Shown here piece after piece: positions 1 to 64,000 of a stretch of 64,000 nucleotides of DNA. Position 1 is the first letter of the stretch. Each line of letters opens with the position of its first letter. Made by a program: the position numbers and the translations under genes. The notes below the pieces were generated by a model. That model had not been told where the DNA came from. It did not search any database and worked only from the letters and a program-made list of their open reading frames with translations. This DNA is from an archaeon (GTDB lineage Archaea > Nanobdellota > Nanobdellia > Pacearchaeales > GW2011-AR1): assembly GCA_043810775.1 (NCBI GenBank), contig JBDRNU010000003.1, forward strand, positions 23,776 to 87,775, given 5' to 3'.

Positions 1-1
1 T

Positions 2-109
2 ATAAGTAGGTTTGAAACAAGCACCGGGATAAAACAGGAAGAAACTAATTGCTCTGGAAAAAAACAAAGAGATTATTTTTTTATTATTCCCCTTGGAATC
101 TCTCCATAA
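2..109 (+). CDS. 3' end of a gene truncated by the window edge (unknown product)
   Basis: Frame open from 2 to TAA at 107-109 (ISRFETSTG...IIPLGISP*); hand translation. Confidence 0.4.
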   Translation: MSRFETSTGIKQEETNCSGKKQRDYFFIIPLGISP

Positions 110-120
110 AGCTTAAATAT
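108..120 (+). promoter_or_regulatory. BRE/TATA promoter of SRP RNA
   Basis: aaagcttaaatat about 20-25 nt upstream of the RNA 5' end. Confidence 0.55.
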
Positions 121-139
121 GAAGTATTTCTAGTAAAAT

Positions 140-400
140 TGCAGACTAGGCTGGCACGCTAGCCCTGTGCCATTTGCCAGTGGGCTTTAGGCAAGCTGCA
201 AGGAGGGTGTGTGATACAGACTATAGAAAGTCTTTATTTGGACGTTGAGGTTTTGTCCTGCTCGATCTTGCTCTTGCGAAATGGGTCAGACCTTGATCGG
301 AGCAGCCCTAAACTTGAGTTAAGGTGCTTGTAGGGTAGCAAAGCTGAGAAAGAATAAAGGTAGCTTTTTACGGTTTGTTGAGCTATCCTCCGAGTCTGCA
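140..400 (+). ncRNA. ffs: Archaeal signal recognition particle (7S) RNA, reduced form
   Basis: Terminal helix TGCAGACT(140-147)/AGTCTGCA(393-400); Alu hairpins GGCAC/GTGCC and TTGCC/GGCAA with complementary loops AGCCC/GGGCT; helix 8 SRP54 motif GGGTCAGACC..GGAGCAGCCC (283-308); followed by a T-run. Confidence 0.95.
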
Positions 401-424
401 CTTTTTGTGAGGTGATTTCTTTAA

Positions 425-817
425 ATGAAAAAAAAAGATATAACTATTATGTTAGTTGATGATGATGTTGAATATGGAGAAATAGTTGTGAAGGGGATTC
501 AAATGCATGGATATTCTGTAATTTATTTTTCTAAAGGCAAGGAAGCTATAAATGCAATTAAGGATGGTAAAAAATATGATGCTGCTTTAATTGATTTATC
601 CCTTGAAGATATAAGTGGAGCAGAAGTTATTAGTGCTTCAAAAGATACTAATCCTAGCATAAGAGTTTATACTTTTACAGGTTATTCTATTAGTGAAGAT
701 GATGCTAAAAGATTAAGAGCTGATTGGCATATGAACAAATCTGATTTGTCTACTAAAGAGGGGAGAAAGTCGGTTTTTGAGAATATGGATTGTTATTTTA
801 GAATCAATGAGTCATAA
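425..817 (+). CDS. Single-domain response regulator (CheY-like receiver)
   Basis: IMLVDDD, ALIDLSL (phospho-Asp), FTG, MNK motifs; SD gaggtga upstream. Confidence 0.9.
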   Translation: MKKKDITIMLVDDDVEYGEIVVKGIQMHGYSVIYFSKGKEAINAIKDGKKYDAALIDLSLEDISGAEVISASKDTNPSIRVYTFTGYSISEDDAKRLRADWHMNKSDLSTKEGRKSVFENMDCYFRINES

Positions 818-852
818 GGAAGATTTAATAATTCTATCTCTTTATTTTTATC

Positions 853-1290
853 ATGAAAAAAAGAATACTGCATACTTTATTATTAATATTTCTCGCAGCT
901 ATATTAGTTAGCTTATTATGGGAGCTAGGCCACTCTAAATTATATGACTGGAATAAAGAACCATTAAAAAATGATTTTAATTTCTATATTTACAGAATAT
1001 TAAAATCAACAATCGGCGACGGAATATTTATACTGCTAATATTTTTGCTGAATTCTCTATTTAGACATAATTTTAAATGGATTTCAGAGCCCAGGAAGAG
1101 AGATTTTTTTATTTTGGCTGTATTAGGCATAGCTTTTGCAATTTTAATTGAGATACGGGCAAGAATGATGAATTTATGGAGCTATAATGAGCTAATGCCC
1201 ACTATATTTGGAATTGGAGTCACTCCTTTAATTCAGCTAGCAGCTACGAGCATGATTATCTTAATAGTATTAAGAAAAGTTTTAAAATAA
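853..1290 (+). CDS. Small multi-pass membrane protein
   Basis: Four hydrophobic segments; WSYNELMP..G.TPL.Q motif. Confidence 0.75.
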   Translation: MKKRILHTLLLIFLAAILVSLLWELGHSKLYDWNKEPLKNDFNFYIYRILKSTIGDGIFILLIFLLNSLFRHNFKWISEPRKRDFFILAVLGIAFAILIEIRARMMNLWSYNELMPTIFGIGVTPLIQLAATSMIILIVLRKVLK

Positions 1291-1321
1291 ACTTTATATA
1301 CTTATATCTTCTTAAATTGAC

Positions 1322-1837
1322 ATGAATAAAAGAGGGCAATTTTATATTGTAGCTGCTGTAATAATAATTATAGCGCTAATTAGCTTGGTGAGCATTACAA
1401 ATTATGTAAGAAACCAGAATAAAGAAACTAAAATTTATGATTTGAGCAAGGAGGTGGGTGATGAAACTGGAGAGGTTTATTCTTATGGAATTTACAATGA
1501 AGAGGATACCCAATTATTAATTAGGAGCTGGCTAAATGAATACGTGAATTATGCTAATAATTACGGGCCTTCTGACTGGCTATTTGTATATGGAAATTCA
1601 GATAATATTACTGCTCTAACTTTTACTAATTATACTGTAGGAAGCATTATCTTAGATTTTGGAGGGTCTGCACAGATTTACACACTAGATGAGACTCGCA
1701 GCCAGGGGCAAAGCTTTATACCTTTTGGAGATTATGTAAATGTAACATTTTTTAATTATGCTTATGATTTTGAATTAAAGAAAGGTGAAAACTTTTACTT
1801 TGTTATAAGAAAAGAGGGAGTAGTTGAAAGAGGCTGA
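1322..1837 (+). CDS. Type IV pilin-like protein (class III signal peptide)
   Basis: MNKRG/QFY plus hydrophobic helix; TATA aaactttatata ~22 nt upstream. Confidence 0.85.
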   Translation: MNKRGQFYIVAAVIIIIALISLVSITNYVRNQNKETKIYDLSKEVGDETGEVYSYGIYNEEDTQLLIRSWLNEYVNYANNYGPSDWLFVYGNSDNITALTFTNYTVGSIILDFGGSAQIYTLDETRSQGQSFIPFGDYVNVTFFNYAYDFELKKGENFYFVIRKEGVVERG

Positions 1838-1838
1838 T

Positions 1839-1868
1839 ATGATAAACAAAAGAGGATTGAGTAGATAA
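1839..1868 (+). pseudogene. Vestigial pilin 5' stub MINKRGLSR*
   Basis: 1839-1862 matches the pilin start 1965-1988 at 22/24 nt, then runs into a stop at the edge of the structured element. Confidence 0.7.
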
Positions 1869-1957
1869 CCTTTAGGAGGTTACCAACTGTCGAGACTAAA
1901 TCTTACTTATGTAAGATATTATCTCAACGAATTAACTTCCTACAAGAGTTAGTTAAT
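1866..1957. repeat. Structured dispersed element, copy 1
   Basis: AACCTTTAGGAGGTT.CCAACTGTCG-[hairpin]-CAACGAATTAACTTCCT..AGAGTTAGTTAAT, shared with 18712-18784. Confidence 0.85.
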
Positions 1958-1964
1958 GATTAAA

Positions 1965-2456
1965 ATGATAAATAAAAAAGGATTGAGTGAAGTTATAGCT
2001 TATGTATTGCTTATAGTAATAGCACTTACTTTGAGTGCTGTAGTTTATACTTGGATGAAAGGATACTTATTCGTACCTAGTGAAGTCTGCCCTGAAGGAG
2101 CGTCAATAATTATTCAAGATTATGATTGCAGTGAATTTCCTAAAATACAAGTACTACTAAATAATCATGGAAGGTATAACTTAGATGGATTTGTTATAAA
2201 AGGAAGCAATAACAGCCAGGGGCTTGTGATTAATCCTTTAGAGCCTATTCCTAACCCCAATATGTTTGAAGGAGGATTTATATTAGTTCCAGATTTCAGG
2301 CCAGGATTATCAATAAAAGAAAATTTTACATATTTTGAATTAAACAGCTTAAGCAGGATTGAAATTTCACCAATAATGTATGATGAGAAATCAGATAATT
2401 ATATTATTTGCGAGGAATCAGTAATAGTGCAACAGGTTGGAGGGTGCCCTCCATAA
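1965..2456 (+). CDS. Type IV pilin
   Basis: MINKKG/LSEVIAYVLLI class III signal; start moved from 1956 to 1965. Confidence 0.9.
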   Translation: MINKKGLSEVIAYVLLIVIALTLSAVVYTWMKGYLFVPSEVCPEGASIIIQDYDCSEFPKIQVLLNNHGRYNLDGFVIKGSNNSQGLVINPLEPIPNPNMFEGGFILVPDFRPGLSIKENFTYFELNSLSRIEISPIMYDEKSDNYIICEESVIVQQVGGCPP

Positions 2457-2488
2457 TATTTTTAAATGAGGTATTCTATTAATAAAAG

Positions 2489-2932
2489 ATGGTGAAAAAC
2501 AAAAAAGGGGTGAGTCCGGTTATTGCAACTGTTCTGCTTATTGCAATTGTAATAGTGATTGCAACTATAATTTTCTTATGGGCTAGAGGATTTATTAAAG
2601 AATCAATTATGAAGCAAGATAAGCCAGATTATCAAGCATGCAGAGAGATTAATCTAGAAACTGCAATTAATAATGATAAACTAGAAATTGTGAATAGAGG
2701 GAATATTCCCGTATATATTATTGATATTAATATGAGGGAAGGTGGAACAGTTTATAGGCAGACTGAAAAAATTGAACTGGGTCAAGGTGAAGCTAAAGTT
2801 ATTTCTGATAGTGAAGGCCCACATGGAGACTTTAGTGCTTATTCTGAAGTTGAATTAGTTCCAGCTATACTTGGTTTAAGAGGAAGCACAAAAACAATTA
2901 AATACTGTACTGAAGATACTATTCTAGCATAA
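2489..2932 (+). CDS. Archaeal type IV pilin (DUF1628-type N-terminus)
   Basis: KKG/VSPVIATVLLIAIV. Confidence 0.92.
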   Translation: MVKNKKGVSPVIATVLLIAIVIVIATIIFLWARGFIKESIMKQDKPDYQACREINLETAINNDKLEIVNRGNIPVYIIDINMREGGTVYRQTEKIELGQGEAKVISDSEGPHGDFSAYSEVELVPAILGLRGSTKTIKYCTEDTILA

Positions 2933-2933
2933 G

Positions 2934-3455
2934 ATGGTAAACAAAAAAGGGGTGAGTCCGGTTATTGCATCTGTACTTTTAATACTAGTAACGATAGTTG
3001 CTGTAGCTCTGATTTCAGCTTTTATAATACCAATGATAAAAGAGCAAATGACAGGAGGAGGAAATTGTTTTAAGGTTCTTGGAAAGATGGAAATAGATAG
3101 TGATGCAGGATATACTTGTAAAAATATAACTTCTGGAGAAACTATGGTGATGGTTAAGAGACAGTATATAGGTGATGAGGATATTAAAGTTACAAAAATT
3201 GTTTTTTCCCTTATTGGACAGGGCAATTCACAAGTAATCCAGATTTTTGACAATACAATAAATGAAAATGTGAGAAAATATAGTGGAAGCTATAATCAGT
3301 CTTTAACTTTGGTGCCAGAAGGCGGAGCACTGACTTATGTGTTCAATACAGGTTCAGCTGGCTTAGGCATTAATGTAGAATCAGTTGATGTAGCTCCTGT
3401 TCTTGGTGACGGAACAACTTGTAATCCAGTTTCTTCTAAAATGCCTGAATGTTAA
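2934..3455 (+). CDS. Archaeal type IV pilin (DUF1628-type N-terminus)
   Basis: KKG/VSPVIASVLLILV. Confidence 0.92.
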   Translation: MVNKKGVSPVIASVLLILVTIVAVALISAFIIPMIKEQMTGGGNCFKVLGKMEIDSDAGYTCKNITSGETMVMVKRQYIGDEDIKVTKIVFSLIGQGNSQVIQIFDNTINENVRKYSGSYNQSLTLVPEGGALTYVFNTGSAGLGINVESVDVAPVLGDGTTCNPVSSKMPEC

Positions 3456-3550
3456 CATCAAGAAAACCCTAAGTTTTATATTGGGTTTTTAGGATGCTCC
3501 AAAATTGGAAAAAAATTTAAAGAGGCCACACCTTAAAAGGGAGTGGTTTC
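3456..3550. repeat. Intergenic hairpin cluster
   Basis: AAAACCC..GGGTTTT, TCCAA-AA-TTGGA, GAGGCCAC-ACCTT-AA-AAGG-GA-GTGGTTTC. Confidence 0.5.
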
Positions 3551-3561
3551 AATTTATGGAC

Positions 3562-4086
3562 ATGGAAAATAAAGGACAGGTTTGGGTGGAGACAGTAATT
3601 TATACTCTTATAGGTCTGACAATAATTGGCATCTTGCTTACAATTGTAACCCCTAAGATAAATGAAACTCGCGATAAAGCAGTAGTTGAACAGAGTGTTG
3701 AGGTTCTTAATTTTATAGATGCAAAGATAAACGACATAAAGTATGTTGCTGGAAATTCAAGAAACCTTCAATTGAGCATAAAAAGCGGCTTGATAATTAT
3801 TGACTCGCAAAATGACACAATTGAATTTATTTTAAAAGGAAGCAACTATAAATATAGTGAGCCAGGAATAATAATTGAAGAGGGAAAGGTAAAAGTGCTT
3901 AGTGTTGAAAGCGGTAAAAAATATGATATTTATCTGGATTTAAATTACTCAAGGAAATTTAACATAACTTATGATGGAATAGATGATATAAGGACTATTC
4001 CAAAAGCAGGTGTTTCTTATGATCTAATCTTATCTAATGAAGGTATAACTGGTGAGCTTACTGAGATAAGATTTCACTTACAATAA
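3562..4086 (+). CDS. Type IV pilin-like protein
   Basis: MENKG/QVWVETVIYTLIGL; start moved to the ATG that gives a short class III leader. Confidence 0.85.
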   Translation: MENKGQVWVETVIYTLIGLTIIGILLTIVTPKINETRDKAVVEQSVEVLNFIDAKINDIKYVAGNSRNLQLSIKSGLIIIDSQNDTIEFILKGSNYKYSEPGIIIEEGKVKVLSVESGKKYDIYLDLNYSRKFNITYDGIDDIRTIPKAGVSYDLILSNEGITGELTEIRFHLQ

Positions 4087-4133
4087 ATTTAAATATAATG
4101 TTAGTTTTCTAAATTAAAAGAAGGTAAATTATA

Positions 4134-5684
4134 ATGGATCAAGTAATGAAAACCGAAAATGCAATTTATATAAATTTGAATCCATCAATCCCTGCTTTGC
4201 CAAGAGTCTCTGACAAGAGTAAAGTTGATGCAAGGTATGTTTTAATTTCTCCTTACGCTTATACACATATATATTGGGACCCAACCAGGAATGAAGTAGT
4301 TTATGAGGTTGAAGAGCCGCTTTTAAATGAAGAGGAAAAAGCTGTTTTAGAAAGTGTTGAAGACGGAATGAAAGAAATAATTAATATAAATGTCATGGTT
4401 GAAAAAACTACTGAAGCTATGATTGAATATATTGACAAGACTGCTAAATTATTGATTTCAGAGATTAATATGAAGATAACTGAAGAAACTTACAAGAAGA
4501 TATTTTATTATTTATACCGAGATTTTATAGGACTAAATGAAATTGAAGCACTTTCACGAGATTATTTTATTGAAGATATTGAGTGCAATGGAATAAATAC
4601 ACCAGTTTATATTGTCCATAGGGTTTACAGGAACTTAAGGACTAATATAATGTTTACTGATGTTGATTACTTAGCTAGTTTTGTTGAAAAACTGGCCCAG
4701 AGATGCGGCAGATATATAAGTTATGCTTCTCCCTTACTAGATGGGAGTCTTCCTGATGGGAGCAGAATAAATGCTACTTATACTACAGACGTTACTAGCA
4801 AAGGTCCTACTTTTACAATAAGAAAATTTACTAAAATACCTTGGACTCCTCCACAGTTAGTTTCACTGAATACGCTAAGCCCGGAAATGCTAGCTTATTT
4901 CTGGCTTTTAATACAGTATAAATCCAATATACTTATTACAGGAGGCACTGCTTCTGGAAAAACTACTTTATTGAATGCTATAGCTTTTTTCATACCTCCA
5001 GAAGCAAGAGTGGTATCTATAGAAGATACGCGAGAGCTTAACTTGCCTAGAGAAAACTGGCTTCCAAGTGTTGCAAGAACTGCTATTGGAATTGGCAAAG
5101 TAGGAGAGGTAGACTTATTTAGCTTACTTAGAAACTCTTTTAGGCAAAATCCAGATTATGTAATTGTGGGGGAGGTAAGAGGAAAAGAGGCATTTGTATT
5201 ATTTCAGGGTATGGCTTCAGGGCACTCAAGTATAAGTACAATTCATGCCGACTCCGTAGATACTGTAATAAAGAGGCTTGAGACCCCACCTATAGAATTA
5301 TCACCTACACTAGTAAATACATTAGATGCTATTGCTATAATGAGCCATGCAATTGTAAACAAGCAGGAAACAAGAAGACTTAGAGAGATAGTTGAGGTAG
5401 TTAATGTTAATCCAGATGGTGTTGCCATAACAAATACTCCTTTTATGTGGGATCCTGCTAAGGATAAATTCTTTTTTAAAAAAGACAGCAAAGTCCTGCA
5501 AAAAATATCACATAGATATGGTATTTCACAAGAAGCTTTGTCCAAGGAGTTTGGACTAAGGTCAAAATTCATATATGAGCTATTTAGAAGAAAGATATAT
5601 GGTTTTGAAGATGTCCAGAAGCTTGTAAACCAGTATTATAAAGACCCTGTTGCAACACTAAGGCAGTTTGGAGTTATTAAGTGA
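4134..5684 (+). CDS. Type IV pilus/type II secretion ATPase (FlaI/VirB11/PilB family)
   Basis: Walker A GGTASGKTT, SIEDTRE, RQNPDYVIVGEVRG, STIHA. Confidence 0.95.
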   Translation: MDQVMKTENAIYINLNPSIPALPRVSDKSKVDARYVLISPYAYTHIYWDPTRNEVVYEVEEPLLNEEEKAVLESVEDGMKEIININVMVEKTTEAMIEYIDKTAKLLISEINMKITEETYKKIFYYLYRDFIGLNEIEALSRDYFIEDIECNGINTPVYIVHRVYRNLRTNIMFTDVDYLASFVEKLAQRCGRYISYASPLLDGSLPDGSRINATYTTDVTSKGPTFTIRKFTKIPWTPPQLVSLNTLSPEMLAYFWLLIQYKSNILITGGTASGKTTLLNAIAFFIPPEARVVSIEDTRELNLPRENWLPSVARTAIGIGKVGEVDLFSLLRNSFRQNPDYVIVGEVRGKEAFVLFQGMASGHSSISTIHADSVDTVIKRLETPPIELSPTLVNTLDAIAIMSHAIVNKQETRRLREIVEVVNVNPDGVAITNTPFMWDPAKDKFFFKKDSKVLQKISHRYGISQEALSKEFGLRSKFIYELFRRKIYGFEDVQKLVNQYYKDPVATLRQFGVIK

Positions 5685-5714
5685 AGATTTCTTAAGATTG
5701 AATATACTTATTAA

Positions 5715-5767
5715 TATATTACTATTAGTAATATAGTAAAGTTTATATATTATTAGTATATTACTAA
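5715..5767 (+). promoter_or_regulatory. Internal promoter flanked by palindromic operator-like sites
   Basis: Inverted repeat TATATTACTA-T-TAGTAATATA (5715-5735), BRE/TATA aaagtttatata (5738-5749), near-palindrome TTAGTATATTACTAA (5753-5767). Confidence 0.65.
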
Positions 5768-5770
5768 ATT

Positions 5771-5935
5771 ATGGGAAATATAACTCTTAAAGGATTTATA
5801 TGCGAGAGATGCACTCATAAATGGATTCCTAGAAATTTACAAGAGCCTAGAGTATGTCCAAAATGCAAGTCACCTTACTGGAATGTTCCCAGGAAGAAGA
5901 AAAAGAAAATGCAAAAAAAAGGAGGGTTGAAATGA
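5771..5935 (+). CDS. 54-aa zinc-ribbon protein with basic tail (not in ORF track)
   Basis: MGNITLKGFICERCTHKWIPRNLQEPRVCPKCKSPYWNVPRKKKKKMQKKGGLK; two CxxC pairs. Confidence 0.85.
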   Translation: MGNITLKGFICERCTHKWIPRNLQEPRVCPKCKSPYWNVPRKKKKKMQKKGGLK

Positions 5936-6099
5936 TAGACTTATATAAATTGCAGGAAATTGCACAGCTTGTAGAAGCAATGAATGAAGCTGTCATGAAG
6001 CTGGAGATTGCTGAAAAAAAACAGGATTTTGAAAAAATTAAACGTGGAAAAGATGAAATCATGAATTTTAAAAATAATATAGATAGAATTTTAAAATGA
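5932..6099 (+). CDS. Small helical protein (55 aa)
   Basis: ATGA overlap with the zinc-ribbon gene and GGAGG upstream favour start 5932 over 5854. Confidence 0.7.
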   Translation: MIDLYKLQEIAQLVEAMNEAVMKLEIAEKKQDFEKIKRGKDEIMNFKNNIDRILK

Positions 6100-6149
6100 A
6101 GAAATTAAAAAATTCAGCATTTCAAACTCCTGATGGAGATTTAAGATGA
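6096..6149 (+). CDS. 17-aa mini-ORF with ATGA overlaps at both ends
   Basis: MKKLKNSAFQTPDGDLR*; start overlaps the stop at 6097-6099, stop overlaps the ATG at 6146. Confidence 0.35.
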   Translation: MKKLKNSAFQTPDGDLR

Positions 6150-7498
6150 ACATTGAGGAACTAAAATATAATATTGAAATGGAAAAAGAAATAGTCAGAG
6201 AGCTATATTCTTTTGCAAATCAGTTTAATGAGCTATCACAGGAGACTTCAGCTGAAAAGTTAGGAAGAATAATAAAAAAACAAGAAGAGAGAGTAATGTT
6301 ACAAGCTATTAATTCTTTGATAGGCCAGTTAAGGATAATAAATAACTCTATTCCAGACTTGCTTAAAGGAGTTTCAGTATATAAGCAACTACCTGGTGAA
6401 AATACAATTTCCCAGCAAAAAAAGCTTGTAAGTTTGAAGTATACTCCTGCATTTTCAAGAAAAAACATGAATGTAACTATAAAAGAAAAAGATATGAGGG
6501 ACTTTATGAGTGAACTTACAATAAGCAAGAATACTATAAAAAGAATAAAAAAATATAAAGAAGGCAAAAAAGAGCATTTAGTTGAATTTAAAAAAGCCAA
6601 TAAATATGGAAGATTTGCAAATAAGCTTTTTTCTAAATCATCTAAAACTTTAATTAAAGAAGGTTATTTTAGAGCTGCTATCAATGACTTAAGAAAATCC
6701 AATTTATCTGTTCTTTCAGGCACTTATGTTTCAATGATAATACTTTCAACTATTCTGGCATTTATTGCCGGAGTATTTTTATATGTATTTTTGATTTTTT
6801 TTAAAGTTTCTCTAACCTGGCCAATAATATCTGTTATTGACACTTCAATAGAGAGATTACTCTGGAATTTATGCATAATAATCATATTGCCTATTTTAAC
6901 ATTTTTAGCATTTTATTATTATCCTGCATCAGAAGCTATGTCTTTAAAGAGAAAAATCGAGCAGGAAATTCCTTTTGTAGCTATTCATATGTCTGCAATA
7001 GCTGGCTCTGGCATAGAACCTAGCCAGATATTCAAAATAATTGCATTAAGCAGCGAATATAAATATACCAGGCAAGAAATAAGAAAAGTGCTCAATCAAA
7101 TTAATGTTTATGGCTATGACTTATCTAATGCCCTGAAAAATTCTGCCAGAGCTACTTCAAGCCCAAAATTGTCAGAACTTTTTAAAGGATTGGCAACTAC
7201 TATAACTAGCGGGGGCAGTTTAAATGAATTTCTTGACAAAAGATCTGAATCCTTGCTGTTAGATTATAAATTAGAAAGAGAAAAATATTCTAAGATTGCG
7301 GAAACATTTATGGATATTTACATTAGTGTAGTTATAGCAGCGCCTATGATAATGATGCTATTATTAGTATTGATTAATATAAGTGGAATTAGTATTGGCC
7401 TTAGCATGATGGGATTTACTTTAGTTATCATACTCATAGTTTTTTTAATAAATATTGTATTTTTGGTGTTTTTGCAAATAAAACAACCAGCTTATTGA
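6146..7498 (+). CDS. Pilus platform membrane protein (TadC/FlaJ, T2SS F domain)
   Basis: EIPFVAIHMSAIAGSG, YGYDLSNALK, ELFKGLATTITSGGSL; several TM helices. Confidence 0.9.
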   Translation: MNIEELKYNIEMEKEIVRELYSFANQFNELSQETSAEKLGRIIKKQEERVMLQAINSLIGQLRIINNSIPDLLKGVSVYKQLPGENTISQQKKLVSLKYTPAFSRKNMNVTIKEKDMRDFMSELTISKNTIKRIKKYKEGKKEHLVEFKKANKYGRFANKLFSKSSKTLIKEGYFRAAINDLRKSNLSVLSGTYVSMIILSTILAFIAGVFLYVFLIFFKVSLTWPIISVIDTSIERLLWNLCIIIILPILTFLAFYYYPASEAMSLKRKIEQEIPFVAIHMSAIAGSGIEPSQIFKIIALSSEYKYTRQEIRKVLNQINVYGYDLSNALKNSARATSSPKLSELFKGLATTITSGGSLNEFLDKRSESLLLDYKLEREKYSKIAETFMDIYISVVIAAPMIMMLLLVLINISGISIGLSMMGFTLVIILIVFLINIVFLVFLQIKQPAY

Positions 7499-7504
7499 GA
7501 TAAA

Positions 7505-8356
7505 ATGGAACTAGAAAAAAAACATATTATGGGCATAGTTTTTGCATTTATAATTTTGACAGTTAATATTATATTTTTAAGAGAAGAGGAAATATTTTAC
7601 TTTATTATAGGAATTGCCCTGCTAATTGCTGTTTTGCCTTTTGTTGCTTCTTTATCACTTGAAAGTTCAAGGGCTAAAGAAAACGATGAAATGTTCTTGG
7701 AATTTTCCAGGAATCTGGTAGAAAGTGTTAAATCTGGAACTCCTGTAAGCAAAAGCATTCTTCATGTTAGTGATAAAAACTACGGCTCTCTTTCCCCACA
7801 TATAAAAAAGCTGTCTAATCAAATAGCTATTGGGATTCCTGTTAAAGAGTCTTTAGAAATATTTGCCAGAGATGTAAATAGCTCAACTGTATCCAGAGCC
7901 GTCACTTTAATAAGTGAAGCTGAACAGGCAGGGGGAAGTATTGATATTATATTAGAATCTGTAGCTAAGTCTGTATCTACTTCTGAAAAACTGAAGAAAG
8001 AGAGGAAAGCTGCAATTTACAGCTTAATTGTACAGGGTTATATAATATTTTTTGTATTTATTGTAATAATGTTGATTATGCAGTACAAAATCCTTGCAAT
8101 GACAGTTGGAATAACTAGTACTGAAGGATTTGGGACAAGCAGCAGCGTAGAACAATTAGGAATTGGGCAGCAGCAAATCTCGCCTGAACAGTTTTCAATA
8201 CCTTTTTTGATGCTTTTAATAACTCAGGGTTTTTTTGCTGGAATTATTATTGGGAAGCTATCAGAAGGTACAATTAAAGCTGGGCTTAAGCACTCATTTG
8301 CGCTTGTTATAATATCTGTATTAATCTCAACAGGAGCTAATGCATTTTTCAGCTAA
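7505..8356 (+). CDS. Pilus platform membrane protein (TadC/FlaJ, T2SS F domain)
   Basis: FLEFSRNLVESVKSG, YGSLS, EAEQAGG, GKLSEG..AGLKH. Confidence 0.9.
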   Translation: MELEKKHIMGIVFAFIILTVNIIFLREEEIFYFIIGIALLIAVLPFVASLSLESSRAKENDEMFLEFSRNLVESVKSGTPVSKSILHVSDKNYGSLSPHIKKLSNQIAIGIPVKESLEIFARDVNSSTVSRAVTLISEAEQAGGSIDIILESVAKSVSTSEKLKKERKAAIYSLIVQGYIIFFVFIVIMLIMQYKILAMTVGITSTEGFGTSSSVEQLGIGQQQISPEQFSIPFLMLLITQGFFAGIIIGKLSEGTIKAGLKHSFALVIISVLISTGANAFFS

Positions 8357-8387
8357 AATTTATAAAGAAAGAAAAATTACTAATAAA

Positions 8388-9077
8388 ATGAATAAAAGAG
8401 GAATGAGCCATATTGAAATGATTGCTTCATTTTTAATATTTGTAGGCTTCCTGCTGTTTTTGCTGGCTTTTTTAAACCCAATTAAGGAAAGCCCTATTAA
8501 TGAAAATTTACTTGATTTAGCTGAAAGGGGGATTATAGAAAGAGGAAGTGTTGAAATATTTAAAGCACAGATGTATTTAAAACAGCCATATTCCGGATGT
8601 TTTGGGTATGATTTAGATGTTAGCAGTGTTGTTGTTTTTAATGAAAAAGGAAATATTTTACAGGCTGATTATTCAGGAGGATATTTATATATAGATGCTA
8701 CTTCTGGAGAGCTTTTTACAATACACTCTTTTATGGATTTAGAAGAAAATACATTTTCACCTGGCAGCTGCAGTATTTTTGACGAAGAGAATGTCACTTT
8801 AGGGCTATCAAAGAATTCTAAGGTTATATATTTTAATAGGCTAAGCAATTTCAGCCAGGAATATAATGATAATTATGAATCTGTAAGAAATAGTGTAAAT
8901 CTACCTTCAAGAAATGATTTTGGGTTTATACTAAGAACTAGTGGGGGAAATGAGATTATAAGAGCTATGAAAAGCACGCCTTCAGGGTTAAACGCGGTAG
9001 CTAGAGAAATACCTGTAGAGGTCTTATACAGAAATGGAACTATTTCATATGCTGTACTAAATGTTCGTATTTGGTGA
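8388..9077 (+). CDS. Minor pilin-like protein
   Basis: MNKRG/MSHIEMIASFLIF; start moved to 8388, own TATA aatttataaa upstream. Confidence 0.85.
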   Translation: MNKRGMSHIEMIASFLIFVGFLLFLLAFLNPIKESPINENLLDLAERGIIERGSVEIFKAQMYLKQPYSGCFGYDLDVSSVVVFNEKGNILQADYSGGYLYIDATSGELFTIHSFMDLEENTFSPGSCSIFDEENVTLGLSKNSKVIYFNRLSNFSQEYNDNYESVRNSVNLPSRNDFGFILRTSGGNEIIRAMKSTPSGLNAVAREIPVEVLYRNGTISYAVLNVRIW

Positions 9078-9087
9078 GAATTGAAAC

Positions 9088-9477
9088 ATGAATAAAAAAG
9101 GATGGTTACGAATTTTTGAAGCTTTTATAGCAGTAATACTAATTGCAGGTGTGCTTATAGTCTTGGTTTTAAATCAGAGAGCTGACAGGACTTTTGAAGA
9201 TGATATTCATAATTTAGAAAGGTCTATTTTAGTTGAGATTGCAGATAACCCTTCTTTAAGAAACAGCACCTTAAAAACAGATTTAGCCCCCATACTAGCT
9301 GTAGCTTCTCCAAAAATCCCACCTGGAATGAATTTTACTATGAGGGTATGCCCCATTGATGAGATATGCGGCTTGCAAGAATATAGAGAAGAGGTTTATG
9401 TTGAGGAAATTGTAATTTCCTCGACAATTGAAGAGTATGCTCCTAAAAAACTAAGGATATTTATATGGGAAGAATGA
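9088..9477 (+). CDS. Minor pilin-like protein
   Basis: MNKKG/WLRIFEAFIAVILI. Confidence 0.85.
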   Translation: MNKKGWLRIFEAFIAVILIAGVLIVLVLNQRADRTFEDDIHNLERSILVEIADNPSLRNSTLKTDLAPILAVASPKIPPGMNFTMRVCPIDEICGLQEYREEVYVEEIVISSTIEEYAPKKLRIFIWEE

Positions 9478-9881
9478 TGGAAAAATTCAAATTCCTTGAG
9501 CATACAGCTGATATAAAATTTCAGGCTTACGGCAAGAGCATTGAAGAGGCATTTGAAAACTCGGCTTTAGCAATGTTTAACTGCATGTATGACAAGAAAG
9601 TTCAGCGCAAGATTAAGAAAAAAATAAAAGTTAAAGGAAAAGACAATGAATCCCTGCTTTATAACTTTCTTGAGGAATTATTATTTCTACTCGATACTGA
9701 AAATTTCTTTTTATCTTCGGTAAAAGTGAAAATAAAAGGATTTGAATTGCAAGCAAGCTTGGAAGGAGATAAAGCCAAGAGTTACGAAATTCACTTAGAT
9801 GTAAAGGCAGTTACTTATAATGAGATGTTTGTCAAGAAGCAAGGGAATAAATTTATATGCCAGGTAGTTGTGGATGTTTGA
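9474..9881 (+). CDS. Archease (RtcB cofactor)
   Basis: FLEHTAD, VKAVTY, C-terminal VVDV. Confidence 0.95.
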   Translation: MMEKFKFLEHTADIKFQAYGKSIEEAFENSALAMFNCMYDKKVQRKIKKKIKVKGKDNESLLYNFLEELLFLLDTENFFLSSVKVKIKGFELQASLEGDKAKSYEIHLDVKAVTYNEMFVKKQGNKFICQVVVDV

Positions 9882-9933
9882 AAAATCAAGAGATTTTTCA
9901 AGCCACAAAAATCCCCATAAACTCGGATTTTTG
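9878..9933. repeat. Double AAAAATC/GATTTTT hairpin element (possible bidirectional terminator)
   Basis: TTGAAAAATC-AAGA-GATTTTTCAA and CAAAAATCC-N10-GGATTTTTG between convergent genes. Confidence 0.7.
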
Positions 9934-9945
9934 ATATTTGAATGA

Positions 9946-10308
9946 TTAAAGGTTATCCCAAAAAGTTCCATTATTAAGCGTATTTTTTAAGTCAAGTAAA
10001 TCATCGTAATCAACAGGATTTTCTCTTGTACCTAACTTTATTGAGGGACTTAATACTTTTTTAACTGTCTTTATATTTTTAGGAGTATTATCTCTTTTTT
10101 CATATAAGATCCTAGTTCCAACATTATCCTCCATTTGATGCTCCTCTAAAGTAATTGTTCTTCCACACCCTGTACATTGAAAATAAGGAAATTCTACCTC
10201 TCCACCAGGTAGTTCAACTAATAAAGTTCCATTTCTTTGATAATTATGTTTATGCATGTCTAAAATATTCACATAAAAAATATCTCTTAATTTTTCTATT
10301 ATTGACAT
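9946..10308 (-). CDS. Hypothetical protein with HxH..CxxC putative Zn site
   Basis: HKHNY and FQCTGCG; lies antisense between archease and rtcB. Confidence 0.65.
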   Translation of the reverse strand: MSIIEKLRDIFYVNILDMHKHNYQRNGTLLVELPGGEVEFPYFQCTGCGRTITLEEHQMEDNVGTRILYEKRDNTPKNIKTVKKVLSPSIKLGTRENPVDYDDLLDLKNTLNNGTFWDNL

Positions 10309-10426
10309 TTTATTGTTGTATTTTTCTTAATTTAATAATATTATCGCCAATTTCTGTGTCTTTTTAAAGATTTCTATATTTAAATTATAAGGTAAAAATT
10401 ATAAACTTGATATTATACATTTAAGT

Positions 10427-11845
10427 ATGGAAATAAAAAAAATATCTAGCTATGAATGGAAAATAGCTAAAGAAGGAAGGATGAAAGTTCCAGTAGTAAT
10501 TTATGCTAGCGAGAAGCTTCTTGAAGCAATGAAACAGGATATAACTTTAGAGCAAGCCAGAAATGTAGCTTGTCTGCCAGGAATAGTTGAAAAATCAATT
10601 GTATTACCAGATGCCCATCAGGGCTATGGTTTTAGTATTGGAGGGGTAGCCGCATTTAAACTAGACACTGGAATTATCTCACCAGGAGGAGTAGGATATG
10701 ATATTAATTGTGGAGTTAGATTACTAACTAGCAACCTTAAAAAATCAGATATTGAAAGTAAAAAGAAAGAGATAATTAACCAGCTTTTTAGGGATGTTCC
10801 TAGCGGGGTGGGCAAAGGGGGAGCTATTAAGATAACAAGAGATGATATTAAAGAAATTCTGGAAAAAGGAAGTGAGTGGGCTGTAAAGAAAGGATATGGT
10901 ATAAAAGAAGATTTGGAAAGAACAGAAGATAATGGTTGCATTAAAGGAGCTAAAGCTGAAGATGTTTCTGATAGAGCTATAAAAAGAGGGTTGCCTCAAC
11001 TTGGAAGCTTAGGAGCTGGAAATCATTTTCTAGAAATACAGGAAGTAGATGAAATTTATGACAAGGAAATAGCTAGCAAATTTGAAATAAAAGAAAAAGG
11101 GCAAGTAACTGTAATGATTCATTGTGGCTCAAGAGGACTAGGGCATCAGGTAGCTAGTGATTATATCAAGCTAATGGAAGATAAGTATGGATGGAAAAAC
11201 CTGCCAGATAGGGAACTAATTAATGCGCCAATTAATTCTGAACTTGGGAAAAAATACTTAAGTGCAATGGCAGCTGCAGCTAATTTTGGTTTCTGCAACA
11301 GGCAGATGATTATGCAGTGGGTAAGAGATTCTTTCAATAAAATATTTGGAAAAGTTAAGCTAGATTTAATTTATGATGTTGCCCATAATGTAGCTAAAAT
11401 TGAAGAGCATAATGTCAACGGTAAAATGACGAAATTATGCGTTCATAGGAAAGGAGCAACTAGAAGCTTTGGACCAGGAAGAAAGGAGCTTCCTGAAATT
11501 TACAGAAAAACCGGACAGCCGATTCTCCTACCTGGAAGCATGGGTACTGCTTCATACTTGCTAGTAGGAACTGAAAAAGCAGAAGAGTTGACATTTGCAA
11601 GTACTGCCCACGGAGCTGGCAGGAGCTGCAGTAGAACTTCTGCTTCAAAAAATTTAAGAGGTGAAGATATAAAACAAGAGCTTGAGAAAAAAGGTATAGA
11701 AATAAAGGCTGGAAGCTGGAAAGGACTTGTTCAAGAAGCCCCTCAAGCTTACAAGGATATTGATGAGGTTGCCAAGGTTTCAGATGAAGTTGGTTTAGGC
11801 AAGCTAGTAGCTAGGTTAAAGCCAATTGCAGTAATGAAGGGATAA
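10427..11845 (+). CDS. rtcB: RNA ligase RtcB
   Basis: PDAHQGYG, GYDINCGVR, GNHFLE, HCGSRG, HN, HRKGAT, HGAGR. Confidence 0.98.
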   Translation: MEIKKISSYEWKIAKEGRMKVPVVIYASEKLLEAMKQDITLEQARNVACLPGIVEKSIVLPDAHQGYGFSIGGVAAFKLDTGIISPGGVGYDINCGVRLLTSNLKKSDIESKKKEIINQLFRDVPSGVGKGGAIKITRDDIKEILEKGSEWAVKKGYGIKEDLERTEDNGCIKGAKAEDVSDRAIKRGLPQLGSLGAGNHFLEIQEVDEIYDKEIASKFEIKEKGQVTVMIHCGSRGLGHQVASDYIKLMEDKYGWKNLPDRELINAPINSELGKKYLSAMAAAANFGFCNRQMIMQWVRDSFNKIFGKVKLDLIYDVAHNVAKIEEHNVNGKMTKLCVHRKGATRSFGPGRKELPEIYRKTGQPILLPGSMGTASYLLVGTEKAEELTFASTAHGAGRSCSRTSASKNLRGEDIKQELEKKGIEIKAGSWKGLVQEAPQAYKDIDEVAKVSDEVGLGKLVARLKPIAVMKG

Positions 11846-11896
11846 ACAATTAATTTAAAGGTAGAATTTAAAAATAAAGATTTCTTATATTAATTA

Positions 11897-14395
11897 ATGA
11901 AAAGAGGACGGTTACTAATATATTTTTTATTTGTAGTTTTATTAATTGGAAGTGTTAGTGCTTGGACTGTTACTAGCAATCCAACTGGAGGGGATGATGG
12001 GGCACTATCATCAGTAAGGGATGGTGATTATTTATATGCTGGTGGATTTGATTCTCTTCAATGGAGAATTGAGAAGAGAAGTATAATTGATGGAAGTTTA
12101 GTTACAAGTTTTAGTGGTGATGGAATTGTTACCAGTAATCCAAGTAGTTCTTCTGATGCTATATACTCTTTAGCAATTGATTCTTCGTATATATATGCTG
12201 CTGGATATGATTATTCTCCAGGTAATAATGCTCAATGGAGAATAGAAAAAAGGGATAAAACAACAGGTGCTTTAGTTACAAGTTTTGGTGGTGATGGCGT
12301 AATTACTTTTAATCCAAGCGATACTGATCGTCTTTATGGGGCCGAAATTATTAAATCGATAGCAGTTGATGATAATTATCTATATATATTTGGAGAGGAT
12401 TATACCATTACTTATAATTCTAGATGGAGAATAGAAAAAAGGGATAAAACAACAGGTGCTTTAGTTACAAGTTTTAGTGGGGATGGAATTATAATTAGCA
12501 ACCCTAGTGATTCTTATGATACTCCATATTCTATAAAAGTTGATTCTTCTTATTTATACTTAGCAGGATCTTCTGTTGACGCTCCACATTGGAGAGTTGA
12601 AAAGAGAGATAAAACAACAGGTGCTTTAGTTACAAGTTTTGGTGGTGATGGTGTGATTGGAAGTACTGTTTCAACTGGATGGTTTTGCATTTTAGGATTA
12701 CGTTCGTCAACTATTGAAGGCAATTATTTATATCTGGCAGGAAATGAGTGCACTGATGGTGGTGGGCTTCGGATAAGAATTGAAAAAAGAGATAAAACAA
12801 CAGGTGCTTTAGTTACAAGTTTTGGTGGTGATGGGATAGTACAAGGTGCATCAAGTAGCGGCATTGCAAATTCTATAACCTCTGATTCATCTTACTTATA
12901 CATTGCTGGAGAAACATATTCTGGAAGCGAATCTTACTGGAGAGTTGAAAAGAGAGATATAAATACGGGTAATTTAGTTACGGCCTTTGATGGGGATGGC
13001 TTATTCACTCTCAATCCTAGTGGAGGATATGATTCTATTTACTCTGCTACAGTTGATTCACTTTCATTATATCTTGTTGGATATCAATCTAGAACCATTC
13101 CTCCTGAAAGCAGCAACGGCCGATGGAGAATCCAGAAAATAGATAAAACAACTGGGGGGCCTCCAATAGTCCAAGTTTGTGGTGATAATAACATAGATCT
13201 TGGAGAACAGTGTGATGGAACCTCAACAGGCAGTTGTTTAGGAGCTTGTGATATGACTGATCCTGATGCCTGTACTTGTTATGAGTTTTGCGGGGATAAT
13301 ATTACACAAAACCCTAATGATGATGGAGAAAATGAATCATGCGATGATGGAAATCTTATTAATGATGATGGATGCAGAAACAATTGCGTACTTCCAGAAA
13401 TTTGCGGTGATGGAATTGATAATGATTTTGATGGTTTTACTGATTGCAGTGACAGTGATTGTATAGGTAGTCCGTTATGTTTTGGCATATCAGAAGCAAA
13501 CTGGACTAATATGGAAGGAATTAAAATATTTAATGCTGACTTAAATGACAGAGTTAAATTATTTGCAACTGGAACAGCTTTTACAGGAGAGAACTTGACT
13601 TTTGAAATCTGGAAAGATATAAAATGGTGGTTTGACAGCAAGATAGCAAGTCTTGCTGGATTTGAATCAGTAAGCTGGAAAGCTAGTGAGCAAGGAAAAT
13701 ACTATTTCAAGGTTGCTGAAGAGGGTGGAACCCCTATTAAATCGGATAATTTAACTGTCAGCAGTTTTGAAAATAATAGCGCGCCAATTGCAGGCATTGT
13801 TAATCCAATTAATAAAAGAATATATTATAAAAATGTAGCTGTGAATTTTATCCAAAATAGCTCTGATATCGACGATAATATTACTATTTTATGGGATTTT
13901 GGTGATGGAAGCACATCAACTAATTATAATGACACCCATATTTACACTAGCACTGGGCAAAAGAGTATTAAACTTAAAGTTACAGATGAGAGAGGTTTAT
14001 TTGATGAAGACCAGGTTAGTATACTAATTGTTGATCCTAATGCTGCTGATGGGAAATATTTATTTACTTACATTAGTGAGCCAAAATTTGGACAGATTTT
14101 TGACCAGCAGGAAGTTAGATTTAATGCAAGCAGTACATATGCTATACATATTAATGTATCTTCAGGAGGCAATATATACTGTGTAGCTGGTTATTGCCCA
14201 GCTAGCACAGAATTAGGAGATCCAATAATTGATATAAGCCCTGGATTTAGCCCTTTGAAATTCTTTTGGGTATTTGATAAAGATAAATCTGGAAATAAGT
14301 TGAACTGGTCTTATCAGGGAATTTATGGGTCTGAATTTAAATGGACTTTTTCAGATACAGGAAGACATACCGCATTGCTTACTGTTGAATATTAA
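11897..14395 (+). CDS. Secreted surface protein: repeat beta-propeller, Cys/Asp-rich linker, PKD domains
   Basis: Signal peptide; seven WRIEKRDKTTG-type repeats; CGD..CDDGN..GC repeats; WDFGDG PKD motif. Confidence 0.85.
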   Translation: MKRGRLLIYFLFVVLLIGSVSAWTVTSNPTGGDDGALSSVRDGDYLYAGGFDSLQWRIEKRSIIDGSLVTSFSGDGIVTSNPSSSSDAIYSLAIDSSYIYAAGYDYSPGNNAQWRIEKRDKTTGALVTSFGGDGVITFNPSDTDRLYGAEIIKSIAVDDNYLYIFGEDYTITYNSRWRIEKRDKTTGALVTSFSGDGIIISNPSDSYDTPYSIKVDSSYLYLAGSSVDAPHWRVEKRDKTTGALVTSFGGDGVIGSTVSTGWFCILGLRSSTIEGNYLYLAGNECTDGGGLRIRIEKRDKTTGALVTSFGGDGIVQGASSSGIANSITSDSSYLYIAGETYSGSESYWRVEKRDINTGNLVTAFDGDGLFTLNPSGGYDSIYSATVDSLSLYLVGYQSRTIPPESSNGRWRIQKIDKTTGGPPIVQVCGDNNIDLGEQCDGTSTGSCLGACDMTDPDACTCYEFCGDNITQNPNDDGENESCDDGNLINDDGCRNNCVLPEICGDGIDNDFDGFTDCSDSDCIGSPLCFGISEANWTNMEGIKIFNADLNDRVKLFATGTAFTGENLTFEIWKDIKWWFDSKIASLAGFESVSWKASEQGKYYFKVAEEGGTPIKSDNLTVSSFENNSAPIAGIVNPINKRIYYKNVAVNFIQNSSDIDDNITILWDFGDGSTSTNYNDTHIYTSTGQKSIKLKVTDERGLFDEDQVSILIVDPNAADGKYLFTYISEPKFGQIFDQQEVRFNASSTYAIHINVSSGGNIYCVAGYCPASTELGDPIIDISPGFSPLKFFWVFDKDKSGNKLNWSYQGIYGSEFKWTFSDTGRHTALLTVEY
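12254..12823 (+). repeat. Four identical 33-bp intragenic repeats
   Basis: GATAAAACAACAGGTGCTTTAGTTACAAGTTTT at 12254, 12443, 12608, 12791. Confidence 0.9.
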
Positions 14396-14452
14396 CAATT
14401 ATATCGACACAATAATGGTTAGATTTATAAATAAAATTTAACTTAAGAGAAT

Positions 14453-15286
14453 ATGGAAAAAAGAGGAATAATAGTAGTATTGTTAGTTATATTTTTAGCT
14501 GGACTTGCAATCGCTGCTGAGGGAAATGCAACTACTGAATTTGAAACTCAATTTGGCAGCTGTTCTGCTGATGGATTGCACTGGATTGATGAATTAGGTG
14601 TATCTCATGCAACTACATTTGATCCTAGTACTTATGATTTGATAGAAGATTCAACTTACTGCACTTTGGAGCCAGGAGGATGCTGCCCAAGCGGATTTAC
14701 CTGTGTTCCATGTAGCCCTCCTGCAGGACCTGGCTGTGGATGCCAAGGATATACTTCTGAGTATTGCTCAAACGGAAGCACTAGTGGAGGGCAGATAGTA
14801 TATTGTGCAGATTATCCTGACCAAGCAAACTGCACAATTGATTCTTGCGGGGCTGTAACTTGGGAGTGTTTATTAGATGAAAACAATTGTGAGGGATATA
14901 TCTGGAATGGAACAATGTGGTGGGCTTCTGTAAATGAAAGCTGCAAGTGGAACAGCACTGGCAATGCATGTTATTTTCATATGAGGTGGGTTCCAACAAT
15001 ATGCTTTAATGGGTGTGATGATTCTGGATATTATTATTGTGATAGAACTACCACTAAGGGTAATTGCCAGGGAGGAAAGATGCTTGTAAGCTGGGGTGAA
15101 ATATTATATCATTCTATTAGTGGAGAGGTTTTTGATGCAAATTTAGAAACTTTATATGGCTGTCAAGATGGCTCAAGATATTATAACTGTGGATTTAGTG
15201 AACAGCTAGGTTTTTTTAATATTTGGGGCATTATTCTCGCATTAATGTTAATTAGCTTATACTATGTTGTGAGAGAGAAAAGATGA
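14453..15286 (+). CDS. Cysteine-rich secreted protein with C-terminal membrane anchor
   Basis: Signal peptide, many Cys, LGFFNIWG-TM-basic C-terminus. Confidence 0.8.
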   Translation: MEKRGIIVVLLVIFLAGLAIAAEGNATTEFETQFGSCSADGLHWIDELGVSHATTFDPSTYDLIEDSTYCTLEPGGCCPSGFTCVPCSPPAGPGCGCQGYTSEYCSNGSTSGGQIVYCADYPDQANCTIDSCGAVTWECLLDENNCEGYIWNGTMWWASVNESCKWNSTGNACYFHMRWVPTICFNGCDDSGYYYCDRTTTKGNCQGGKMLVSWGEILYHSISGEVFDANLETLYGCQDGSRYYNCGFSEQLGFFNIWGIILALMLISLYYVVREKR

Positions 15287-18051
15287 GGAAATTAATTTTT
15301 TTTGTAGTATTTTCTGTTATTTTAAGTAGTTTAGTATGTGGATTTTCAGTTAGCTCAAATCAGAGCTATAGCATCAAATATGTTTATGCTCCTGGAGAGA
15401 TAATTCAGGGATGGATTAATATAAGCTTGCAAAATGATGCTTCTAATTTACAGTTAGACACTAGCTTAGATGGGGATTCTATAGATTTGATTGATTTTGT
15501 GAAAAAAAATAGTTTAAATTACGACTGCCTTCCTAAAGATTGTGAAGATAATTACAAAGTAAGAGATGAAGCAACTTTTAAACAAGCTGATTTGGCTGCA
15601 GACAGCCAAAAACTTTATGGATTTAAAATTAGCGAGCCATTTGAAAGAGTAGATGAACTTAGATTTAATATTTCAAGTAATACTTTTGATTCTTGCGCAA
15701 TGCCACTTAGAATAGACTTATGCAATGATGGCAATATTAACTGGAAATATAAGGAATTTTTTCCTGTTTTTGACTGCGGAGTTACTGATTTGAACTGCTA
15801 TAATTCTGGAGCAACACTCAATGAGTATGATTTAACTGCATCTAGCTTATACTGCCAAGAGTTCCAATTAACTGAAAGACCAGCTTATGAAATAAGTGTA
15901 GATTTAATAAAAGGAGCAGATACTAATGTAGAATTTACACTAGAAATAAGAGATCAGGGAGGGTCACCTACGGGAAAATACTGCAAATATAATGGAAATA
16001 GCTGGACCACAAAAGTAAACTGCACAGTTATTAATACAGATGGAAGTATTGGCTCTGGAAAGTACTTTGCCTGTATAAGCGTAGATTCTTCTACTCCAAC
16101 TGGCAAGCATAAAATAAAAGCTGAAACTGAAAATCCAAAATGCGGATATGCTGGTGATTTTGGAGGAGTTTATGATGCAGATTATCCAATACAGATAAAA
16201 GGAGCAAGATATGATGCATTTGATAATTCTTTTTTTAGCCAGGTTGCTTGGGAAGAACAAAATGGTGGAGACTTAGTAGATTATATTAATAATTATATTA
16301 ATGGAAAATATCGCAAGATTTCTGGCACTAGCAATTATAATTGCAGTAGTGACTGTGTTATCCCTATAAGATTTTATGGAGGTTTGAGTCAAGCTTTGAG
16401 AGTTAGCAATATCTACTTACACTATCAGGCTGCGGCTGGTGGAAGAGACACAAACAAAATTTATGATGTAGATCTTGAACCAGCTAAACTTACTAGCAAG
16501 TATTTTGAATTTGATTTAAGTGTGGCTAACTTTACAGCTCCTAAAAGTTATGGAAATCACACCCTTATTATTACTTTAGGTGGGACAGAAATTTTAAATG
16601 AAAAAGTAAGTGTGGCTAAAATTCCTGTAATAGGAGATGTTTATCCTAATCAGGTTCCTGCTGGAAGACCAGTTACCTTATATGTAAATGTAAGCTCACC
16701 AGCTGACAATGAGATTGTAAGTTATAACTGGAGCTTTAGTGATGGAGTTTCGCAAGTAACTACGGAAGGGCAGGTAACTCGCACTTTTTCCAGAATACTA
16801 GGATATTCTCTTGACCTTACAGTAAAGGACTCAACTGGCCAGACAGCTATAAAAAGATTTACAATTATTGCAGGAGACCCTGAAATAGCAATAAACTCTA
16901 CAATTAAAGATTATAGAAACCGTCTAGAAAACTTGAGAGCTGATCTTAGCTTTTATACTGGATGGTATAAAAATATAATTGAGGAAAAAATCGGAATAGA
17001 TGAACTTGAAGAACAGATTAGAACTCAAGAAATAAAATTCATTAATTCATTTAATGATCCAGACAAGCTTGTCCCAATAATGTCTAATTTAACTGAGTTA
17101 AATATTCCTATAAAACTTATGAATAAAAATGAAGGCTCAATGCCCTTATTTATAGACCCTAGCCAGGTTAATTTTGATTATCTTGATTCAATGGGTGCTG
17201 GAAGCGCTCCGATGAATTCTAGTGGAGAGGATGCTTATGAAAAAGCTATTAGCAATTGGCTTGGGAAATATGCTACAATTGACTATGATTTCCAGATCAT
17301 TGCATTATATTTTGAAGATGGGAGTTATGAGTTTCTTATGGGTGTGTTTGATTTAAATATAGATATCAGTGAAGCCAAAGATGGCAAAGAGATGTACTTG
17401 GTGATTAGCCATGATGATATTGACTTAGATAAAGAGTATAATATTGATGAGTTTGATGATGCAACCGGGATTATATTTGATTCCATATCAAACAAGAATG
17501 TGGGAATTTTAGTGGAAGAAGAAATAGAACCTGAAAATTTAGTTGCATATCTTGCCCCACAATTTTCAGAACTGGAAATTGTTGGGTCTATTGGGCCGTG
17601 CAATTTTAATAATAAATGTGAAAAAAGTTTAGGAGAAACTTGGAAAAACTGCAGACAGGATTGCAAACCAGTAGGCTGGATGATATTCTGGATTTTTATC
17701 TTGATGATTGGGGCTTTAGCAGTATATATAATATTACAAGAGTGGTATAAGAGAAGATATGAAAATTATCTTTTTAATAATAGAAATGACTTGTATAATT
17801 TAGTAAATTTTGTAAAAAATGCTAAAAACCAGGGATTGGGTGACGGCGAGATAACAAAGAGATTGAAAAAATCAGGGTGGGATGGAGAGCAGATATCATA
17901 TGTATTTAAAAAAGTTAAGGGCAAGAGAGTGGGAATGTTATTTGAAATTCCTATACCTAAATTATTTAAGAGATTTCCTAAGAAAAAATACAATCCTATG
18001 GCTCAAAATCTACCAGGAAACAGAAGACTTATAAATATAGGAAGATACTAA
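15283..18051 (+). CDS. Large cell-surface protein with PKD domain, TM anchor and cytoplasmic helical tail
   Basis: Signal peptide, YNWSFSDG PKD motif, CNFNNKCE..GE..NC..DC, TM helix. Confidence 0.8.
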   Translation: MRKLIFFVVFSVILSSLVCGFSVSSNQSYSIKYVYAPGEIIQGWINISLQNDASNLQLDTSLDGDSIDLIDFVKKNSLNYDCLPKDCEDNYKVRDEATFKQADLAADSQKLYGFKISEPFERVDELRFNISSNTFDSCAMPLRIDLCNDGNINWKYKEFFPVFDCGVTDLNCYNSGATLNEYDLTASSLYCQEFQLTERPAYEISVDLIKGADTNVEFTLEIRDQGGSPTGKYCKYNGNSWTTKVNCTVINTDGSIGSGKYFACISVDSSTPTGKHKIKAETENPKCGYAGDFGGVYDADYPIQIKGARYDAFDNSFFSQVAWEEQNGGDLVDYINNYINGKYRKISGTSNYNCSSDCVIPIRFYGGLSQALRVSNIYLHYQAAAGGRDTNKIYDVDLEPAKLTSKYFEFDLSVANFTAPKSYGNHTLIITLGGTEILNEKVSVAKIPVIGDVYPNQVPAGRPVTLYVNVSSPADNEIVSYNWSFSDGVSQVTTEGQVTRTFSRILGYSLDLTVKDSTGQTAIKRFTIIAGDPEIAINSTIKDYRNRLENLRADLSFYTGWYKNIIEEKIGIDELEEQIRTQEIKFINSFNDPDKLVPIMSNLTELNIPIKLMNKNEGSMPLFIDPSQVNFDYLDSMGAGSAPMNSSGEDAYEKAISNWLGKYATIDYDFQIIALYFEDGSYEFLMGVFDLNIDISEAKDGKEMYLVISHDDIDLDKEYNIDEFDDATGIIFDSISNKNVGILVEEEIEPENLVAYLAPQFSELEIVGSIGPCNFNNKCEKSLGETWKNCRQDCKPVGWMIFWIFILMIGALAVYIILQEWYKRRYENYLFNNRNDLYNLVNFVKNAKNQGLGDGEITKRLKKSGWDGEQISYVFKKVKGKRVGMLFEIPIPKLFKRFPKKKYNPMAQNLPGNRRLINIGRY

Positions 18052-18064
18052 AAATTAATAAAAA

Positions 18065-18706
18065 ATGGTTGTGAAAATAATAAGTAATTTTTTTAACAGA
18101 ATTTTTTCAAATATGTTTCATAGACAGAAACATATTAAATTAGGCTTTTATGGGCCGCCAAATGCTGGAAAAACTTCACTGGCTAATAGAATATGCAAGG
18201 ATTGGACTGGAGAGGAAATAGGAAAAGTCAGCCATATTCCTCATGAAACTAGAAATGTTCAGATAAGAGAAAAAGTAGATATTGAATATAAGGGGAATAA
18301 GCTAACACTAAAGCTAGTTGATACGCCTGGAATAGCTACTAAGATTGATTATGAAGACTTTTTAAAATATGGTATGAATAAAAAGGCTGCTCAAAAAAGG
18401 GCAAAAGAAGCTACCCAGGGAGTGGTTGAAAGCATCAAATGGCTAGATGATATGGATGCTGTGGTGGTTGTTTTAGATTCAACTCAAAATCCTTATTCGC
18501 AAGTTAATATTACTATAATAGGAAATTTAGTTGCCAGGAAAATTCCTGTACTAGTTGTTGCTAATAAGACTGATTTAAGGAAATCAGATATTAAAAGAGT
18601 GGAGGCAGCATTTCCTGAATATGATGTTGTTGGAATCTCAGTGAAAAAAGGAAAAAATATGGAAGAGTTTTATGAATCATTGTTCAAGCTAGCAAAAAAA
18701 ACTTAA
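18065..18706 (+). CDS. Archaeal Era-like small GTPase (OapA-type)
   Basis: GPPNAGKTS, PHETR, DTPG, ANKTD; first gene of the conserved triad. Confidence 0.9.
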   Translation: MVVKIISNFFNRIFSNMFHRQKHIKLGFYGPPNAGKTSLANRICKDWTGEEIGKVSHIPHETRNVQIREKVDIEYKGNKLTLKLVDTPGIATKIDYEDFLKYGMNKKAAQKRAKEATQGVVESIKWLDDMDAVVVVLDSTQNPYSQVNITIIGNLVARKIPVLVVANKTDLRKSDIKRVEAAFPEYDVVGISVKKGKNMEEFYESLFKLAKKT

Positions 18707-18711
18707 AAAAT

Positions 18712-18784
18712 AAACCTTTAGGAGGTTTCCAACTGTCGTGCTTAACAGCACAACGAATTAACTTCCTTCATAGAGTTAGTTAAT
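18712..18784. repeat. Structured dispersed element, copy 2
   Basis: Same three conserved blocks as 1866-1957, with central hairpin GTGCT-TAAC-AGCAC. Confidence 0.85.
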
Positions 18785-18810
18785 ATTCAAAATGATAAAA
18801 AAAGAGGAAA

Positions 18811-19188
18811 ATGAGCAAAAATAAACTGACATTAAGTTTTATACCTTATTCAGAAATTGAAAACTTAGACAGTGTCAAGAGAGTTAAAAAAATACTAGAT
18901 ATTGTCCTAAAAAATAGAATAGTAATATTACAGGGAAGGCTTGCTGCTACTGAAGAAGGCTCATTAATCCAGAGTACAATGGCTTTAGTTGGCAAGATAA
19001 AAAGTTTCAGAGGAGTTGAACTTGCAGTTATTACTGGAAATCAGGCTTCTTTTATGAGCAGATTAAGACACGGACTGGCTAAAATGCTAATAGGAGACAG
19101 TGATGCCCTCACTATAATAGGTCCAGCTTCTATAGTCAGAGAAATTAAGAGAGACCCTAGCAAGATTGATTTAATGCTTAAGAGATAA
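18811..19188 (+). CDS. DUF2073 family protein (OapB-type)
   Basis: IVILQGRL..EE..LI..TM, FRGVEL, LTIIGPA. Confidence 0.88.
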   Translation: MSKNKLTLSFIPYSEIENLDSVKRVKKILDIVLKNRIVILQGRLAATEEGSLIQSTMALVGKIKSFRGVELAVITGNQASFMSRLRHGLAKMLIGDSDALTIIGPASIVREIKRDPSKIDLMLKR

Positions 19189-19225
19189 ATATTTATACTT
19201 CTTATTATTTATTTTTATTATTAAA

Positions 19226-19300
19226 TAGCCAAATAATAAAATGCCAATGTCATTTTACAATTTGATATAAAATTAACATTAGCCAAATAATAAAATGCCA
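19226..19300 (+). repeat. 21-bp direct repeat containing the start codon
   Basis: TAGCCAAATAATAAAATGCCA at 19226-19246 and 19280-19300. Confidence 0.9.
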
Positions 19301-19708
19301 CACCAATGCGTACACTGCGGAAAGATATATCCTGATGCAAGCAAGGAGCTATTAGAAGGATGCAGCTGCAGCAGCCATTTCTTCTTTTATATTAAAAATG
19401 TACAGTTTGAATCATTAAAAGAAAATAAGATTATAAGTGAGCTTAAAGAGGAAGATAAAGACCAGATTGAAAAAGATGTAAGGGAGATGATAGGGGTGGA
19501 GGAGGAAGACAGCCCGGTTATTCTTGATTTAGAGTCTGTTAAAATTGAGGGGCCTGGAAGGTATAAGCTGGATATAGTTAACTTATTTAGAAAAGGCAGG
19601 CCTGTAGTTTATAAGCTAGAAGAGGGGAAATATATTATTGATTTAGCTTCTACATTAAGGGTTGATATGGACAAGATTGGAGAGAAAATAAAAAAACCTG
19701 AGAAATAG
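19295..19708 (+). CDS. Zn-ribbon protein (DUF2072/OapC-type)
   Basis: MPHQCVHCG..LLEGCSC..FFY, ESVKI..PGRY.LD. Confidence 0.9.
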   Translation: MPHQCVHCGKIYPDASKELLEGCSCSSHFFFYIKNVQFESLKENKIISELKEEDKDQIEKDVREMIGVEEEDSPVILDLESVKIEGPGRYKLDIVNLFRKGRPVVYKLEEGKYIIDLASTLRVDMDKIGEKIKKPEK

Positions 19709-19721
19709 TAAGCTTTAAATA

Positions 19722-20168
19722 ATGGAACTTATTCTCGAAAACAAGATGGGATTAAACAGAAGTAAGATAATGGACCTTAGATTCTGGGATAGGTGGAGAG
19801 CTAGTGGAGCAGTTGGAAATATTGAAAGTGCTAAAAGCCCTAGGAAATATAATCCTGGAGATATTGTAAGGCTAACTGCCAGGGCTCCAATGGGAGGATA
19901 TAATCAAGAATATGCTTATTCCCAAGGAGAGCATACAGAAGGTATGATTCTAAGACAGATTCCTAAAGGAGAGTCTTTTGCAGGATGGTACGAAATTGTT
20001 ACTACTTCTTATACTCCAAGTGAAAAAGATTCATGGATATTTAGATTTCCTTTAGATACGTTAGAGGGCATTCCAGGAGATTCTAGGCTTTTAAGAGAGC
20101 AGATGAAAAAAGAATTGCTTAGGAGGGGGTATGAGCCTGCTTTAAGGAAAGCTGGATTAGCTGCATAA
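19722..20168 (+). CDS. Hypothetical protein
   Basis: Long ORF, no recognised motif; start may be 19746. Confidence 0.65.
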   Translation: MELILENKMGLNRSKIMDLRFWDRWRASGAVGNIESAKSPRKYNPGDIVRLTARAPMGGYNQEYAYSQGEHTEGMILRQIPKGESFAGWYEIVTTSYTPSEKDSWIFRFPLDTLEGIPGDSRLLREQMKKELLRRGYEPALRKAGLAA

Positions 20169-20181
20169 ATTTATTTTAAAA

Positions 20182-21024
20182 ATGACACTAAGAAAAGTAA
20201 AATTCGGGCAAATAACTTTAGAAACTAATGGTTTTAATAGAGCTCTTTATGATGATTATTTTGATGAAAGGAATCTTCCTTTAAATGGAGAGCATCCTGA
20301 AAACTGGCATACTGGAAAGTTAAGGGAGATAGTGCAATCAGTGGGGAGACCTCTTGATGATCTTCCAAAAGCTACAATTGAAGCTATTGCAGCAGAATCA
20401 AGAACAAGATTGAGTAAAGAAGATATTGAAAGGGCAAGCTCAGAAGCTATGCCTATTCAACTAGGAATTGATGAGGAACTTAGTTATGAAGAATCAAGGG
20501 GATTTTTTGAGGATTTTTTAAATGCTTTTAGATATGCAGATCAATTAAGAAGTGTTGGTTTTAATCCTTGGAGTAAGAGGGTGCATTCTGATTTAGTTGT
20601 AATAGGAAAAGGAGAAACTTCAATAAAATCAAAGCAGGGAAGAGAGTATGAATTAAAGCCATATATTTTTATTTCTGGAAATCATCATAATCATTCTTTT
20701 TATCTTAACTTGCAAATGCCTTTTGATTATAGGAAAGAGGGTGAAAGTAAAAGGCTTCATGATTTTGTATTAAATAGTGAAGGATTAATAGCTACCCCCT
20801 CACATATGTTAGTTTCTCATAATGGGGGGCCTTATCAAGAAGAAGTATCCCATTATGTTTTAAGTGTAGAAGGTATAGAGGCTTTTGGAAGCATAACAAA
20901 ATACCCTGAGATTTTTACAGAAATTGGCTTATTTGGAACACTAAAGTATTTTGAACCTTTTTGCCAAGCTGTTGTAGATAAACTAGATGAACATTTTGAT
21001 GGACAGGAAAGGCAAAAGAATTAA
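20182..21024 (+). CDS. Hypothetical protein
   Basis: 280-aa ORF, no recognised motif. Confidence 0.7.
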   Translation: MTLRKVKFGQITLETNGFNRALYDDYFDERNLPLNGEHPENWHTGKLREIVQSVGRPLDDLPKATIEAIAAESRTRLSKEDIERASSEAMPIQLGIDEELSYEESRGFFEDFLNAFRYADQLRSVGFNPWSKRVHSDLVVIGKGETSIKSKQGREYELKPYIFISGNHHNHSFYLNLQMPFDYRKEGESKRLHDFVLNSEGLIATPSHMLVSHNGGPYQEEVSHYVLSVEGIEAFGSITKYPEIFTEIGLFGTLKYFEPFCQAVVDKLDEHFDGQERQKN

Positions 21025-21093
21025 AGTAAATGCATAAAAAATATAATAAACACAATGCGTTAGATATAAATAGCAATTTTCTTTAGTATATTT

Positions 21094-22308
21094 ATGCAAA
21101 AGCTATTGAAAGAAGAGTTAGTTAGAATAAAACTTTCTGAAAAAGAGTCTTCTAAGCTGAAAAAAAGCACTAGTGAGATAGTTGAAAAGCTAAAAAGAGC
21201 TTTGAAAAATGTTAATGCGCAAATATTTATTGGTGGAAGCTTGGCAAAAGGGACAATTATCAGAAAAGAGGTTCCTGACGTAGATATATTCATAAGATTT
21301 TATTATATTAGGGATATTTCAAAGCTTCCTAACATAATAAGAAAGGCTAGGTTAAAAGCTGTGAAAATTCACGGAAGCAGAGATTATTTTCAAATTAAAG
21401 AAAAAAATGTTATATATGAGATAGTGCCTGTATTAAGAATAGCTAAACCAGAAGATGCTGTTAATGTTACTGATTTAAGCTATTTTCATGTTAATTACGT
21501 GATAGATGCAATTAACAAAAACCCAAAACTTGCAGATGATATTATACTTGCCAAGTCATTTACTCATGCTTCAGAATGCTATGGAGCTGAATCATATATT
21601 AAAGGATTTTCAGGATATGCGCTTGAATTACTAGTAATAAACTATGGTGGATTTATTGAGCTTGTTAAGGCTATCAGCAAGACTAAGAGCAAACTAATTT
21701 TAGATCCTGGAAAAAAATACAAAAATAAGATTGATATTTTAAATAATTTAAATGAGTCTAAATTAGGCTCTCCTATAGTATTTATTGACCCTACTTTTGC
21801 AGAGAGAAATGCTCTGGCAGCGCTGAGTGATGAGAGTTTTTCCAAGTTCAGAGAGTATTGCACGGCATTTTTGAAAAAGCCTTCTAAAAAGTTTTTTGAG
21901 CAGACTAAGATTGATAAAAAAAAGTATAATCTTATTGTTAAAGCTGTAACTGACAGGCAGGAAGGAGATGTTGCAGGAAGCAAGCTAATCAAATTCTATA
22001 AATTCTTGCTATCAAATCTAGGGATATATTTTGAGGTTAAAGATGCTATATTTTATTATAATGAAAAAAAGCATGCTGAATATTATTTTGACTTAAAAGC
22101 AAAAAAAGAGCTTATAATGGAAGGGCCACCAATTAAGATGGAAGAAAGTGTCAAGAAATTTAAGGAGGCTCATAAAAAAACTTTTGTTAAAAATGGCAAG
22201 ATATGCTCTAGGGAAAAGATTAATATAAACTATAAAAAATTCTTAGCTGAATTCAAGAAAAAATATAAAATCCAGATGAATGAGATGGGGATAACCAGGG
22301 TTAGTTAG
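21094..22308 (+). CDS. cca: Archaeal class I CCA-adding enzyme
   Basis: GGSLAKGT..DVDIF, YGAESYIKGFSGY..ELL, IDPT..RN. Confidence 0.93.
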   Translation: MQKLLKEELVRIKLSEKESSKLKKSTSEIVEKLKRALKNVNAQIFIGGSLAKGTIIRKEVPDVDIFIRFYYIRDISKLPNIIRKARLKAVKIHGSRDYFQIKEKNVIYEIVPVLRIAKPEDAVNVTDLSYFHVNYVIDAINKNPKLADDIILAKSFTHASECYGAESYIKGFSGYALELLVINYGGFIELVKAISKTKSKLILDPGKKYKNKIDILNNLNESKLGSPIVFIDPTFAERNALAALSDESFSKFREYCTAFLKKPSKKFFEQTKIDKKKYNLIVKAVTDRQEGDVAGSKLIKFYKFLLSNLGIYFEVKDAIFYYNEKKHAEYYFDLKAKKELIMEGPPIKMEESVKKFKEAHKKTFVKNGKICSREKININYKKFLAEFKKKYKIQMNEMGITRVS

Positions 22309-22843
22309 TCCTGCTTTCTTGCTCGTGAGTATTATCAACTAAAATTATTGGATGCATTCCTAATTGCTCATCAAGAGATTCCATTTTAAACAGCATTTTC
22401 CTTATTTCTACATCATGCTGGTTCCAATTATAAGAAGATAGTGCATCTGCAACTTTTTCAGGAACATAAGCTATTCTTGTTTCTGAAACTGGGAATTTAT
22501 ATAAATCTCCTCTTTTTCTTGCAGATCTTACATCTGGAGCAAGTTTTAAGGCTTTGGCTTTAATAAAATCATATGCACCTGCATTTACGTGCAGAGTAAA
22601 ATCAGGCAAAATCCGGGCATCAACATAGCAAGAATGACAAACAGCCCCATCAGGCGAACATTCAAGATTAACATCATCTAATTTCCTTATTTTAAGGTTA
22701 TTTTTAGATGGATGAATTAAAGCTGATTTAGGTTTATTTTCCCATCCTCTTTCTTTTAGATAGTAGTTAATTGTGCTGAGAATTTGCTTTTTAGTGTTTC
22801 CAAAAAATTCAAGATTTAGAGTTAGGTAATGAAAATACGTCAT
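22301..22843 (-). CDS. Hypothetical protein
   Basis: 180-aa ORF after trmB with GAGGT SD-like site. Confidence 0.65.
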   Translation of the reverse strand: MTYFHYLTLNLEFFGNTKKQILSTINYYLKERGWENKPKSALIHPSKNNLKIRKLDDVNLECSPDGAVCHSCYVDARILPDFTLHVNAGAYDFIKAKALKLAPDVRSARKRGDLYKFPVSETRIAYVPEKVADALSSYNWNQHDVEIRKMLFKMESLDEQLGMHPIILVDNTHEQESRTN

Positions 22844-22855
22844 TTTCTACCTCTT

Positions 22856-23635
22856 TTATTTCTTAACAGCTAAGTCAAACATTTCAGAAAGCATTCCTGC
22901 AAAAAGCTCTGAATTTAGCCAGATACCCATTTCCTGGTCATCAATATTTGACTGGTTTAACAAAAACAAGACTTGATTTTTATCTGCAATGAAAAATCTA
23001 GCATCTACATTAATTTTTTGAGGCTTGATATTATATTTTTTCTCAACATCTTTTGCCCCATTTTCGCTTCCTGAAACTGCAAGCTTGATTTTTATATTTG
23101 CTTTTCTTAACCTGTCAAAAAGTAAATTAAATACCCTTGATCTTTCAAGTATTTCTGAAGCTGGAATACATATTACAACTTCTTTTGAAGAATTTTCAAG
23201 CATTTCTTTTACATGTGAATAAATATTTGACTTACCCCTGATAGCAGAAGACATTTCAGTCTGATTAATTGGCTCAATTCCAGTATTATGAAGGTCTTCA
23301 AGCTCTTCATATTCTTTTGTTTCTTTTAAGCTAGAAAGAATCTTTACTTTTTCTTCAGCGTTTCTTAGAGTATTATTCTTAAGCTTTTCAATAACCAGAG
23401 TTGGCTTTACAGCAATATACTTTACTGGCTTTCCAATTTTAGCTATTACAAAACCCTGCTTTTCAAGAGATTCGAGAACATCATAAGTCCTACTTCTTGG
23501 AACTCCAGAAATTTCAGCTATTTCTCCAGCAGAGGCTATACCTTTGCTAATTAAAGCTAACCATACTTTGGTTTCATAAATATTAAGATCAAAATGAGTC
23601 TTAATTTTTTTTACTAATTCACTTTTTAATATCAT
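22856..23635 (-). CDS. TrmB-family transcriptional regulator (TrmBL2-like)
   Basis: LNIYETKVWLAL, EIAEISGVPRSRTYDVLESLEKQG; start set to ATG 23635. Confidence 0.92.
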   Translation of the reverse strand: MILKSELVKKIKTHFDLNIYETKVWLALISKGIASAGEIAEISGVPRSRTYDVLESLEKQGFVIAKIGKPVKYIAVKPTLVIEKLKNNTLRNAEEKVKILSSLKETKEYEELEDLHNTGIEPINQTEMSSAIRGKSNIYSHVKEMLENSSKEVVICIPASEILERSRVFNLLFDRLRKANIKIKLAVSGSENGAKDVEKKYNIKPQKINVDARFFIADKNQVLFLLNQSNIDDQEMGIWLNSELFAGMLSEMFDLAVKK

Positions 23636-23672
23636 TTTCAAAACAACCTACGGTTTTTTTGTATTTTCCCTT
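23633..23672 (-). promoter_or_regulatory. Conserved 40-nt 5' leader, copy A
   Basis: AAGGGAAAATACAAAAAAACCGTAGGTTGTTTTGAAAATG; 38/40 identical to 31418-31457. Confidence 0.8.
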
Positions 23673-23830
23673 AGGCTGATAATTTACCTTTAATCAGTAG
23701 AGAAAAATGGCTTTATAAATCTTTCTATTTGTTACCTCTCAACAGTTACAATAAAACAAAGTTGACTTGGATTTTATAAATAATTAGAATTAAACTTAAT
23801 TCTGCTTAATTTTAAAGAATTAGGGCTTAA

Positions 23831-24778
23831 TTAGAGTATACCTAATATAACAGTAATATAGGCAATGAGCATGCCTACAAATATACCTGCAGTTAGGAAA
23901 GGCATTGCAGGGTAGAATTTTCCTTTTTTTGCAAACATAAATAAGGCTAGTAGAGCAAGAGTGGCAAATAAAGTTATAGACAGTGCCTGAACAATTCCAA
24001 AAGCTCTTAAAAATACTCCTGCTGCAATTATTGGAAATACTACATCTCCTCCACCAAGAATTGCAAGATTAACTTTTACTTTTTGCTCTTTTTTTGACTT
24101 GGATTTCTTAGCTTGCTTTAGCTTCTGCCTAGTTTTCTTATCAATATAAGGGACAAAAAACCCGGCAAAGAATTTTAGTTCATTCATCTGGAAATGAGCC
24201 ATTTTTTGCATAAATCCAGCGTGCCAAACTGCATATATATCATAAGCTGATATTAAAATTAAAAGTAAGATTATTGACCATAGAGTTAGGATTGGCACAA
24301 AAATTGCAGCTATTCCTGGGTAAATTAAAAGCTCTGTGAAATTATGAACTATTATATTTCTTTTAAAAACTTTGAAAAATGCAAGGGGTAAGGAAATTAC
24401 CAGGGCAATTATAGCTGAAAATTGAAAGTAATTTTGCAAAGACGCATTAAAGCTTACTCCAATTGCAATAGCTATTACAAGAAAAAACCACAATCTTAAG
24501 AAAGTTACTGCTTTTATTTTCATTAGCACAAGAATAAGGAGCACTGCAATAGTCATTCCAATAACTATACTTATTAGTGAAATTTCTGGCTCAGTTTCAG
24601 GAGGTTCAAGATTATAAGGGAGTACAGGTCCAATAGATACATTTTGTTTTTCACCTGTAGTCTGATTCACTATTTCTGTTATTACAGGTGTATAAGCATG
24701 TATAACTGCAAGGCCTATTAGCTGTGTAACTATAAACATTGCGACTAAGATTAAAGTAACTTTTGCGTTATGCTTCAC
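23831..24778 (-). CDS. Presenilin/signal-peptide-peptidase family intramembrane aspartyl protease
   Basis: YDIYAV, LGGGD, PAMP motifs; multiple TM helices. Confidence 0.93.
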   Translation of the reverse strand: MKHNAKVTLILVAMFIVTQLIGLAVIHAYTPVITEIVNQTTGEKQNVSIGPVLPYNLEPPETEPEISLISIVIGMTIAVLLILVLMKIKAVTFLRLWFFLVIAIAIGVSFNASLQNYFQFSAIIALVISLPLAFFKVFKRNIIVHNFTELLIYPGIAAIFVPILTLWSIILLLILISAYDIYAVWHAGFMQKMAHFQMNELKFFAGFFVPYIDKKTRQKLKQAKKSKSKKEQKVKVNLAILGGGDVVFPIIAAGVFLRAFGIVQALSITLFATLALLALFMFAKKGKFYPAMPFLTAGIFVGMLIAYITVILGIL

Positions 24779-24854
24779 ATTATTTTCCTCTCTTATTTTA
24801 GGTTAAAAATATAAGAAAAAGAAGGTTTATAAATCTTTAAAAAAATAAAATTTC

Positions 24855-25853
24855 CTAGTTAAGAGTATTATAATCTTGAGTTTTATTGAACTTCTGGAGC
24901 TTTTTCAAAATTTCTTGGTCTCCTTTTCTAATGAAAGAGCCGTCTTTTACTGCAAGATGCTCGTCATAAAGCCCGACAAAAATAGTTATATTTTTATTTC
25001 TTCCATATTTAACTGCTCTTAAAACATCTATAAGCTGGGGAGGAGTATACTTTCCTTTTCTGAATTCTTTCTCAAGCATGGTGCCTTTTGCAACATAAGT
25101 TGGATTAAGATGCATATTAATCTTAACTTTATGTTTTTTGGCAACTTTGCTAAGATAGTCAATGCCTTTTTTTATATCTTCTACTGCCTCCTTATCACCC
25201 ATACCTGGAACTGGCTTTTGCATAAAATAGCACTTTAAATTAAATTTGTAATTTGCAAGCTTTTTAACCAGGGATTCAAAAGTCCTAAGTTCAAGACCTT
25301 TTCTAAATACCTTATTCCTGATATGCCTGTCAAAAGCCTCAAATCCTATTGCAATCTCTAAATTTGTATGAGTCTCCCCTTCATTAAGGACTCTTGACAA
25401 GAATTCCAGCTCACTTAAATCAACATATTCTGGCCTTGTTTCTAAACTAACTATTGAAAGGTTTTTGAGGTGAATATTAAGCATAGCTATTAAGTAGATA
25501 AGGGCTGTGCTTGAAAAGGTTCTTTCATCTAATACTGAACCATTATTACTTACTATAACTTTTTTTATAATTTCTTTGAATTTTTTTACTTTAGGCAGTT
25601 TAAAAATATAATCTATTTGTTTTATAATATGCTTAAATCCAATGTAATTTTCTGACATTGCGGAAGGCAAATTACAACCAAGGCATTGAGACCACCTGCA
25701 AGTTTGAGTATAAAAAACAATGAAAAGAATTTTTCCTTCTTCTGAATCCTGAAACCATACTTCTAGTGGTTTGTCTTTATTATGAGACTCATTAAATTTA
25801 TAATTCTTGTCAAATTTTTTCATAATTCTTGCAGATTTCTTGTTTTTACCCAT
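24855..25853 (-). CDS. Radical SAM protein (TIGR01210/RaSEA-like)
   Basis: TCRWSQCLGC, NNGSVLD, ETRPEYV, EIAIGFE, LNPTYV..GT. Confidence 0.75.
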   Translation of the reverse strand: MGKNKKSARIMKKFDKNYKFNESHNKDKPLEVWFQDSEEGKILFIVFYTQTCRWSQCLGCNLPSAMSENYIGFKHIIKQIDYIFKLPKVKKFKEIIKKVIVSNNGSVLDERTFSSTALIYLIAMLNIHLKNLSIVSLETRPEYVDLSELEFLSRVLNEGETHTNLEIAIGFEAFDRHIRNKVFRKGLELRTFESLVKKLANYKFNLKCYFMQKPVPGMGDKEAVEDIKKGIDYLSKVAKKHKVKINMHLNPTYVAKGTMLEKEFRKGKYTPPQLIDVLRAVKYGRNKNITIFVGLYDEHLAVKDGSFIRKGDQEILKKLQKFNKTQDYNTLN

Positions 25854-25901
25854 ATTAAGATTAGTTATATAAGAAATTTAAAGGTTTGTATTTTTCCGAC
25901 A

Positions 25902-26789
25902 TCAAAAAGAAATAATTCTATCTTTCCGAATTCCTGTTCTAGAATTAAACTTTATTCTGCTTATCTTTATGACTTTCCTGAAAAATATAAAATCTTTTAA
26001 AACTTTATCTGCCCCATCCAAACACCCAATAATATTTTTATTTATGGCCTGGAATATTTCAATACTTTTTGTAAAGAAAATTTTTCTATTATTAAGGCAG
26101 AGTTTGAAACCAATTATATAACCTTCTTTTTCAAATTCATTTACTACTTTATCAAGAACTTTTATTGAAAGTATATGAATATTATTCCTGTCTCCCAAAT
26201 CTTTTCTTTTAAATTTAAGCCTAACAATTTGGGAGTTGCTTCTTTTGTCAAAACCCATACTTATTGGAAGTATTGATTCCATACCATACCTATATCTCTT
26301 GGCATACCTAGTGTAATTAGTTAAAGTTGTTGCTCTTTCTAATTTATAATTAAAATAGTTTTTGTAGAACTGCAATCTCCAATTACTTGAAATATTCACA
26401 AGAAACATTTCTAAATCCTGTCCAAGCTCCTTGCCAATTATGTATGCTGCAAAGATTGCTACAACAGAATCTATTGAAAGAAAGGCTTCTGGAGCAAACA
26501 TCCAAAAAAATAGCAAAATTATAATTCCCATAACTAACCCTAAAACTTTATTAAATGAAAGACTAATTTTAGAATAAACAGAATCTTCCCCCTCTTTAAT
26601 ATCTTGAACATATTCTTCAAAAGGATTACAGAGAATATGATCTGCATTAATATTTCTACTTAAAGGATATACTAAAATATGGCTCTCAATAGAAGAAAAC
26701 TTCCTAAGTTCATTTATATTTTGAAGTTCAATGTCATAAGTGCCTTTTTGAGATTTCTTTACTCTAAAATAAGGATTTAAATTTTTCAC
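25902..26789 (-). CDS. Hypothetical membrane protein
   Basis: Central TM hairpin; basic C-terminus. Confidence 0.7.
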   Translation of the reverse strand: MKNLNPYFRVKKSQKGTYDIELQNINELRKFSSIESHILVYPLSRNINADHILCNPFEEYVQDIKEGEDSVYSKISLSFNKVLGLVMGIIILLFFWMFAPEAFLSIDSVVAIFAAYIIGKELGQDLEMFLVNISSNWRLQFYKNYFNYKLERATTLTNYTRYAKRYRYGMESILPISMGFDKRSNSQIVRLKFKRKDLGDRNNIHILSIKVLDKVVNEFEKEGYIIGFKLCLNNRKIFFTKSIEIFQAINKNIIGCLDGADKVLKDFIFFRKVIKISRIKFNSRTGIRKDRIISF

Positions 26790-26907
26790 AATTAGACTAA
26801 ATAATTACCTATTATAAATATTTTGCCTAGCAGGATTATAACTCTTAATTTAAACATGCCTTTTTAATTATAATAATCCTTATATAACTAATATTTCTAA
26901 AATGTAA

Positions 26908-27759
26908 ATGAGCATTGAAAATCTAACTATAATTGGTGAGAGAGCAAACAGGCAAGGCTCTAGTAAAGTTAAAATAATATTAGATGAAGAAGTTAGCAGG
27001 GGGAAATACTATAATCTTCAAGAGTTGGCAGTGAGGCAAGCAGAGCAAGGCGCAGATTATATTGATATCAACGTTGATGATTTGGGAGAACAGGTGATGA
27101 GAAATGCTATTATGGCTGTTCAAGAGGTGGTAGATATACCTCTATGCATTGACAGTGGGGATCCAATGGTGCTAGTTGCTGGTTTAGGGGTTTATGATAC
27201 AGAGAAAGCTGGGGGGGAACTTCCAATTATAAATTCAGCTGATAGAACAACTGCAGACTCAATATTAGGTTTAAGAAATCTGAAACCATTTAAGATTGTC
27301 CTATTAACTCGAGGTTATTTAGATGTAAAAGAGCTGTACTGGGGTGCAAGAAAAGCCGGATTTAAACAAGAAGATATTTATCTTGATCCTAGGATTGTGC
27401 CTATTTCAAGTGATTATGAAGGAAATATTAAGAAAGCTCTAGGGTATTTGGATAAAATCAGCACAGATGCAGAAATGAGGGGAGTGCATACTTTACTGGG
27501 ATTGACAAATGTTTCTAAAGGCAGCCCTATTAAATTAAAGGATTCTCTTGAAAATGCTGTGCTTACACTTGCCCTAGAAAAAGGACTGGATACTATAATA
27601 GGGGACCCTTCCAGAAAATATAGCTTATTGCCCGAGGAGAATAATGTATTAAATTTAGTAAAGGAATTTATAAATACTGATATTTATTCTTATGAAGGAA
27701 TGAGATTATTAAGCAAATATTTTTCAAGCTTGAGGGAAGATGAAAAGCCAAGAAAATAA
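26908..27759 (+). CDS. Pterin-binding TIM-barrel protein (MetH folate domain/AcsE-like methyltransferase)
   Basis: IIGERAN, GADYIDINVD, PLCIDS, IINS, DIYLDP, GLTNVSKG. Confidence 0.85.
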   Translation: MSIENLTIIGERANRQGSSKVKIILDEEVSRGKYYNLQELAVRQAEQGADYIDINVDDLGEQVMRNAIMAVQEVVDIPLCIDSGDPMVLVAGLGVYDTEKAGGELPIINSADRTTADSILGLRNLKPFKIVLLTRGYLDVKELYWGARKAGFKQEDIYLDPRIVPISSDYEGNIKKALGYLDKISTDAEMRGVHTLLGLTNVSKGSPIKLKDSLENAVLTLALEKGLDTIIGDPSRKYSLLPEENNVLNLVKEFINTDIYSYEGMRLLSKYFSSLREDEKPRK

Positions 27760-28168
27760 AAAGCATATAGTGGCTATTACTGCTTTTATAAAAAATCAAG
27801 AAGGGGACAAATTTCTAATTGTTAAGAGAAGTAAAAATGAAATTGCTTATCCTGGGAAATGGGCTTTTCCGGGAGGCAAGGTTGAAAAAGGTTATGATAT
27901 ACTTGCAACTTTAAAAAGAGAGGTTATGGAAGAGGTGGGACTTGAAATTGAAAATTTTAAGGAATATTTGTATGATTTTACTTTTGAAAGACCTGACGGA
28001 AATAATGTAGTGGGTTTATGTTTTGAAGTAAAAGCTAAATCTGAAGATGTTAAGCTAAGCGAGGATTTTGAAGATTTTGCATGGATTAGACCTGAAGAGC
28101 TTGACAAGTATGAATATATTAGGGGTATGGAAAGAGAGGTGAATCTTGCGTTTAGCAAAGAAAAATAG
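27740..28168 (+). CDS. NUDIX hydrolase
   Basis: FPGGKVEKG..REVMEEVGL Nudix box. Confidence 0.93.
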   Translation: MKSQENKKHIVAITAFIKNQEGDKFLIVKRSKNEIAYPGKWAFPGGKVEKGYDILATLKREVMEEVGLEIENFKEYLYDFTFERPDGNNVVGLCFEVKAKSEDVKLSEDFEDFAWIRPEELDKYEYIRGMEREVNLAFSKEK

Positions 28169-28210
28169 AGAACAATAAAACTTATAAATAGTCAAATTAG
28201 TGGTTTTATA

Positions 28211-29530
28211 ATGTCTGAATTAATTGTACTAAAGACTGGGGGAACTTCCCATATACATGGGGGAGATATTGAGAGAGATAAAAGGATTCTTAAATCTGAT
28301 AGCAGAAGGAGGGTGATGTTTGTTTCTGCACCTGGAAAAATAGGAAGTAACAGAAAGGTAACTGATTTGCTTATAGACTATTATAATGCTAAAACTGTAG
28401 ATTTAAAAGACACTTTTTTTAGAGCGATTATTGACAGATATAAGGGGATATTTTACGGGACAGACTTACGAGAAGCAGAAGAATCGCTAAAAGCATGCAG
28501 TACAATAGGAGAAACAAAAGCGTGGGGAGAAGATACACTTGCAAAGCTACTTTCTAGAACTATTCCAAATGCAGAATATGTTAATCCAAGAGATGTTTTT
28601 TTAGTAGAAGGAAAAGATGGAGAAGCTATTATTCTTCCTGAATCTTCTGAAATGATTAAAAGAACTATTGGAGAGGTATTGAATAGAGGAAAAATTGCAA
28701 TTGTTCCTGGCTTTTTTGGTTATAATAGAAATGGGGAGGTTATAACTCTTCCAAGAGGCTGTTCTGATGAAAGTGCGGCTTGTGCAGCCGGAGTTCTCGA
28801 AGCATTAGTATATGAAAACCGAACTGATGTAGAGGGAGTTTATGCTGCTAATAGAGATATTGTTCCTGATGCTAGATTAATTCCTGAACTTACATATAAA
28901 GAAATGAGAGCCTTGTCTGTTGGAGGCTTTCATGTGTTACATCCAAGAGCAGTAGCGCATGTTGAAAATAAAATGGTGCCCATACATATAGGAAATTCAG
29001 AAGAGATTGATGGGACTGGAACTTTAGTTGTTTTTGATAGAGTTGTAAACCCTAAAAAACCAATTGTAGGAATTGCTTACCAGCCAGGATTTTGTGTTTT
29101 TGAAATTGAAAAAACAGGATTCGATGATATTCCAGGGGGTGTAGAAAAAATACTTGAGATATTTGGTGAGAGGAATATAAACTGGAACTACATGCCACAT
29201 GGTACTGATGATATTTCAATAGCATTGACACAAGACCAGGTTAGTGGAAGAGGAATAGTTCATGAAATCACAAGAGAAATTTACAAGGCTGTGGGTGGAG
29301 GATATGCTGAAATTGGATTCAAGCACGATTTAGGAGTGTTAGTCGTAGCTGGCAAGGGGATGAAAGATCGTTCTGGGACTTCAGCAAAAGTAGATGAAGT
29401 ATTTAGTGATAATGCGATTAATTTAATTGGGAAAACGCAGGGTACAAAACAAAGAAACATGATTTATATAATTTCTGAAGGAGATGGAGCAAGTGCAGTT
29501 GACCAACTATATGATGAGTTCATAAGATAG
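28211..29530 (+). CDS. lysC: Aspartate kinase with ACT domains
   Basis: KTGGTS, VSAPG, PGFFG, RGCSD, TDVEGV, C-terminal ACT repeats. Confidence 0.85.
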   Translation: MSELIVLKTGGTSHIHGGDIERDKRILKSDSRRRVMFVSAPGKIGSNRKVTDLLIDYYNAKTVDLKDTFFRAIIDRYKGIFYGTDLREAEESLKACSTIGETKAWGEDTLAKLLSRTIPNAEYVNPRDVFLVEGKDGEAIILPESSEMIKRTIGEVLNRGKIAIVPGFFGYNRNGEVITLPRGCSDESAACAAGVLEALVYENRTDVEGVYAANRDIVPDARLIPELTYKEMRALSVGGFHVLHPRAVAHVENKMVPIHIGNSEEIDGTGTLVVFDRVVNPKKPIVGIAYQPGFCVFEIEKTGFDDIPGGVEKILEIFGERNINWNYMPHGTDDISIALTQDQVSGRGIVHEITREIYKAVGGGYAEIGFKHDLGVLVVAGKGMKDRSGTSAKVDEVFSDNAINLIGKTQGTKQRNMIYIISEGDGASAVDQLYDEFIR

Positions 29531-31420
29531 CTATCTTATCCTTATAGTCTCAAGATTTCTAGGAACATTAGTCTCGATTCTATTCAATTTATAGATTGAA
29601 GAAGCTAAATCAATGCACTTGCTTGATTCGCCGTGATTAATAATTACTCGCTTAGGCTTTGGGTTGATATGGTTGATAAATGCAAGAAGCTGATTTCTAC
29701 CTGAATGGCCTGAAAAACCAGGGATAGTATGAACTTCCATTAGCACTTTTACATCTTCTTCTTTATTAGATTCAGAGTTCATCATTTTTACTTCTTTAAG
29801 CCCATCTTGAACTTGACGGCCTAAACTTCCTGAACCCTGATAACAGACAAAAATCAGACTGTTTCTTTTATTTCCTGCGAACTCGCGAAAATACTCAACA
29901 GATGCCCCACCTACAAGCATACCTGAAGTTGCAAGAACTACACAAGGTCCTCCTTCAATGACTTTTTTCCTTTCTTGCGGTGAGCGAATTCTAGTAAAAA
30001 CGTCACTTAAAAAAGGATTTTTATCTTGGAAAATCTGAGTTCTGACAACTCCTGACAAGAAATTAGGATAAGCTGTATGAATTCCATTAATATCCCAAAT
30101 CATACCATTAATATAAATAGGAACTTTAGGAATTTTTCCCTGCCTCATGGCATCTTCCAAAACAAGCATTGTTTCTTGCGACCTTCCTAAACCAAGTTCT
30201 GGAATAAGAACTTTTCCTTTTCTTTCAATTGTTTTTTTAACAAGGTCTAGGAATTCGTCCTCAACATCTTTTCTCTGAGGAAGGGCATCATTTTTGCTTC
30301 CATAAGTGGATTCTACAATTAGTGTTTCAAGTCTTGGAAAATTTATAGCAGAAGCCTCTAGTAGTCTTGTTCTTCCAAATTTCATATCGCCTGTATAAAT
30401 CAAATTGTGGAGACCATTTCCAATATTTAAATGAACCATAGCACTTCCAAGAGCATGACCTGCGTTATAAAATGTTAATCTTACATCTGGAGTTACATCA
30501 GTTACCTCATTATAATCTAAACATATTGAGTGCTTGACCATTTCCTTTATATCAGTAGAGGAGTATAAAGGAGCTGTAGCTTGCTTATAAGCTACACCAA
30601 TAAAATCTAAAGCAATAAGTGAGGCTATATCTCTTGTAGGAGTAGTCATATAACAAGGCCCTCGGTAGCCCATTTTATACAAGTAAGGAAGTAATCCACA
30701 ATGATCAAGATGTGCATGAGTTAAGATAACTGCATCAATTTGATTTATATCAAATTCAGGAATATCAAAAAACGGAAACTTTTCTGAATTATGAGCTGCA
30801 ATATTCACCCCACAGTCCATCAAAATTTTTGACTCCGGAGTATGTAAAAGCAAGCATGATCGCCCAACCTGCCTTGCCCCACCTAAAAAAGTCAATCTTA
30901 TCCATTCATCTAACTTTTCTGGATTCCACTCTTTGTAAATTTTTTTACCTATAGAATTTAAAAATCTTTTTCTGTAATTATTATTTAAATAAAGAACTGC
31001 CCTAATATTTTCTGTAATTTTACTAGGGATGGCCGGACTTCTTTGAACTTGTGGTATCCAAAAAGTTTTCCTCTTGATTTCCTGAAGGACACTTCCTTGT
31101 TTTCCTATTACCATTCCTGGTTTTTTTGCCTCAACTACCACTATTGACCTTTGAACATCAAAAATAATGCTAGTAACTTCAGCTTCCTTTGGAACTATTT
31201 TGCGGATTTCTTTTTCGGATTTTTCCTGGTCTTGCAGTAATTTGCTGTCTGCTCTAAGCTCAATTCTTTTTTTTATTTTATCAACTACTTTCTTTATTTC
31301 ATTTTCTCCTTCTAAGAAAAAATTAGTATCATCAGTGTAAAGAACTATGTTTGCACCTTCAAAATTTGCACTAGCAATGCATTTTGGAAGTTGCTCTTGT
31401 ATATTTTTAAGAATGTCCAT
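29531..31420 (-). CDS. fttA: Beta-CASP ribonuclease aCPSF1 / transcription termination factor FttA
   Basis: KH domain GMVIGKQG, THAHLDH, AGHALG, GFSGHS, NHGE. Confidence 0.95.
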   Translation of the reverse strand: MDILKNIQEQLPKCIASANFEGANIVLYTDDTNFFLEGENEIKKVVDKIKKRIELRADSKLLQDQEKSEKEIRKIVPKEAEVTSIIFDVQRSIVVVEAKKPGMVIGKQGSVLQEIKRKTFWIPQVQRSPAIPSKITENIRAVLYLNNNYRKRFLNSIGKKIYKEWNPEKLDEWIRLTFLGGARQVGRSCLLLHTPESKILMDCGVNIAAHNSEKFPFFDIPEFDINQIDAVILTHAHLDHCGLLPYLYKMGYRGPCYMTTPTRDIASLIALDFIGVAYKQATAPLYSSTDIKEMVKHSICLDYNEVTDVTPDVRLTFYNAGHALGSAMVHLNIGNGLHNLIYTGDMKFGRTRLLEASAINFPRLETLIVESTYGSKNDALPQRKDVEDEFLDLVKKTIERKGKVLIPELGLGRSQETMLVLEDAMRQGKIPKVPIYINGMIWDINGIHTAYPNFLSGVVRTQIFQDKNPFLSDVFTRIRSPQERKKVIEGGPCVVLATSGMLVGGASVEYFREFAGNKRNSLIFVCYQGSGSLGRQVQDGLKEVKMMNSESNKEEDVKVLMEVHTIPGFSGHSGRNQLLAFINHINPKPKRVIINHGESSKCIDLASSIYKLNRIETNVPRNLETIRIR

Positions 31421-31457
31421 TTTCAAAACAACCTACAATTTTTTTGTATTTTCCCTT
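31418..31457 (-). promoter_or_regulatory. Conserved 40-nt 5' leader, copy B
   Basis: AAGGGAAAATACAAAAAAATTGTAGGTTGTTTTGAAAATG. Confidence 0.8.
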
Positions 31458-31536
31458 GAGACTTTAGAAATTTTTTTAGTTTCATGTTTCTGAGAGTAAT
31501 CAAAAACCTGTAGTTTTTGACATTGAGAATATTAAA

Positions 31537-32199
31537 TTAATTCTGGTCTTTGTAAACTGACTCCACTTCTTGCTTAATCACTTGCTTAATCCCTTCTTTT
31601 GTTATAGTATAAACGTCTACTCCAAATCCTGAACCAACATCTCTTTGAGATGAAGCTTTAATTGCATCAATAGCCAGATTAACAGCTTGTTTTACAGTAA
31701 GATCCTTAGAGTACTGCCTTTCTAGCAATCCTAAAATAAAAGGCATTCCAGATGAGAAGTTAGCATCATAGTCTTCAACTTTTTTTACACTTCCTGCAGG
31801 TTCTATTGTATAAAGCTCAAAAGAACCATCTTCATTATATCCTGCAACTAAACTGCCGACTATACTAGGAATTGTTGTAAATTGGCGTATATTTCTAAAA
31901 GAGAGCATCCCTATTAAATTGGCTCCTTCTTTTACTGTTGGCCTTTGCTTTGTTTTTAGTTCCTTTAACTTTAGCTCAGCTCTGACCACTTTCCTAAGCA
32001 ATTCTATATCTGCAGAGATGCCAGTACATGCTATTAATAGATAGTCATTAATATAAGCTACTTTTGGCTCATCTTTTCTTAAAACTAGTGTTCCAGCAGT
32101 GGCTTTTCTGTCACCTGCTAAAACTATTCCATCCTTACACACTATTCCTACAATACTTGTACTTGATTTCAAGATATTATTTTTTAGTTCTTGATCCAT
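31537..32199 (-). CDS. psmB: Proteasome beta subunit
   Basis: TSIVGIVCKDGIVLAGDRKAT, RDVGSG; usual synteny with aCPSF1. Confidence 0.93.
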   Translation of the reverse strand: MDQELKNNILKSSTSIVGIVCKDGIVLAGDRKATAGTLVLRKDEPKVAYINDYLLIACTGISADIELLRKVVRAELKLKELKTKQRPTVKEGANLIGMLSFRNIRQFTTIPSIVGSLVAGYNEDGSFELYTIEPAGSVKKVEDYDANFSSGMPFILGLLERQYSKDLTVKQAVNLAIDAIKASSQRDVGSGFGVDVYTITKEGIKQVIKQEVESVYKDQN

Positions 32200-32268
32200 T
32201 TTAAGAATTTGAATCGCTTTAGAATTGCTAAATTACTTAACAAATTGTTGTTTATAAAGATTTCGCTT

Positions 32269-32832
32269 TTAGACAGACTCAAATCTCTCGCTCACAACTT
32301 CCCAGTTAATTACTTTAAAGAAATTTTCAATGTAATCTGTTTTTTTTAAGCCATAATCTGTGATAAATGAGTGCTCAAAAACATCCATAACTAATAAAGG
32401 GACAGCTGTTGCTAAATGACCAGTGTTATGCTCATTAATCCAGGTATTAAAAAGCCTCTTAGTTTCTTTGTCATAAGTTAGTATTGCCCATCCTATTCCC
32501 CTCATTGCCCCAATTGATTTAAATTGTTTTTCAAAGTTTTCAAAACTTCCAAAATCCTGTGAAATCTTTGAATAGATAGGTGTTGTTTTGTCAATTTCCT
32601 TAGATTGGGAAGACATATTTCCAAAATATAGCTCGTGAAGCCTCATTCCATTAAACTCCCATCCAAATCTCCTAGTTAGCTCTGCAAATTCTATGCTTCC
32701 TTTGTCTTTTAGTGTTTCCAGAAGTTTCAGTGTATTTGTAACATATCCATTATACAGTGAAAAGTGATTTCTAAGAAGGATATCAGAAAATCCCCTTGTT
32801 CCAATCAAATTCTCAAAATTTTTAGGCTCCAT
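32269..32832 (-). CDS. sod: Fe/Mn superoxide dismutase family protein
   Basis: NHFSLY, LHELYF, GIGWAIL, MDVFEHSF. Confidence 0.9.
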   Translation of the reverse strand: MEPKNFENLIGTRGFSDILLRNHFSLYNGYVTNTLKLLETLKDKGSIEFAELTRRFGWEFNGMRLHELYFGNMSSQSKEIDKTTPIYSKISQDFGSFENFEKQFKSIGAMRGIGWAILTYDKETKRLFNTWINEHNTGHLATAVPLLVMDVFEHSFITDYGLKKTDYIENFFKVINWEVVSERFESV

Positions 32833-32838
32833 TTTAAT

Positions 32839-32976
32839 TTATCCTAATTTTTGTATTTTCTCTTCAATAAGTTCCATATCTTCGCCGCAACAGACTAGAG
32901 TTCCTGCGCCTTCATGAATAACTTTCACTATGTTTCCACAGATATTGCATTTGTAAACTTGTTCTTTTTTAGTCAT
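32839..32976 (-). CDS. Desulforedoxin (FeS4 iron-binding domain), 45 aa (not in ORF track)
   Basis: [45 protein letters not shown]; CxxC..CCG signature. Confidence 0.93.
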
Positions 32977-32986
32977 TTTTCAAATA

Positions 32987-33553
32987 TTAGTATTGTTCGC
33001 ACTTTACTTGGTAAAAGCTGGTTTCATGGTCGCAAGAAGGGCATTTTACAGGAGGTTGCTTGCCTTTATGCACATAGCCACACTCTCGGCATACCCACTC
33101 AATTTCTTTGTCTTTTTTGAATATTGTGCCTTTTTCAAGCTGTTCAAGTATCTTCTTATAGCGCTCTTCGTGATGTTTCTCTGAAATAGCAATTGCCCTT
33201 AAACGAGCTGCGATTTTAGGCAGATTTTCCTTTTCTGCAGTGTCTGCAAATGAGGGATACATTTTAGTGTATTCATGGTTTTCGCCAGAAATTGCTGCTT
33301 TAAGATTTTCTATTGTTTTTCCAATGACTAGAGGAGATGCTGCATCAACACTTATATCATTGCTATCTTTAAGCTCTTGTATATGTTCAAATATCTTTTT
33401 TGCATGCTCTTTTTCATTATCTGCTGTTATCTGAAAAATCTCTGCAATTTGCTCATATCCTTCTTTTCTTGCAATTGAGGCATAAAAAGTATATCTATTG
33501 CGTGCTTGAGACTCGCCTATAAATGATCTCACCAGATTTTTTAGTGTTTCCAT
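32987..33553 (-). CDS. rbr: Rubrerythrin
   Basis: [32 protein letters not shown]. Confidence 0.96.
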
Positions 33554-33615
33554 TTTTTTATTAGATTAGCTTAGTTTATATAAATTATTATGATTCAGGA
33601 CAGCTGATAATATCT

Positions 33616-33807
33616 CTATTTTTCCTTTTTCTCAGCTATAATTAATAATAATCCTCCAACTAGGAAGCATGCTGCTATAATGCCATTTATACTAGAAGTT
33701 GAATTTTCCAGTATAACATAGCCTGTGAAGCCTGAAAATGAGTTTAGAGCAAAAATAATACTTATTATTATAGAAGCTAAACCCAACCATATACCTGTTT
33801 TAGCCAT
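33616..33807 (-). CDS. Small two-TM protein with SGFTGYVI loop
   Basis: TM-SGFTGYVILE-TM; motif shared with the N-terminus of 51976..52830. Confidence 0.75.
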   Translation of the reverse strand: MAKTGIWLGLASIIISIIFALNSFSGFTGYVILENSTSSINGIIAACFLVGGLLLIIAEKKEK

Positions 33808-33898
33808 AGTTAAAGAAGGTTTTAGCAGTTAATAAAGTTTATGCTAAAATAGTTGCAAGGGAGTATAGAAATACTTAAAAATAGGGTTTTTATAGAGT

Positions 33899-34207
33899 AT
33901 GCAAGGGAAAATGAGCTTAAGAAATATATTGATTGGAGGAGCATTAATTTTTAGTTGCGTAGCTTGTGGTCCAGCGGCAACAGTTGAAATGAAAAAAGAA
34001 ACAAACCCAGAATATGACAAGAGTGAGAGATATGATGTGCAAAGGGTGGGGGTTTTTCAAGATGATTTGGCTTATCACAATAAAAGAGGAATTTATGAGA
34101 TAAGAGACAGAAAAACAGGAAATGGGTATTTTGGCATAAGTGGAATTGGAATAACTGAAGTTGGAAGCCATTCAGATGGAAACTCCTCTGTAGAAGATGA
34201 GAGATAG
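33899..34207 (+). CDS. Putative lipoprotein
   Basis: Lipobox-like FSCVA/C after a hydrophobic stretch. Confidence 0.75.
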   Translation: MQGKMSLRNILIGGALIFSCVACGPAATVEMKKETNPEYDKSERYDVQRVGVFQDDLAYHNKRGIYEIRDRKTGNGYFGISGIGITEVGSHSDGNSSVEDER

Positions 34208-34303
34208 TTTAATTCTTAATTTTAATAATTAGTTAAAGTTTATGTTAAGATGATTATTTTCTACACTATAAATATTTATAATACTAGACTAGCTTGAAAA
34301 ATA

Positions 34304-34969
34304 ATGGCAGATAGTGAAGAAGAGATTGAAATTATTAGCCCCTCACCAATCGGGAGGCAGTTTGAGCCTTATTTTCCAGAGTTATTTGAACAAGCACTCA
34401 GAAGTGTTCCTGCTATTCCTTATTCTTTTGTAATAAAAATGGCTGCTTATGGAATTGAGCCAGCTCACTTGTTTGATAAAAAAGAAAAGAGACTTGCAGA
34501 TATAGCTAGGTACTGTGAAGAGTGCAGAGAAAATGAGGTTATGAAAAATTCTATTCAAAGATTAGTTTATGAAGACTGGTCAGGCAATATTAGAACTCCT
34601 AGAACTGGAACAGGAAGTATTGTAGATATAGGGGATATTATGAGTGAAGATGAAAGAAAAGCAACTTTAGAAGAACTTGCAAGAACAAGAAAAATACATG
34701 TGTTTGAAATTAGTTCTGAAAATCAAGGGGATAATTCGTATATTAATTTTAGAAATAGCATCTGGCCCCAACTAGATGTAGAAGATTATGAACTATATGA
34801 AGGTGATTTACATATAGGCAGTGAGAAAAAAGCAGGTCATTTAAGCTTTAGAGCTGGAAGAGGATTAAGTTTACGATTAGATTGGAATATAGATCCAGTT
34901 TTGGGAGAAAAACTTATTTACTGGTTTAATGATTTAGCTGATAGCACAAGACAACCAAAATTATTTTAA
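34304..34969 (+). CDS. Hypothetical protein
   Basis: 221-aa ORF with upstream TATA. Confidence 0.7.
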   Translation: MADSEEEIEIISPSPIGRQFEPYFPELFEQALRSVPAIPYSFVIKMAAYGIEPAHLFDKKEKRLADIARYCEECRENEVMKNSIQRLVYEDWSGNIRTPRTGTGSIVDIGDIMSEDERKATLEELARTRKIHVFEISSENQGDNSYINFRNSIWPQLDVEDYELYEGDLHIGSEKKAGHLSFRAGRGLSLRLDWNIDPVLGEKLIYWFNDLADSTRQPKLF

Positions 34970-37014
34970 ACTTCAACTTTAGTAATCCCTTCATCTTTTC
35001 TGAATTTAATAATATTTTCAACAAAACCCTCTATTTTTTGCTCGTGGCTTACTAAAATTAGCTGTTTGGCCTTTAGTTCATCAAGAACATCACGTATCTT
35101 ATCAAGCTGCTGTTCTGAAAATCCATCTGTAGGCTCGTCTAAAATAACTAGGTCTTTAGTCTTTATTTTGCTTAGCATTGAATTTATAACCTGATTTAGT
35201 GAGAGTCTGTAAGCAAGAGCTATAGCTGTCCTTTCGCCACCAGATAGGAAGGAATAATCAAGCTGATAGTCCTGCTGTTCAACTATTGGAGTGAAGTCAT
35301 CATCAAGCCTGACTGTAAAATTATCAGAAACCAGCATTGAAAACCACTGGCTAAAAAGCCTAGAAAACTCTTCTCTTAGAGTAATTAAGACATTTTTTTC
35401 AGTGAAGCTAATTAAAAATAAAAATTTGTCAGAAAGCCATTGTTCAAGTTCAATTAGATATAGGAGTTTCTTCTTAGTTTCTTCTTTTTCTTTTATATTT
35501 TCCTCAATTTCAGATAGTGTATTTTTTAAAAGGTCAACTTCTTTTTTAATTTCAGCTAGCTTAACATGTGATTCTCTTTCAACTCTCAAAGCATTACCAA
35601 GCTCTTTTTCTTTTTCTATATAGATATTCTCAAATTTTTGAAGACTTGTAATAGAGTTTTTCAGCAAATCTATATGCTTTATCAACATATCAGTATCTTT
35701 TTCTATTAAAGATAGGTCCTTCTGTATTTTAGAAAGTCTGTCTTCTTTTTCCTTTAGTCTCTCAAATTTAACTTTTAGCAACTTGTAATCATTAATACTT
35801 TTTTCTAATAAAACTAGTTTTTGCTTAGTATTCTCAATTTGTTCTAGAGCTGCTGTTTTCTTCACCTGTAATTCATTAATTTCATTTTTGCTTTGACTTA
35901 TCTCAGATTCAAACTTATTTTTAATATTTGCCCTGTATACTGCAGCAACATCCTGAAGGCAGGTTGGACAACGGTCTAGCTTAGTAATTTGGTCTTTGGT
36001 AATTGTTTTTTCAGCTATGCTTGAGTTTATAGCATTTATTTTACTTTGAACTTCAAGATATTCTTTATTTTTGTCTTCCTTAAGCTTAGATAGATTTTCT
36101 TTTTCTATTTCACCTTCTTTAACTTTATTTTCATCAAATTCAGTTTTCTTTATTTCTGAAATTTCTAAAATAATACTTTCTTTTTCTTTTTCTAAATTAA
36201 ACTTAACTTCTCTCTTACCAGTTATGTGGATTTTAGTTTTTTCAATCTCCTGCTCAAATTTGTTTTTTTGTTTTATTTTCTCATCAATTTGCTCCATTTC
36301 TGCTTCGATTTTCTTAATCTGGGTATGAGCTAAGTCAACTTCTCTTTGGGCGTAAGGGATATTTGCCTCAAGCTTAACAGTCTGCTCCTTTTTTTCAATT
36401 AAATTGACCTTTAAATTTTCAAGATCAGAAATAATTCCTTCTTTATTCCTTATATTCTCCCTTAACTTAGAAGTCAGTATTGATGTATTTTCCTTTATTC
36501 TTTTGTATTTATCTATTCCAAATATATGCCTAAGAGTATTTAATCTAGATTCAGCATCTTCAAGAATTATTTGCTTCATTTCTTCTTGCGGTGTGTACAC
36601 TGTAAATTTATATAAGAGATTTGTTTTTTTTGCGAATTCTTGAGGATAATTTAAAATATTGAGGACTTTATTTTTAATTTCAGTTACTGATGATTCTTCT
36701 TTTTCACCATTTATAGTTATTGCAGCGTAGGACTGGCTTACTGACTTTCCTCGCTTAAGATGTCTTTCTATTTCAATTTTTCTTCCATCAACTTCAATCT
36801 CTAAAAAAACCTGGCCTTCATCTGAGCCATTTCTCAACAGTGAAGCCCCTTTTTGACCTGGCTGAAGACCAAAAAGAGCAAATTCAATTGCAAGAAGAAC
36901 TGAGGTCTTACCACTGCCTATGTCTCCTGATAATAGGGAAGACCCTTCTGGGAAATTAACTTCAGCGGTAATGTAGCTTCTTATATTATTTAAGATTACT
37001 TTTTTTATTATCAT
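34966..37014 (-). CDS. rad50: Rad50 ATPase
   Basis: GDIGSGKTS, coiled coil, CPTC hook, LSGGE, ILDEPT, SH. Confidence 0.95.
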   Translation of the reverse strand: MIIKKVILNNIRSYITAEVNFPEGSSLLSGDIGSGKTSVLLAIEFALFGLQPGQKGASLLRNGSDEGQVFLEIEVDGRKIEIERHLKRGKSVSQSYAAITINGEKEESSVTEIKNKVLNILNYPQEFAKKTNLLYKFTVYTPQEEMKQIILEDAESRLNTLRHIFGIDKYKRIKENTSILTSKLRENIRNKEGIISDLENLKVNLIEKKEQTVKLEANIPYAQREVDLAHTQIKKIEAEMEQIDEKIKQKNKFEQEIEKTKIHITGKREVKFNLEKEKESIILEISEIKKTEFDENKVKEGEIEKENLSKLKEDKNKEYLEVQSKINAINSSIAEKTITKDQITKLDRCPTCLQDVAAVYRANIKNKFESEISQSKNEINELQVKKTAALEQIENTKQKLVLLEKSINDYKLLKVKFERLKEKEDRLSKIQKDLSLIEKDTDMLIKHIDLLKNSITSLQKFENIYIEKEKELGNALRVERESHVKLAEIKKEVDLLKNTLSEIEENIKEKEETKKKLLYLIELEQWLSDKFLFLISFTEKNVLITLREEFSRLFSQWFSMLVSDNFTVRLDDDFTPIVEQQDYQLDYSFLSGGERTAIALAYRLSLNQVINSMLSKIKTKDLVILDEPTDGFSEQQLDKIRDVLDELKAKQLILVSHEQKIEGFVENIIKFRKDEGITKVEV

Positions 37015-37017
37015 TGC

Positions 37018-37120
37018 CTGACAACCTAACGGTTTTGTCAGAAATCTTTAGATTTCTGAGCACTCTCAAAATCTCTCCTAAAGATTTTGAAGTCTTGGCT
37101 AACTTTCCCTTGATATAGCC
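37018..37120. repeat. Four-hairpin intergenic element between mre11 and rad50
   Basis: CTGACAA..TTGTCAG; TCAGAAATC-TTTA-GATTTCTGA; TCAAAATCT..AGATTTTGA; GGCTA..TAGCC. Confidence 0.8.
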
Positions 37121-37138
37121 TAAATTTAATTTTTATTA

Positions 37139-38296
37139 TCATTGTATGTTAAGAATTCTATTTACTTCTGACATTAATCTATCATTAAAAATAATTGATT
37201 TTTCATCTTCTTGCTTTTCAAGGCTTAGTGAATTAATTAAAGAATCTATTAGAGAGTTAAATTGAGACGGGTTTTCTTCAGAATACTTTTTAAAGATAGT
37301 TTTTTCAAGTTCATCGACGTCATTTGTTTCAACTTCTATTTTGGTTTCTTTTGTCAATAAACCTGAGGTGCTTTTTAACAGAACATAGGCTCCTTTAGAC
37401 TTTGCATAGTTTTCTATTTCTATGAAGTTTATATTACTTGTCTTGCCTTTTTTTATTTCTCCAGAAAGTCTTAGTAAAATTATTTTATCTCTTATATTTC
37501 TTTTATTTATTTCTGAGATTATATACTCTGTAGCAATAAGAGTGTTATCAATCTGAAGTTCAATTAATTCAACTTCTTTAAGCTTTAAATCAACCTTCCA
37601 ACAATTAAAAGGATTCGTCTCCACAATATAAAATCCCCCATATTTTAATTCCTCAATTTCCTGAAAATTGTTTGGAAAAATTGGGGATGAGTAAACAATA
37701 TTCTTGTTTCGATAGTTTATATGCAAGTGACCTAGTGCATAGTAATCTGCCTTAGGCAGCTTTGTTTCATCAACATATTCTATAGGAAGTCTACCTACAG
37801 CATCTTTTATTGAGGTATGAAGCATTAAAATTTTAAAAAAACCAGGTGATTCATTTAATTTTATTTTCTTTAATTCCTGAACTTCCAAGCCTGATTTTTT
37901 TCCAGGATAGCCATAAATCGCCGCCTTGTTGTGTATTACAGGATTAAGAATTATTGAATCTTCTTTTTCTTCAGCTAAGTGGACATTTTTACAAAATCCT
38001 GCTTTTTCAAGAACATCAAGAAAGGTTTTTCCTGAAACTGAATAGTCATGACTGCCTGCAATAATAAAACAAGATATCTTGCTTTCTTTTAGTTTTTTTA
38101 GAGTGGAAAATGCTTCCTTGAGTATATCAATAGGGGGGTAGGCTGAATCAAATAAATCACCAGCTATTAAAACAAAGTCTACACCTTCTTTTATACATAA
38201 ATCAATTGCCCTCTTGAAACTCTGTAAATTAAGCTCCTGAAGAGCCGGATAACGCCAAGAACCAAGATGGCAGTCTCCTAAATGAGCAAATTTCAT
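37139..38296 (-). CDS. mre11: Mre11 nuclease
   Basis: DCHLG, AGDLFD, GSHD, YYALGHLH. Confidence 0.95.
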   Translation of the reverse strand: MKFAHLGDCHLGSWRYPALQELNLQSFKRAIDLCIKEGVDFVLIAGDLFDSAYPPIDILKEAFSTLKKLKESKISCFIIAGSHDYSVSGKTFLDVLEKAGFCKNVHLAEEKEDSIILNPVIHNKAAIYGYPGKKSGLEVQELKKIKLNESPGFFKILMLHTSIKDAVGRLPIEYVDETKLPKADYYALGHLHINYRNKNIVYSSPIFPNNFQEIEELKYGGFYIVETNPFNCWKVDLKLKEVELIELQIDNTLIATEYIISEINKRNIRDKIILLRLSGEIKKGKTSNINFIEIENYAKSKGAYVLLKSTSGLLTKETKIEVETNDVDELEKTIFKKYSEENPSQFNSLIDSLINSLSLEKQEDEKSIIFNDRLMSEVNRILNIQ

Positions 38297-38403
38297 TTTT
38301 CCCTTAATTTAGACAATGAAAAATAAGAAGTATATAAATTTAGTTATAGTCAAGAAAACCATTTCCAGCATAAAGTTTATAAGTTTTAAAGATATAGATA
38401 TAT

Positions 38404-39015
38404 ATGGCTAATGAGTCTTTGATAGCTAACTCAGAAATTAGTAGTAGTCTTAATTTAATGGAGTTTATATCAAAGGAATTTATTACTAATTTAATTATAG
38501 CTGTTATTTTGCTTATTTTAGGATTTATTATTGGAAAGATAGTCAAACTTATATTAAAGAAGTTTTTGGAAAGAAGTGGAATTAAGAAAGATTCAAAACA
38601 CAATTTCTATTACTTATTTCTCACAATTATAGAGTGGAGCATATATGTGCTCTTTATTAATTTCGCACTAATTCAGCTGGATATTTCTGCTTTAACTGAG
38701 TGGCTTACATCAATATTATTTGTTATTCCTGCTATAACTGGGGCACTATTATTGATTTCAGTAGGATTTGCAATTGCTACTTATCTTAAAGACCTGATTG
38801 AAGACAGCAAAATTGAGGGATGGGAAGGCCTTTCAAAGATATTTTATTATTTTGTCCTCTATGTATTTATGGTGTTTGCATTTAAAACAGCCTTAATCTC
38901 AATAAATAGAGATATAGTCAATATATTATTGATTGCTCTAACAATAATTGTTTCTGTGGGAATAGTTATTTCTCACTTTGTAAAAAACTCACATACTAAA
39001 TTCCGCAGTAGTTGA
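38404..39015 (+). CDS. Membrane protein (CmpX/MscS TM-helix-like)
   Basis: Five TM segments; LILGFIIGK..K, IPAITGALL pattern. Confidence 0.7.
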   Translation: MANESLIANSEISSSLNLMEFISKEFITNLIIAVILLILGFIIGKIVKLILKKFLERSGIKKDSKHNFYYLFLTIIEWSIYVLFINFALIQLDISALTEWLTSILFVIPAITGALLLISVGFAIATYLKDLIEDSKIEGWEGLSKIFYYFVLYVFMVFAFKTALISINRDIVNILLIALTIIVSVGIVISHFVKNSHTKFRSS

Positions 39016-39065
39016 GTTTTTTATCACCTCGAAAATAGGGATTTTATATACTAATTTTCTTAGTT

Positions 39066-39593
39066 TTAAGAAGAAGTGAGAAGCCAAACACAAAGTTCTT
39101 CAAAAAAAAGCTTTTTCTTAGCTAAGAGCTTTTTTTTGTAATCTTGCCAGTTTATCTTACCTGAATAACTAGAAGTAAGCAAGAGAATTTTTCCTTTACT
39201 AGCTAGATGATCGCGAGCTTGATTAAGAAACTTGTTGATTGTCTCGCTTCCAAGCTTACCACCTGTTGTATCTTTTTTATTATCATATTTATCTGCAGGG
39301 AGATAAGGAGGGTTAAAAATAATTAAATCAAACTTTTCTTTTATATTTTCAAAGAGATTTGACTTAATTATCTTGGATTTTTTGAAATTAGATTTTAAAT
39401 AATTTAATGATTCACTATCAATATCAGATAAGGTTATATTTTCCGGAGATATTCTTGATTTAATGCAGATTTTGGCTTGGACTCCGCTTCCTGAACCAGT
39501 ATCCAGTATTTTAATATCTTTATTTTTTAATTTAGTTAAATATTTAGTTAAAATTTCTGATAGAAAATAAGAGTCTTCATCTGGAGAATACAT
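39066..39593 (-). CDS. prmC: HemK2/PrmC-family N5-glutamine methyltransferase
   Basis: YSPDEDS, LDTGSGSG, FNPPY, GGKLG. Confidence 0.88.
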   Translation of the reverse strand: MYSPDEDSYFLSEILTKYLTKLKNKDIKILDTGSGSGVQAKICIKSRISPENITLSDIDSESLNYLKSNFKKSKIIKSNLFENIKEKFDLIIFNPPYLPADKYDNKKDTTGGKLGSETINKFLNQARDHLASKGKILLLTSSYSGKINWQDYKKKLLAKKKLFFEELCVWLLTSS

Positions 39594-39594
39594 T

Positions 39595-40113
39595 TTATAT
39601 CTGGATATCAATTCCTAAGGATTGCAAAATACTTGATATTTTTTCTGGCCAAAAAACAGTAGTTAATAAAGTCAGTAGTAATAAAGTTAAGATTATTGCT
39701 AAAGTAATTATAATTATTAAGCCTTTTTTGCCTTTTTTCTCTTTAGGCATAAAGGGTTGCTTCATCAATAACTGAGGTTGAAATTGCTGGTCAAATGGTG
39801 CTTGAGGAGCTTGCTGTGGAGGCTGCCTATTAATTGGCTGGCGAGCTTGCTGAAAATTAGGATTGGGCTGGCGTGGCTGTTGAGGGAGTTGTCTTGGAAT
39901 AGATTGAGGGGGAGGAGATGATGGAGAAGATTGCTGAGGGGAAGGCTGAGATTGAATTCCCGGATAAGAAGAATATCCCAGGGCAGAAGCTGCTTCTTCT
40001 ACTTCTTGTCTAGCATAACCTGAATTAATAAAGGATTGTTTAGCTAAATCCAAAGAATAACCTCTTTCTATTGCATTTTTTAATCCTTCAACTATTTCTG
40101 GATGATAAACCAT
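39595..40113 (-). CDS. Membrane-anchored protein: helical N-domain, Pro/Gln-rich linker, C-terminal TM
   Basis: GLKNAIERG..NSGY..EVEEA; QQP repeats; TM helix. Confidence 0.8.
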   Translation of the reverse strand: MVYHPEIVEGLKNAIERGYSLDLAKQSFINSGYARQEVEEAASALGYSSYPGIQSQPSPQQSSPSSPPPQSIPRQLPQQPRQPNPNFQQARQPINRQPPQQAPQAPFDQQFQPQLLMKQPFMPKEKKGKKGLIIIITLAIILTLLLLTLLTTVFWPEKISSILQSLGIDIQI

Positions 40114-40137
40114 TTTACTAAGATAGAATATTCTTAT

Positions 40138-41472
40138 TTATTTTAAATCTATGTATTGCAAATCTTCCATTATATGGCAGTCTTTTTTTAGCTTATAACC
40201 TAACTCAGATGCTAGCTCTGCCATTGCTGATAATTTCCTAATATCTCCGTGCGCGGGAATTATATGCTGTGGCTTTACTAGATTGATAAAATCTCTTAAA
40301 TCCTCCCTACCAGCGTGTCCTGAAGTGTGAACATTATCAAAAATTCTTACACCTTTACTTTTCAACCTTTTTTCTAATTGTCTCCTGTTTGCTATACTAA
40401 CTTCTGTAGGGATAGTTGAAGATGAGAAAATTACATGATCATTTGGGTGAAGATTTATAGGAACTAATCCTCGAGATATTTTGTCAAGCATTGCTCCTGG
40501 CTCTCCCTGATGGCCGGTACATACTAGCAAATACTTGGATCTTTTTTCATTTACTTTTTTAAGTGCTGCCTCTACCTGGCGCCTATAACTAAAAATCTGG
40601 ATATCATTTTGAAAGGGGCACATTTTTGCACGCTTGGCAGCAGTTACATATTTATTCAAGCTCCTACCTGCAAAAACTATTTTTCTGTTAAGTTGCTTTC
40701 CAAAGTCAACTATACTCTTTAGTCTTGCAATATGGGATGAAAAAGTTGTAACCATAATTCCATTTTCTTTATTATCTGTGGTGAGCATTACTTCTTCAAG
40801 CAGTGTGCGAGCTACTTTTTCACTTGGAGTCTTTCTGTCAGTATCCGCATATAGTGAATCTACTATTAGTGCTTTTACTCCTTCTTTGGCTATTCTTTTT
40901 AAAGCTTCATAATTAGGTTTTTTTCCTAAAACAGGAGTATTATCCAGCTTGAAATCATTTGCATATAATACTACTCCCTCATTTGTATGAAGAGCAATTA
41001 AGCAGGTCTGAATTGTTGAGTGGGTGATATTTAGAAATTCCACCTGATATTTTTTCTTCCCATTAACAGTATATGTAGAGTTTGGCTGGATTGATTTTAG
41101 CTGATTACGCATATGAGCTTTTTCATCATTAAGAATTATTTTTAAAACTTCCATAGTAAATGGCGAGCCAACTATATCTGCATTGAACCTGTTACCAATA
41201 TAAGGGATAGCACCTATATGGTCTAGATGAGCGTGTCCCAGCAAGATTGCACGAACCTTGTTTCTTAGGCCTTGCCTGTCTAGAATAGTATCTTGCGGAA
41301 GAGCGCCAATAGTTCTAAGGCTTTTTTCAGTGGGCACTTTCTCTCTTTCTTCTAGCTCTACTATTGGAGGAAGATAAACTCCTGCATCAAAAACTATGAC
41401 ATCATCTTTTAGCTGTACTGCAGTCATATTTTTACCTACTTCACTATATCCTCCAATTGTATAAATTCTCAT
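40138..41472 (-). CDS. rnj: Archaeal ribonuclease J
   Basis: GGYSEVGKNM, HAHLDHIG, FSSHIAR, TGHQGEP, HTSGH, PAHG. Confidence 0.95.
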   Translation of the reverse strand: MRIYTIGGYSEVGKNMTAVQLKDDVIVFDAGVYLPPIVELEEREKVPTEKSLRTIGALPQDTILDRQGLRNKVRAILLGHAHLDHIGAIPYIGNRFNADIVGSPFTMEVLKIILNDEKAHMRNQLKSIQPNSTYTVNGKKKYQVEFLNITHSTIQTCLIALHTNEGVVLYANDFKLDNTPVLGKKPNYEALKRIAKEGVKALIVDSLYADTDRKTPSEKVARTLLEEVMLTTDNKENGIMVTTFSSHIARLKSIVDFGKQLNRKIVFAGRSLNKYVTAAKRAKMCPFQNDIQIFSYRRQVEAALKKVNEKRSKYLLVCTGHQGEPGAMLDKISRGLVPINLHPNDHVIFSSSTIPTEVSIANRRQLEKRLKSKGVRIFDNVHTSGHAGREDLRDFINLVKPQHIIPAHGDIRKLSAMAELASELGYKLKKDCHIMEDLQYIDLK

Positions 41473-41675
41473 TGTATTAGTCTCTTTTTATTATAAATTT
41501 CTAGGAAATAAAGCTTAAAAATCTATCTAGAACTAGACAGTGTAATAATATTTAGGCAAGTAGGATATTTAAAATTTTCTATCTAGGAAAGTAAATGGAG
41601 TTAACTTTATAAATAAAGATTACTGATGAAATTTATATATTTCCTTTACTGGAAAGTCTCGTGGTTAAAAATCAG

Positions 41676-41813
41676 TTAACTATCAATATAATCTTCATCC
41701 ATAATGTCATCTTCAGTGAGTTCGTCAGCATCAAGAACTATGTCGCCTTCGTCTACTTCAATATCGCCAATTCGCCTCTTTGAAGAGGATTGAGAAATAT
41801 CAGGAAACCTCAT
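41676..41813 (-). CDS. 45-aa highly acidic peptide (not in ORF track)
   Basis: MRFPDISQSSSKRRIGDIEVDEGDIVLDADELTEDDIMDEDYIDS; TATA ctttatata ~21 nt upstream. Confidence 0.6.
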   Translation of the reverse strand: MRFPDISQSSSKRRIGDIEVDEGDIVLDADELTEDDIMDEDYIDS

Positions 41814-41898
41814 AAATTTGAGAAAAAAATATAGTATATAAAGTTAAGGTATATATCGTATATGTAGAATAAAAGTATGAAAATTTAAATTTTCAAAC

Positions 41899-43683
41899 AT
41901 GGCAAGAATACCTCCAAAAAATATAGATTTTAAGTATAATCTTAAGGAATACTTTAAATTTCTTAAGAATTATAAGTGGCTTTTCATAGCTGTCTTAGTA
42001 GTAATTTTAGTAGCTGAAGCTACACTTACTGCGGATAAATTCCTATTCAAAGCGATAATTGATAGGGGTACTGATTTTGCTGCAGGAAATTTAGCAAGAG
42101 GAGAACTTGTAAATATATTGATAATTGTGGCTTTAATTTACTTAGGTATTTTAGGAACTAGAGCTATTATGAGATGGCTGCAGATTCATCTTATAATGCA
42201 TCTAGAAGGCAATATGATATATGACTTAAAAAGAAAATATTTTAATCATATTATTCATCTTGACCATAACTTTCATACTACTCATAAAACTGGAAGCTTA
42301 ATTTCAAAATTAAACAGAGGGGCTGCATCAATTGAAAGAATGACTGATTTAATTATTTTTAATGTTGCTCCTTTAATATTCCAATTAATTGTAGTTGGCA
42401 CAAGCTTGATTTATTTTTCCTGGCTTTCAGCTGTAGTGTTGATAATTACTTGTGCTGTATTTATTAGCTATTCTGTGTACTTACAGCATATTCAGAAAGA
42501 TTCAAGCTTGAAAGCAAATAAAACAGAAGATATAGAAAAAGGACAGATGGCTGATTTTTTCACGAATGTTGATTCAATTAAGTATTTTGGCAAGGAAGAA
42601 AATGTTAAGAATAATTACAAAAAACTAACTTGGAAAAATAGACTAGCTTGGATAAAGTATAATGCATATTTTAGATGGTGGGATTTGGGGCATACACTAA
42701 TTTTAGGTGTAGGTTTATTTTTCTTAATATTATTTCCAATTCTAAGTTTCTTAAATGGAGAAATTTCAGTAGGAACACTGGTGTTTATTTATACTGTTTA
42801 TGGAAATTTAGTTGGACCTTTATTCGGGTTTGTTGGAGGAATTAGAAATTACTACAAATCTATGATAGATTTTGAGTATTTATTTAGGTATAATAAAATA
42901 CAAAATGAGATTAAAGATAAGTATAATGCAAAAGAGCTTAAAATTAATAGTGGAGAAATTGAGTTTAGAGAGATAAGCTTCAGCTATGGTAAAAGAAAAG
43001 TTATACCTTATTTTAATCTGAAAATTAAACCAAATGAAAAAATTGCTTTTGTCGGGCATTCTGGGTGCGGGAAGACAACTCTTGTTAAGCTTTTATACAG
43101 ATTTTATGATGTTGATGATGGAGCAATATTAATTGATGGTAAGGATATTCGTGACTTTAAGCAGGAGTCAGTCAGAAGTGAGATGAGTAATGTTCCTCAA
43201 GAGTGTGTTTTATTTGATGACACAATTTATAATAATATTGCTTTTTCAAATCCACGGGCAACTAGAAAAGATGTAATTAGAGCTATGAAGTTTGCTCAGC
43301 TAGATAAAATTATAAGTTATTTCCCAAAAAAAGAAAATACTATTGTTGGGGAGAGAGGTGTTAGATTATCAGGGGGGGAAAAGCAGAGAGTTTCCATAGC
43401 TAGGGCAATACTTGCAAACAAAAAAATACTTGTTCTAGATGAAGCTACTTCTTCGCTGGACTCAGAAACAGAAGCTGAGATTAAGGCTGCATTAGAAAAA
43501 CTAATGCAGGGAAGGACAAGCATTATAATTGCCCATAGACTATCAACTATTATGAGAGCTGACAAGATTATAGTAATGAGGGGGGGCAGAATTGTTCAGG
43601 TGGGGAAGCATTCAGAGCTTATTAAGCAAGAAGGAGAGTATAGGAAACTGTGGAACTTGCAGAAGGGAGGATATATTAAATGA
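41899..43683 (+). CDS. ABC exporter, fused TMD-NBD (MsbA/Atm1-like)
   Basis: GHSGCGKTT, LSGGEKQR, LDEATS. Confidence 0.95.
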   Translation: MARIPPKNIDFKYNLKEYFKFLKNYKWLFIAVLVVILVAEATLTADKFLFKAIIDRGTDFAAGNLARGELVNILIIVALIYLGILGTRAIMRWLQIHLIMHLEGNMIYDLKRKYFNHIIHLDHNFHTTHKTGSLISKLNRGAASIERMTDLIIFNVAPLIFQLIVVGTSLIYFSWLSAVVLIITCAVFISYSVYLQHIQKDSSLKANKTEDIEKGQMADFFTNVDSIKYFGKEENVKNNYKKLTWKNRLAWIKYNAYFRWWDLGHTLILGVGLFFLILFPILSFLNGEISVGTLVFIYTVYGNLVGPLFGFVGGIRNYYKSMIDFEYLFRYNKIQNEIKDKYNAKELKINSGEIEFREISFSYGKRKVIPYFNLKIKPNEKIAFVGHSGCGKTTLVKLLYRFYDVDDGAILIDGKDIRDFKQESVRSEMSNVPQECVLFDDTIYNNIAFSNPRATRKDVIRAMKFAQLDKIISYFPKKENTIVGERGVRLSGGEKQRVSIARAILANKKILVLDEATSSLDSETEAEIKAALEKLMQGRTSIIIAHRLSTIMRADKIIVMRGGRIVQVGKHSELIKQEGEYRKLWNLQKGGYIK

Positions 43684-44438
43684 ATAGAGAAGGAAAAATA
43701 GCCTACTTAACAATTGATGACGCTCCATCTGATGATTTTAAAGAAAAAGTTGATTTTCTAGCTAGTAAGAAAATTCCAGCAGTATTTTTCTGCGAAGGAG
43801 AGTTTCTTGAAGAAAGTGAAGAAGATATTACTTATGCTATAAAAAAAGGATTTATTATTGGAAACCATGGATATAAAGGGCACCCTTATTTTTCAAATTT
43901 AACTTTAGAGCAGGCAAAAGAACAAATAAAAAAAGCTGATGAATTAATTGACAAAATGTATGAAAAAGCAGGAATCAGAAGACCTGCAAAATTCTTTAGG
44001 TTCCCGTATGGAGATAAGGGGGGGAATGAAAATAAGCAAGATTATAAAAATGAAAAGCCATTTAGTGAAGAAGGAAGAAAGAAGAAAGAAGAAATCCAGG
44101 AATTTTTAAGACAATTGGGATATACTCATCCTAAATTTAAAGGAATCACTTACAAATACTTTAAGCCATATTTAGATGATGCTGACTGGTACTGGACTTA
44201 TGATTGCTTTGAATACTCAATTTTTTCAAAAAATCCTTATTTTGGAATAGATAGTATAGATAAGGTGTATGCAAGAATGGATGAAGATGTGCCAGAAGGA
44301 TGCAGAGGATTAAATTATCCTGACTCAGAAGAAATAATACTTCTTCATGACCATGATGATACCACTAAATATTTTAAGCTAATAATTGAGAAATTATTAA
44401 GCAAGGGAATTAAATTTAAGCTTCCTGAATTAAGATGA
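43680..44438 (+). CDS. Polysaccharide deacetylase (NodB family)
   Basis: LTIDDAP, GNH..H, FRFPYG, ILLHD. Confidence 0.92.
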   Translation: MNREGKIAYLTIDDAPSDDFKEKVDFLASKKIPAVFFCEGEFLEESEEDITYAIKKGFIIGNHGYKGHPYFSNLTLEQAKEQIKKADELIDKMYEKAGIRRPAKFFRFPYGDKGGNENKQDYKNEKPFSEEGRKKKEEIQEFLRQLGYTHPKFKGITYKYFKPYLDDADWYWTYDCFEYSIFSKNPYFGIDSIDKVYARMDEDVPEGCRGLNYPDSEEIILLHDHDDTTKYFKLIIEKLLSKGIKFKLPELR

Positions 44439-45172
44439 GCTATCCAAAATTTCCAAATAAGCATTTAGAAAAAGCATTGTTTAGTCCTGAGGATTTTATT
44501 AGCTATGCAAAAAAGAGCAGGGTTCCTAAGAAAATTATAATTACCTATCCTTACACTAATCTACCTTATATTGCAAAAAAATATGGCGCTACAAGAATAG
44601 ATGGGGGACTTATTCAAAAAACTTATGTAACTAAAAAAAGAGATATTGGATTTGTTCAAATGTCTGGAATTGGAAGCCCAAATGCAGTAACTGCTGTTGA
44701 AGAGTTAATTGCCAGAGGAGCAAGAACTTTTCTTAATATAGGCACAGCTGGAGGACTTCATACGGATGGAATTTTCCTTTGCAATAAAGCTTTAAGAGAT
44801 GAAGGAACTAGCTATCACTATCTTCCTAAAGGACATTATGTTTATCCTGATGAAAGATTAACTGGGAAGTTTGGAAAATGCATAGGAAGACAAGGGCTAG
44901 AATATGAAGAAGGGACTACTTGGACTATAGATGCTCCTTATAGGGAGACGAAGGCTGAGATAGAAAGATATGCTAAAAAAGGTATTAAAACAGTTGACAT
45001 GGAAGCTTCTGCTTTATTTGCCCTTGCACAGTTTAGAAAAGTAAAGATAGCTAGCGCTTTTGTAGTTAGTGATTCGCTAAGCAAGAAGTGGGGCCCGAAA
45101 TTCAAAAAAAGACAGATAAAAGCAATGGTTAACAAATTAATTGATGCAGGAGTTGAATGCTTAAGAAGTTAA
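44435..45172 (+). CDS. Nucleoside phosphorylase (PNP/UDP family)
   Basis: GIGSP, IGTAG, RDEGTSYHY, WTIDAPYRET, DMEASA, VVSD. Confidence 0.93.
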   Translation: MSYPKFPNKHLEKALFSPEDFISYAKKSRVPKKIIITYPYTNLPYIAKKYGATRIDGGLIQKTYVTKKRDIGFVQMSGIGSPNAVTAVEELIARGARTFLNIGTAGGLHTDGIFLCNKALRDEGTSYHYLPKGHYVYPDERLTGKFGKCIGRQGLEYEEGTTWTIDAPYRETKAEIERYAKKGIKTVDMEASALFALAQFRKVKIASAFVVSDSLSKKWGPKFKKRQIKAMVNKLIDAGVECLRS

Positions 45173-45237
45173 AATAGAAAAGTTTAAATATATATTAATA
45201 CTTAATAGTTATAAGTTAATAAATATTAGTTATTAAA

Positions 45238-45504
45238 ATGTTGAAACAAAAACCAGCTCATTGGCCAACTCTAAATACAGTTATAATGGTTGAAAATGTG
45301 CTAAAGAAAATGAATGAAAGCGTGATTAAAATAGCAGAGCTTAAAAGAAAGCTTCCAAAACAGATTAATCATAACACTCTTATGCTTATTCTAAAATATC
45401 TTGAAGAAAGCAATAAAATTTTAGTTACAATAGATGGAATAACTTGGATTCATAATCCTAATCCAAACTTGAGAAAAGCAATTTCAGAAGGCATGAGAAT
45501 ATGA
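45238..45504 (+). CDS. Winged-helix protein, probable antitoxin
   Basis: PTLNTVIMVE..ELKRKLPKQ..L.YLEESNKI; own promoter; ATGA overlap with next gene. Confidence 0.7.
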   Translation: MLKQKPAHWPTLNTVIMVENVLKKMNESVIKIAELKRKLPKQINHNTLMLILKYLEESNKILVTIDGITWIHNPNPNLRKAISEGMRI

Positions 45505-45854
45505 AAATTGTAGGTATAGTATTATCTCCTGAAGCAAAAGAAGTTTATTTGTACCTAAACAGGGAATCAGAGCACTCAAAAACAGAGAAAATGCTTCTAA
45601 AGGCAATTAACCAGAAATTTGAGTTAATAAAAATAAATCCCCATTATGGAAATCCTATTTCAAAAATATTAATCCCAAAAGAATATAAAATAAAATATGG
45701 GAATTTAAATCTCTTCAGAGTTGAACTTCCTAATTTTTGGAGAATGCTTTATACACTAACAGAAGGTGAAACAAAAATCGAAGTTGTAGCATTTATTATC
45801 GATATTACTGATCATCCTATATATAATAAAAAATTTGGCTATAAAAAAAAGTGA
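45501..45854 (+). CDS. RelE/ParE-like toxin (probable)
   Basis: NPHYG, LFRVELPNFWRMLYTL, C-terminal H..Y; size and TA-like arrangement. Confidence 0.65.
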   Translation: MKIVGIVLSPEAKEVYLYLNRESEHSKTEKMLLKAINQKFELIKINPHYGNPISKILIPKEYKIKYGNLNLFRVELPNFWRMLYTLTEGETKIEVVAFIIDITDHPIYNKKFGYKKK

Positions 45855-45860
45855 ATTAAA

Positions 45861-46316
45861 ATGAACCGAAACATTAAATTCAAGCCAGAGATAAGGAGAA
45901 TGAAGAAAAATGAGATGAAGCAGGTAGCTATGATACTGAAAGCTGAATCTAGAAAAGAGCCGTATAATGAAAAATGGACAAATACTTCTGCTGTGAAAAA
46001 AATTAAAGAATATATTAAGGACTGCAATGAAATTTATGTGGCTGTATTTGATAAGGAGATTTTAGGATTTATCATAGTGAGGAGGGAGGTGGGGTGGAAT
46101 AAGGGCAAGCTGATAGTTAATGAGTTATTTATCAAGGAAGATTATCAGAGGCAGGGAATTGGCAAGATGCTTGTAAAGAAAGTGGAAAGAATATACCAGA
46201 GCAAGGTTGGAGCTATGTTCTTGACTACAAGCAAGGATGCCAAGGCTTACAAGTTTTACCAATCCTTGGGATTTAAGGCTAGCAGAAGAACTGTGTATAT
46301 GAAAAAGGAGGTATAG
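45861..46316 (+). CDS. GNAT acetyltransferase
   Basis: YQRQGIGK, AYKFYQSLGF. Confidence 0.93.
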   Translation: MNRNIKFKPEIRRMKKNEMKQVAMILKAESRKEPYNEKWTNTSAVKKIKEYIKDCNEIYVAVFDKEILGFIIVRREVGWNKGKLIVNELFIKEDYQRQGIGKMLVKKVERIYQSKVGAMFLTTSKDAKAYKFYQSLGFKASRRTVYMKKEV

Positions 46317-47520
46317 AGGATGAATTTTGAAAAAAAGACAAGAGCCCTAAGTTATGGGATGGAATTTACCCATGGAATAAGAAGAGCTTTAATGGGGGCT
46401 CTTGCACTAGTATACTTTGTATATCTTGGATTTAGCATTGTATCAATTACAACTTTATTTGCAATTTCAACCCTTATTATGATTTTCTTTGAATTTCCAA
46501 CTGGAGCTATAGCAGATTATGACTCTAGAAAAAAATCGCTTGTAATATCTTTCTTTTTGCTTTCTGTGGCATTTTTTGGAATATTTGCATTTAACAATTT
46601 TTGGTTAATTGCTGTGTCGTGGATTTTAGGAGATATTGCGTGGACTTTTTCCACAGGAGCAGGTTCAGCATGGATTATTGATGCACTGGGATATTCTAAA
46701 AATAAATCGAAATTAGTGAATCTTATATCGAGGTGTTATTTTTTTGAAAAAGGAGGGCATATTATTGGAGGTTTGATTGGGCTTGTGATAGTTGCAATTA
46801 GCTTTAGATTTGTTTGGCTTGTTATTTCTATTACCAATTTGATTATGATGTTTATAATTATTTTCTATGTAGAAGAAAGAAATTTTAAACCTACAAAAGT
46901 GCCCCATAATTATGCAGTTAAGGCAATGATTAAAGCAAAAGAATCATTTTCTTACCTCATCCATAAAGATAATAGTGAATTAAGGGCTTTGCTGATAGCT
47001 GGATTAATATCTATAATAGGAGGAAGTATATTTTTTATTGGAGTTCCTTTGTTGTTTACTGAGATATTTAATTTAAAACCTGAAAATTTATCTGCTTTAT
47101 TTGCTTTTGTAATGGCATTATCACTTATAAGTCCATTTATAGCTGAAAAAATATCTAATAAAAAAGGATTTAGATATTCATTGTTTGGAATGTTTGCAGT
47201 AATGGGTCTTGCAATGATTGTTTTAGCTGTATTGGGAAATTTAACATATGCAATTATTGCTTTTGGAATAATACAAATTTCACTAACTGCAACTGATGTT
47301 ATATCAGATTCTGCTCTTGAACATGAATTTTCCTCAAAAATTAGGGCCTCTTTAGGTTCATTAAATAGTATCAACTGGAGCATTGCCCATTCAATTGGAG
47401 TATTTTTAGCAGGAATTAGCATTACTTTTTTAGGAATAATAAATACAATTGTGGCGGCTGGAGGGATTACAATTGTGGCCGCAATCATCTATTTAGTAGG
47501 GATGAAAAAGGAGGTATAGA
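46299..47520 (+). repeat. 19-bp direct repeats flanking the MFS gene
   Basis: ATGAAAAAGGAGGTATAGA at 46299-46317 and 47502-47520; both genes end MKKEV*. Confidence 0.9.
46320..47519 (+). CDS. MFS transporter
   Basis: FEFPTGAIADYDSRKKS; about 12 TM helices. Confidence 0.93.
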   Translation: MNFEKKTRALSYGMEFTHGIRRALMGALALVYFVYLGFSIVSITTLFAISTLIMIFFEFPTGAIADYDSRKKSLVISFFLLSVAFFGIFAFNNFWLIAVSWILGDIAWTFSTGAGSAWIIDALGYSKNKSKLVNLISRCYFFEKGGHIIGGLIGLVIVAISFRFVWLVISITNLIMMFIIIFYVEERNFKPTKVPHNYAVKAMIKAKESFSYLIHKDNSELRALLIAGLISIIGGSIFFIGVPLLFTEIFNLKPENLSALFAFVMALSLISPFIAEKISNKKGFRYSLFGMFAVMGLAMIVLAVLGNLTYAIIAFGIIQISLTATDVISDSALEHEFSSKIRASLGSLNSINWSIAHSIGVFLAGISITFLGIINTIVAAGGITIVAAIIYLVGMKKEV

Positions 47521-48057
47521 ATGAAAGTAAAAATAACCAAGAACAAAGACCTTACAAAAGCTGAAAAAGAGCTAATTAATAACGCGAGAGATATGGAATG
47601 GGGTAGAAATGAAAAAAAAGACTTCGAAGAAGATTATGAAAGAGAAATGATTTGGTTTTTTATTAAAGAAAAAGAAAAAATAGTCTCTCTTGGAGGTCTT
47701 CGTCCAATTGCAATTAATTATTTGGGAAAGAGATATAATATCTTAGGAATATGTAGTGTTCTTTCAATTGAAAAAAATAAGGGTTACGGCAGAGCACTCA
47801 TTGGGGAGATAATTGAATACCTTAAAAAGAAAAACAAAACTGGTTTGGGATTCACCAAGAAAAATGAATTTTTCAAAAAAGTTGGATTAAAATCAGAGAA
47901 AGACTTCATAAAAAGGTTTATTTATAAAAATTTAAAAATAGAGAAGGAAATAATAGATAATGATGGAGATGGAGTTTATTATGAAGGAAAGGATAAATTT
48001 ATTTCCAATATCTTAAAAACTAAATCAATAGTATATATTGATATTTTACACTGGTAA
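47521..48057 (+). CDS. GNAT-like acetyltransferase
   Basis: KNKGYGRALI, FFKKVGL. Confidence 0.8.
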   Translation: MKVKITKNKDLTKAEKELINNARDMEWGRNEKKDFEEDYEREMIWFFIKEKEKIVSLGGLRPIAINYLGKRYNILGICSVLSIEKNKGYGRALIGEIIEYLKKKNKTGLGFTKKNEFFKKVGLKSEKDFIKRFIYKNLKIEKEIIDNDGDGVYYEGKDKFISNILKTKSIVYIDILHW

Positions 48058-48058
48058 A

Positions 48059-48862
48059 ATGAAAGTAGATTATACAAAAAAATTAGAAGAATTTATCAAA
48101 AAATTAAAGGAAATTCCAGAGATACTTGCAGTTTTTTATACTGGCTCAACTGCAAGAAAATCTTGGGATAAATATTCTGATATAGATATTGATGTGGTAG
48201 TTAGAGATAAAAACTACGAAAAGATAGTTAATAAACTTCCAAAGATTTTATCTATGTGGGGAGAGATTAGACTCACTAATTACTACAAAGGATGTGATGA
48301 AAATTATGCATTTATTGATAAGGAATATACAAAAGTTGAAATAGACCCAATAAAAATAAGCAATCTAAAATCTGATTTAAAGTTTAAAGATATTACAATT
48401 GAATTTGATAAAGAAGGAACATTAAAAAAAGTGCATAAAAAATCACAGAAACTAAAAAGATCCAAAATAAACATAAAGGAATTCAACCATATTCTTTTAG
48501 ACACTCGAAGCAATTTTCTTTATATTGCTAGGCATTATGCAAGGGGACAGAAATTTTCTGGAGTTGAAGAAATAACTAGGATAAGGTGGGATTTATTCTT
48601 TCTTTTATCAAAATTAAAAGGTTTGGAAGGATATGAACTGATAAGAGATGCTGAAAAGTTATTATCTAAGAGGGAATGGATTCTGTGGATGGATTCTCAT
48701 TGCAAAAATTATGAAAAGAATGAGTTAATAAGAGCTATAAAATCAAACTGGAATTTTATGAAATATATTGAAAGGGAATATGAAAGGCTAACTAAAACTA
48801 AACTTAGACTTAAATGTAATGACGACGAAATTCTAGAAGTTATTAATAAAACACTTAATTGA
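48059..48862 (+). CDS. Nucleotidyltransferase (aminoglycoside/lincosamide NT-like fold)
   Basis: TGSTAR..DKYSDIDI, helical C-domain with ARG; start moved to ATG 48059. Confidence 0.8.
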   Translation: MKVDYTKKLEEFIKKLKEIPEILAVFYTGSTARKSWDKYSDIDIDVVVRDKNYEKIVNKLPKILSMWGEIRLTNYYKGCDENYAFIDKEYTKVEIDPIKISNLKSDLKFKDITIEFDKEGTLKKVHKKSQKLKRSKINIKEFNHILLDTRSNFLYIARHYARGQKFSGVEEITRIRWDLFFLLSKLKGLEGYELIRDAEKLLSKREWILWMDSHCKNYEKNELIRAIKSNWNFMKYIEREYERLTKTKLRLKCNDDEILEVINKTLN

Positions 48863-48875
48863 ATCAAGAAATAAA

Positions 48876-50351
48876 ATGAAACAAAAGAATAAATCTAAGA
48901 TATTAAAAAAAAGTGGACTTAATTCACAATTAAGAAAAGATTTAGAAAAATTTTCTAGATTAAGATACCACTATTTCCATAACAGGTTTAGGACACCCAT
49001 CTATACCTATATTCTTTGGGAAGGTTTGACTAAACACTATAATAATGAAGTTCAGTTTAATTATGAAATAAATAATATGATAAACCTAAATAATGATTTG
49101 GCAGCAGACTTGAATGAATGGAATAGTTTAGTTGAAAGAATAGAGAATTTTCTAAAAAAGGACAAACTTCTTTTGGAAAAATTAATGAATATGGCTATAG
49201 ATTTAAACTTAAAAATAGTGAAGTTGGCTAGAGAATTAAGTCGTGAAAGACAAAAGAATTTAATTAAAAAAAAGTTAAACTTATTTTTTGAAAATAGTTA
49301 TAAATTTGGTGCATTCAATATATTTACTCTTTTGGTAGAAAAAAGTCTAGAAAATAAATTAAAAGAGATCATAAAAATAAGGTTTGGAAAAGATGAAGAT
49401 AAAATATTCCAGATATTAACGACACCACAGGAGTTGAGTGCTATCCAGGAGAAAGAGATAGATCTTTTAAAAATTGCGGAAATGTCTATGAATAATAAAG
49501 AGAAGTATATAAAAAAGCATTTAGAAAAATTTGCATGGTTAAAAAATAGTTCTTACAATGGAGAATTTTATACATTAAAAGAGGTGATGAAAGAAATAAA
49601 AAAGATAAAAAACATAAACCAGCAGTACAAGGAAAAAGAAGAAATCCATAAAAAAGAGTTTGCTAAATATTTTCATTATTTAGAAAATAATGAAAAAGAA
49701 CTTGTCAGAGTTTTATTAAAATCTATAAATTTTAGAAGCTGGAGAACAGAAAGATTTTATTTTAATGCTTTTATTTTAAATAATCTTTTTATGTTCCTTG
49801 GAAAAGAAATTGGACTAAAAGATTATAAAGATATATTTTATCTTACTCCACCTGAAATCTTAAATTTAATTGAAGAAAGAAAAGTAAATTTGGATTTAAT
49901 TGAAGAAAGAAAAAAAGGTTATGTGATGATATCTGATAAATTTTCAACAAGGATTTATTCTGGAAATAATGTAAAGAAATTCAAAAAGAAAATAAACTTT
50001 CAGGAAAAACTAAACAATAAAATAGAAGAGATTTCTGGACAAATAGTTTATCCTGGAAATGCTATTGGAAATGCAAGAGTCATAAATAAAAGGGAAGATT
50101 TGAAGAAAGTTAAAAGAGGAGAGATACTTATTACTGAAATGACTACTCCTGATTATGTTCCATCATTAAAGCTAGTTAAAGGAATAGCCACTAATGAAGG
50201 GGGAATAATGTGTCATGCAGCAATTATATCTAGGGAATTAAAAATACCTTGTATAGTTGGAACAAAAATAGTTACTAAAATTTTTAAAAATGGTGACTTA
50301 ATTGAGATTGATGCAAATAAAGGAATTATAAAATTAATTAAAAAGAAGTAA
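48876..50351 (+). CDS. PEP-utilizing enzyme mobile (phospho-His swivel) domain protein
   Basis: EILITEMTTP, GGIMCHAAIISRELKIPCIVG; no ATP-grasp domain evident. Confidence 0.88.
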   Translation: MKQKNKSKILKKSGLNSQLRKDLEKFSRLRYHYFHNRFRTPIYTYILWEGLTKHYNNEVQFNYEINNMINLNNDLAADLNEWNSLVERIENFLKKDKLLLEKLMNMAIDLNLKIVKLARELSRERQKNLIKKKLNLFFENSYKFGAFNIFTLLVEKSLENKLKEIIKIRFGKDEDKIFQILTTPQELSAIQEKEIDLLKIAEMSMNNKEKYIKKHLEKFAWLKNSSYNGEFYTLKEVMKEIKKIKNINQQYKEKEEIHKKEFAKYFHYLENNEKELVRVLLKSINFRSWRTERFYFNAFILNNLFMFLGKEIGLKDYKDIFYLTPPEILNLIEERKVNLDLIEERKKGYVMISDKFSTRIYSGNNVKKFKKKINFQEKLNNKIEEISGQIVYPGNAIGNARVINKREDLKKVKRGEILITEMTTPDYVPSLKLVKGIATNEGGIMCHAAIISRELKIPCIVGTKIVTKIFKNGDLIEIDANKGIIKLIKKK

Positions 50352-50424
50352 AAGAATAAAAATCTCTTTATACAAAAAAGTTAAGTATAATAATGCTTAA
50401 AAATAGCAAAAATATAGCTTCTTA

Positions 50425-50850
50425 ATGGTTCAAATTAATTATGACACATTTAAAATTAAAAGGTATAATTTATGGGATTTATTCTTGCATACAAAACAAT
50501 TCCCATATATTGGCAGATGTTACGCATGGGCTAAAAGAGAAGACGCTGTAAAAATTGAAGATATGAACCCAAAGGAAAGAAAAGAGCTATTTGAGAAAGT
50601 TGTTCCTGACTGGGAAAAAGCAGTATCTGCGGCATTTGCCCATGACTGGACTAATTTAGCTTTTTTTGAAAATACAACATCACATCTACATGCGCACTTA
50701 ATACCCAGATATAATACTCCCAAAGAAGCTTATGGAATTGAATTTATAGACCCAAATCCAAAAGGCAATTATTCACCTTATCCACATCAAGAACTTGAAG
50801 GTGAAGTGCTTATAAAAATTAAAGAAGATATTAAAACTTGGATAAGTTAA
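50425..50850 (+). CDS. HIT family hydrolase
   Basis: HLHAHLIPRY. Confidence 0.92.
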   Translation: MVQINYDTFKIKRYNLWDLFLHTKQFPYIGRCYAWAKREDAVKIEDMNPKERKELFEKVVPDWEKAVSAAFAHDWTNLAFFENTTSHLHAHLIPRYNTPKEAYGIEFIDPNPKGNYSPYPHQELEGEVLIKIKEDIKTWIS

Positions 50851-50905
50851 GAATTCTATCAAAAGAATAGTTATTTAAATCAAATTTCCAATATTAAATT
50901 ATAAA

Positions 50906-51943
50906 ATGGTATTAGAAAATTATATAGCTAATGATTGGTTAAGAGTATTTGTAATATTAGTATCTATTGGTTTTTTTATTAGAGTTAGTTTTTATATTTT
51001 AGAAAAAATTCTTTTGCAGATAGCTTCAAAAACTAAGACAGATGCGGATGACAAGCTAATTAGAAAAGCTTCGGGGCCACTTACTTTTTTAGCTATTTTT
51101 ATGAGTTTAAGGGTAACTTTAACTGAATTAACTATTTCAGTAGGAGTTTATAATGTTATTGTAAATATTCTTTACACTTTAATGATAATAGTGATAGGAT
51201 ATCTAGCTTTTGTTTTTTCAGAGCTAATTCTTATAAGAGTTGTTAAAAAAGCTGCTGGCAGGACTAAATCAGAAATTGATGATAATTTAATTTCATTATT
51301 TGAGAGTGCATTGAAAGTGGCATTATTTATTATAATCCTCCTTTATATACTTGGTTTATGGGGTATTGAGATTACTCCCCTACTAGCTGGATTGGGAATA
51401 GCTGGATTGGCAGTAGCTCTTGCACTCCAACCATTGCTTAGCAATATATTTTCAGGCGCGGCCATTGTCCTTGACAAGACAGTTAGAGTAGGTGATTTGG
51501 TATATTTGGACAGTCAAACTAAAGGAAAAATTAAAAGAGTTGGGCTAAGAAGCACTAGAGTAATTACTTTTGATAATGAGCTTATTATTGTTCCAAATAA
51601 TAAGCTTGCTGATAGTGTAGTTCAAAATGTAGCCCTTCCAGAACCTAAAACAAGAGTAGTTATTCCTTTTGGAGTGGCTTATGGGAGTGATATTGAAAAA
51701 GTAAAGAAAGTTGTGCTTGCTGAAATTAAGAAAGTAAATCATCTAGAAAAAGATCCTGAACCTTTCGTAAGATTTCTGGAGATGGCTGATTCAAGCTTGA
51801 ATTTTAAAGCTTATTTTTGGGTTGATTCTTTTGAAAACAAATTTTCAGCAATAGATGAAGCCAACACTATAATTTATAATGCTTTGAATAAGAACAAAAT
51901 AAATATACCATTCCCACAAGTAGATGTACATTTAAAGAAGTAA
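50906..51943 (+). CDS. mscS: Small-conductance mechanosensitive channel
   Basis: GLGIAGLAVALALQ, GLRST, IVPN, IPFPQ. Confidence 0.95.
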   Translation: MVLENYIANDWLRVFVILVSIGFFIRVSFYILEKILLQIASKTKTDADDKLIRKASGPLTFLAIFMSLRVTLTELTISVGVYNVIVNILYTLMIIVIGYLAFVFSELILIRVVKKAAGRTKSEIDDNLISLFESALKVALFIIILLYILGLWGIEITPLLAGLGIAGLAVALALQPLLSNIFSGAAIVLDKTVRVGDLVYLDSQTKGKIKRVGLRSTRVITFDNELIIVPNNKLADSVVQNVALPEPKTRVVIPFGVAYGSDIEKVKKVVLAEIKKVNHLEKDPEPFVRFLEMADSSLNFKAYFWVDSFENKFSAIDEANTIIYNALNKNKINIPFPQVDVHLKK

Positions 51944-51975
51944 AAGAATAAAAACTCCAAATTATAACTAAATAT

Positions 51976-52830
51976 ATGAAAAAAGCAGTGTATAAGGCTA
52001 TGAGTGCTATTTTATTTTTATTAGGAGGTGTATTTATTTTAAGCTCTGCTTCTGGATTAACTGGCTATGTTATTTTTGAAGGAGTTAAATCAAATTATGG
52101 CTTTTTTATTGGATTAATACTATTAGCAGGTGGATTATTGGGATTTATTTTTTCTGGTGGAAGAAGCTTTTTGCCAGCTGCAAAATTAGAAGATATTGTA
52201 GAAAGTAGAACATCTTCCTTGCCAGATTATATGAAAGAGAGGCAATTTATAATATTCGATGAAGATTTTTTAAGCGGGAGATTTAAAACTTCAAAACATA
52301 GATTAACATATTTAAAAAATCTAATTGCAGAAGGATACTCTTTAGTAGTTCCTAATTCTTTAAAAGAAGAATTTTCAGAACTTGAAAAACTTGAAGGAAC
52401 AGTTAGTTTCTCAAAATCTCCAGGATATTCTCAAATAAAAGGAGAAGCATTAGAGTTATTAAAAAGAACAGAAAAATATCAGGAAGGAGCAAGACTTCTT
52501 GCTTATACAACTCCTCAAGAAGTGCCTAGAAGACTAATGTCAAGGTTTGCAAATGATATTAAAGCACTTGAAGAATTAGGAAAAATGAAAGGTAATACAA
52601 AAAAAGATTGGGTTACTTTGAGAAATTATGTGGAAAAGCAGTATACTGATTTAGATGTAGATTCTGATATACTTGCTTCTGCTATTTATGGTGGAAGATC
52701 AGGAGCAGTGGTAGTAGTAAGTGGAGATAGTAGAATAGACCAGACAATACATGCTTTAAAAGCACAAGATTATGGGCATTCTAAAAATATAATTTATATC
52801 AGCCCTCAAGAAGATAAAATAGTTACTTGA
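51976..52830 (+). CDS. Two-TM (SGLTGYVI) module fused to PIN-like domain
   Basis: TM hairpin; FIIFDEDFL, LVVP..KEE, DVDSDIL, VVSGD spacing resembles PIN. Confidence 0.65.
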   Translation: MKKAVYKAMSAILFLLGGVFILSSASGLTGYVIFEGVKSNYGFFIGLILLAGGLLGFIFSGGRSFLPAAKLEDIVESRTSSLPDYMKERQFIIFDEDFLSGRFKTSKHRLTYLKNLIAEGYSLVVPNSLKEEFSELEKLEGTVSFSKSPGYSQIKGEALELLKRTEKYQEGARLLAYTTPQEVPRRLMSRFANDIKALEELGKMKGNTKKDWVTLRNYVEKQYTDLDVDSDILASAIYGGRSGAVVVVSGDSRIDQTIHALKAQDYGHSKNIIYISPQEDKIVT

Positions 52831-53279
52831 CGAGATAAATCAGCTTTACTTCTTTTAATTGTTTCTAGTATATCTTGGGCTCTTTCTTTTTCTATTAGAG
52901 AAACTAGTTTTTTTTCATCAACTGCGCTATAATCGATTATTTTACCGAATTCGACTCCTTTTTCTGTTTTATCAACTTGAGAAAACCCAAAAATTCCTTC
53001 AGGTGCACAAACTCCTACTAATGAGTTTTGATATTGAGCATAATAATACTCTAATTTTTCTGCTAGGTTTTCTACACTTCCAGGGTCTAGGAATACTGGA
53101 ATTACTTTAAATCTAGAGTCAATGCCAGGACTATGAGATGTACCTTCCATCATGCTATGATACAAATCATAGCTTCCGCTTCTTGTAGAAATTATATCTT
53201 CATCTCCAAATAAGGTTACATCTCTCGGATTTCCAAGTACTGAATTCACTAGATCGCGATAAATCATTATTTTTCCCAT
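52806..53279 (-). CDS. Hypothetical protein
   Basis: 157-aa ORF convergent with and overlapping the PIN-like gene. Confidence 0.65.
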   Translation of the reverse strand: MGKIMIYRDLVNSVLGNPRDVTLFGDEDIISTRSGSYDLYHSMMEGTSHSPGIDSRFKVIPVFLDPGSVENLAEKLEYYYAQYQNSLVGVCAPEGIFGFSQVDKTEKGVEFGKIIDYSAVDEKKLVSLIEKERAQDILETIKRSKADLSRQVTILSS

Positions 53280-53418
53280 TTTAAGCTATTTTTACTTACT
53301 CAAACTTTCACTCATCATCTATTTTCAAGATAGTTTCATGAAAATTTTAATCCTTGGTCTTGGTTTTAGTTACTAGAAGTAGCTTATAAATCTTACTAAT
53401 AATGGGAAAAAAGAGAGA

Positions 53419-53895
53419 TTACCCTATTAAGATACTTCTCTCTTCTTGCCTTTTTCTAGAAAGCTTATTGCTAATTTCCATTAAGTTAGGATATAAATCA
53501 GCAGCTACCCTGTCAGTAAAGCCAAGGCTCCTCATTACACCCATATAATCTTCTGCAGTTAGCCTACAGCCTGTATTTACTCCAAAATACAAATTTGTCT
53601 CTCTTACTAGTCTTTCTTCAGCTATATAACCTTCTAAAACATCTCCGTGTCTTGGATATTCTGCTTTGAATTTTTCAATTCCATTTCTCATACCTCTTGC
53701 TTTCATTGTTTCATCTTCTTCAACTCTTGCATATACTCTATCACCTGCAAAATCTCCATCATAAGCTTCAAGATCAACAGCTTTAGCTAGTTTTGGCTTT
53801 GTCCTGTCAAGCTTTCCACCTATGCTTTTTATAGGGATGCTTATCCTGTCAGTAGCAATTATTTCAATAATTTGCCTTTCAAGTTCATTTGTCAT
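53419..53895 (-). CDS. Hypothetical protein
   Basis: 158-aa ORF with GGAGG SD. Confidence 0.75.
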   Translation of the reverse strand: MTNELERQIIEIIATDRISIPIKSIGGKLDRTKPKLAKAVDLEAYDGDFAGDRVYARVEEDETMKARGMRNGIEKFKAEYPRHGDVLEGYIAEERLVRETNLYFGVNTGCRLTAEDYMGVMRSLGFTDRVAADLYPNLMEISNKLSRKRQEERSILIG

Positions 53896-54014
53896 TTTAT
53901 TTTTGCCTCCATAAATTTAGTTAATAGAATAAGCTAAAAATTGTATTTAGTTTTATGAGGTGGTAAGATTCACCCCACTAGAAAGTTTTAAAAGGTTCAA
54001 AAACATAAAATACC

Positions 54015-54710
54015 ATGGAAGAACTAAAGGAAGCTGGATTAACTGGAAATGAGAGTAAGGTATACTTAGCATTATTAGATTTAGGACCTAGTTTAGCTGG
54101 GCAAATATCTAGAAGAACTGGCTTGCATAGAAGAACTGTTTATGATGTAACTGAGATGCTGATTAAAAAAGGCCTTATTGGATATATTTTAAGGAATAAT
54201 AGGAGATTGTTTCAGGCTTCACCCCCTTCAAAATTCCTAGACATAATCAAGGAAAAAGAAAACCTTATCCAACCTATAGTTAAAAGTCTTGAAATAAAAT
54301 ATGCCAAAACAAGAGAAAAAGAGGAAACTAATTTTTACAAAGGAAAAGAAGGGTTAAAAACAGTTTTTGAAGACCAGCTAAAAAGTAAAGATATACTCAT
54401 TTTAGGAGCTTCTCCAAAAGCTTATGAAGTCTTACAATTTTACTTTAAGTGGTATGACAAAACAAGGAAGGAAAGAAAAATTCAAGCCAGAATTATTGCT
54501 CAAGACAGAAAAATCAAAAGAATTCCACTTGCAAAAATAAGATATCTTCCTGAAAAATATGCAAATCCTGTTTCTGTGAATATTTATGGAGATAAAACTG
54601 CAATTATTCTCTGGGCAAGCCAGCCTTATGCAATAGTTATAAAAAGCAAGGAAGTTTCTGAAGGTTATAGAAATTATTTTGAATTAATGTGGAAAATAGC
54701 AAAGAATTAA
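54015..54710 (+). CDS. TrmB-family transcriptional regulator
   Basis: GLTGNESKVYLALL, HRRTVYD..L.KKGL, YKGKEG, IYGDK. Confidence 0.9.
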   Translation: MEELKEAGLTGNESKVYLALLDLGPSLAGQISRRTGLHRRTVYDVTEMLIKKGLIGYILRNNRRLFQASPPSKFLDIIKEKENLIQPIVKSLEIKYAKTREKEETNFYKGKEGLKTVFEDQLKSKDILILGASPKAYEVLQFYFKWYDKTRKERKIQARIIAQDRKIKRIPLAKIRYLPEKYANPVSVNIYGDKTAIILWASQPYAIVIKSKEVSEGYRNYFELMWKIAKN

Positions 54711-54994
54711 GGGATATATGCCTTTTGCCCATCAAACCAACAAATCCAATTATTTTTATGAGGAATCTTATTAACCTGAACTGTTAAGCCTTTATCTTCA
54801 GCTGATTTTTCTCTCCAGACAGAAAAACCCTCATCTTTGTTAGCTAAAATATACTTTATTCCTTTTTCTTGTAAATCATTTATAATGCTCTGCAATTCAC
54901 ATATCCTATCTACTACCTTTGACACAGGAACAGCATACTTTTCTCTAGAAGGAAACTCTTTTAATGGTTTATCCATACAATATTCAATATTCAT
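54707..54994 (-). CDS. Hypothetical protein
   Basis: 95-aa ORF with upstream TATA. Confidence 0.55.
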   Translation of the reverse strand: MNIEYCMDKPLKEFPSREKYAVPVSKVVDRICELQSIINDLQEKGIKYILANKDEGFSVWREKSAEDKGLTVQVNKIPHKNNWICWFDGQKAYIP

Positions 54995-55046
54995 TTGCTT
55001 TTCAGAATAACGTTATTTTTAAATATCACCTTTAGCTAGTAATAAT

Positions 55047-55310
55047 ATGCCAGAAAAAAAGCTTAAACCCAGTATGAGGGAGAAGAAAAGATACTTATTA
55101 TTAGATGGAAGTCCCAGCAAGAAAGAGGTTGAAAAAGCTATTTTAGATTTTATTGGAATATTAGGCTATGCTAAATCTGGAATTGAATTTCCAAGAAAAA
55201 ACATTATTGCAATAAATAGGAAAGAAGTTGACAAAATAAGGGCAGCTTTATTATTAAGTGGAAATATCAGAGTTAAGAAAGTTTCTGGAAGCTTGAAAAA
55301 ACTGAAATAA
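55047..55310 (+). CDS. rnp2: RNase P protein Pop5/Rpp14
   Basis: PSMREKKRYL, FIGILG, VSGSLKK. Confidence 0.88.
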   Translation: MPEKKLKPSMREKKRYLLLDGSPSKKEVEKAILDFIGILGYAKSGIEFPRKNIIAINRKEVDKIRAALLLSGNIRVKKVSGSLKKLK

Positions 55311-55378
55311 TAGTATTTTTAGCTATATTGCTCAAAAGAACATAAATCTTTAAAAACTATTATCTATAAACAATCCAA

Positions 55379-55933
55379 ATGCCAAAAATATTGTATGCAA
55401 GAGAGTATCCTGTGGATTTACCAGATGACGCAAAAGAAAAGGCAACTATTTTAACTGAGCATACTGTTTCTGAAGCAATTGAGATTATTCAGAGAGAAAG
55501 AGATTTTAGTGGTTATGTTCTGGGAATGGTTATGGTTAGAGAGGGAGTCAGGCTTGAAGATATGGACAATATATATGAAAATAGGTTTAATTTATTTGAA
55601 AAAATATATGAGATTACTGGAGGGGATGAAATAGATCTGGATGAATTAGAAAAGAGATTAGGATATGAAAAAGTGATGGAATTAACAAATCTAAGAAAAC
55701 AAAGTGAAATATTAGATTCTGAAAAATGGGAACTACTTGACGTCAATGCAGGAGAACAGGTTTTCCAGTATCTTGAAGAAATTGGAGAAGTTGGCAAAAA
55801 GCCAGTATTATGGTATACAAGCCAGTATCCAAATAATAAGCTTACTTATCCAGATAGCAAAAAACTTATAGAACTGGCAGACATACCTATAAGGGATGAA
55901 GTAATACTTAAATGGCTTGACAAGCTAAAGTAG
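55379..55933 (+). CDS. Degenerate receiver-like protein with internal helical insertion
   Basis: KILYA, SEAIEIIQ..DFSGYVLGMVM, GEQVFQYL, KPVLWYTS, IP..EVILKWL follow CheY secondary-structure order. Confidence 0.55.
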   Translation: MPKILYAREYPVDLPDDAKEKATILTEHTVSEAIEIIQRERDFSGYVLGMVMVREGVRLEDMDNIYENRFNLFEKIYEITGGDEIDLDELEKRLGYEKVMELTNLRKQSEILDSEKWELLDVNAGEQVFQYLEEIGEVGKKPVLWYTSQYPNNKLTYPDSKKLIELADIPIRDEVILKWLDKLK

Positions 55934-56009
55934 AAAAATTTAAAAACCATTAATTCTTACCTTAATTGTCGAGATGGAAAATTTAAGCTGATATTAGCTT
56001 TTTTTAAAA

Positions 56010-56735
56010 ATGGATATGTCAATGGAAATGCAAAATCAGGTAATGGGCTATGATAGAGCTGCGACTATGTTTTCCCCAGATGGACATTTATTGCAAGTAG
56101 AGTATGCAGAAAAAACAGTGAGATTAGGAAGTGCAAGCATAGGGATAGTTTGTAAAGATGGGGTAGTCCTGATAGCTGATAAAAGAATTAAGGATAAATT
56201 GATTTTAACTGAATCTGCAAATAAAATTTATGAAATTGATGACCATATAGCTGCCACTGCTGCAGGAATATTATCTGATGCAAGAGTACTGATTGAAAGA
56301 GTTCAAGTAATATCTCAACAGCATAGAGTTACTTTTGATTCTGAGATTGATGTAGAATCAATAATTAAAGAAATAGCAAACGTAAAACAAGCATTTACAC
56401 AGTATGGAGGAGCAAGACCTTTTGGAGTATCAGTAATGGTGGCAGGTGTTAGCGGAAATAAGCCTAAACTTTATGTAAGTGATGTAACTGGAAATTATTT
56501 TTCATATAAAGCTTCTGCAATTGGTGAAAATGATGAAAAAATCAAAGAAGAATTAAGAAAAGAATACAAAGAAGGATTGAGTATAGATGATGGAATAAAA
56601 TTAGCATTTAAAATATTCAAAGAAATTCAGGGAAAGAATTTTGAGATAGATAGATTTGATGTAGGATATATTAAATCTAAAGAAATGAAATTAAATAGAC
56701 TTCATGGGGATGAACTTAAGAAGTACTCTAAATAA
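56010..56735 (+). CDS. psmA: Proteasome alpha subunit
   Basis: GYDRAATMFSPDGHLLQVEYA, RPFGVS. Confidence 0.97.
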   Translation: MDMSMEMQNQVMGYDRAATMFSPDGHLLQVEYAEKTVRLGSASIGIVCKDGVVLIADKRIKDKLILTESANKIYEIDDHIAATAAGILSDARVLIERVQVISQQHRVTFDSEIDVESIIKEIANVKQAFTQYGGARPFGVSVMVAGVSGNKPKLYVSDVTGNYFSYKASAIGENDEKIKEELRKEYKEGLSIDDGIKLAFKIFKEIQGKNFEIDRFDVGYIKSKEMKLNRLHGDELKKYSK

Positions 56736-56743
56736 ATTATAAA

Positions 56744-57427
56744 ATGGCAGAAGTAGAAGCAAGATATAGGGTCCAGGGAAAAGAGTTTCAAATTCTTGTT
56801 GATTTTGACAAAGCTTTGAAATATAAAAAAGGAGAAAATGTTTCAGTGGGAGAAGTAGTACTTACTGATGAAATTTTTTATGATATTAAAAAAGGATTAA
56901 AAGCTTCAAATTCTGACTTGGAAAAAACTTTTGGAAGTTCTGATATTATTAAAGTTGAAGAAAAAATAATTAAAAATGGAAGCATACAAGTCCCAGCAGA
57001 TCATAGGGATAAGGAAAAAGAACAAAAATTGAAGCAAATAGTTGAATTTTTGATTAAAAATGCTGTAGATCCAAGAACTGCAATGCCACATACTCCTACA
57101 AGGATTGAAGATGCAATTAAACAATCAGGAATAAATATAGACAATAGGCCAGTAGAGGAGCAAATTTCAAAAATTATTGAAAAAATAAGGGAAATTCTAC
57201 CTGTTAAGATTGAGACTAAGAAACTGAGAATAAAAATTCCGGCTGTTCATACTGGAAAAATTTATAGTTTAATTAAGGAGTACAAGGAAAAAGAAGATTG
57301 GATGGGAAATGGGGATTTAATTTGCGTTATTAACCTGCCAATCGGGATGCAAATGGATTTTTATGATAAGTTAAATGCAGTTACTCATGGTAGCTCTATA
57401 GTTGAGGAAATTAAAAATGATAGTTAA
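56744..57427 (+). CDS. sdo1: Ribosome maturation factor SBDS/Sdo1
   Basis: NAVDPRTAMPHTPTRIE; synteny. Confidence 0.95.
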   Translation: MAEVEARYRVQGKEFQILVDFDKALKYKKGENVSVGEVVLTDEIFYDIKKGLKASNSDLEKTFGSSDIIKVEEKIIKNGSIQVPADHRDKEKEQKLKQIVEFLIKNAVDPRTAMPHTPTRIEDAIKQSGINIDNRPVEEQISKIIEKIREILPVKIETKKLRIKIPAVHTGKIYSLIKEYKEKEDWMGNGDLICVINLPIGMQMDFYDKLNAVTHGSSIVEEIKNDS

Positions 57428-58166
57428 AAAAGAAGAAGAAGTTGAAGAAGTTCAACTTGAAGAAGTTGAAGAAGAAATTATAGAAAAGAAAGAAGAAAGC
57501 AAAAGAGAACTAGTCGTGCCAGGAGAAGTAATAAAAACTGGTGATGATTTTTTGCCAGGTGATGGAACACGAAGAGAAAAAGATAAGATTCTTGCCAGTA
57601 AATTCGGGCTTGCTGAAGTAAATGGAAGACTAGTTAGGATAATCCCATTATCAGGAATTTATATGCCAAGAAGGGGAAATGTAGTAATAGGAAGGATAAC
57701 AGATGTAACTTTTAATGGATGGCTTATTGACATAAATTCACCATATAATTCATTTTTACCAGTATCTGAATGTCCTAGATATATTAATAAAAATGATTTG
57801 ACTGAGCATTTTAATTTTGGAGAAATTTTAGCCTGTAAAGTTTCAAGTGTAAAACATAGAGGAATTGACTTAACTATTAAAGGAAGAGGATTGGGCAAGT
57901 TAGAAGAAGGGATATTAATTCATATAAACTCAAATAAGATACCTAGGGTAATTGGAAAAGAAGGGAGTATGATTAGAATGATTAAAGAAGCTACTAACTG
58001 TGATATAATCGCCGGACAGAATGGCTCAATTTGGATTAAAGGATCAAAACTAGAGGATGAGTTGCTTGCAAAGAAAGCAATTATATTTATAACCCAAAAA
58101 AGTTTTATTGAAGGGCTTACTGATAAGGTGAAAGCATTCTTAGACAAGGAGGTTAAGAAAAAATGA
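57417..58166 (+). CDS. rrp4: Exosome RNA-binding subunit Rrp4
   Basis: VVPGE, YMP..G..VIG, PRVIGKEGSM, GQNG. Confidence 0.95.
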   Translation: MIVKKEEEVEEVQLEEVEEEIIEKKEESKRELVVPGEVIKTGDDFLPGDGTRREKDKILASKFGLAEVNGRLVRIIPLSGIYMPRRGNVVIGRITDVTFNGWLIDINSPYNSFLPVSECPRYINKNDLTEHFNFGEILACKVSSVKHRGIDLTIKGRGLGKLEEGILIHINSNKIPRVIGKEGSMIRMIKEATNCDIIAGQNGSIWIKGSKLEDELLAKKAIIFITQKSFIEGLTDKVKAFLDKEVKKK

Positions 58167-58864
58167 GTTACAAAAAAAGATTAGATGGAAGAAAATTTGA
58201 TGAATTAAGACCAATTAAAGTAGAGATGGGAGTAGTTCCTAATGCTAATGGCTCGGCTAAATTTAGCTTTGGCGAGACTGTTGCAATTGCTGCAGTTTAT
58301 GGGCCAAAACCCTTACACCCCCAACATTTACAAAACCCTGAAAAAGGAGTATTGAGGTGTTTTTATGATATGCTAAGTTTTTCTGTTACAGAGAGAAAAA
58401 GACCTGGACCAAATAGGAGATCTCAAGAAATCAGTAAAGTGATTGAATGGGCACTGGCACCTGTGATAAAACTAGATGAATTTCCAAATACAGTGGTAGA
58501 CGTACATATCATGATAACTCAGGCTAATGCCTCTACTAGATGCGCAGGAATTAATGCTGCTGCCATGGCACTGGCACAAGCTGGTGTACCTATGCATGAA
58601 ATGGTTTCTTCTGTATCAATAGGGAAAATTGATGATAAAGTAGTAGCAGACCTTACAAAAGCTGAAGAAGATTATGAAGAAGGTGAAGGCCCTACAGATA
58701 TTCCCATAGCTATTACTTCAAATTCAAATAAGATAACTTTACTTCAACTAGATGGAAAAATACAACCTGATAGATTAAAAGAAGTTATTGAGGCTGGTAA
58801 AAAAGCCTGTAAAGAAATTTATGAAATTCAGAAAAAGGAGCTGAAGAAAATTAAGGAGGATTAA
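58163..58864 (+). CDS. rrp41: Exosome subunit Rrp41
   Basis: RLDGRKFDELR, AAVYGP, STRCAGINAA, LLQLDG. Confidence 0.97.
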   Translation: MSYKKRLDGRKFDELRPIKVEMGVVPNANGSAKFSFGETVAIAAVYGPKPLHPQHLQNPEKGVLRCFYDMLSFSVTERKRPGPNRRSQEISKVIEWALAPVIKLDEFPNTVVDVHIMITQANASTRCAGINAAAMALAQAGVPMHEMVSSVSIGKIDDKVVADLTKAEEDYEEGEGPTDIPIAITSNSNKITLLQLDGKIQPDRLKEVIEAGKKACKEIYEIQKKELKKIKED

Positions 58865-58865
58865 A

Positions 58866-59663
58866 ATGCAAATTCCAAATATTAATAAAGAAAGAATTAA
58901 AGAAAGTTTATCTAATGGTAAAAGATTTGATGGAAGAGATTTGATAGAGTATAGAGATATAGAAGTTGAAACAGATATCAGTAAGAATGCTGAAGGTTCT
59001 GCAAGAGTCAGGATAGGGAAAACTGAAGTTGTTGCAGGAGTTAAATTAGATGTATCTACACCTTATACTGATTCAGAAGAATCTGGAACTCTGATAACAA
59101 CTGTTGAACTTACTCCAATGTCTTCTTCAATATTTGAACCAGGACCACCAAAAATAGATTCAATTGAAATTGCCAGAATAGTTGATAGAGGAATAAGAGA
59201 GTCAGGTTTTATAGATTTTAACCAGCTTTGCATTAAAAAAGGAGAAAAAGTATGGGGAATTTATTTAGATATTTATTCAGTAAATTATGATGGGAATTTA
59301 ATAGATGCTTGTGCTCTAGCTGCAGTGGCTGCATTGAGAACAGCTAAAATGCCAAAATATGATGAAAAAACTGAAAAGGTGCAATATGGGGAATGGACCA
59401 GCAAAAAAATTCCACTAACTGATATAATTCCTATTACAATAACCTTTCATAAAGCAGGAAAAAGTATATTTTTAGACCCTGGAAGTGAAGAAGAGGAAGC
59501 TAGTGAAGGAAGACTTTCCCTGGCAATTTCAAAGAAAGGAAATTCATTTATGATAAATGCTGCTCAAAAAGGAAAAGAGATACCATTTTCACAAGAAGAA
59601 ATATTAGATGTTGCAAAGCTTGCAACAGAAAATTTTAAAACATTATTTGATAAAATAAAGTAG
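58866..59663 (+). CDS. rrp42: Exosome subunit Rrp42
   Basis: [37 protein letters not shown]. Confidence 0.97.
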
Positions 59664-59668
59664 AAAAA

Positions 59669-60055
59669 ATGAATATAGAACTTACAAAATATGAAGTAGC
59701 TAGAATTGTTGGTGCTAGAGCCTTACAGATAGCTATGGATGCCCCACTATTGGTAAAATTAAGCAAAGAAAAACTAGAAGAGTTAAAGTATGATCCTATA
59801 AAGATAGCTGAACTTGAATTAAAATCAGATGTTCTTCCAATTACTGTTAAAAGGCCACTTCCTAAAAAAATTGAAGGAAAGCTAAAAAGAGAGATATTAA
59901 AAGAAGATGCTGAAAAAATAGAGAAACAAAAGATAGCAAAGGAAATTGAGGAAGAAAAAGATATTATCGAAGAAGGAGAAATTATGCAGTTGGCAATGCC
60001 TGAAGATGAAGTTGAGAGTAATGAAGGAAAAGAGGAAAAAGCGGTAGAAGAATAA
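59669..60055 (+). CDS. rpoK: RNA polymerase subunit K (Rpo6) with acidic C-terminal extension
   Basis: [28 protein letters not shown]. Confidence 0.95.
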
Positions 60056-60089
60056 GCTTTTTATATAATTCTCACTTAGTATTTTTACT

Positions 60090-61283
60090 ATGAAATTAAA
60101 AGAGATAAAAGTTAAAGAGGTTTTAGATTCTAGAAGGGAAAAAACAATTCAAGTTATAGTTAAAACTGCTTCTGGAACTTTTAATACATCTTCCCCAAGT
60201 GGAAAATCTATTGGAAAATTTGAAACTCCTGTTTTTAATATGAATATAAAAAACAGTATAAATATTCTTAATTCAAAAATTGAACAAATTAAGCAGATTG
60301 ATTTTGAACACTTTATAAGTTTAGAGGAGCTTGAAAAAGTTATGGGTAAGAAAGATGTTGGTGCAAATATTTTATTTGCTTTAGAAGCGTGTATTTTGAA
60401 AGCTCTAGCTGCAAGAGAAGGAAAAGAGTTATGGGAGTATTTAAATTCTAAAGCCAGAAAATTTCCAATGCCTGTTGGAAATATAATTGAGGGAGGATTG
60501 CATAGCAGGGGCAAAAATGGTAAAAAACCTGATTTCCAAGAATATTTAATTATTCCGAGAACAAGAAAATTCTTTGATGCAAATTATATTATGAAATATG
60601 CCCATAAAGTTGCTGGAGAGAGGTTAAAATTAAGGAACTCTAGAGAAGGGTTTAGTGATGAAAAAGGATGGGTAACTAGTCTTACAAATAATGAAGCACT
60701 AGAAGTGCTAAATGAAACTCGGGAGGAAATTATATCTCAACTTAATAATAAAATTGAAATAGGGGTAGACATAGCTGCTTCAGAGATTTATACAGGCTAT
60801 ATTTACAACTATCAAAATCCTGTGAAAAGACTCAAACCTATGGAACAGGTAGATTATATTCTTAATTTAGCAGAGAAATACAGAGTAGGCTATCTAGAAG
60901 ACCCATTAGACCAAAATGATTTTGCAAATTTCAGAATTTTAAGAAATAAGATTAATAAAATAAGACCTTGTTTAATTGTAGGAGATGATTTAACAGCTAC
61001 CCAAATTACAAGATTTAAAAAAGCCATGAAGGAGAGATCAATAAATTCAATAATAGTTAAAGTAAATCAAAATGGAAGTTTAATTGATGTAAAGAAGATA
61101 ATAGACCTTGCAAAAATAAGTGAAATAGCAATAGTATTCTCCCATAGAAGCGGAGAAACTATGGATAGCACTATTTCTGACTTAGCTTTTGCTTGGGGGG
61201 CGGATTTTGTTAAGTTTGGAGCTGCTGGCAAGGAGAGAGACTCTAAGCTTAATCGTCTGATTGAGATTGAGAAAAAGGTTTGA
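60090..61283 (+). CDS. eno: Enolase
   Basis: LDSR, GGLH, FQE, DE.G, LEDP, VGDDL, KVNQ, SHRSGET. Confidence 0.95.
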   Translation: MKLKEIKVKEVLDSRREKTIQVIVKTASGTFNTSSPSGKSIGKFETPVFNMNIKNSINILNSKIEQIKQIDFEHFISLEELEKVMGKKDVGANILFALEACILKALAAREGKELWEYLNSKARKFPMPVGNIIEGGLHSRGKNGKKPDFQEYLIIPRTRKFFDANYIMKYAHKVAGERLKLRNSREGFSDEKGWVTSLTNNEALEVLNETREEIISQLNNKIEIGVDIAASEIYTGYIYNYQNPVKRLKPMEQVDYILNLAEKYRVGYLEDPLDQNDFANFRILRNKINKIRPCLIVGDDLTATQITRFKKAMKERSINSIIVKVNQNGSLIDVKKIIDLAKISEIAIVFSHRSGETMDSTISDLAFAWGADFVKFGAAGKERDSKLNRLIEIEKKV

Positions 61284-61477
61284 TTTAGATATCAGTTGAT
61301 ATAATCTTAAAATCAGAATTTTTGTATTTATCTTGTTCTGACATTTTCTGTGAAAGAATAAATTGCTTTTAAATTTTTCTATACTAAAGATTTAAAAACC
61401 CTGCAAATATATATTTGACATTAGCCAGGTGCAAAATCTTGTTAAGAGAGAGTAGCTTTTACCCCTGGACCTTTTTA

Positions 61478-61546
61478 TAAGGAGATTAAAAATGCCGAAA
61501 AATGGAAATTTTCTGCCTTTTAAACTCTAAGGAGATTAAAAATGCC
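61478..61546 (+). repeat. 19-bp direct repeat containing RBS and start codon
   Basis: TAAGGAGATTAAAAATGCC at 61478-61496 and 61528-61546. Confidence 0.9.
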
Positions 61547-62354
61547 AAGAAAAAAGAAAGAAGAAGTTAAAGAAGAAAGCAAGGAAGAAGAGAAGAAAAG
61601 TGAAGAAAAGCCAGCTGTGAAAAAAATTACAAAAAAAGAGTTAGAAGAAAAAGCAAAAAAGCTAGCTGAAAAAATAGATGAAAAAGGTATGGGTGAAGAC
61701 CTTAAAGAAAAATTAGAAAAAGCAGTTCAAGAAGACAAAAAGAAAAAGGAGACATTAATCCCTATTGATGATTATGTTAAGTCAGGAATTTATATTGGCA
61801 CTAAAGTAATTACACCTCATATGAGACCATTTGTTTACAGAAGAAGGGCAGATGGAATAGCTATCTTAAACACAAGTTTGATTGATGTAAAACTAAAGGA
61901 AGCTGCAGAATTTTTAGCTAAATATGATCCAAAAGATTTTATTATAGTTTGTAAAAGAGAAGCTGGGTGGAGGGCAGTTAAATTATTTTCAGAATTAACA
62001 GGGGTAAGAATTTTTACTAAGAAGTATCCTGCTGGAATAATTACAAATATAAATCTTCCTAACTTTTTTGAAACTGAATTAATATTTATTTGTGATCCTT
62101 GGCTAGATAAGAATGCCTTAATTGACTCAAAAAAAGTGAAAAGGAAAGTTTTAGCTTTATGTGATACAAACAATTTAACTTTTGGTGTAGATTTTGTTGT
62201 GCCCTGCAACAATAAAGGCAGTAAGAGCTTAGGAGTAGTATTTTATATTCTTGCCAGAGAGTATATAAAGGCTAGAAAGATGAATATAAAAGTTCCGGAT
62301 ATGGAAGAGTTTATTGGTGAAAAATTATCTGATATAGAAATTAAGAAAAGATAA
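61542..62354 (+). CDS. rps2: 30S ribosomal protein uS2 with K/E-rich N-terminal extension
   Basis: YVKSGIYIGTK, MRPFVYRRRADG, ALCDTNN, PCNNKG. Confidence 0.95.
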   Translation: MPRKKKEEVKEESKEEEKKSEEKPAVKKITKKELEEKAKKLAEKIDEKGMGEDLKEKLEKAVQEDKKKKETLIPIDDYVKSGIYIGTKVITPHMRPFVYRRRADGIAILNTSLIDVKLKEAAEFLAKYDPKDFIIVCKREAGWRAVKLFSELTGVRIFTKKYPAGIITNINLPNFFETELIFICDPWLDKNALIDSKKVKRKVLALCDTNNLTFGVDFVVPCNNKGSKSLGVVFYILAREYIKARKMNIKVPDMEEFIGEKLSDIEIKKR

Positions 62355-62781
62355 TTAAAATAAAGTCTGCTATATATAGATCATCTGCAGGATTTGAATC
62401 TCCTAAGGGTTCATTATTTAAAATCTCTAAATTATCTTTGCTATTCTTTAAAAAAATATCTGTGTTTCTTATTATGAAGTAAGTAAGAACTCCTAGAATT
62501 AGAATCAAAATAAAAATAATTGAAATTATAATCCTTAATTTTTTATGAGATTTTCTTTGTTTAATTTGAGGTGAAGGTTTTAATAGATTATTAGTAGTTT
62601 TCTGAGAAATTGAAGGTTTTGGACTAGATTCTAAAGCTATTTGTTGAGTGGCTATAGATGCTGCTTGACTTATTGAATCATCAGTCCAACCTGCCTCTTT
62701 TAGTTTTTCTTTAATTTTATTTAGAGAAATATTTCTAAGCAAGCAAATTTTTAAGTAATTTACTAATTTATCGTCTACCAT
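62341..62781 (-). CDS. Membrane-anchored protein with N-terminal small helical domain
   Basis: LVNYLK..IKEKLKEAGW..I..A, linker, TM helix. Confidence 0.75.
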   Translation of the reverse strand: MVDDKLVNYLKICLLRNISLNKIKEKLKEAGWTDDSISQAASIATQQIALESSPKPSISQKTTNNLLKPSPQIKQRKSHKKLRIIISIIFILILILGVLTYFIIRNTDIFLKNSKDNLEILNNEPLGDSNPADDLYIADFILIIFS

Positions 62782-63060
62782 TTTTCTCTTTTATGATATA
62801 TATTACTAATTTTAGTATAAAAAACTATGTAAAATATCAATAAGAATTTCTAATATATCAACGAAACATTTATATAGTTAGGCGCTCAATTTTTTTTATT
62901 AAAATGTTAACTAGAATGAGTACCTTAAAAAAACATTGTAAGGTATGATGTATGTAAAGTTACTCGTATTTAGTATGACAGATTTCTGATTAATAATTAT
63001 TTATAATCAATTTCTTCATGCGAATTGTAGTTTCCAGCCAGGAGGATTCGGTTTTGTATA

Positions 63061-64000
<940 letters not shown>

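What the first reader, a model, noticed from the sequence alone, without database searches (positions are those of the whole stretch)
1866..1957. Unrecognised structured element in two copies, with covariation and a swappable central hairpin
Seen: 1866-1957 and 18712-18784 share three blocks (25/26, 17/17 and 13/13 nt) in unrelated operons (pilins; oap GTPase operon), both on the + strand just upstream of a gene. Hairpin 1 shows a compensatory change (TAACCT/AGGTTA vs AAACCT/AGGTTT). The central stem differs in sequence yet still pairs (GAGA..ATCTTAC-TTAT-GTAAGAT..TCTC vs GTGCT-TAAC-AGCAC). An SD-like AGGAGGTT can pair either in hairpin 1 or long-range with AACTTCCT, which otherwise pairs with GAGTTA, giving mutually exclusive folds. 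Both copies are followed by AAAATGATAAA..AGGA. Inference: selection on structure, as a switch-like cis-regulatory RNA, a small ribozyme, or a non-autonomous REP/MITE-like element. I cannot match it to a family I know. The functional strand is ambiguous because some stems pair better on the minus strand.
Basis: partly seen in the sequence, partly recalled or inferred. Interest (0 to 1): 0.85.

Follow-up and report, generated by a model that had tools for sequence, protein, structure and literature searches.

The report
Mobile three-hairpin element, sometimes a tRNA intron
The two look-alike stretches are copies of a small non-coding mobile DNA element of tiny DPANN archaea that duplicates unusually long pieces of its target when it inserts and that, in related archaea, sits inside tRNA genes as their intron.

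Summary
The window's genome holds 13 full copies plus 2 weak or partial ones. A sister species holds 11, and a few other genera of the same family hold 1-4.

It is an insertion. At copy 1 the sister genome has one pilin gene start, while this genome has it twice (24 nt) around the element. Four further sites are empty in the sister genome. Flanking direct repeats of 15-40 nt beat all 200 shuffles in 12 of 25 copies.

All three hairpins keep pairing through compensatory changes: 96.9% of cells paired and 6 of 11 pairs changed on both sides.

- No family-wide inverted ends.
- No Rfam family.
- No reverse transcriptase, Cas1 or TnpB.

In three metagenome loci the same element is the intervening sequence of a tRNA gene, and two of them have a clean bulge-helix-bulge motif.

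It is a selfish element with an unknown mover, not a riboswitch. Earlier scan notes (e1-2882574, e1-2882575) describe the same family on other pieces of this genome.

The parts
1839..1862 (+). Upstream copy of the 24-nt target duplication (ATGATAAACAAAAGAGGATTGAGT), a stranded copy of the pilin gene start
   Evidence: Matches 1965-1988 at 22/24 (0 of 200 shuffles as good). The sister genome G001 has one such start at the orthologous site. With up to 3 mismatches it occurs exactly twice in the genome.
1863..1964 (+). Element copy 1, long form: 5' AG, hairpin 1, linker, hairpin 2 with extended stem, hairpin 3, 3' tail GATTAAA
   Evidence: Covariance model R1 104 bits, E 4.8e-16. Absent from the orthologous G001 site. 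Fold z -5.07 as RNA and -3.95 as DNA.
1866..1882 (+). Hairpin 1 of copy 1 (TAACCT / AGGTTA, loop TTAGG)
   Evidence: The family has 21 distinct hairpin-1 stems among 35 copies, mostly perfect 7-8 bp Watson-Crick stems.
1889..1928 (+). Hairpin 2 of copy 1: base GT.GAGA/TCTC.AC, upper stem ATCTTAC/GTAAGAT
   Evidence: Base pairs covary across 24 copies: 4 of 5 pairs changed on both sides.
1931..1957 (+). Hairpin 3 of copy 1 (ATTAACT / AGTTAAT)
   Evidence: Stem kept in 24 of 24 copies. ATTAAC/GTTAAT changes to ATCAAC/GTTGAT in 6 copies.
1965..1988 (+). Downstream copy of the target duplication, the working start (ATG 1965) of the pilin-like gene that ends at 2456
   Evidence: the ORF listing starts the ORF at an in-frame ATG at 1956 that lies in the element's tail.
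18710..18784 (+). Element copy 2, short form: hairpin 1 at 18712-18728, hairpin 2 at 18735-18754 (GTGCT/AGCAC), hairpin 3 at 18757-18784. It begins 4 nt after the stop codon of the GTPase-like ORF (18704-18706).
   Evidence: R1 80 bits, E 1.5e-11. The G001 intergenic stretch at this site shows no element. Fold z -3.13 as RNA and -3.73 as DNA.
18785..18810 (+). 3' tail of copy 2. Positions 18792-18808 (ATGATAAAAAAAGAGGA) repeat 17 of 18 nt of the pilin-start duplication of copy 1. Read as donor flank carried along.
   Evidence: Direct reading. No significant flanking repeat at this copy (p about 0.25).

Best explanation
Both stretches are copies of a small (about 70-170 nt) non-coding, non-autonomous mobile element of Pacearchaeota/Woesearchaeota-like DPANN archaea.

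Anatomy: a 5' AG, then three hairpins separated by short conserved linkers (CCAA..G.CG and AC...A), then a short tail (GTTAAT-G.TTA). Hairpin 1 is a variable 7-8 bp stem. Hairpin 2 comes in a short and a long form.

Shown:
- It inserts into new sites and duplicates 10 to about 45 nt of target, and up to about 70 nt beside a resident copy.
- It has no terminal inverted repeats.
- Its hairpins are kept by compensatory substitutions.
- It points the same way as the neighbouring genes.
- It lands preferentially just behind TATA boxes, at tRNA gene ends and just inside gene starts. There the long duplication restores the promoter or start codon, so the insertion does no harm.
- In other organisms the same element is the intervening sequence of tRNA genes.

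Inferred, at about 35-40% of my belief: it spreads by copy-and-paste. A single-stranded copy runs from just 5' of hairpin 1 through hairpin 3 and a variable distance into the donor's 3' flank. It is joined to a target opened by two distant nicks. Its 3' end is placed by a few bases of homology to the target. Fill-in synthesis then duplicates the stretch between the nicks. This is target-primed or template-switch synthesis rather than a classical transposase. The enzyme is unknown.

Copy 1 is an insertion 24 nt into a pilin gene. Copy 2 is an older copy between two genes.

The confidence given (0.7) is for the mobile-element reading as a whole, not for the inferred mechanism.
For: Copy number: 13 full copies at E <= 5.6e-9 plus 2 weak in the own genome and 11 matches at E <= 5 in the sister genome G001.

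Insertion:
- The orthologous G001 site is empty for copy 1, C4, C7, C9 and C26:9973.
- Two G001 copies are empty in G000, and one locus is shared.

Target duplications:
- 12 of 25 copies have flanking repeats of 15-40 nt that no shuffle among 200 equals.
- C4 has 13 nt and C7 has 10-13 nt. A copy in another genus has 27 nt.
- The four repeats tested occur exactly twice in the genome.

Structure under selection:
- 96.9% of 260 cells are paired, against 84.0% in shuffles.
- 6 of 11 pairs and 39 cells changed on both sides, and 0 of 500 shuffles reach this.
- Hairpin 1 has 21 distinct stems in 35 copies.

Placement and ends:
- No inverted ends: 2 of 25 at p < 0.05.
- The upstream ORF is on the same strand in 22 of 25 copies, p = 1.6e-4.
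- A TATA-like TTTAWA lies within 8 nt of the 5' junction in 6 of 25 copies against a 3.3% background, p = 1.3e-4.
- 3 of 14 copies in this genome directly follow a tRNA gene.

Recent activity: C4, C7 and C9 share a 58-61 nt block at 100% identity and are 90-94% identical overall.

For the copy-in model:
- Duplication length is variable.
- 3' tails run 0-36 nt beyond the conserved end, and copy 2 carries a pilin-start fragment.
- In 3 copies without a resident neighbour the duplication begins with 8-12 nt identical to the element's own end.
- Truncated and modular copies exist.
- No reverse transcriptase above cut-off, Cas1 or TnpB in either genome.
Against: - No enzyme is identified. The two genomes are only 80% and 85% complete, so a missing gene proves little.
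- If the intermediate is RNA, a reverse transcriptase is needed and none was found.
- 3'-truncated copies (hairpins 1 and 2 only) are not what target-primed reverse transcription predicts.
- 13 of 25 copies, including copy 2 of the window, show no significant flanking repeat.
- The 8-12 nt of element tail at the upstream side of three duplications could have another origin.
- The orientation bias could come from selection, for example against T-runs in the opposite orientation, rather than from the mechanism.
- ORFs used for orientation were crude calls of 70 aa or more.
- G001 is only about 70-80% identical, so alignments between genes are approximate.
- No contig lacking the element was seen in four metagenome runs, and no RNA data exist.
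Confidence: 0.7

Rival explanations
1. It is a family of small RNA genes or a cis-regulatory, switch-like RNA. The copies exist because the RNA does a job at each locus, and the hairpins and the AGGAGGTT/AACTTCCT alternative pairing regulate the downstream gene.
For: Covariation in all hairpins. Co-orientation with neighbouring genes, so the plus strand is probably transcribed. Several copies sit right behind a duplicated promoter. The alternative pairing is the RNA minimum-energy fold of copy 1.
Against: - The sites are unrelated: after stop codons, after tRNAs, inside gene starts.
- Orthologous sites in the sister species lack it.
- The AGGAGG loop is in 6 of 14 copies only.
- No G-U pairs among the 11 tested pairs (0 one-sided changes).
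- Both strands fold equally well.
- No Rfam match.
- A mobile origin does not exclude a secondary RNA role.
Confidence: 0.1
2. It is a hairpin-ended derivative of an IS200/IS605-type element (PATE/REP-like) moved as single-stranded DNA by a Y1 (HUH) transposase.
For: Hairpins, no inverted ends, strand bias and Watson-Crick-only stems fit single-stranded DNA recognition. The sister genome G001 encodes a 135-aa Y1 transposase, 97.8 bits.
Against: - By my recall, IS200/IS605 elements make no target duplication. Here duplications of 10-45 nt are the rule.
- The G001 transposase gene is flanked by GC-rich hairpins unlike those of the element.
- No Y1 transposase was found in the window's genome, although its C4/C7/C9 copies are recent.
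- No TnpB.
Confidence: 0.07
3. The free copies are retro-copies of an excised tRNA-intron RNA: a SINE-like element whose master copy is a tRNA intron.
For: - The same element is the intervening sequence of tRNA genes in three metagenome loci.
- Variable duplications, homology at the 3' junction and carried-along 3' flank are hallmarks of target-primed reverse transcription (the hallmarks are from my recall of LINE/SINE biology).
- The 5' AG of free copies matches the A37-G at the intron's 5' edge.
Against: - No reverse transcriptase.
- No copy in this genome or in G001 lies in a tRNA gene, and their long tRNA introns are unrelated sequences.
- Free copies carry donor flank that an excised intron would not have.
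- 3'-truncated copies exist.
Confidence: 0.1
4. The flanking repeats are local tandem duplications or recombination products around a resident hairpin sequence, not the result of insertion.
For: Tandem arrays exist (G001 C6, G185 C10, L131, C2:22742). In them the repeat includes the neighbouring element's end.
Against: - At five sites the sister genome has neither the element nor the second repeat copy.
- In the G185 C10 array the spacers are nearly identical while the elements differ in hairpin 1.
- The same element sits at many unrelated loci.
Confidence: 0.03

Closest known systems
Prokaryotic and archaeal MITEs (miniature inverted-repeat transposable elements)
   Same: Small, non-coding, multi-copy, lying between genes, flanked by target duplications, patchy among related genomes.
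   Different: No terminal inverted repeats. Duplications are long and variable (10-45 nt) rather than short and fixed. No parent insertion sequence or DDE transposase was seen, though only selected families were searched.
IS200/IS605-derived palindromic elements (PATEs; REP elements with RAYT transposases)
   Same: Hairpin-rich, no inverted ends, strand-oriented, stems kept by Watson-Crick compensation.
   Different: By my recall those elements do not duplicate the target. Here they do. A Y1 transposase occurs only in the sister genome, with unrelated ends.
SINEs and processed retro-copies made by target-primed reverse transcription
   Same: Variable-length duplications, element-to-target homology at the 3' junction, carried-along 3' flank, truncated copies. 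The comparison itself is from recall.
   Different: No reverse transcriptase found. No A-rich or other simple tail. 3'-truncated copies exist. The host is an archaeon with a 1-Mb genome.
Recurrent tRNA introns of Thermoproteales ('intron transposition', Fujishima et al. 2010, as cited in PMC4090602 and in bioRxiv 10.64898/2026.10.13.758758; I read passages of these two, not the original)
   Same: One intron sequence family in different tRNA genes, bounded by a bulge-helix-bulge motif. The route of arrival is unknown in the literature.
   Different: Here the same sequence family is also found outside tRNA genes, with target duplications and empty orthologous sites. The passages I read do not report that for Thermoproteales or Asgard introns.

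Membership tests
MITE | Terminal inverted repeats | tested here: not met
   First 30 nt against the reverse complement of the last 30 nt: 2 of 25 copies at p < 0.05.
MITE | Short target duplication of fixed length | tested here: not met
   Lengths of 15, 15, 16, 19, 21, 24, 25, 25, 30, 36 and 40 nt among the significant cases.
IS200/IS605-derived PATE / REP | No target duplication; insertion next to a fixed short target word | tested here: not met
   Duplications are present. Only a loose (T/A)AG lies at the 5' junction.
IS200/IS605-derived PATE / REP | Cognate Y1 transposase whose element ends resemble the repeat | tested here: not met
   No hit in G000. One hit in G001, with GC-rich end hairpins unlike the element.
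SINE-like retroposon | Reverse transcriptase available in the genome | tested here: not met
   PF00078: no match over cut-off in G000 or G001. The one 15-bit hit lies in a 631-aa ORF that reads by eye as a KH/beta-lactamase-fold RNase, which I did not run against Pfam. The genomes are 80-85% complete.
SINE-like retroposon | Variable target duplications and homology at the 3' junction | tested here: met
Casposon-derived element | Cas1 integrase, inverted ends, duplication of about 14-15 nt | tested here: not met
   No Cas1, no inverted ends, variable duplications. The 14-15 nt figure is recalled.
Archaeal bulge-helix-bulge intron | Helix, 3-nt bulge, 4-bp helix, 3-nt bulge at the two boundaries, inside an RNA gene | tested here: met
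   Met for the metagenome copies L124 and L127 (CTGT/ACAG or GCAG, bulges CAG and AAC) inside cloverleaf tRNA genes. L125 fits only a relaxed form by eye.
Archaeal bulge-helix-bulge intron | The same motif at the free copies, including the window's two | tested here: not met
   11 of 25 free copies have any match, which is the level of shuffled flanks (about 0.45). Neither window copy has a match.
Any Rfam family (riboswitch, ribozyme, sRNA) | Covariance-model match | tested here: not met
   Nothing at gathering score but the SSU rRNA. In E-value mode only chance-level microRNA-type hits on the element.

The most novel reading that the evidence does not exclude
This is a self-spreading archaeal 'proto-intron'. 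It is a DNA-level mobile hairpin element that inserts anywhere near promoters and tRNA genes. When it lands in an anticodon loop where its tail can pair with the loop, the tRNA splicing endonuclease removes it, so it persists as a canonical tRNA intron. That would give the long-sought route by which archaeal tRNA genes gain introns, and a new enzyme-independent or unknown-enzyme insertion mechanism with very long target duplications.
Probability: 0.3. Interest if true: 0.9.

Novelty: new variant of a known kind. Interest (0 to 1): 0.72.

Why it matters
- **A different insertion route.** Small mobile repeats are known in archaea. This one has no inverted ends and no known mover, and its target duplications are several times longer and more variable than those of transposases. 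That points to a route not described for archaea.
- **Harmless insertions in a packed genome.** The long duplication rebuilds promoters, start codons and tRNA ends. This explains how a 1-Mb genome with almost no spacer DNA tolerates more than a dozen copies.
- **A link to tRNA introns.** The same sequence family serves as a canonical tRNA intron in related organisms. A 2014 review and a 2026 preprint both state that the way archaeal tRNA introns arrive is unknown. An element seen in both states makes that question testable.

Tried and rejected
- **Rfam:** nothing at gathering score or in E-value mode.
- **tRNAs in the window:** ARAGORN finds none.
- **RNA evidence:** no RNA holder is listed among the public runs.
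- **Population variants:** I laid the contigs of four DNA runs on window 1-20000. Contigs identical to the window cover copy 1 (1831-1981) and copy 2 (18688-18838). No listed joint skips either element (57 joints were not shown).
- **Viral contigs:** 0 matches to the short-form pattern.
- **Parent element:** a self-BLAST of the genome found only paralogous surface and enzyme genes, judged by eye and not run against Pfam.
- **The extra 5' module of C4/C7/C9:** it occurs nowhere else in G000 or G001.
- **Hairpin 1 built from the target at each insertion:** rejected. Its arms do not match the local duplications, and its variants differ by compensated pairs.
- **Free copies excised through a bulge-helix-bulge motif:** rejected at the level of chance.
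- **Choice of strand by folding energy:** the reverse strand is more stable in 22 of 25 copies (sum -583 against -507 kcal/mol). The hairpins are Watson-Crick on both strands, so this does not decide.
- **Minimum-energy pair counts for G-U:** uninformative because of spurious pairs.
- **Earlier-findings look-up by sequence:** nothing.
- **Literature:** searches for such an element in archaea or DPANN listed nothing that describes it. Only listings and abstracts were seen for those hits, and supplements were not consulted.

Full report
**1. What is in the window**

Each copy folds into three consecutive hairpins. Both strands fold better than shuffles, as RNA and as DNA, with z from -3.1 to -5.1.

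Copy 1 lies between a pilin-like ORF that ends at 1837 and the next pilin-like ORF. Copy 2 starts 4 nt after the stop codon of a GTPase-like ORF and ends 26 nt before the next ORF.

**2. It is a multi-copy family**

- BLAST and then a covariance model built from 13 copies find 13 full copies in the 995-kb, 26-contig genome, plus a weaker one (C7:36880) and a hairpin-3-only fragment (C23).
- Eight full copies have a long central hairpin and five a short one.
- Three short-form copies (C4, C7, C9) carry an extra two-hairpin module of about 90 nt at the 5' side. That module is 100% identical over 58-61 nt among them, and these copies are 90-94% identical overall.
- A same-genus genome, G001, has 11 matches.
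- With a broader model, 5 of 151 family genomes (G000 included) have matches.
- An exact short-form pattern is found in 5 of 401 family genomes.
- A stricter short-form pattern is found in 2 stretches of the collection of one genome per species. These are titled Candidatus Pacearchaeota and Candidatus Woesearchaeota MAGs.
- That stricter pattern also occurs in 0 viral contigs and 9 metagenome stretches.

**3. The copies are insertions**

I fetched G001 almost whole (920,001 nt) and matched 800-nt flanks of each G000 copy.

At copy 1, G001 goes straight from the upstream gene into a single pilin start. G000 instead has the 24-nt start ATGATAAA.AAAA.AGGATTGAGT twice, on either side of the element.

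C4, C7, C9 and C26:9973 are likewise empty in G001.
- C4 is flanked by a 13-nt duplication of a BRE/TATA sequence that G001 has once.
- C26:9973 is flanked by a 16-nt duplication that includes the start codon of the next gene.
- C9 follows a tRNA-Lys gene directly.

In the other direction, two G001 copies are empty in G000 and one locus is occupied in both.

A local-alignment test of 70-nt flanks gives repeats that none of 200 shuffles equals in 12 of 25 copies, with lengths of 15-40 nt. Copy 2 has none (p about 0.25). The four repeats that I checked occur exactly twice in the genome, so they are not a common promoter module. Copies in other genera show the same:
- G165 has a 27-nt repeat.
- G117 has a duplication of about 12-18 nt covering the first bases of a tRNA-Leu gene.
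- G185 C10 has a repeat of about 70 nt beside a resident copy.

**4. Structure is under selection**

On a 24-copy alignment, I counted the five base pairs at the foot of hairpin 2 and the six pairs of hairpin 3.
- 96.9% of 260 cells are paired, against 84.0 +/- 1.3% in shuffles and at most 48.5% when the partners are slid.
- Six of the 11 pairs and 39 cells changed on both sides, which 0 of 500 shuffles reach.
- No cell shows a one-sided (G-U type) change.

Hairpin 1 has 21 distinct stems in 35 copies, most of them perfect 7-8 bp Watson-Crick stems that differ by swapped pairs, such as AACC/GGTT, AAGC/GCTT, AATC/GATT and AGTTC/GAACT.

The copies are related, so these counts overstate the number of independent events. 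Because the pairs are Watson-Crick on both strands, folding energy does not tell which strand matters. That pattern is what one expects of a DNA-level or two-strand requirement. It does not exclude RNA.

**5. Where it lands and how it points**

- The nearest upstream ORF (crude calls of 70 aa or more) is on the element's strand in 22 of 25 copies, and the downstream ORF in 19 of 25 (binomial p = 1.6e-4 and 0.015).
- Seven copies start within 4 nt of the upstream stop codon, and six end within 6 nt of the downstream start codon.
- A TTTAWA box ends within 8 nt of the 5' junction in 6 of 25 copies, against 3.3% of random positions (p = 1.3e-4). C4 is a seventh case that my coordinates missed.
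- Three of the 14 G000 copies directly follow a tRNA gene on the same strand: tRNA-Thr, tRNA-Lys and tRNA-Ile.

In three cases (copy 1, C26:9973, G001 C37) the insertion lies a few codons into a gene and the duplication restores its start.

**6. Junction anatomy**

There are no terminal inverted repeats.

- At the 5' side, 1-3 nt (AG in 4 copies) separate the duplication from hairpin 1.
- At the 3' side, the conserved end GTTAAT-G.TTA is followed by 0-36 nt before the duplication starts.
- In three copies with no resident element upstream (C26:7151, C16, C26:9973), the duplication itself begins with 8-12 nt identical to the element's end. I cannot explain this except by homology-guided joining.

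Copy 2's tail contains 17 of 18 nt of the pilin-start duplication of copy 1. I read this as donor flank carried along. Copy 1 itself is a mosaic: hairpin 1 and the linkers are those of the short-form group, with a long central hairpin.

Copies lacking hairpin 3 follow full copies at C2:22742 and in G117, and tandem arrays occur.

**7. No known mover**

In G000 and G001:
- no reverse transcriptase above cut-off (the single 15-bit hit lies in an RNase-like ORF),
- no Cas1,
- no TnpB,
- two tyrosine recombinases each, a class that by my recall does not make target duplications.

A Y1 transposase occurs only in G001, on a 2.5-kb contig, flanked by GC-rich hairpins unlike the element. The two genomes are 80% and 85% complete. 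I searched only these families.

**8. The tRNA-intron state**

Of the metagenome stretches found with the stricter short-form pattern, three distinct loci carry the element inside a tRNA gene. L124 and L127 are two different tRNA-Asp(GTC) genes. L125 (the same sequence as L132) is called Gly(GCC) by ARAGORN and reads as Cys(GCA) by my reading.

- ARAGORN with introns allowed draws full cloverleaves with intervening sequences of 77-81 nt in the anticodon loop.
- The covariance model scores these copies at 44-54 bits.
- In L124 and L127 the boundaries form anticodon stem, AAC bulge, 4-bp helix (CTGT with ACAG or GCAG) and CAG bulge. This is a bulge-helix-bulge motif that would leave the loop CTGTCAC. 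L125 fits only a relaxed form by eye.
- The tRNA-Asp gene of G000 shares the acceptor stem of the L127 gene and has no intron.
- None of the G000 or G001 copies lies in a tRNA gene, and their own long tRNA introns are unrelated sequences.
- The free copies show bulge-helix-bulge matches only at chance level (11 of 25, null about 0.45). They are therefore probably not spliced out.

**9. Reading**

The insertion history and the selection on structure are shown. The mechanism is inferred. Four features do not fit a site-specific cut by a classical transposase:
- variable long duplications,
- fuzzy 3' ends with carried-along flank,
- short homologies at the junctions,
- modular or truncated copies.

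They fit a copied single strand that is primed on, or switches to, a nicked target. Whether the strand is DNA or RNA, and which enzyme acts, are open.

The direction of the link to tRNA introns is also open. The element may become an intron, or an intron may become an element.

**10. Literature**

- Three full-text searches listed nothing that describes such an element.
- Passages of a 2014 review (PMC4090602) state that the mechanism of archaeal tRNA intron transposition is unknown.
- Passages of a 2026 preprint on Asgard tRNA introns (10.64898/2026.10.13.758758) state that how these introns arrive remains open.
- The abstract of PMC3293823 proposes intron gain through integration of a 1.8-kb recombinase-encoding element, which is a different thing.

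**11. Earlier notes of this scan**

Notes e1-2882574 and e1-2882575 describe the same family on other pieces of this genome as a mobile hairpin element with duplications of 16-30 nt. My reproduce the 30-nt duplication at C26:7151, and reproduce the copy next to tRNA-Ile.

Noticed in passing
window 139-401 (+): Archaeal SRP RNA, Rfam RF01857. It scores 77.3 bits, below the gathering score of 96.5, with E 1.8e-17, so the default scan missed it. This stretch also has far higher depth than the rest in all four metagenome runs.
   Followed up: partly
G001 contig C33 (locus L073) 89-496 (-): A lone IS200-type Y1 transposase gene (135 aa) with GC-rich hairpins on both sides. It lies on a 2.5-kb contig beside Cys-rich surface-protein genes. 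No counterpart was found in the window's genome.
   Followed up: partly
G000 C2:52500-52545 against C2:38664: Two paralogous surface-protein genes (84% identical over 520 nt) both end at an element. One has a full copy. The other has only the 5' arm of hairpin 1 plus a TCA tail, which may be an internal deletion or an excision scar.
   Followed up: no
G000 tRNA genes, e.g. C10:25930-26059, C15:144294-144435, C7:62740-62873: ARAGORN finds 26 tRNA genes without introns allowed and 37 with them. Eight have introns of 33-68 nt made of hairpins unrelated to the element. No tRNA is found in the 64-kb window.
   Followed up: partly
locus L126 4313-4391 and 4906-4982 (metagenome contig): In another organism two free copies again lie directly upstream of genes with pilin-like class III signal-peptide starts, as copy 1 does here.
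   Followed up: no
window 1956-1964: The element's 3' tail supplies an in-frame ATG 9 nt upstream of the original pilin start codon, so ORF finders start the gene inside the element.
   Followed up: no
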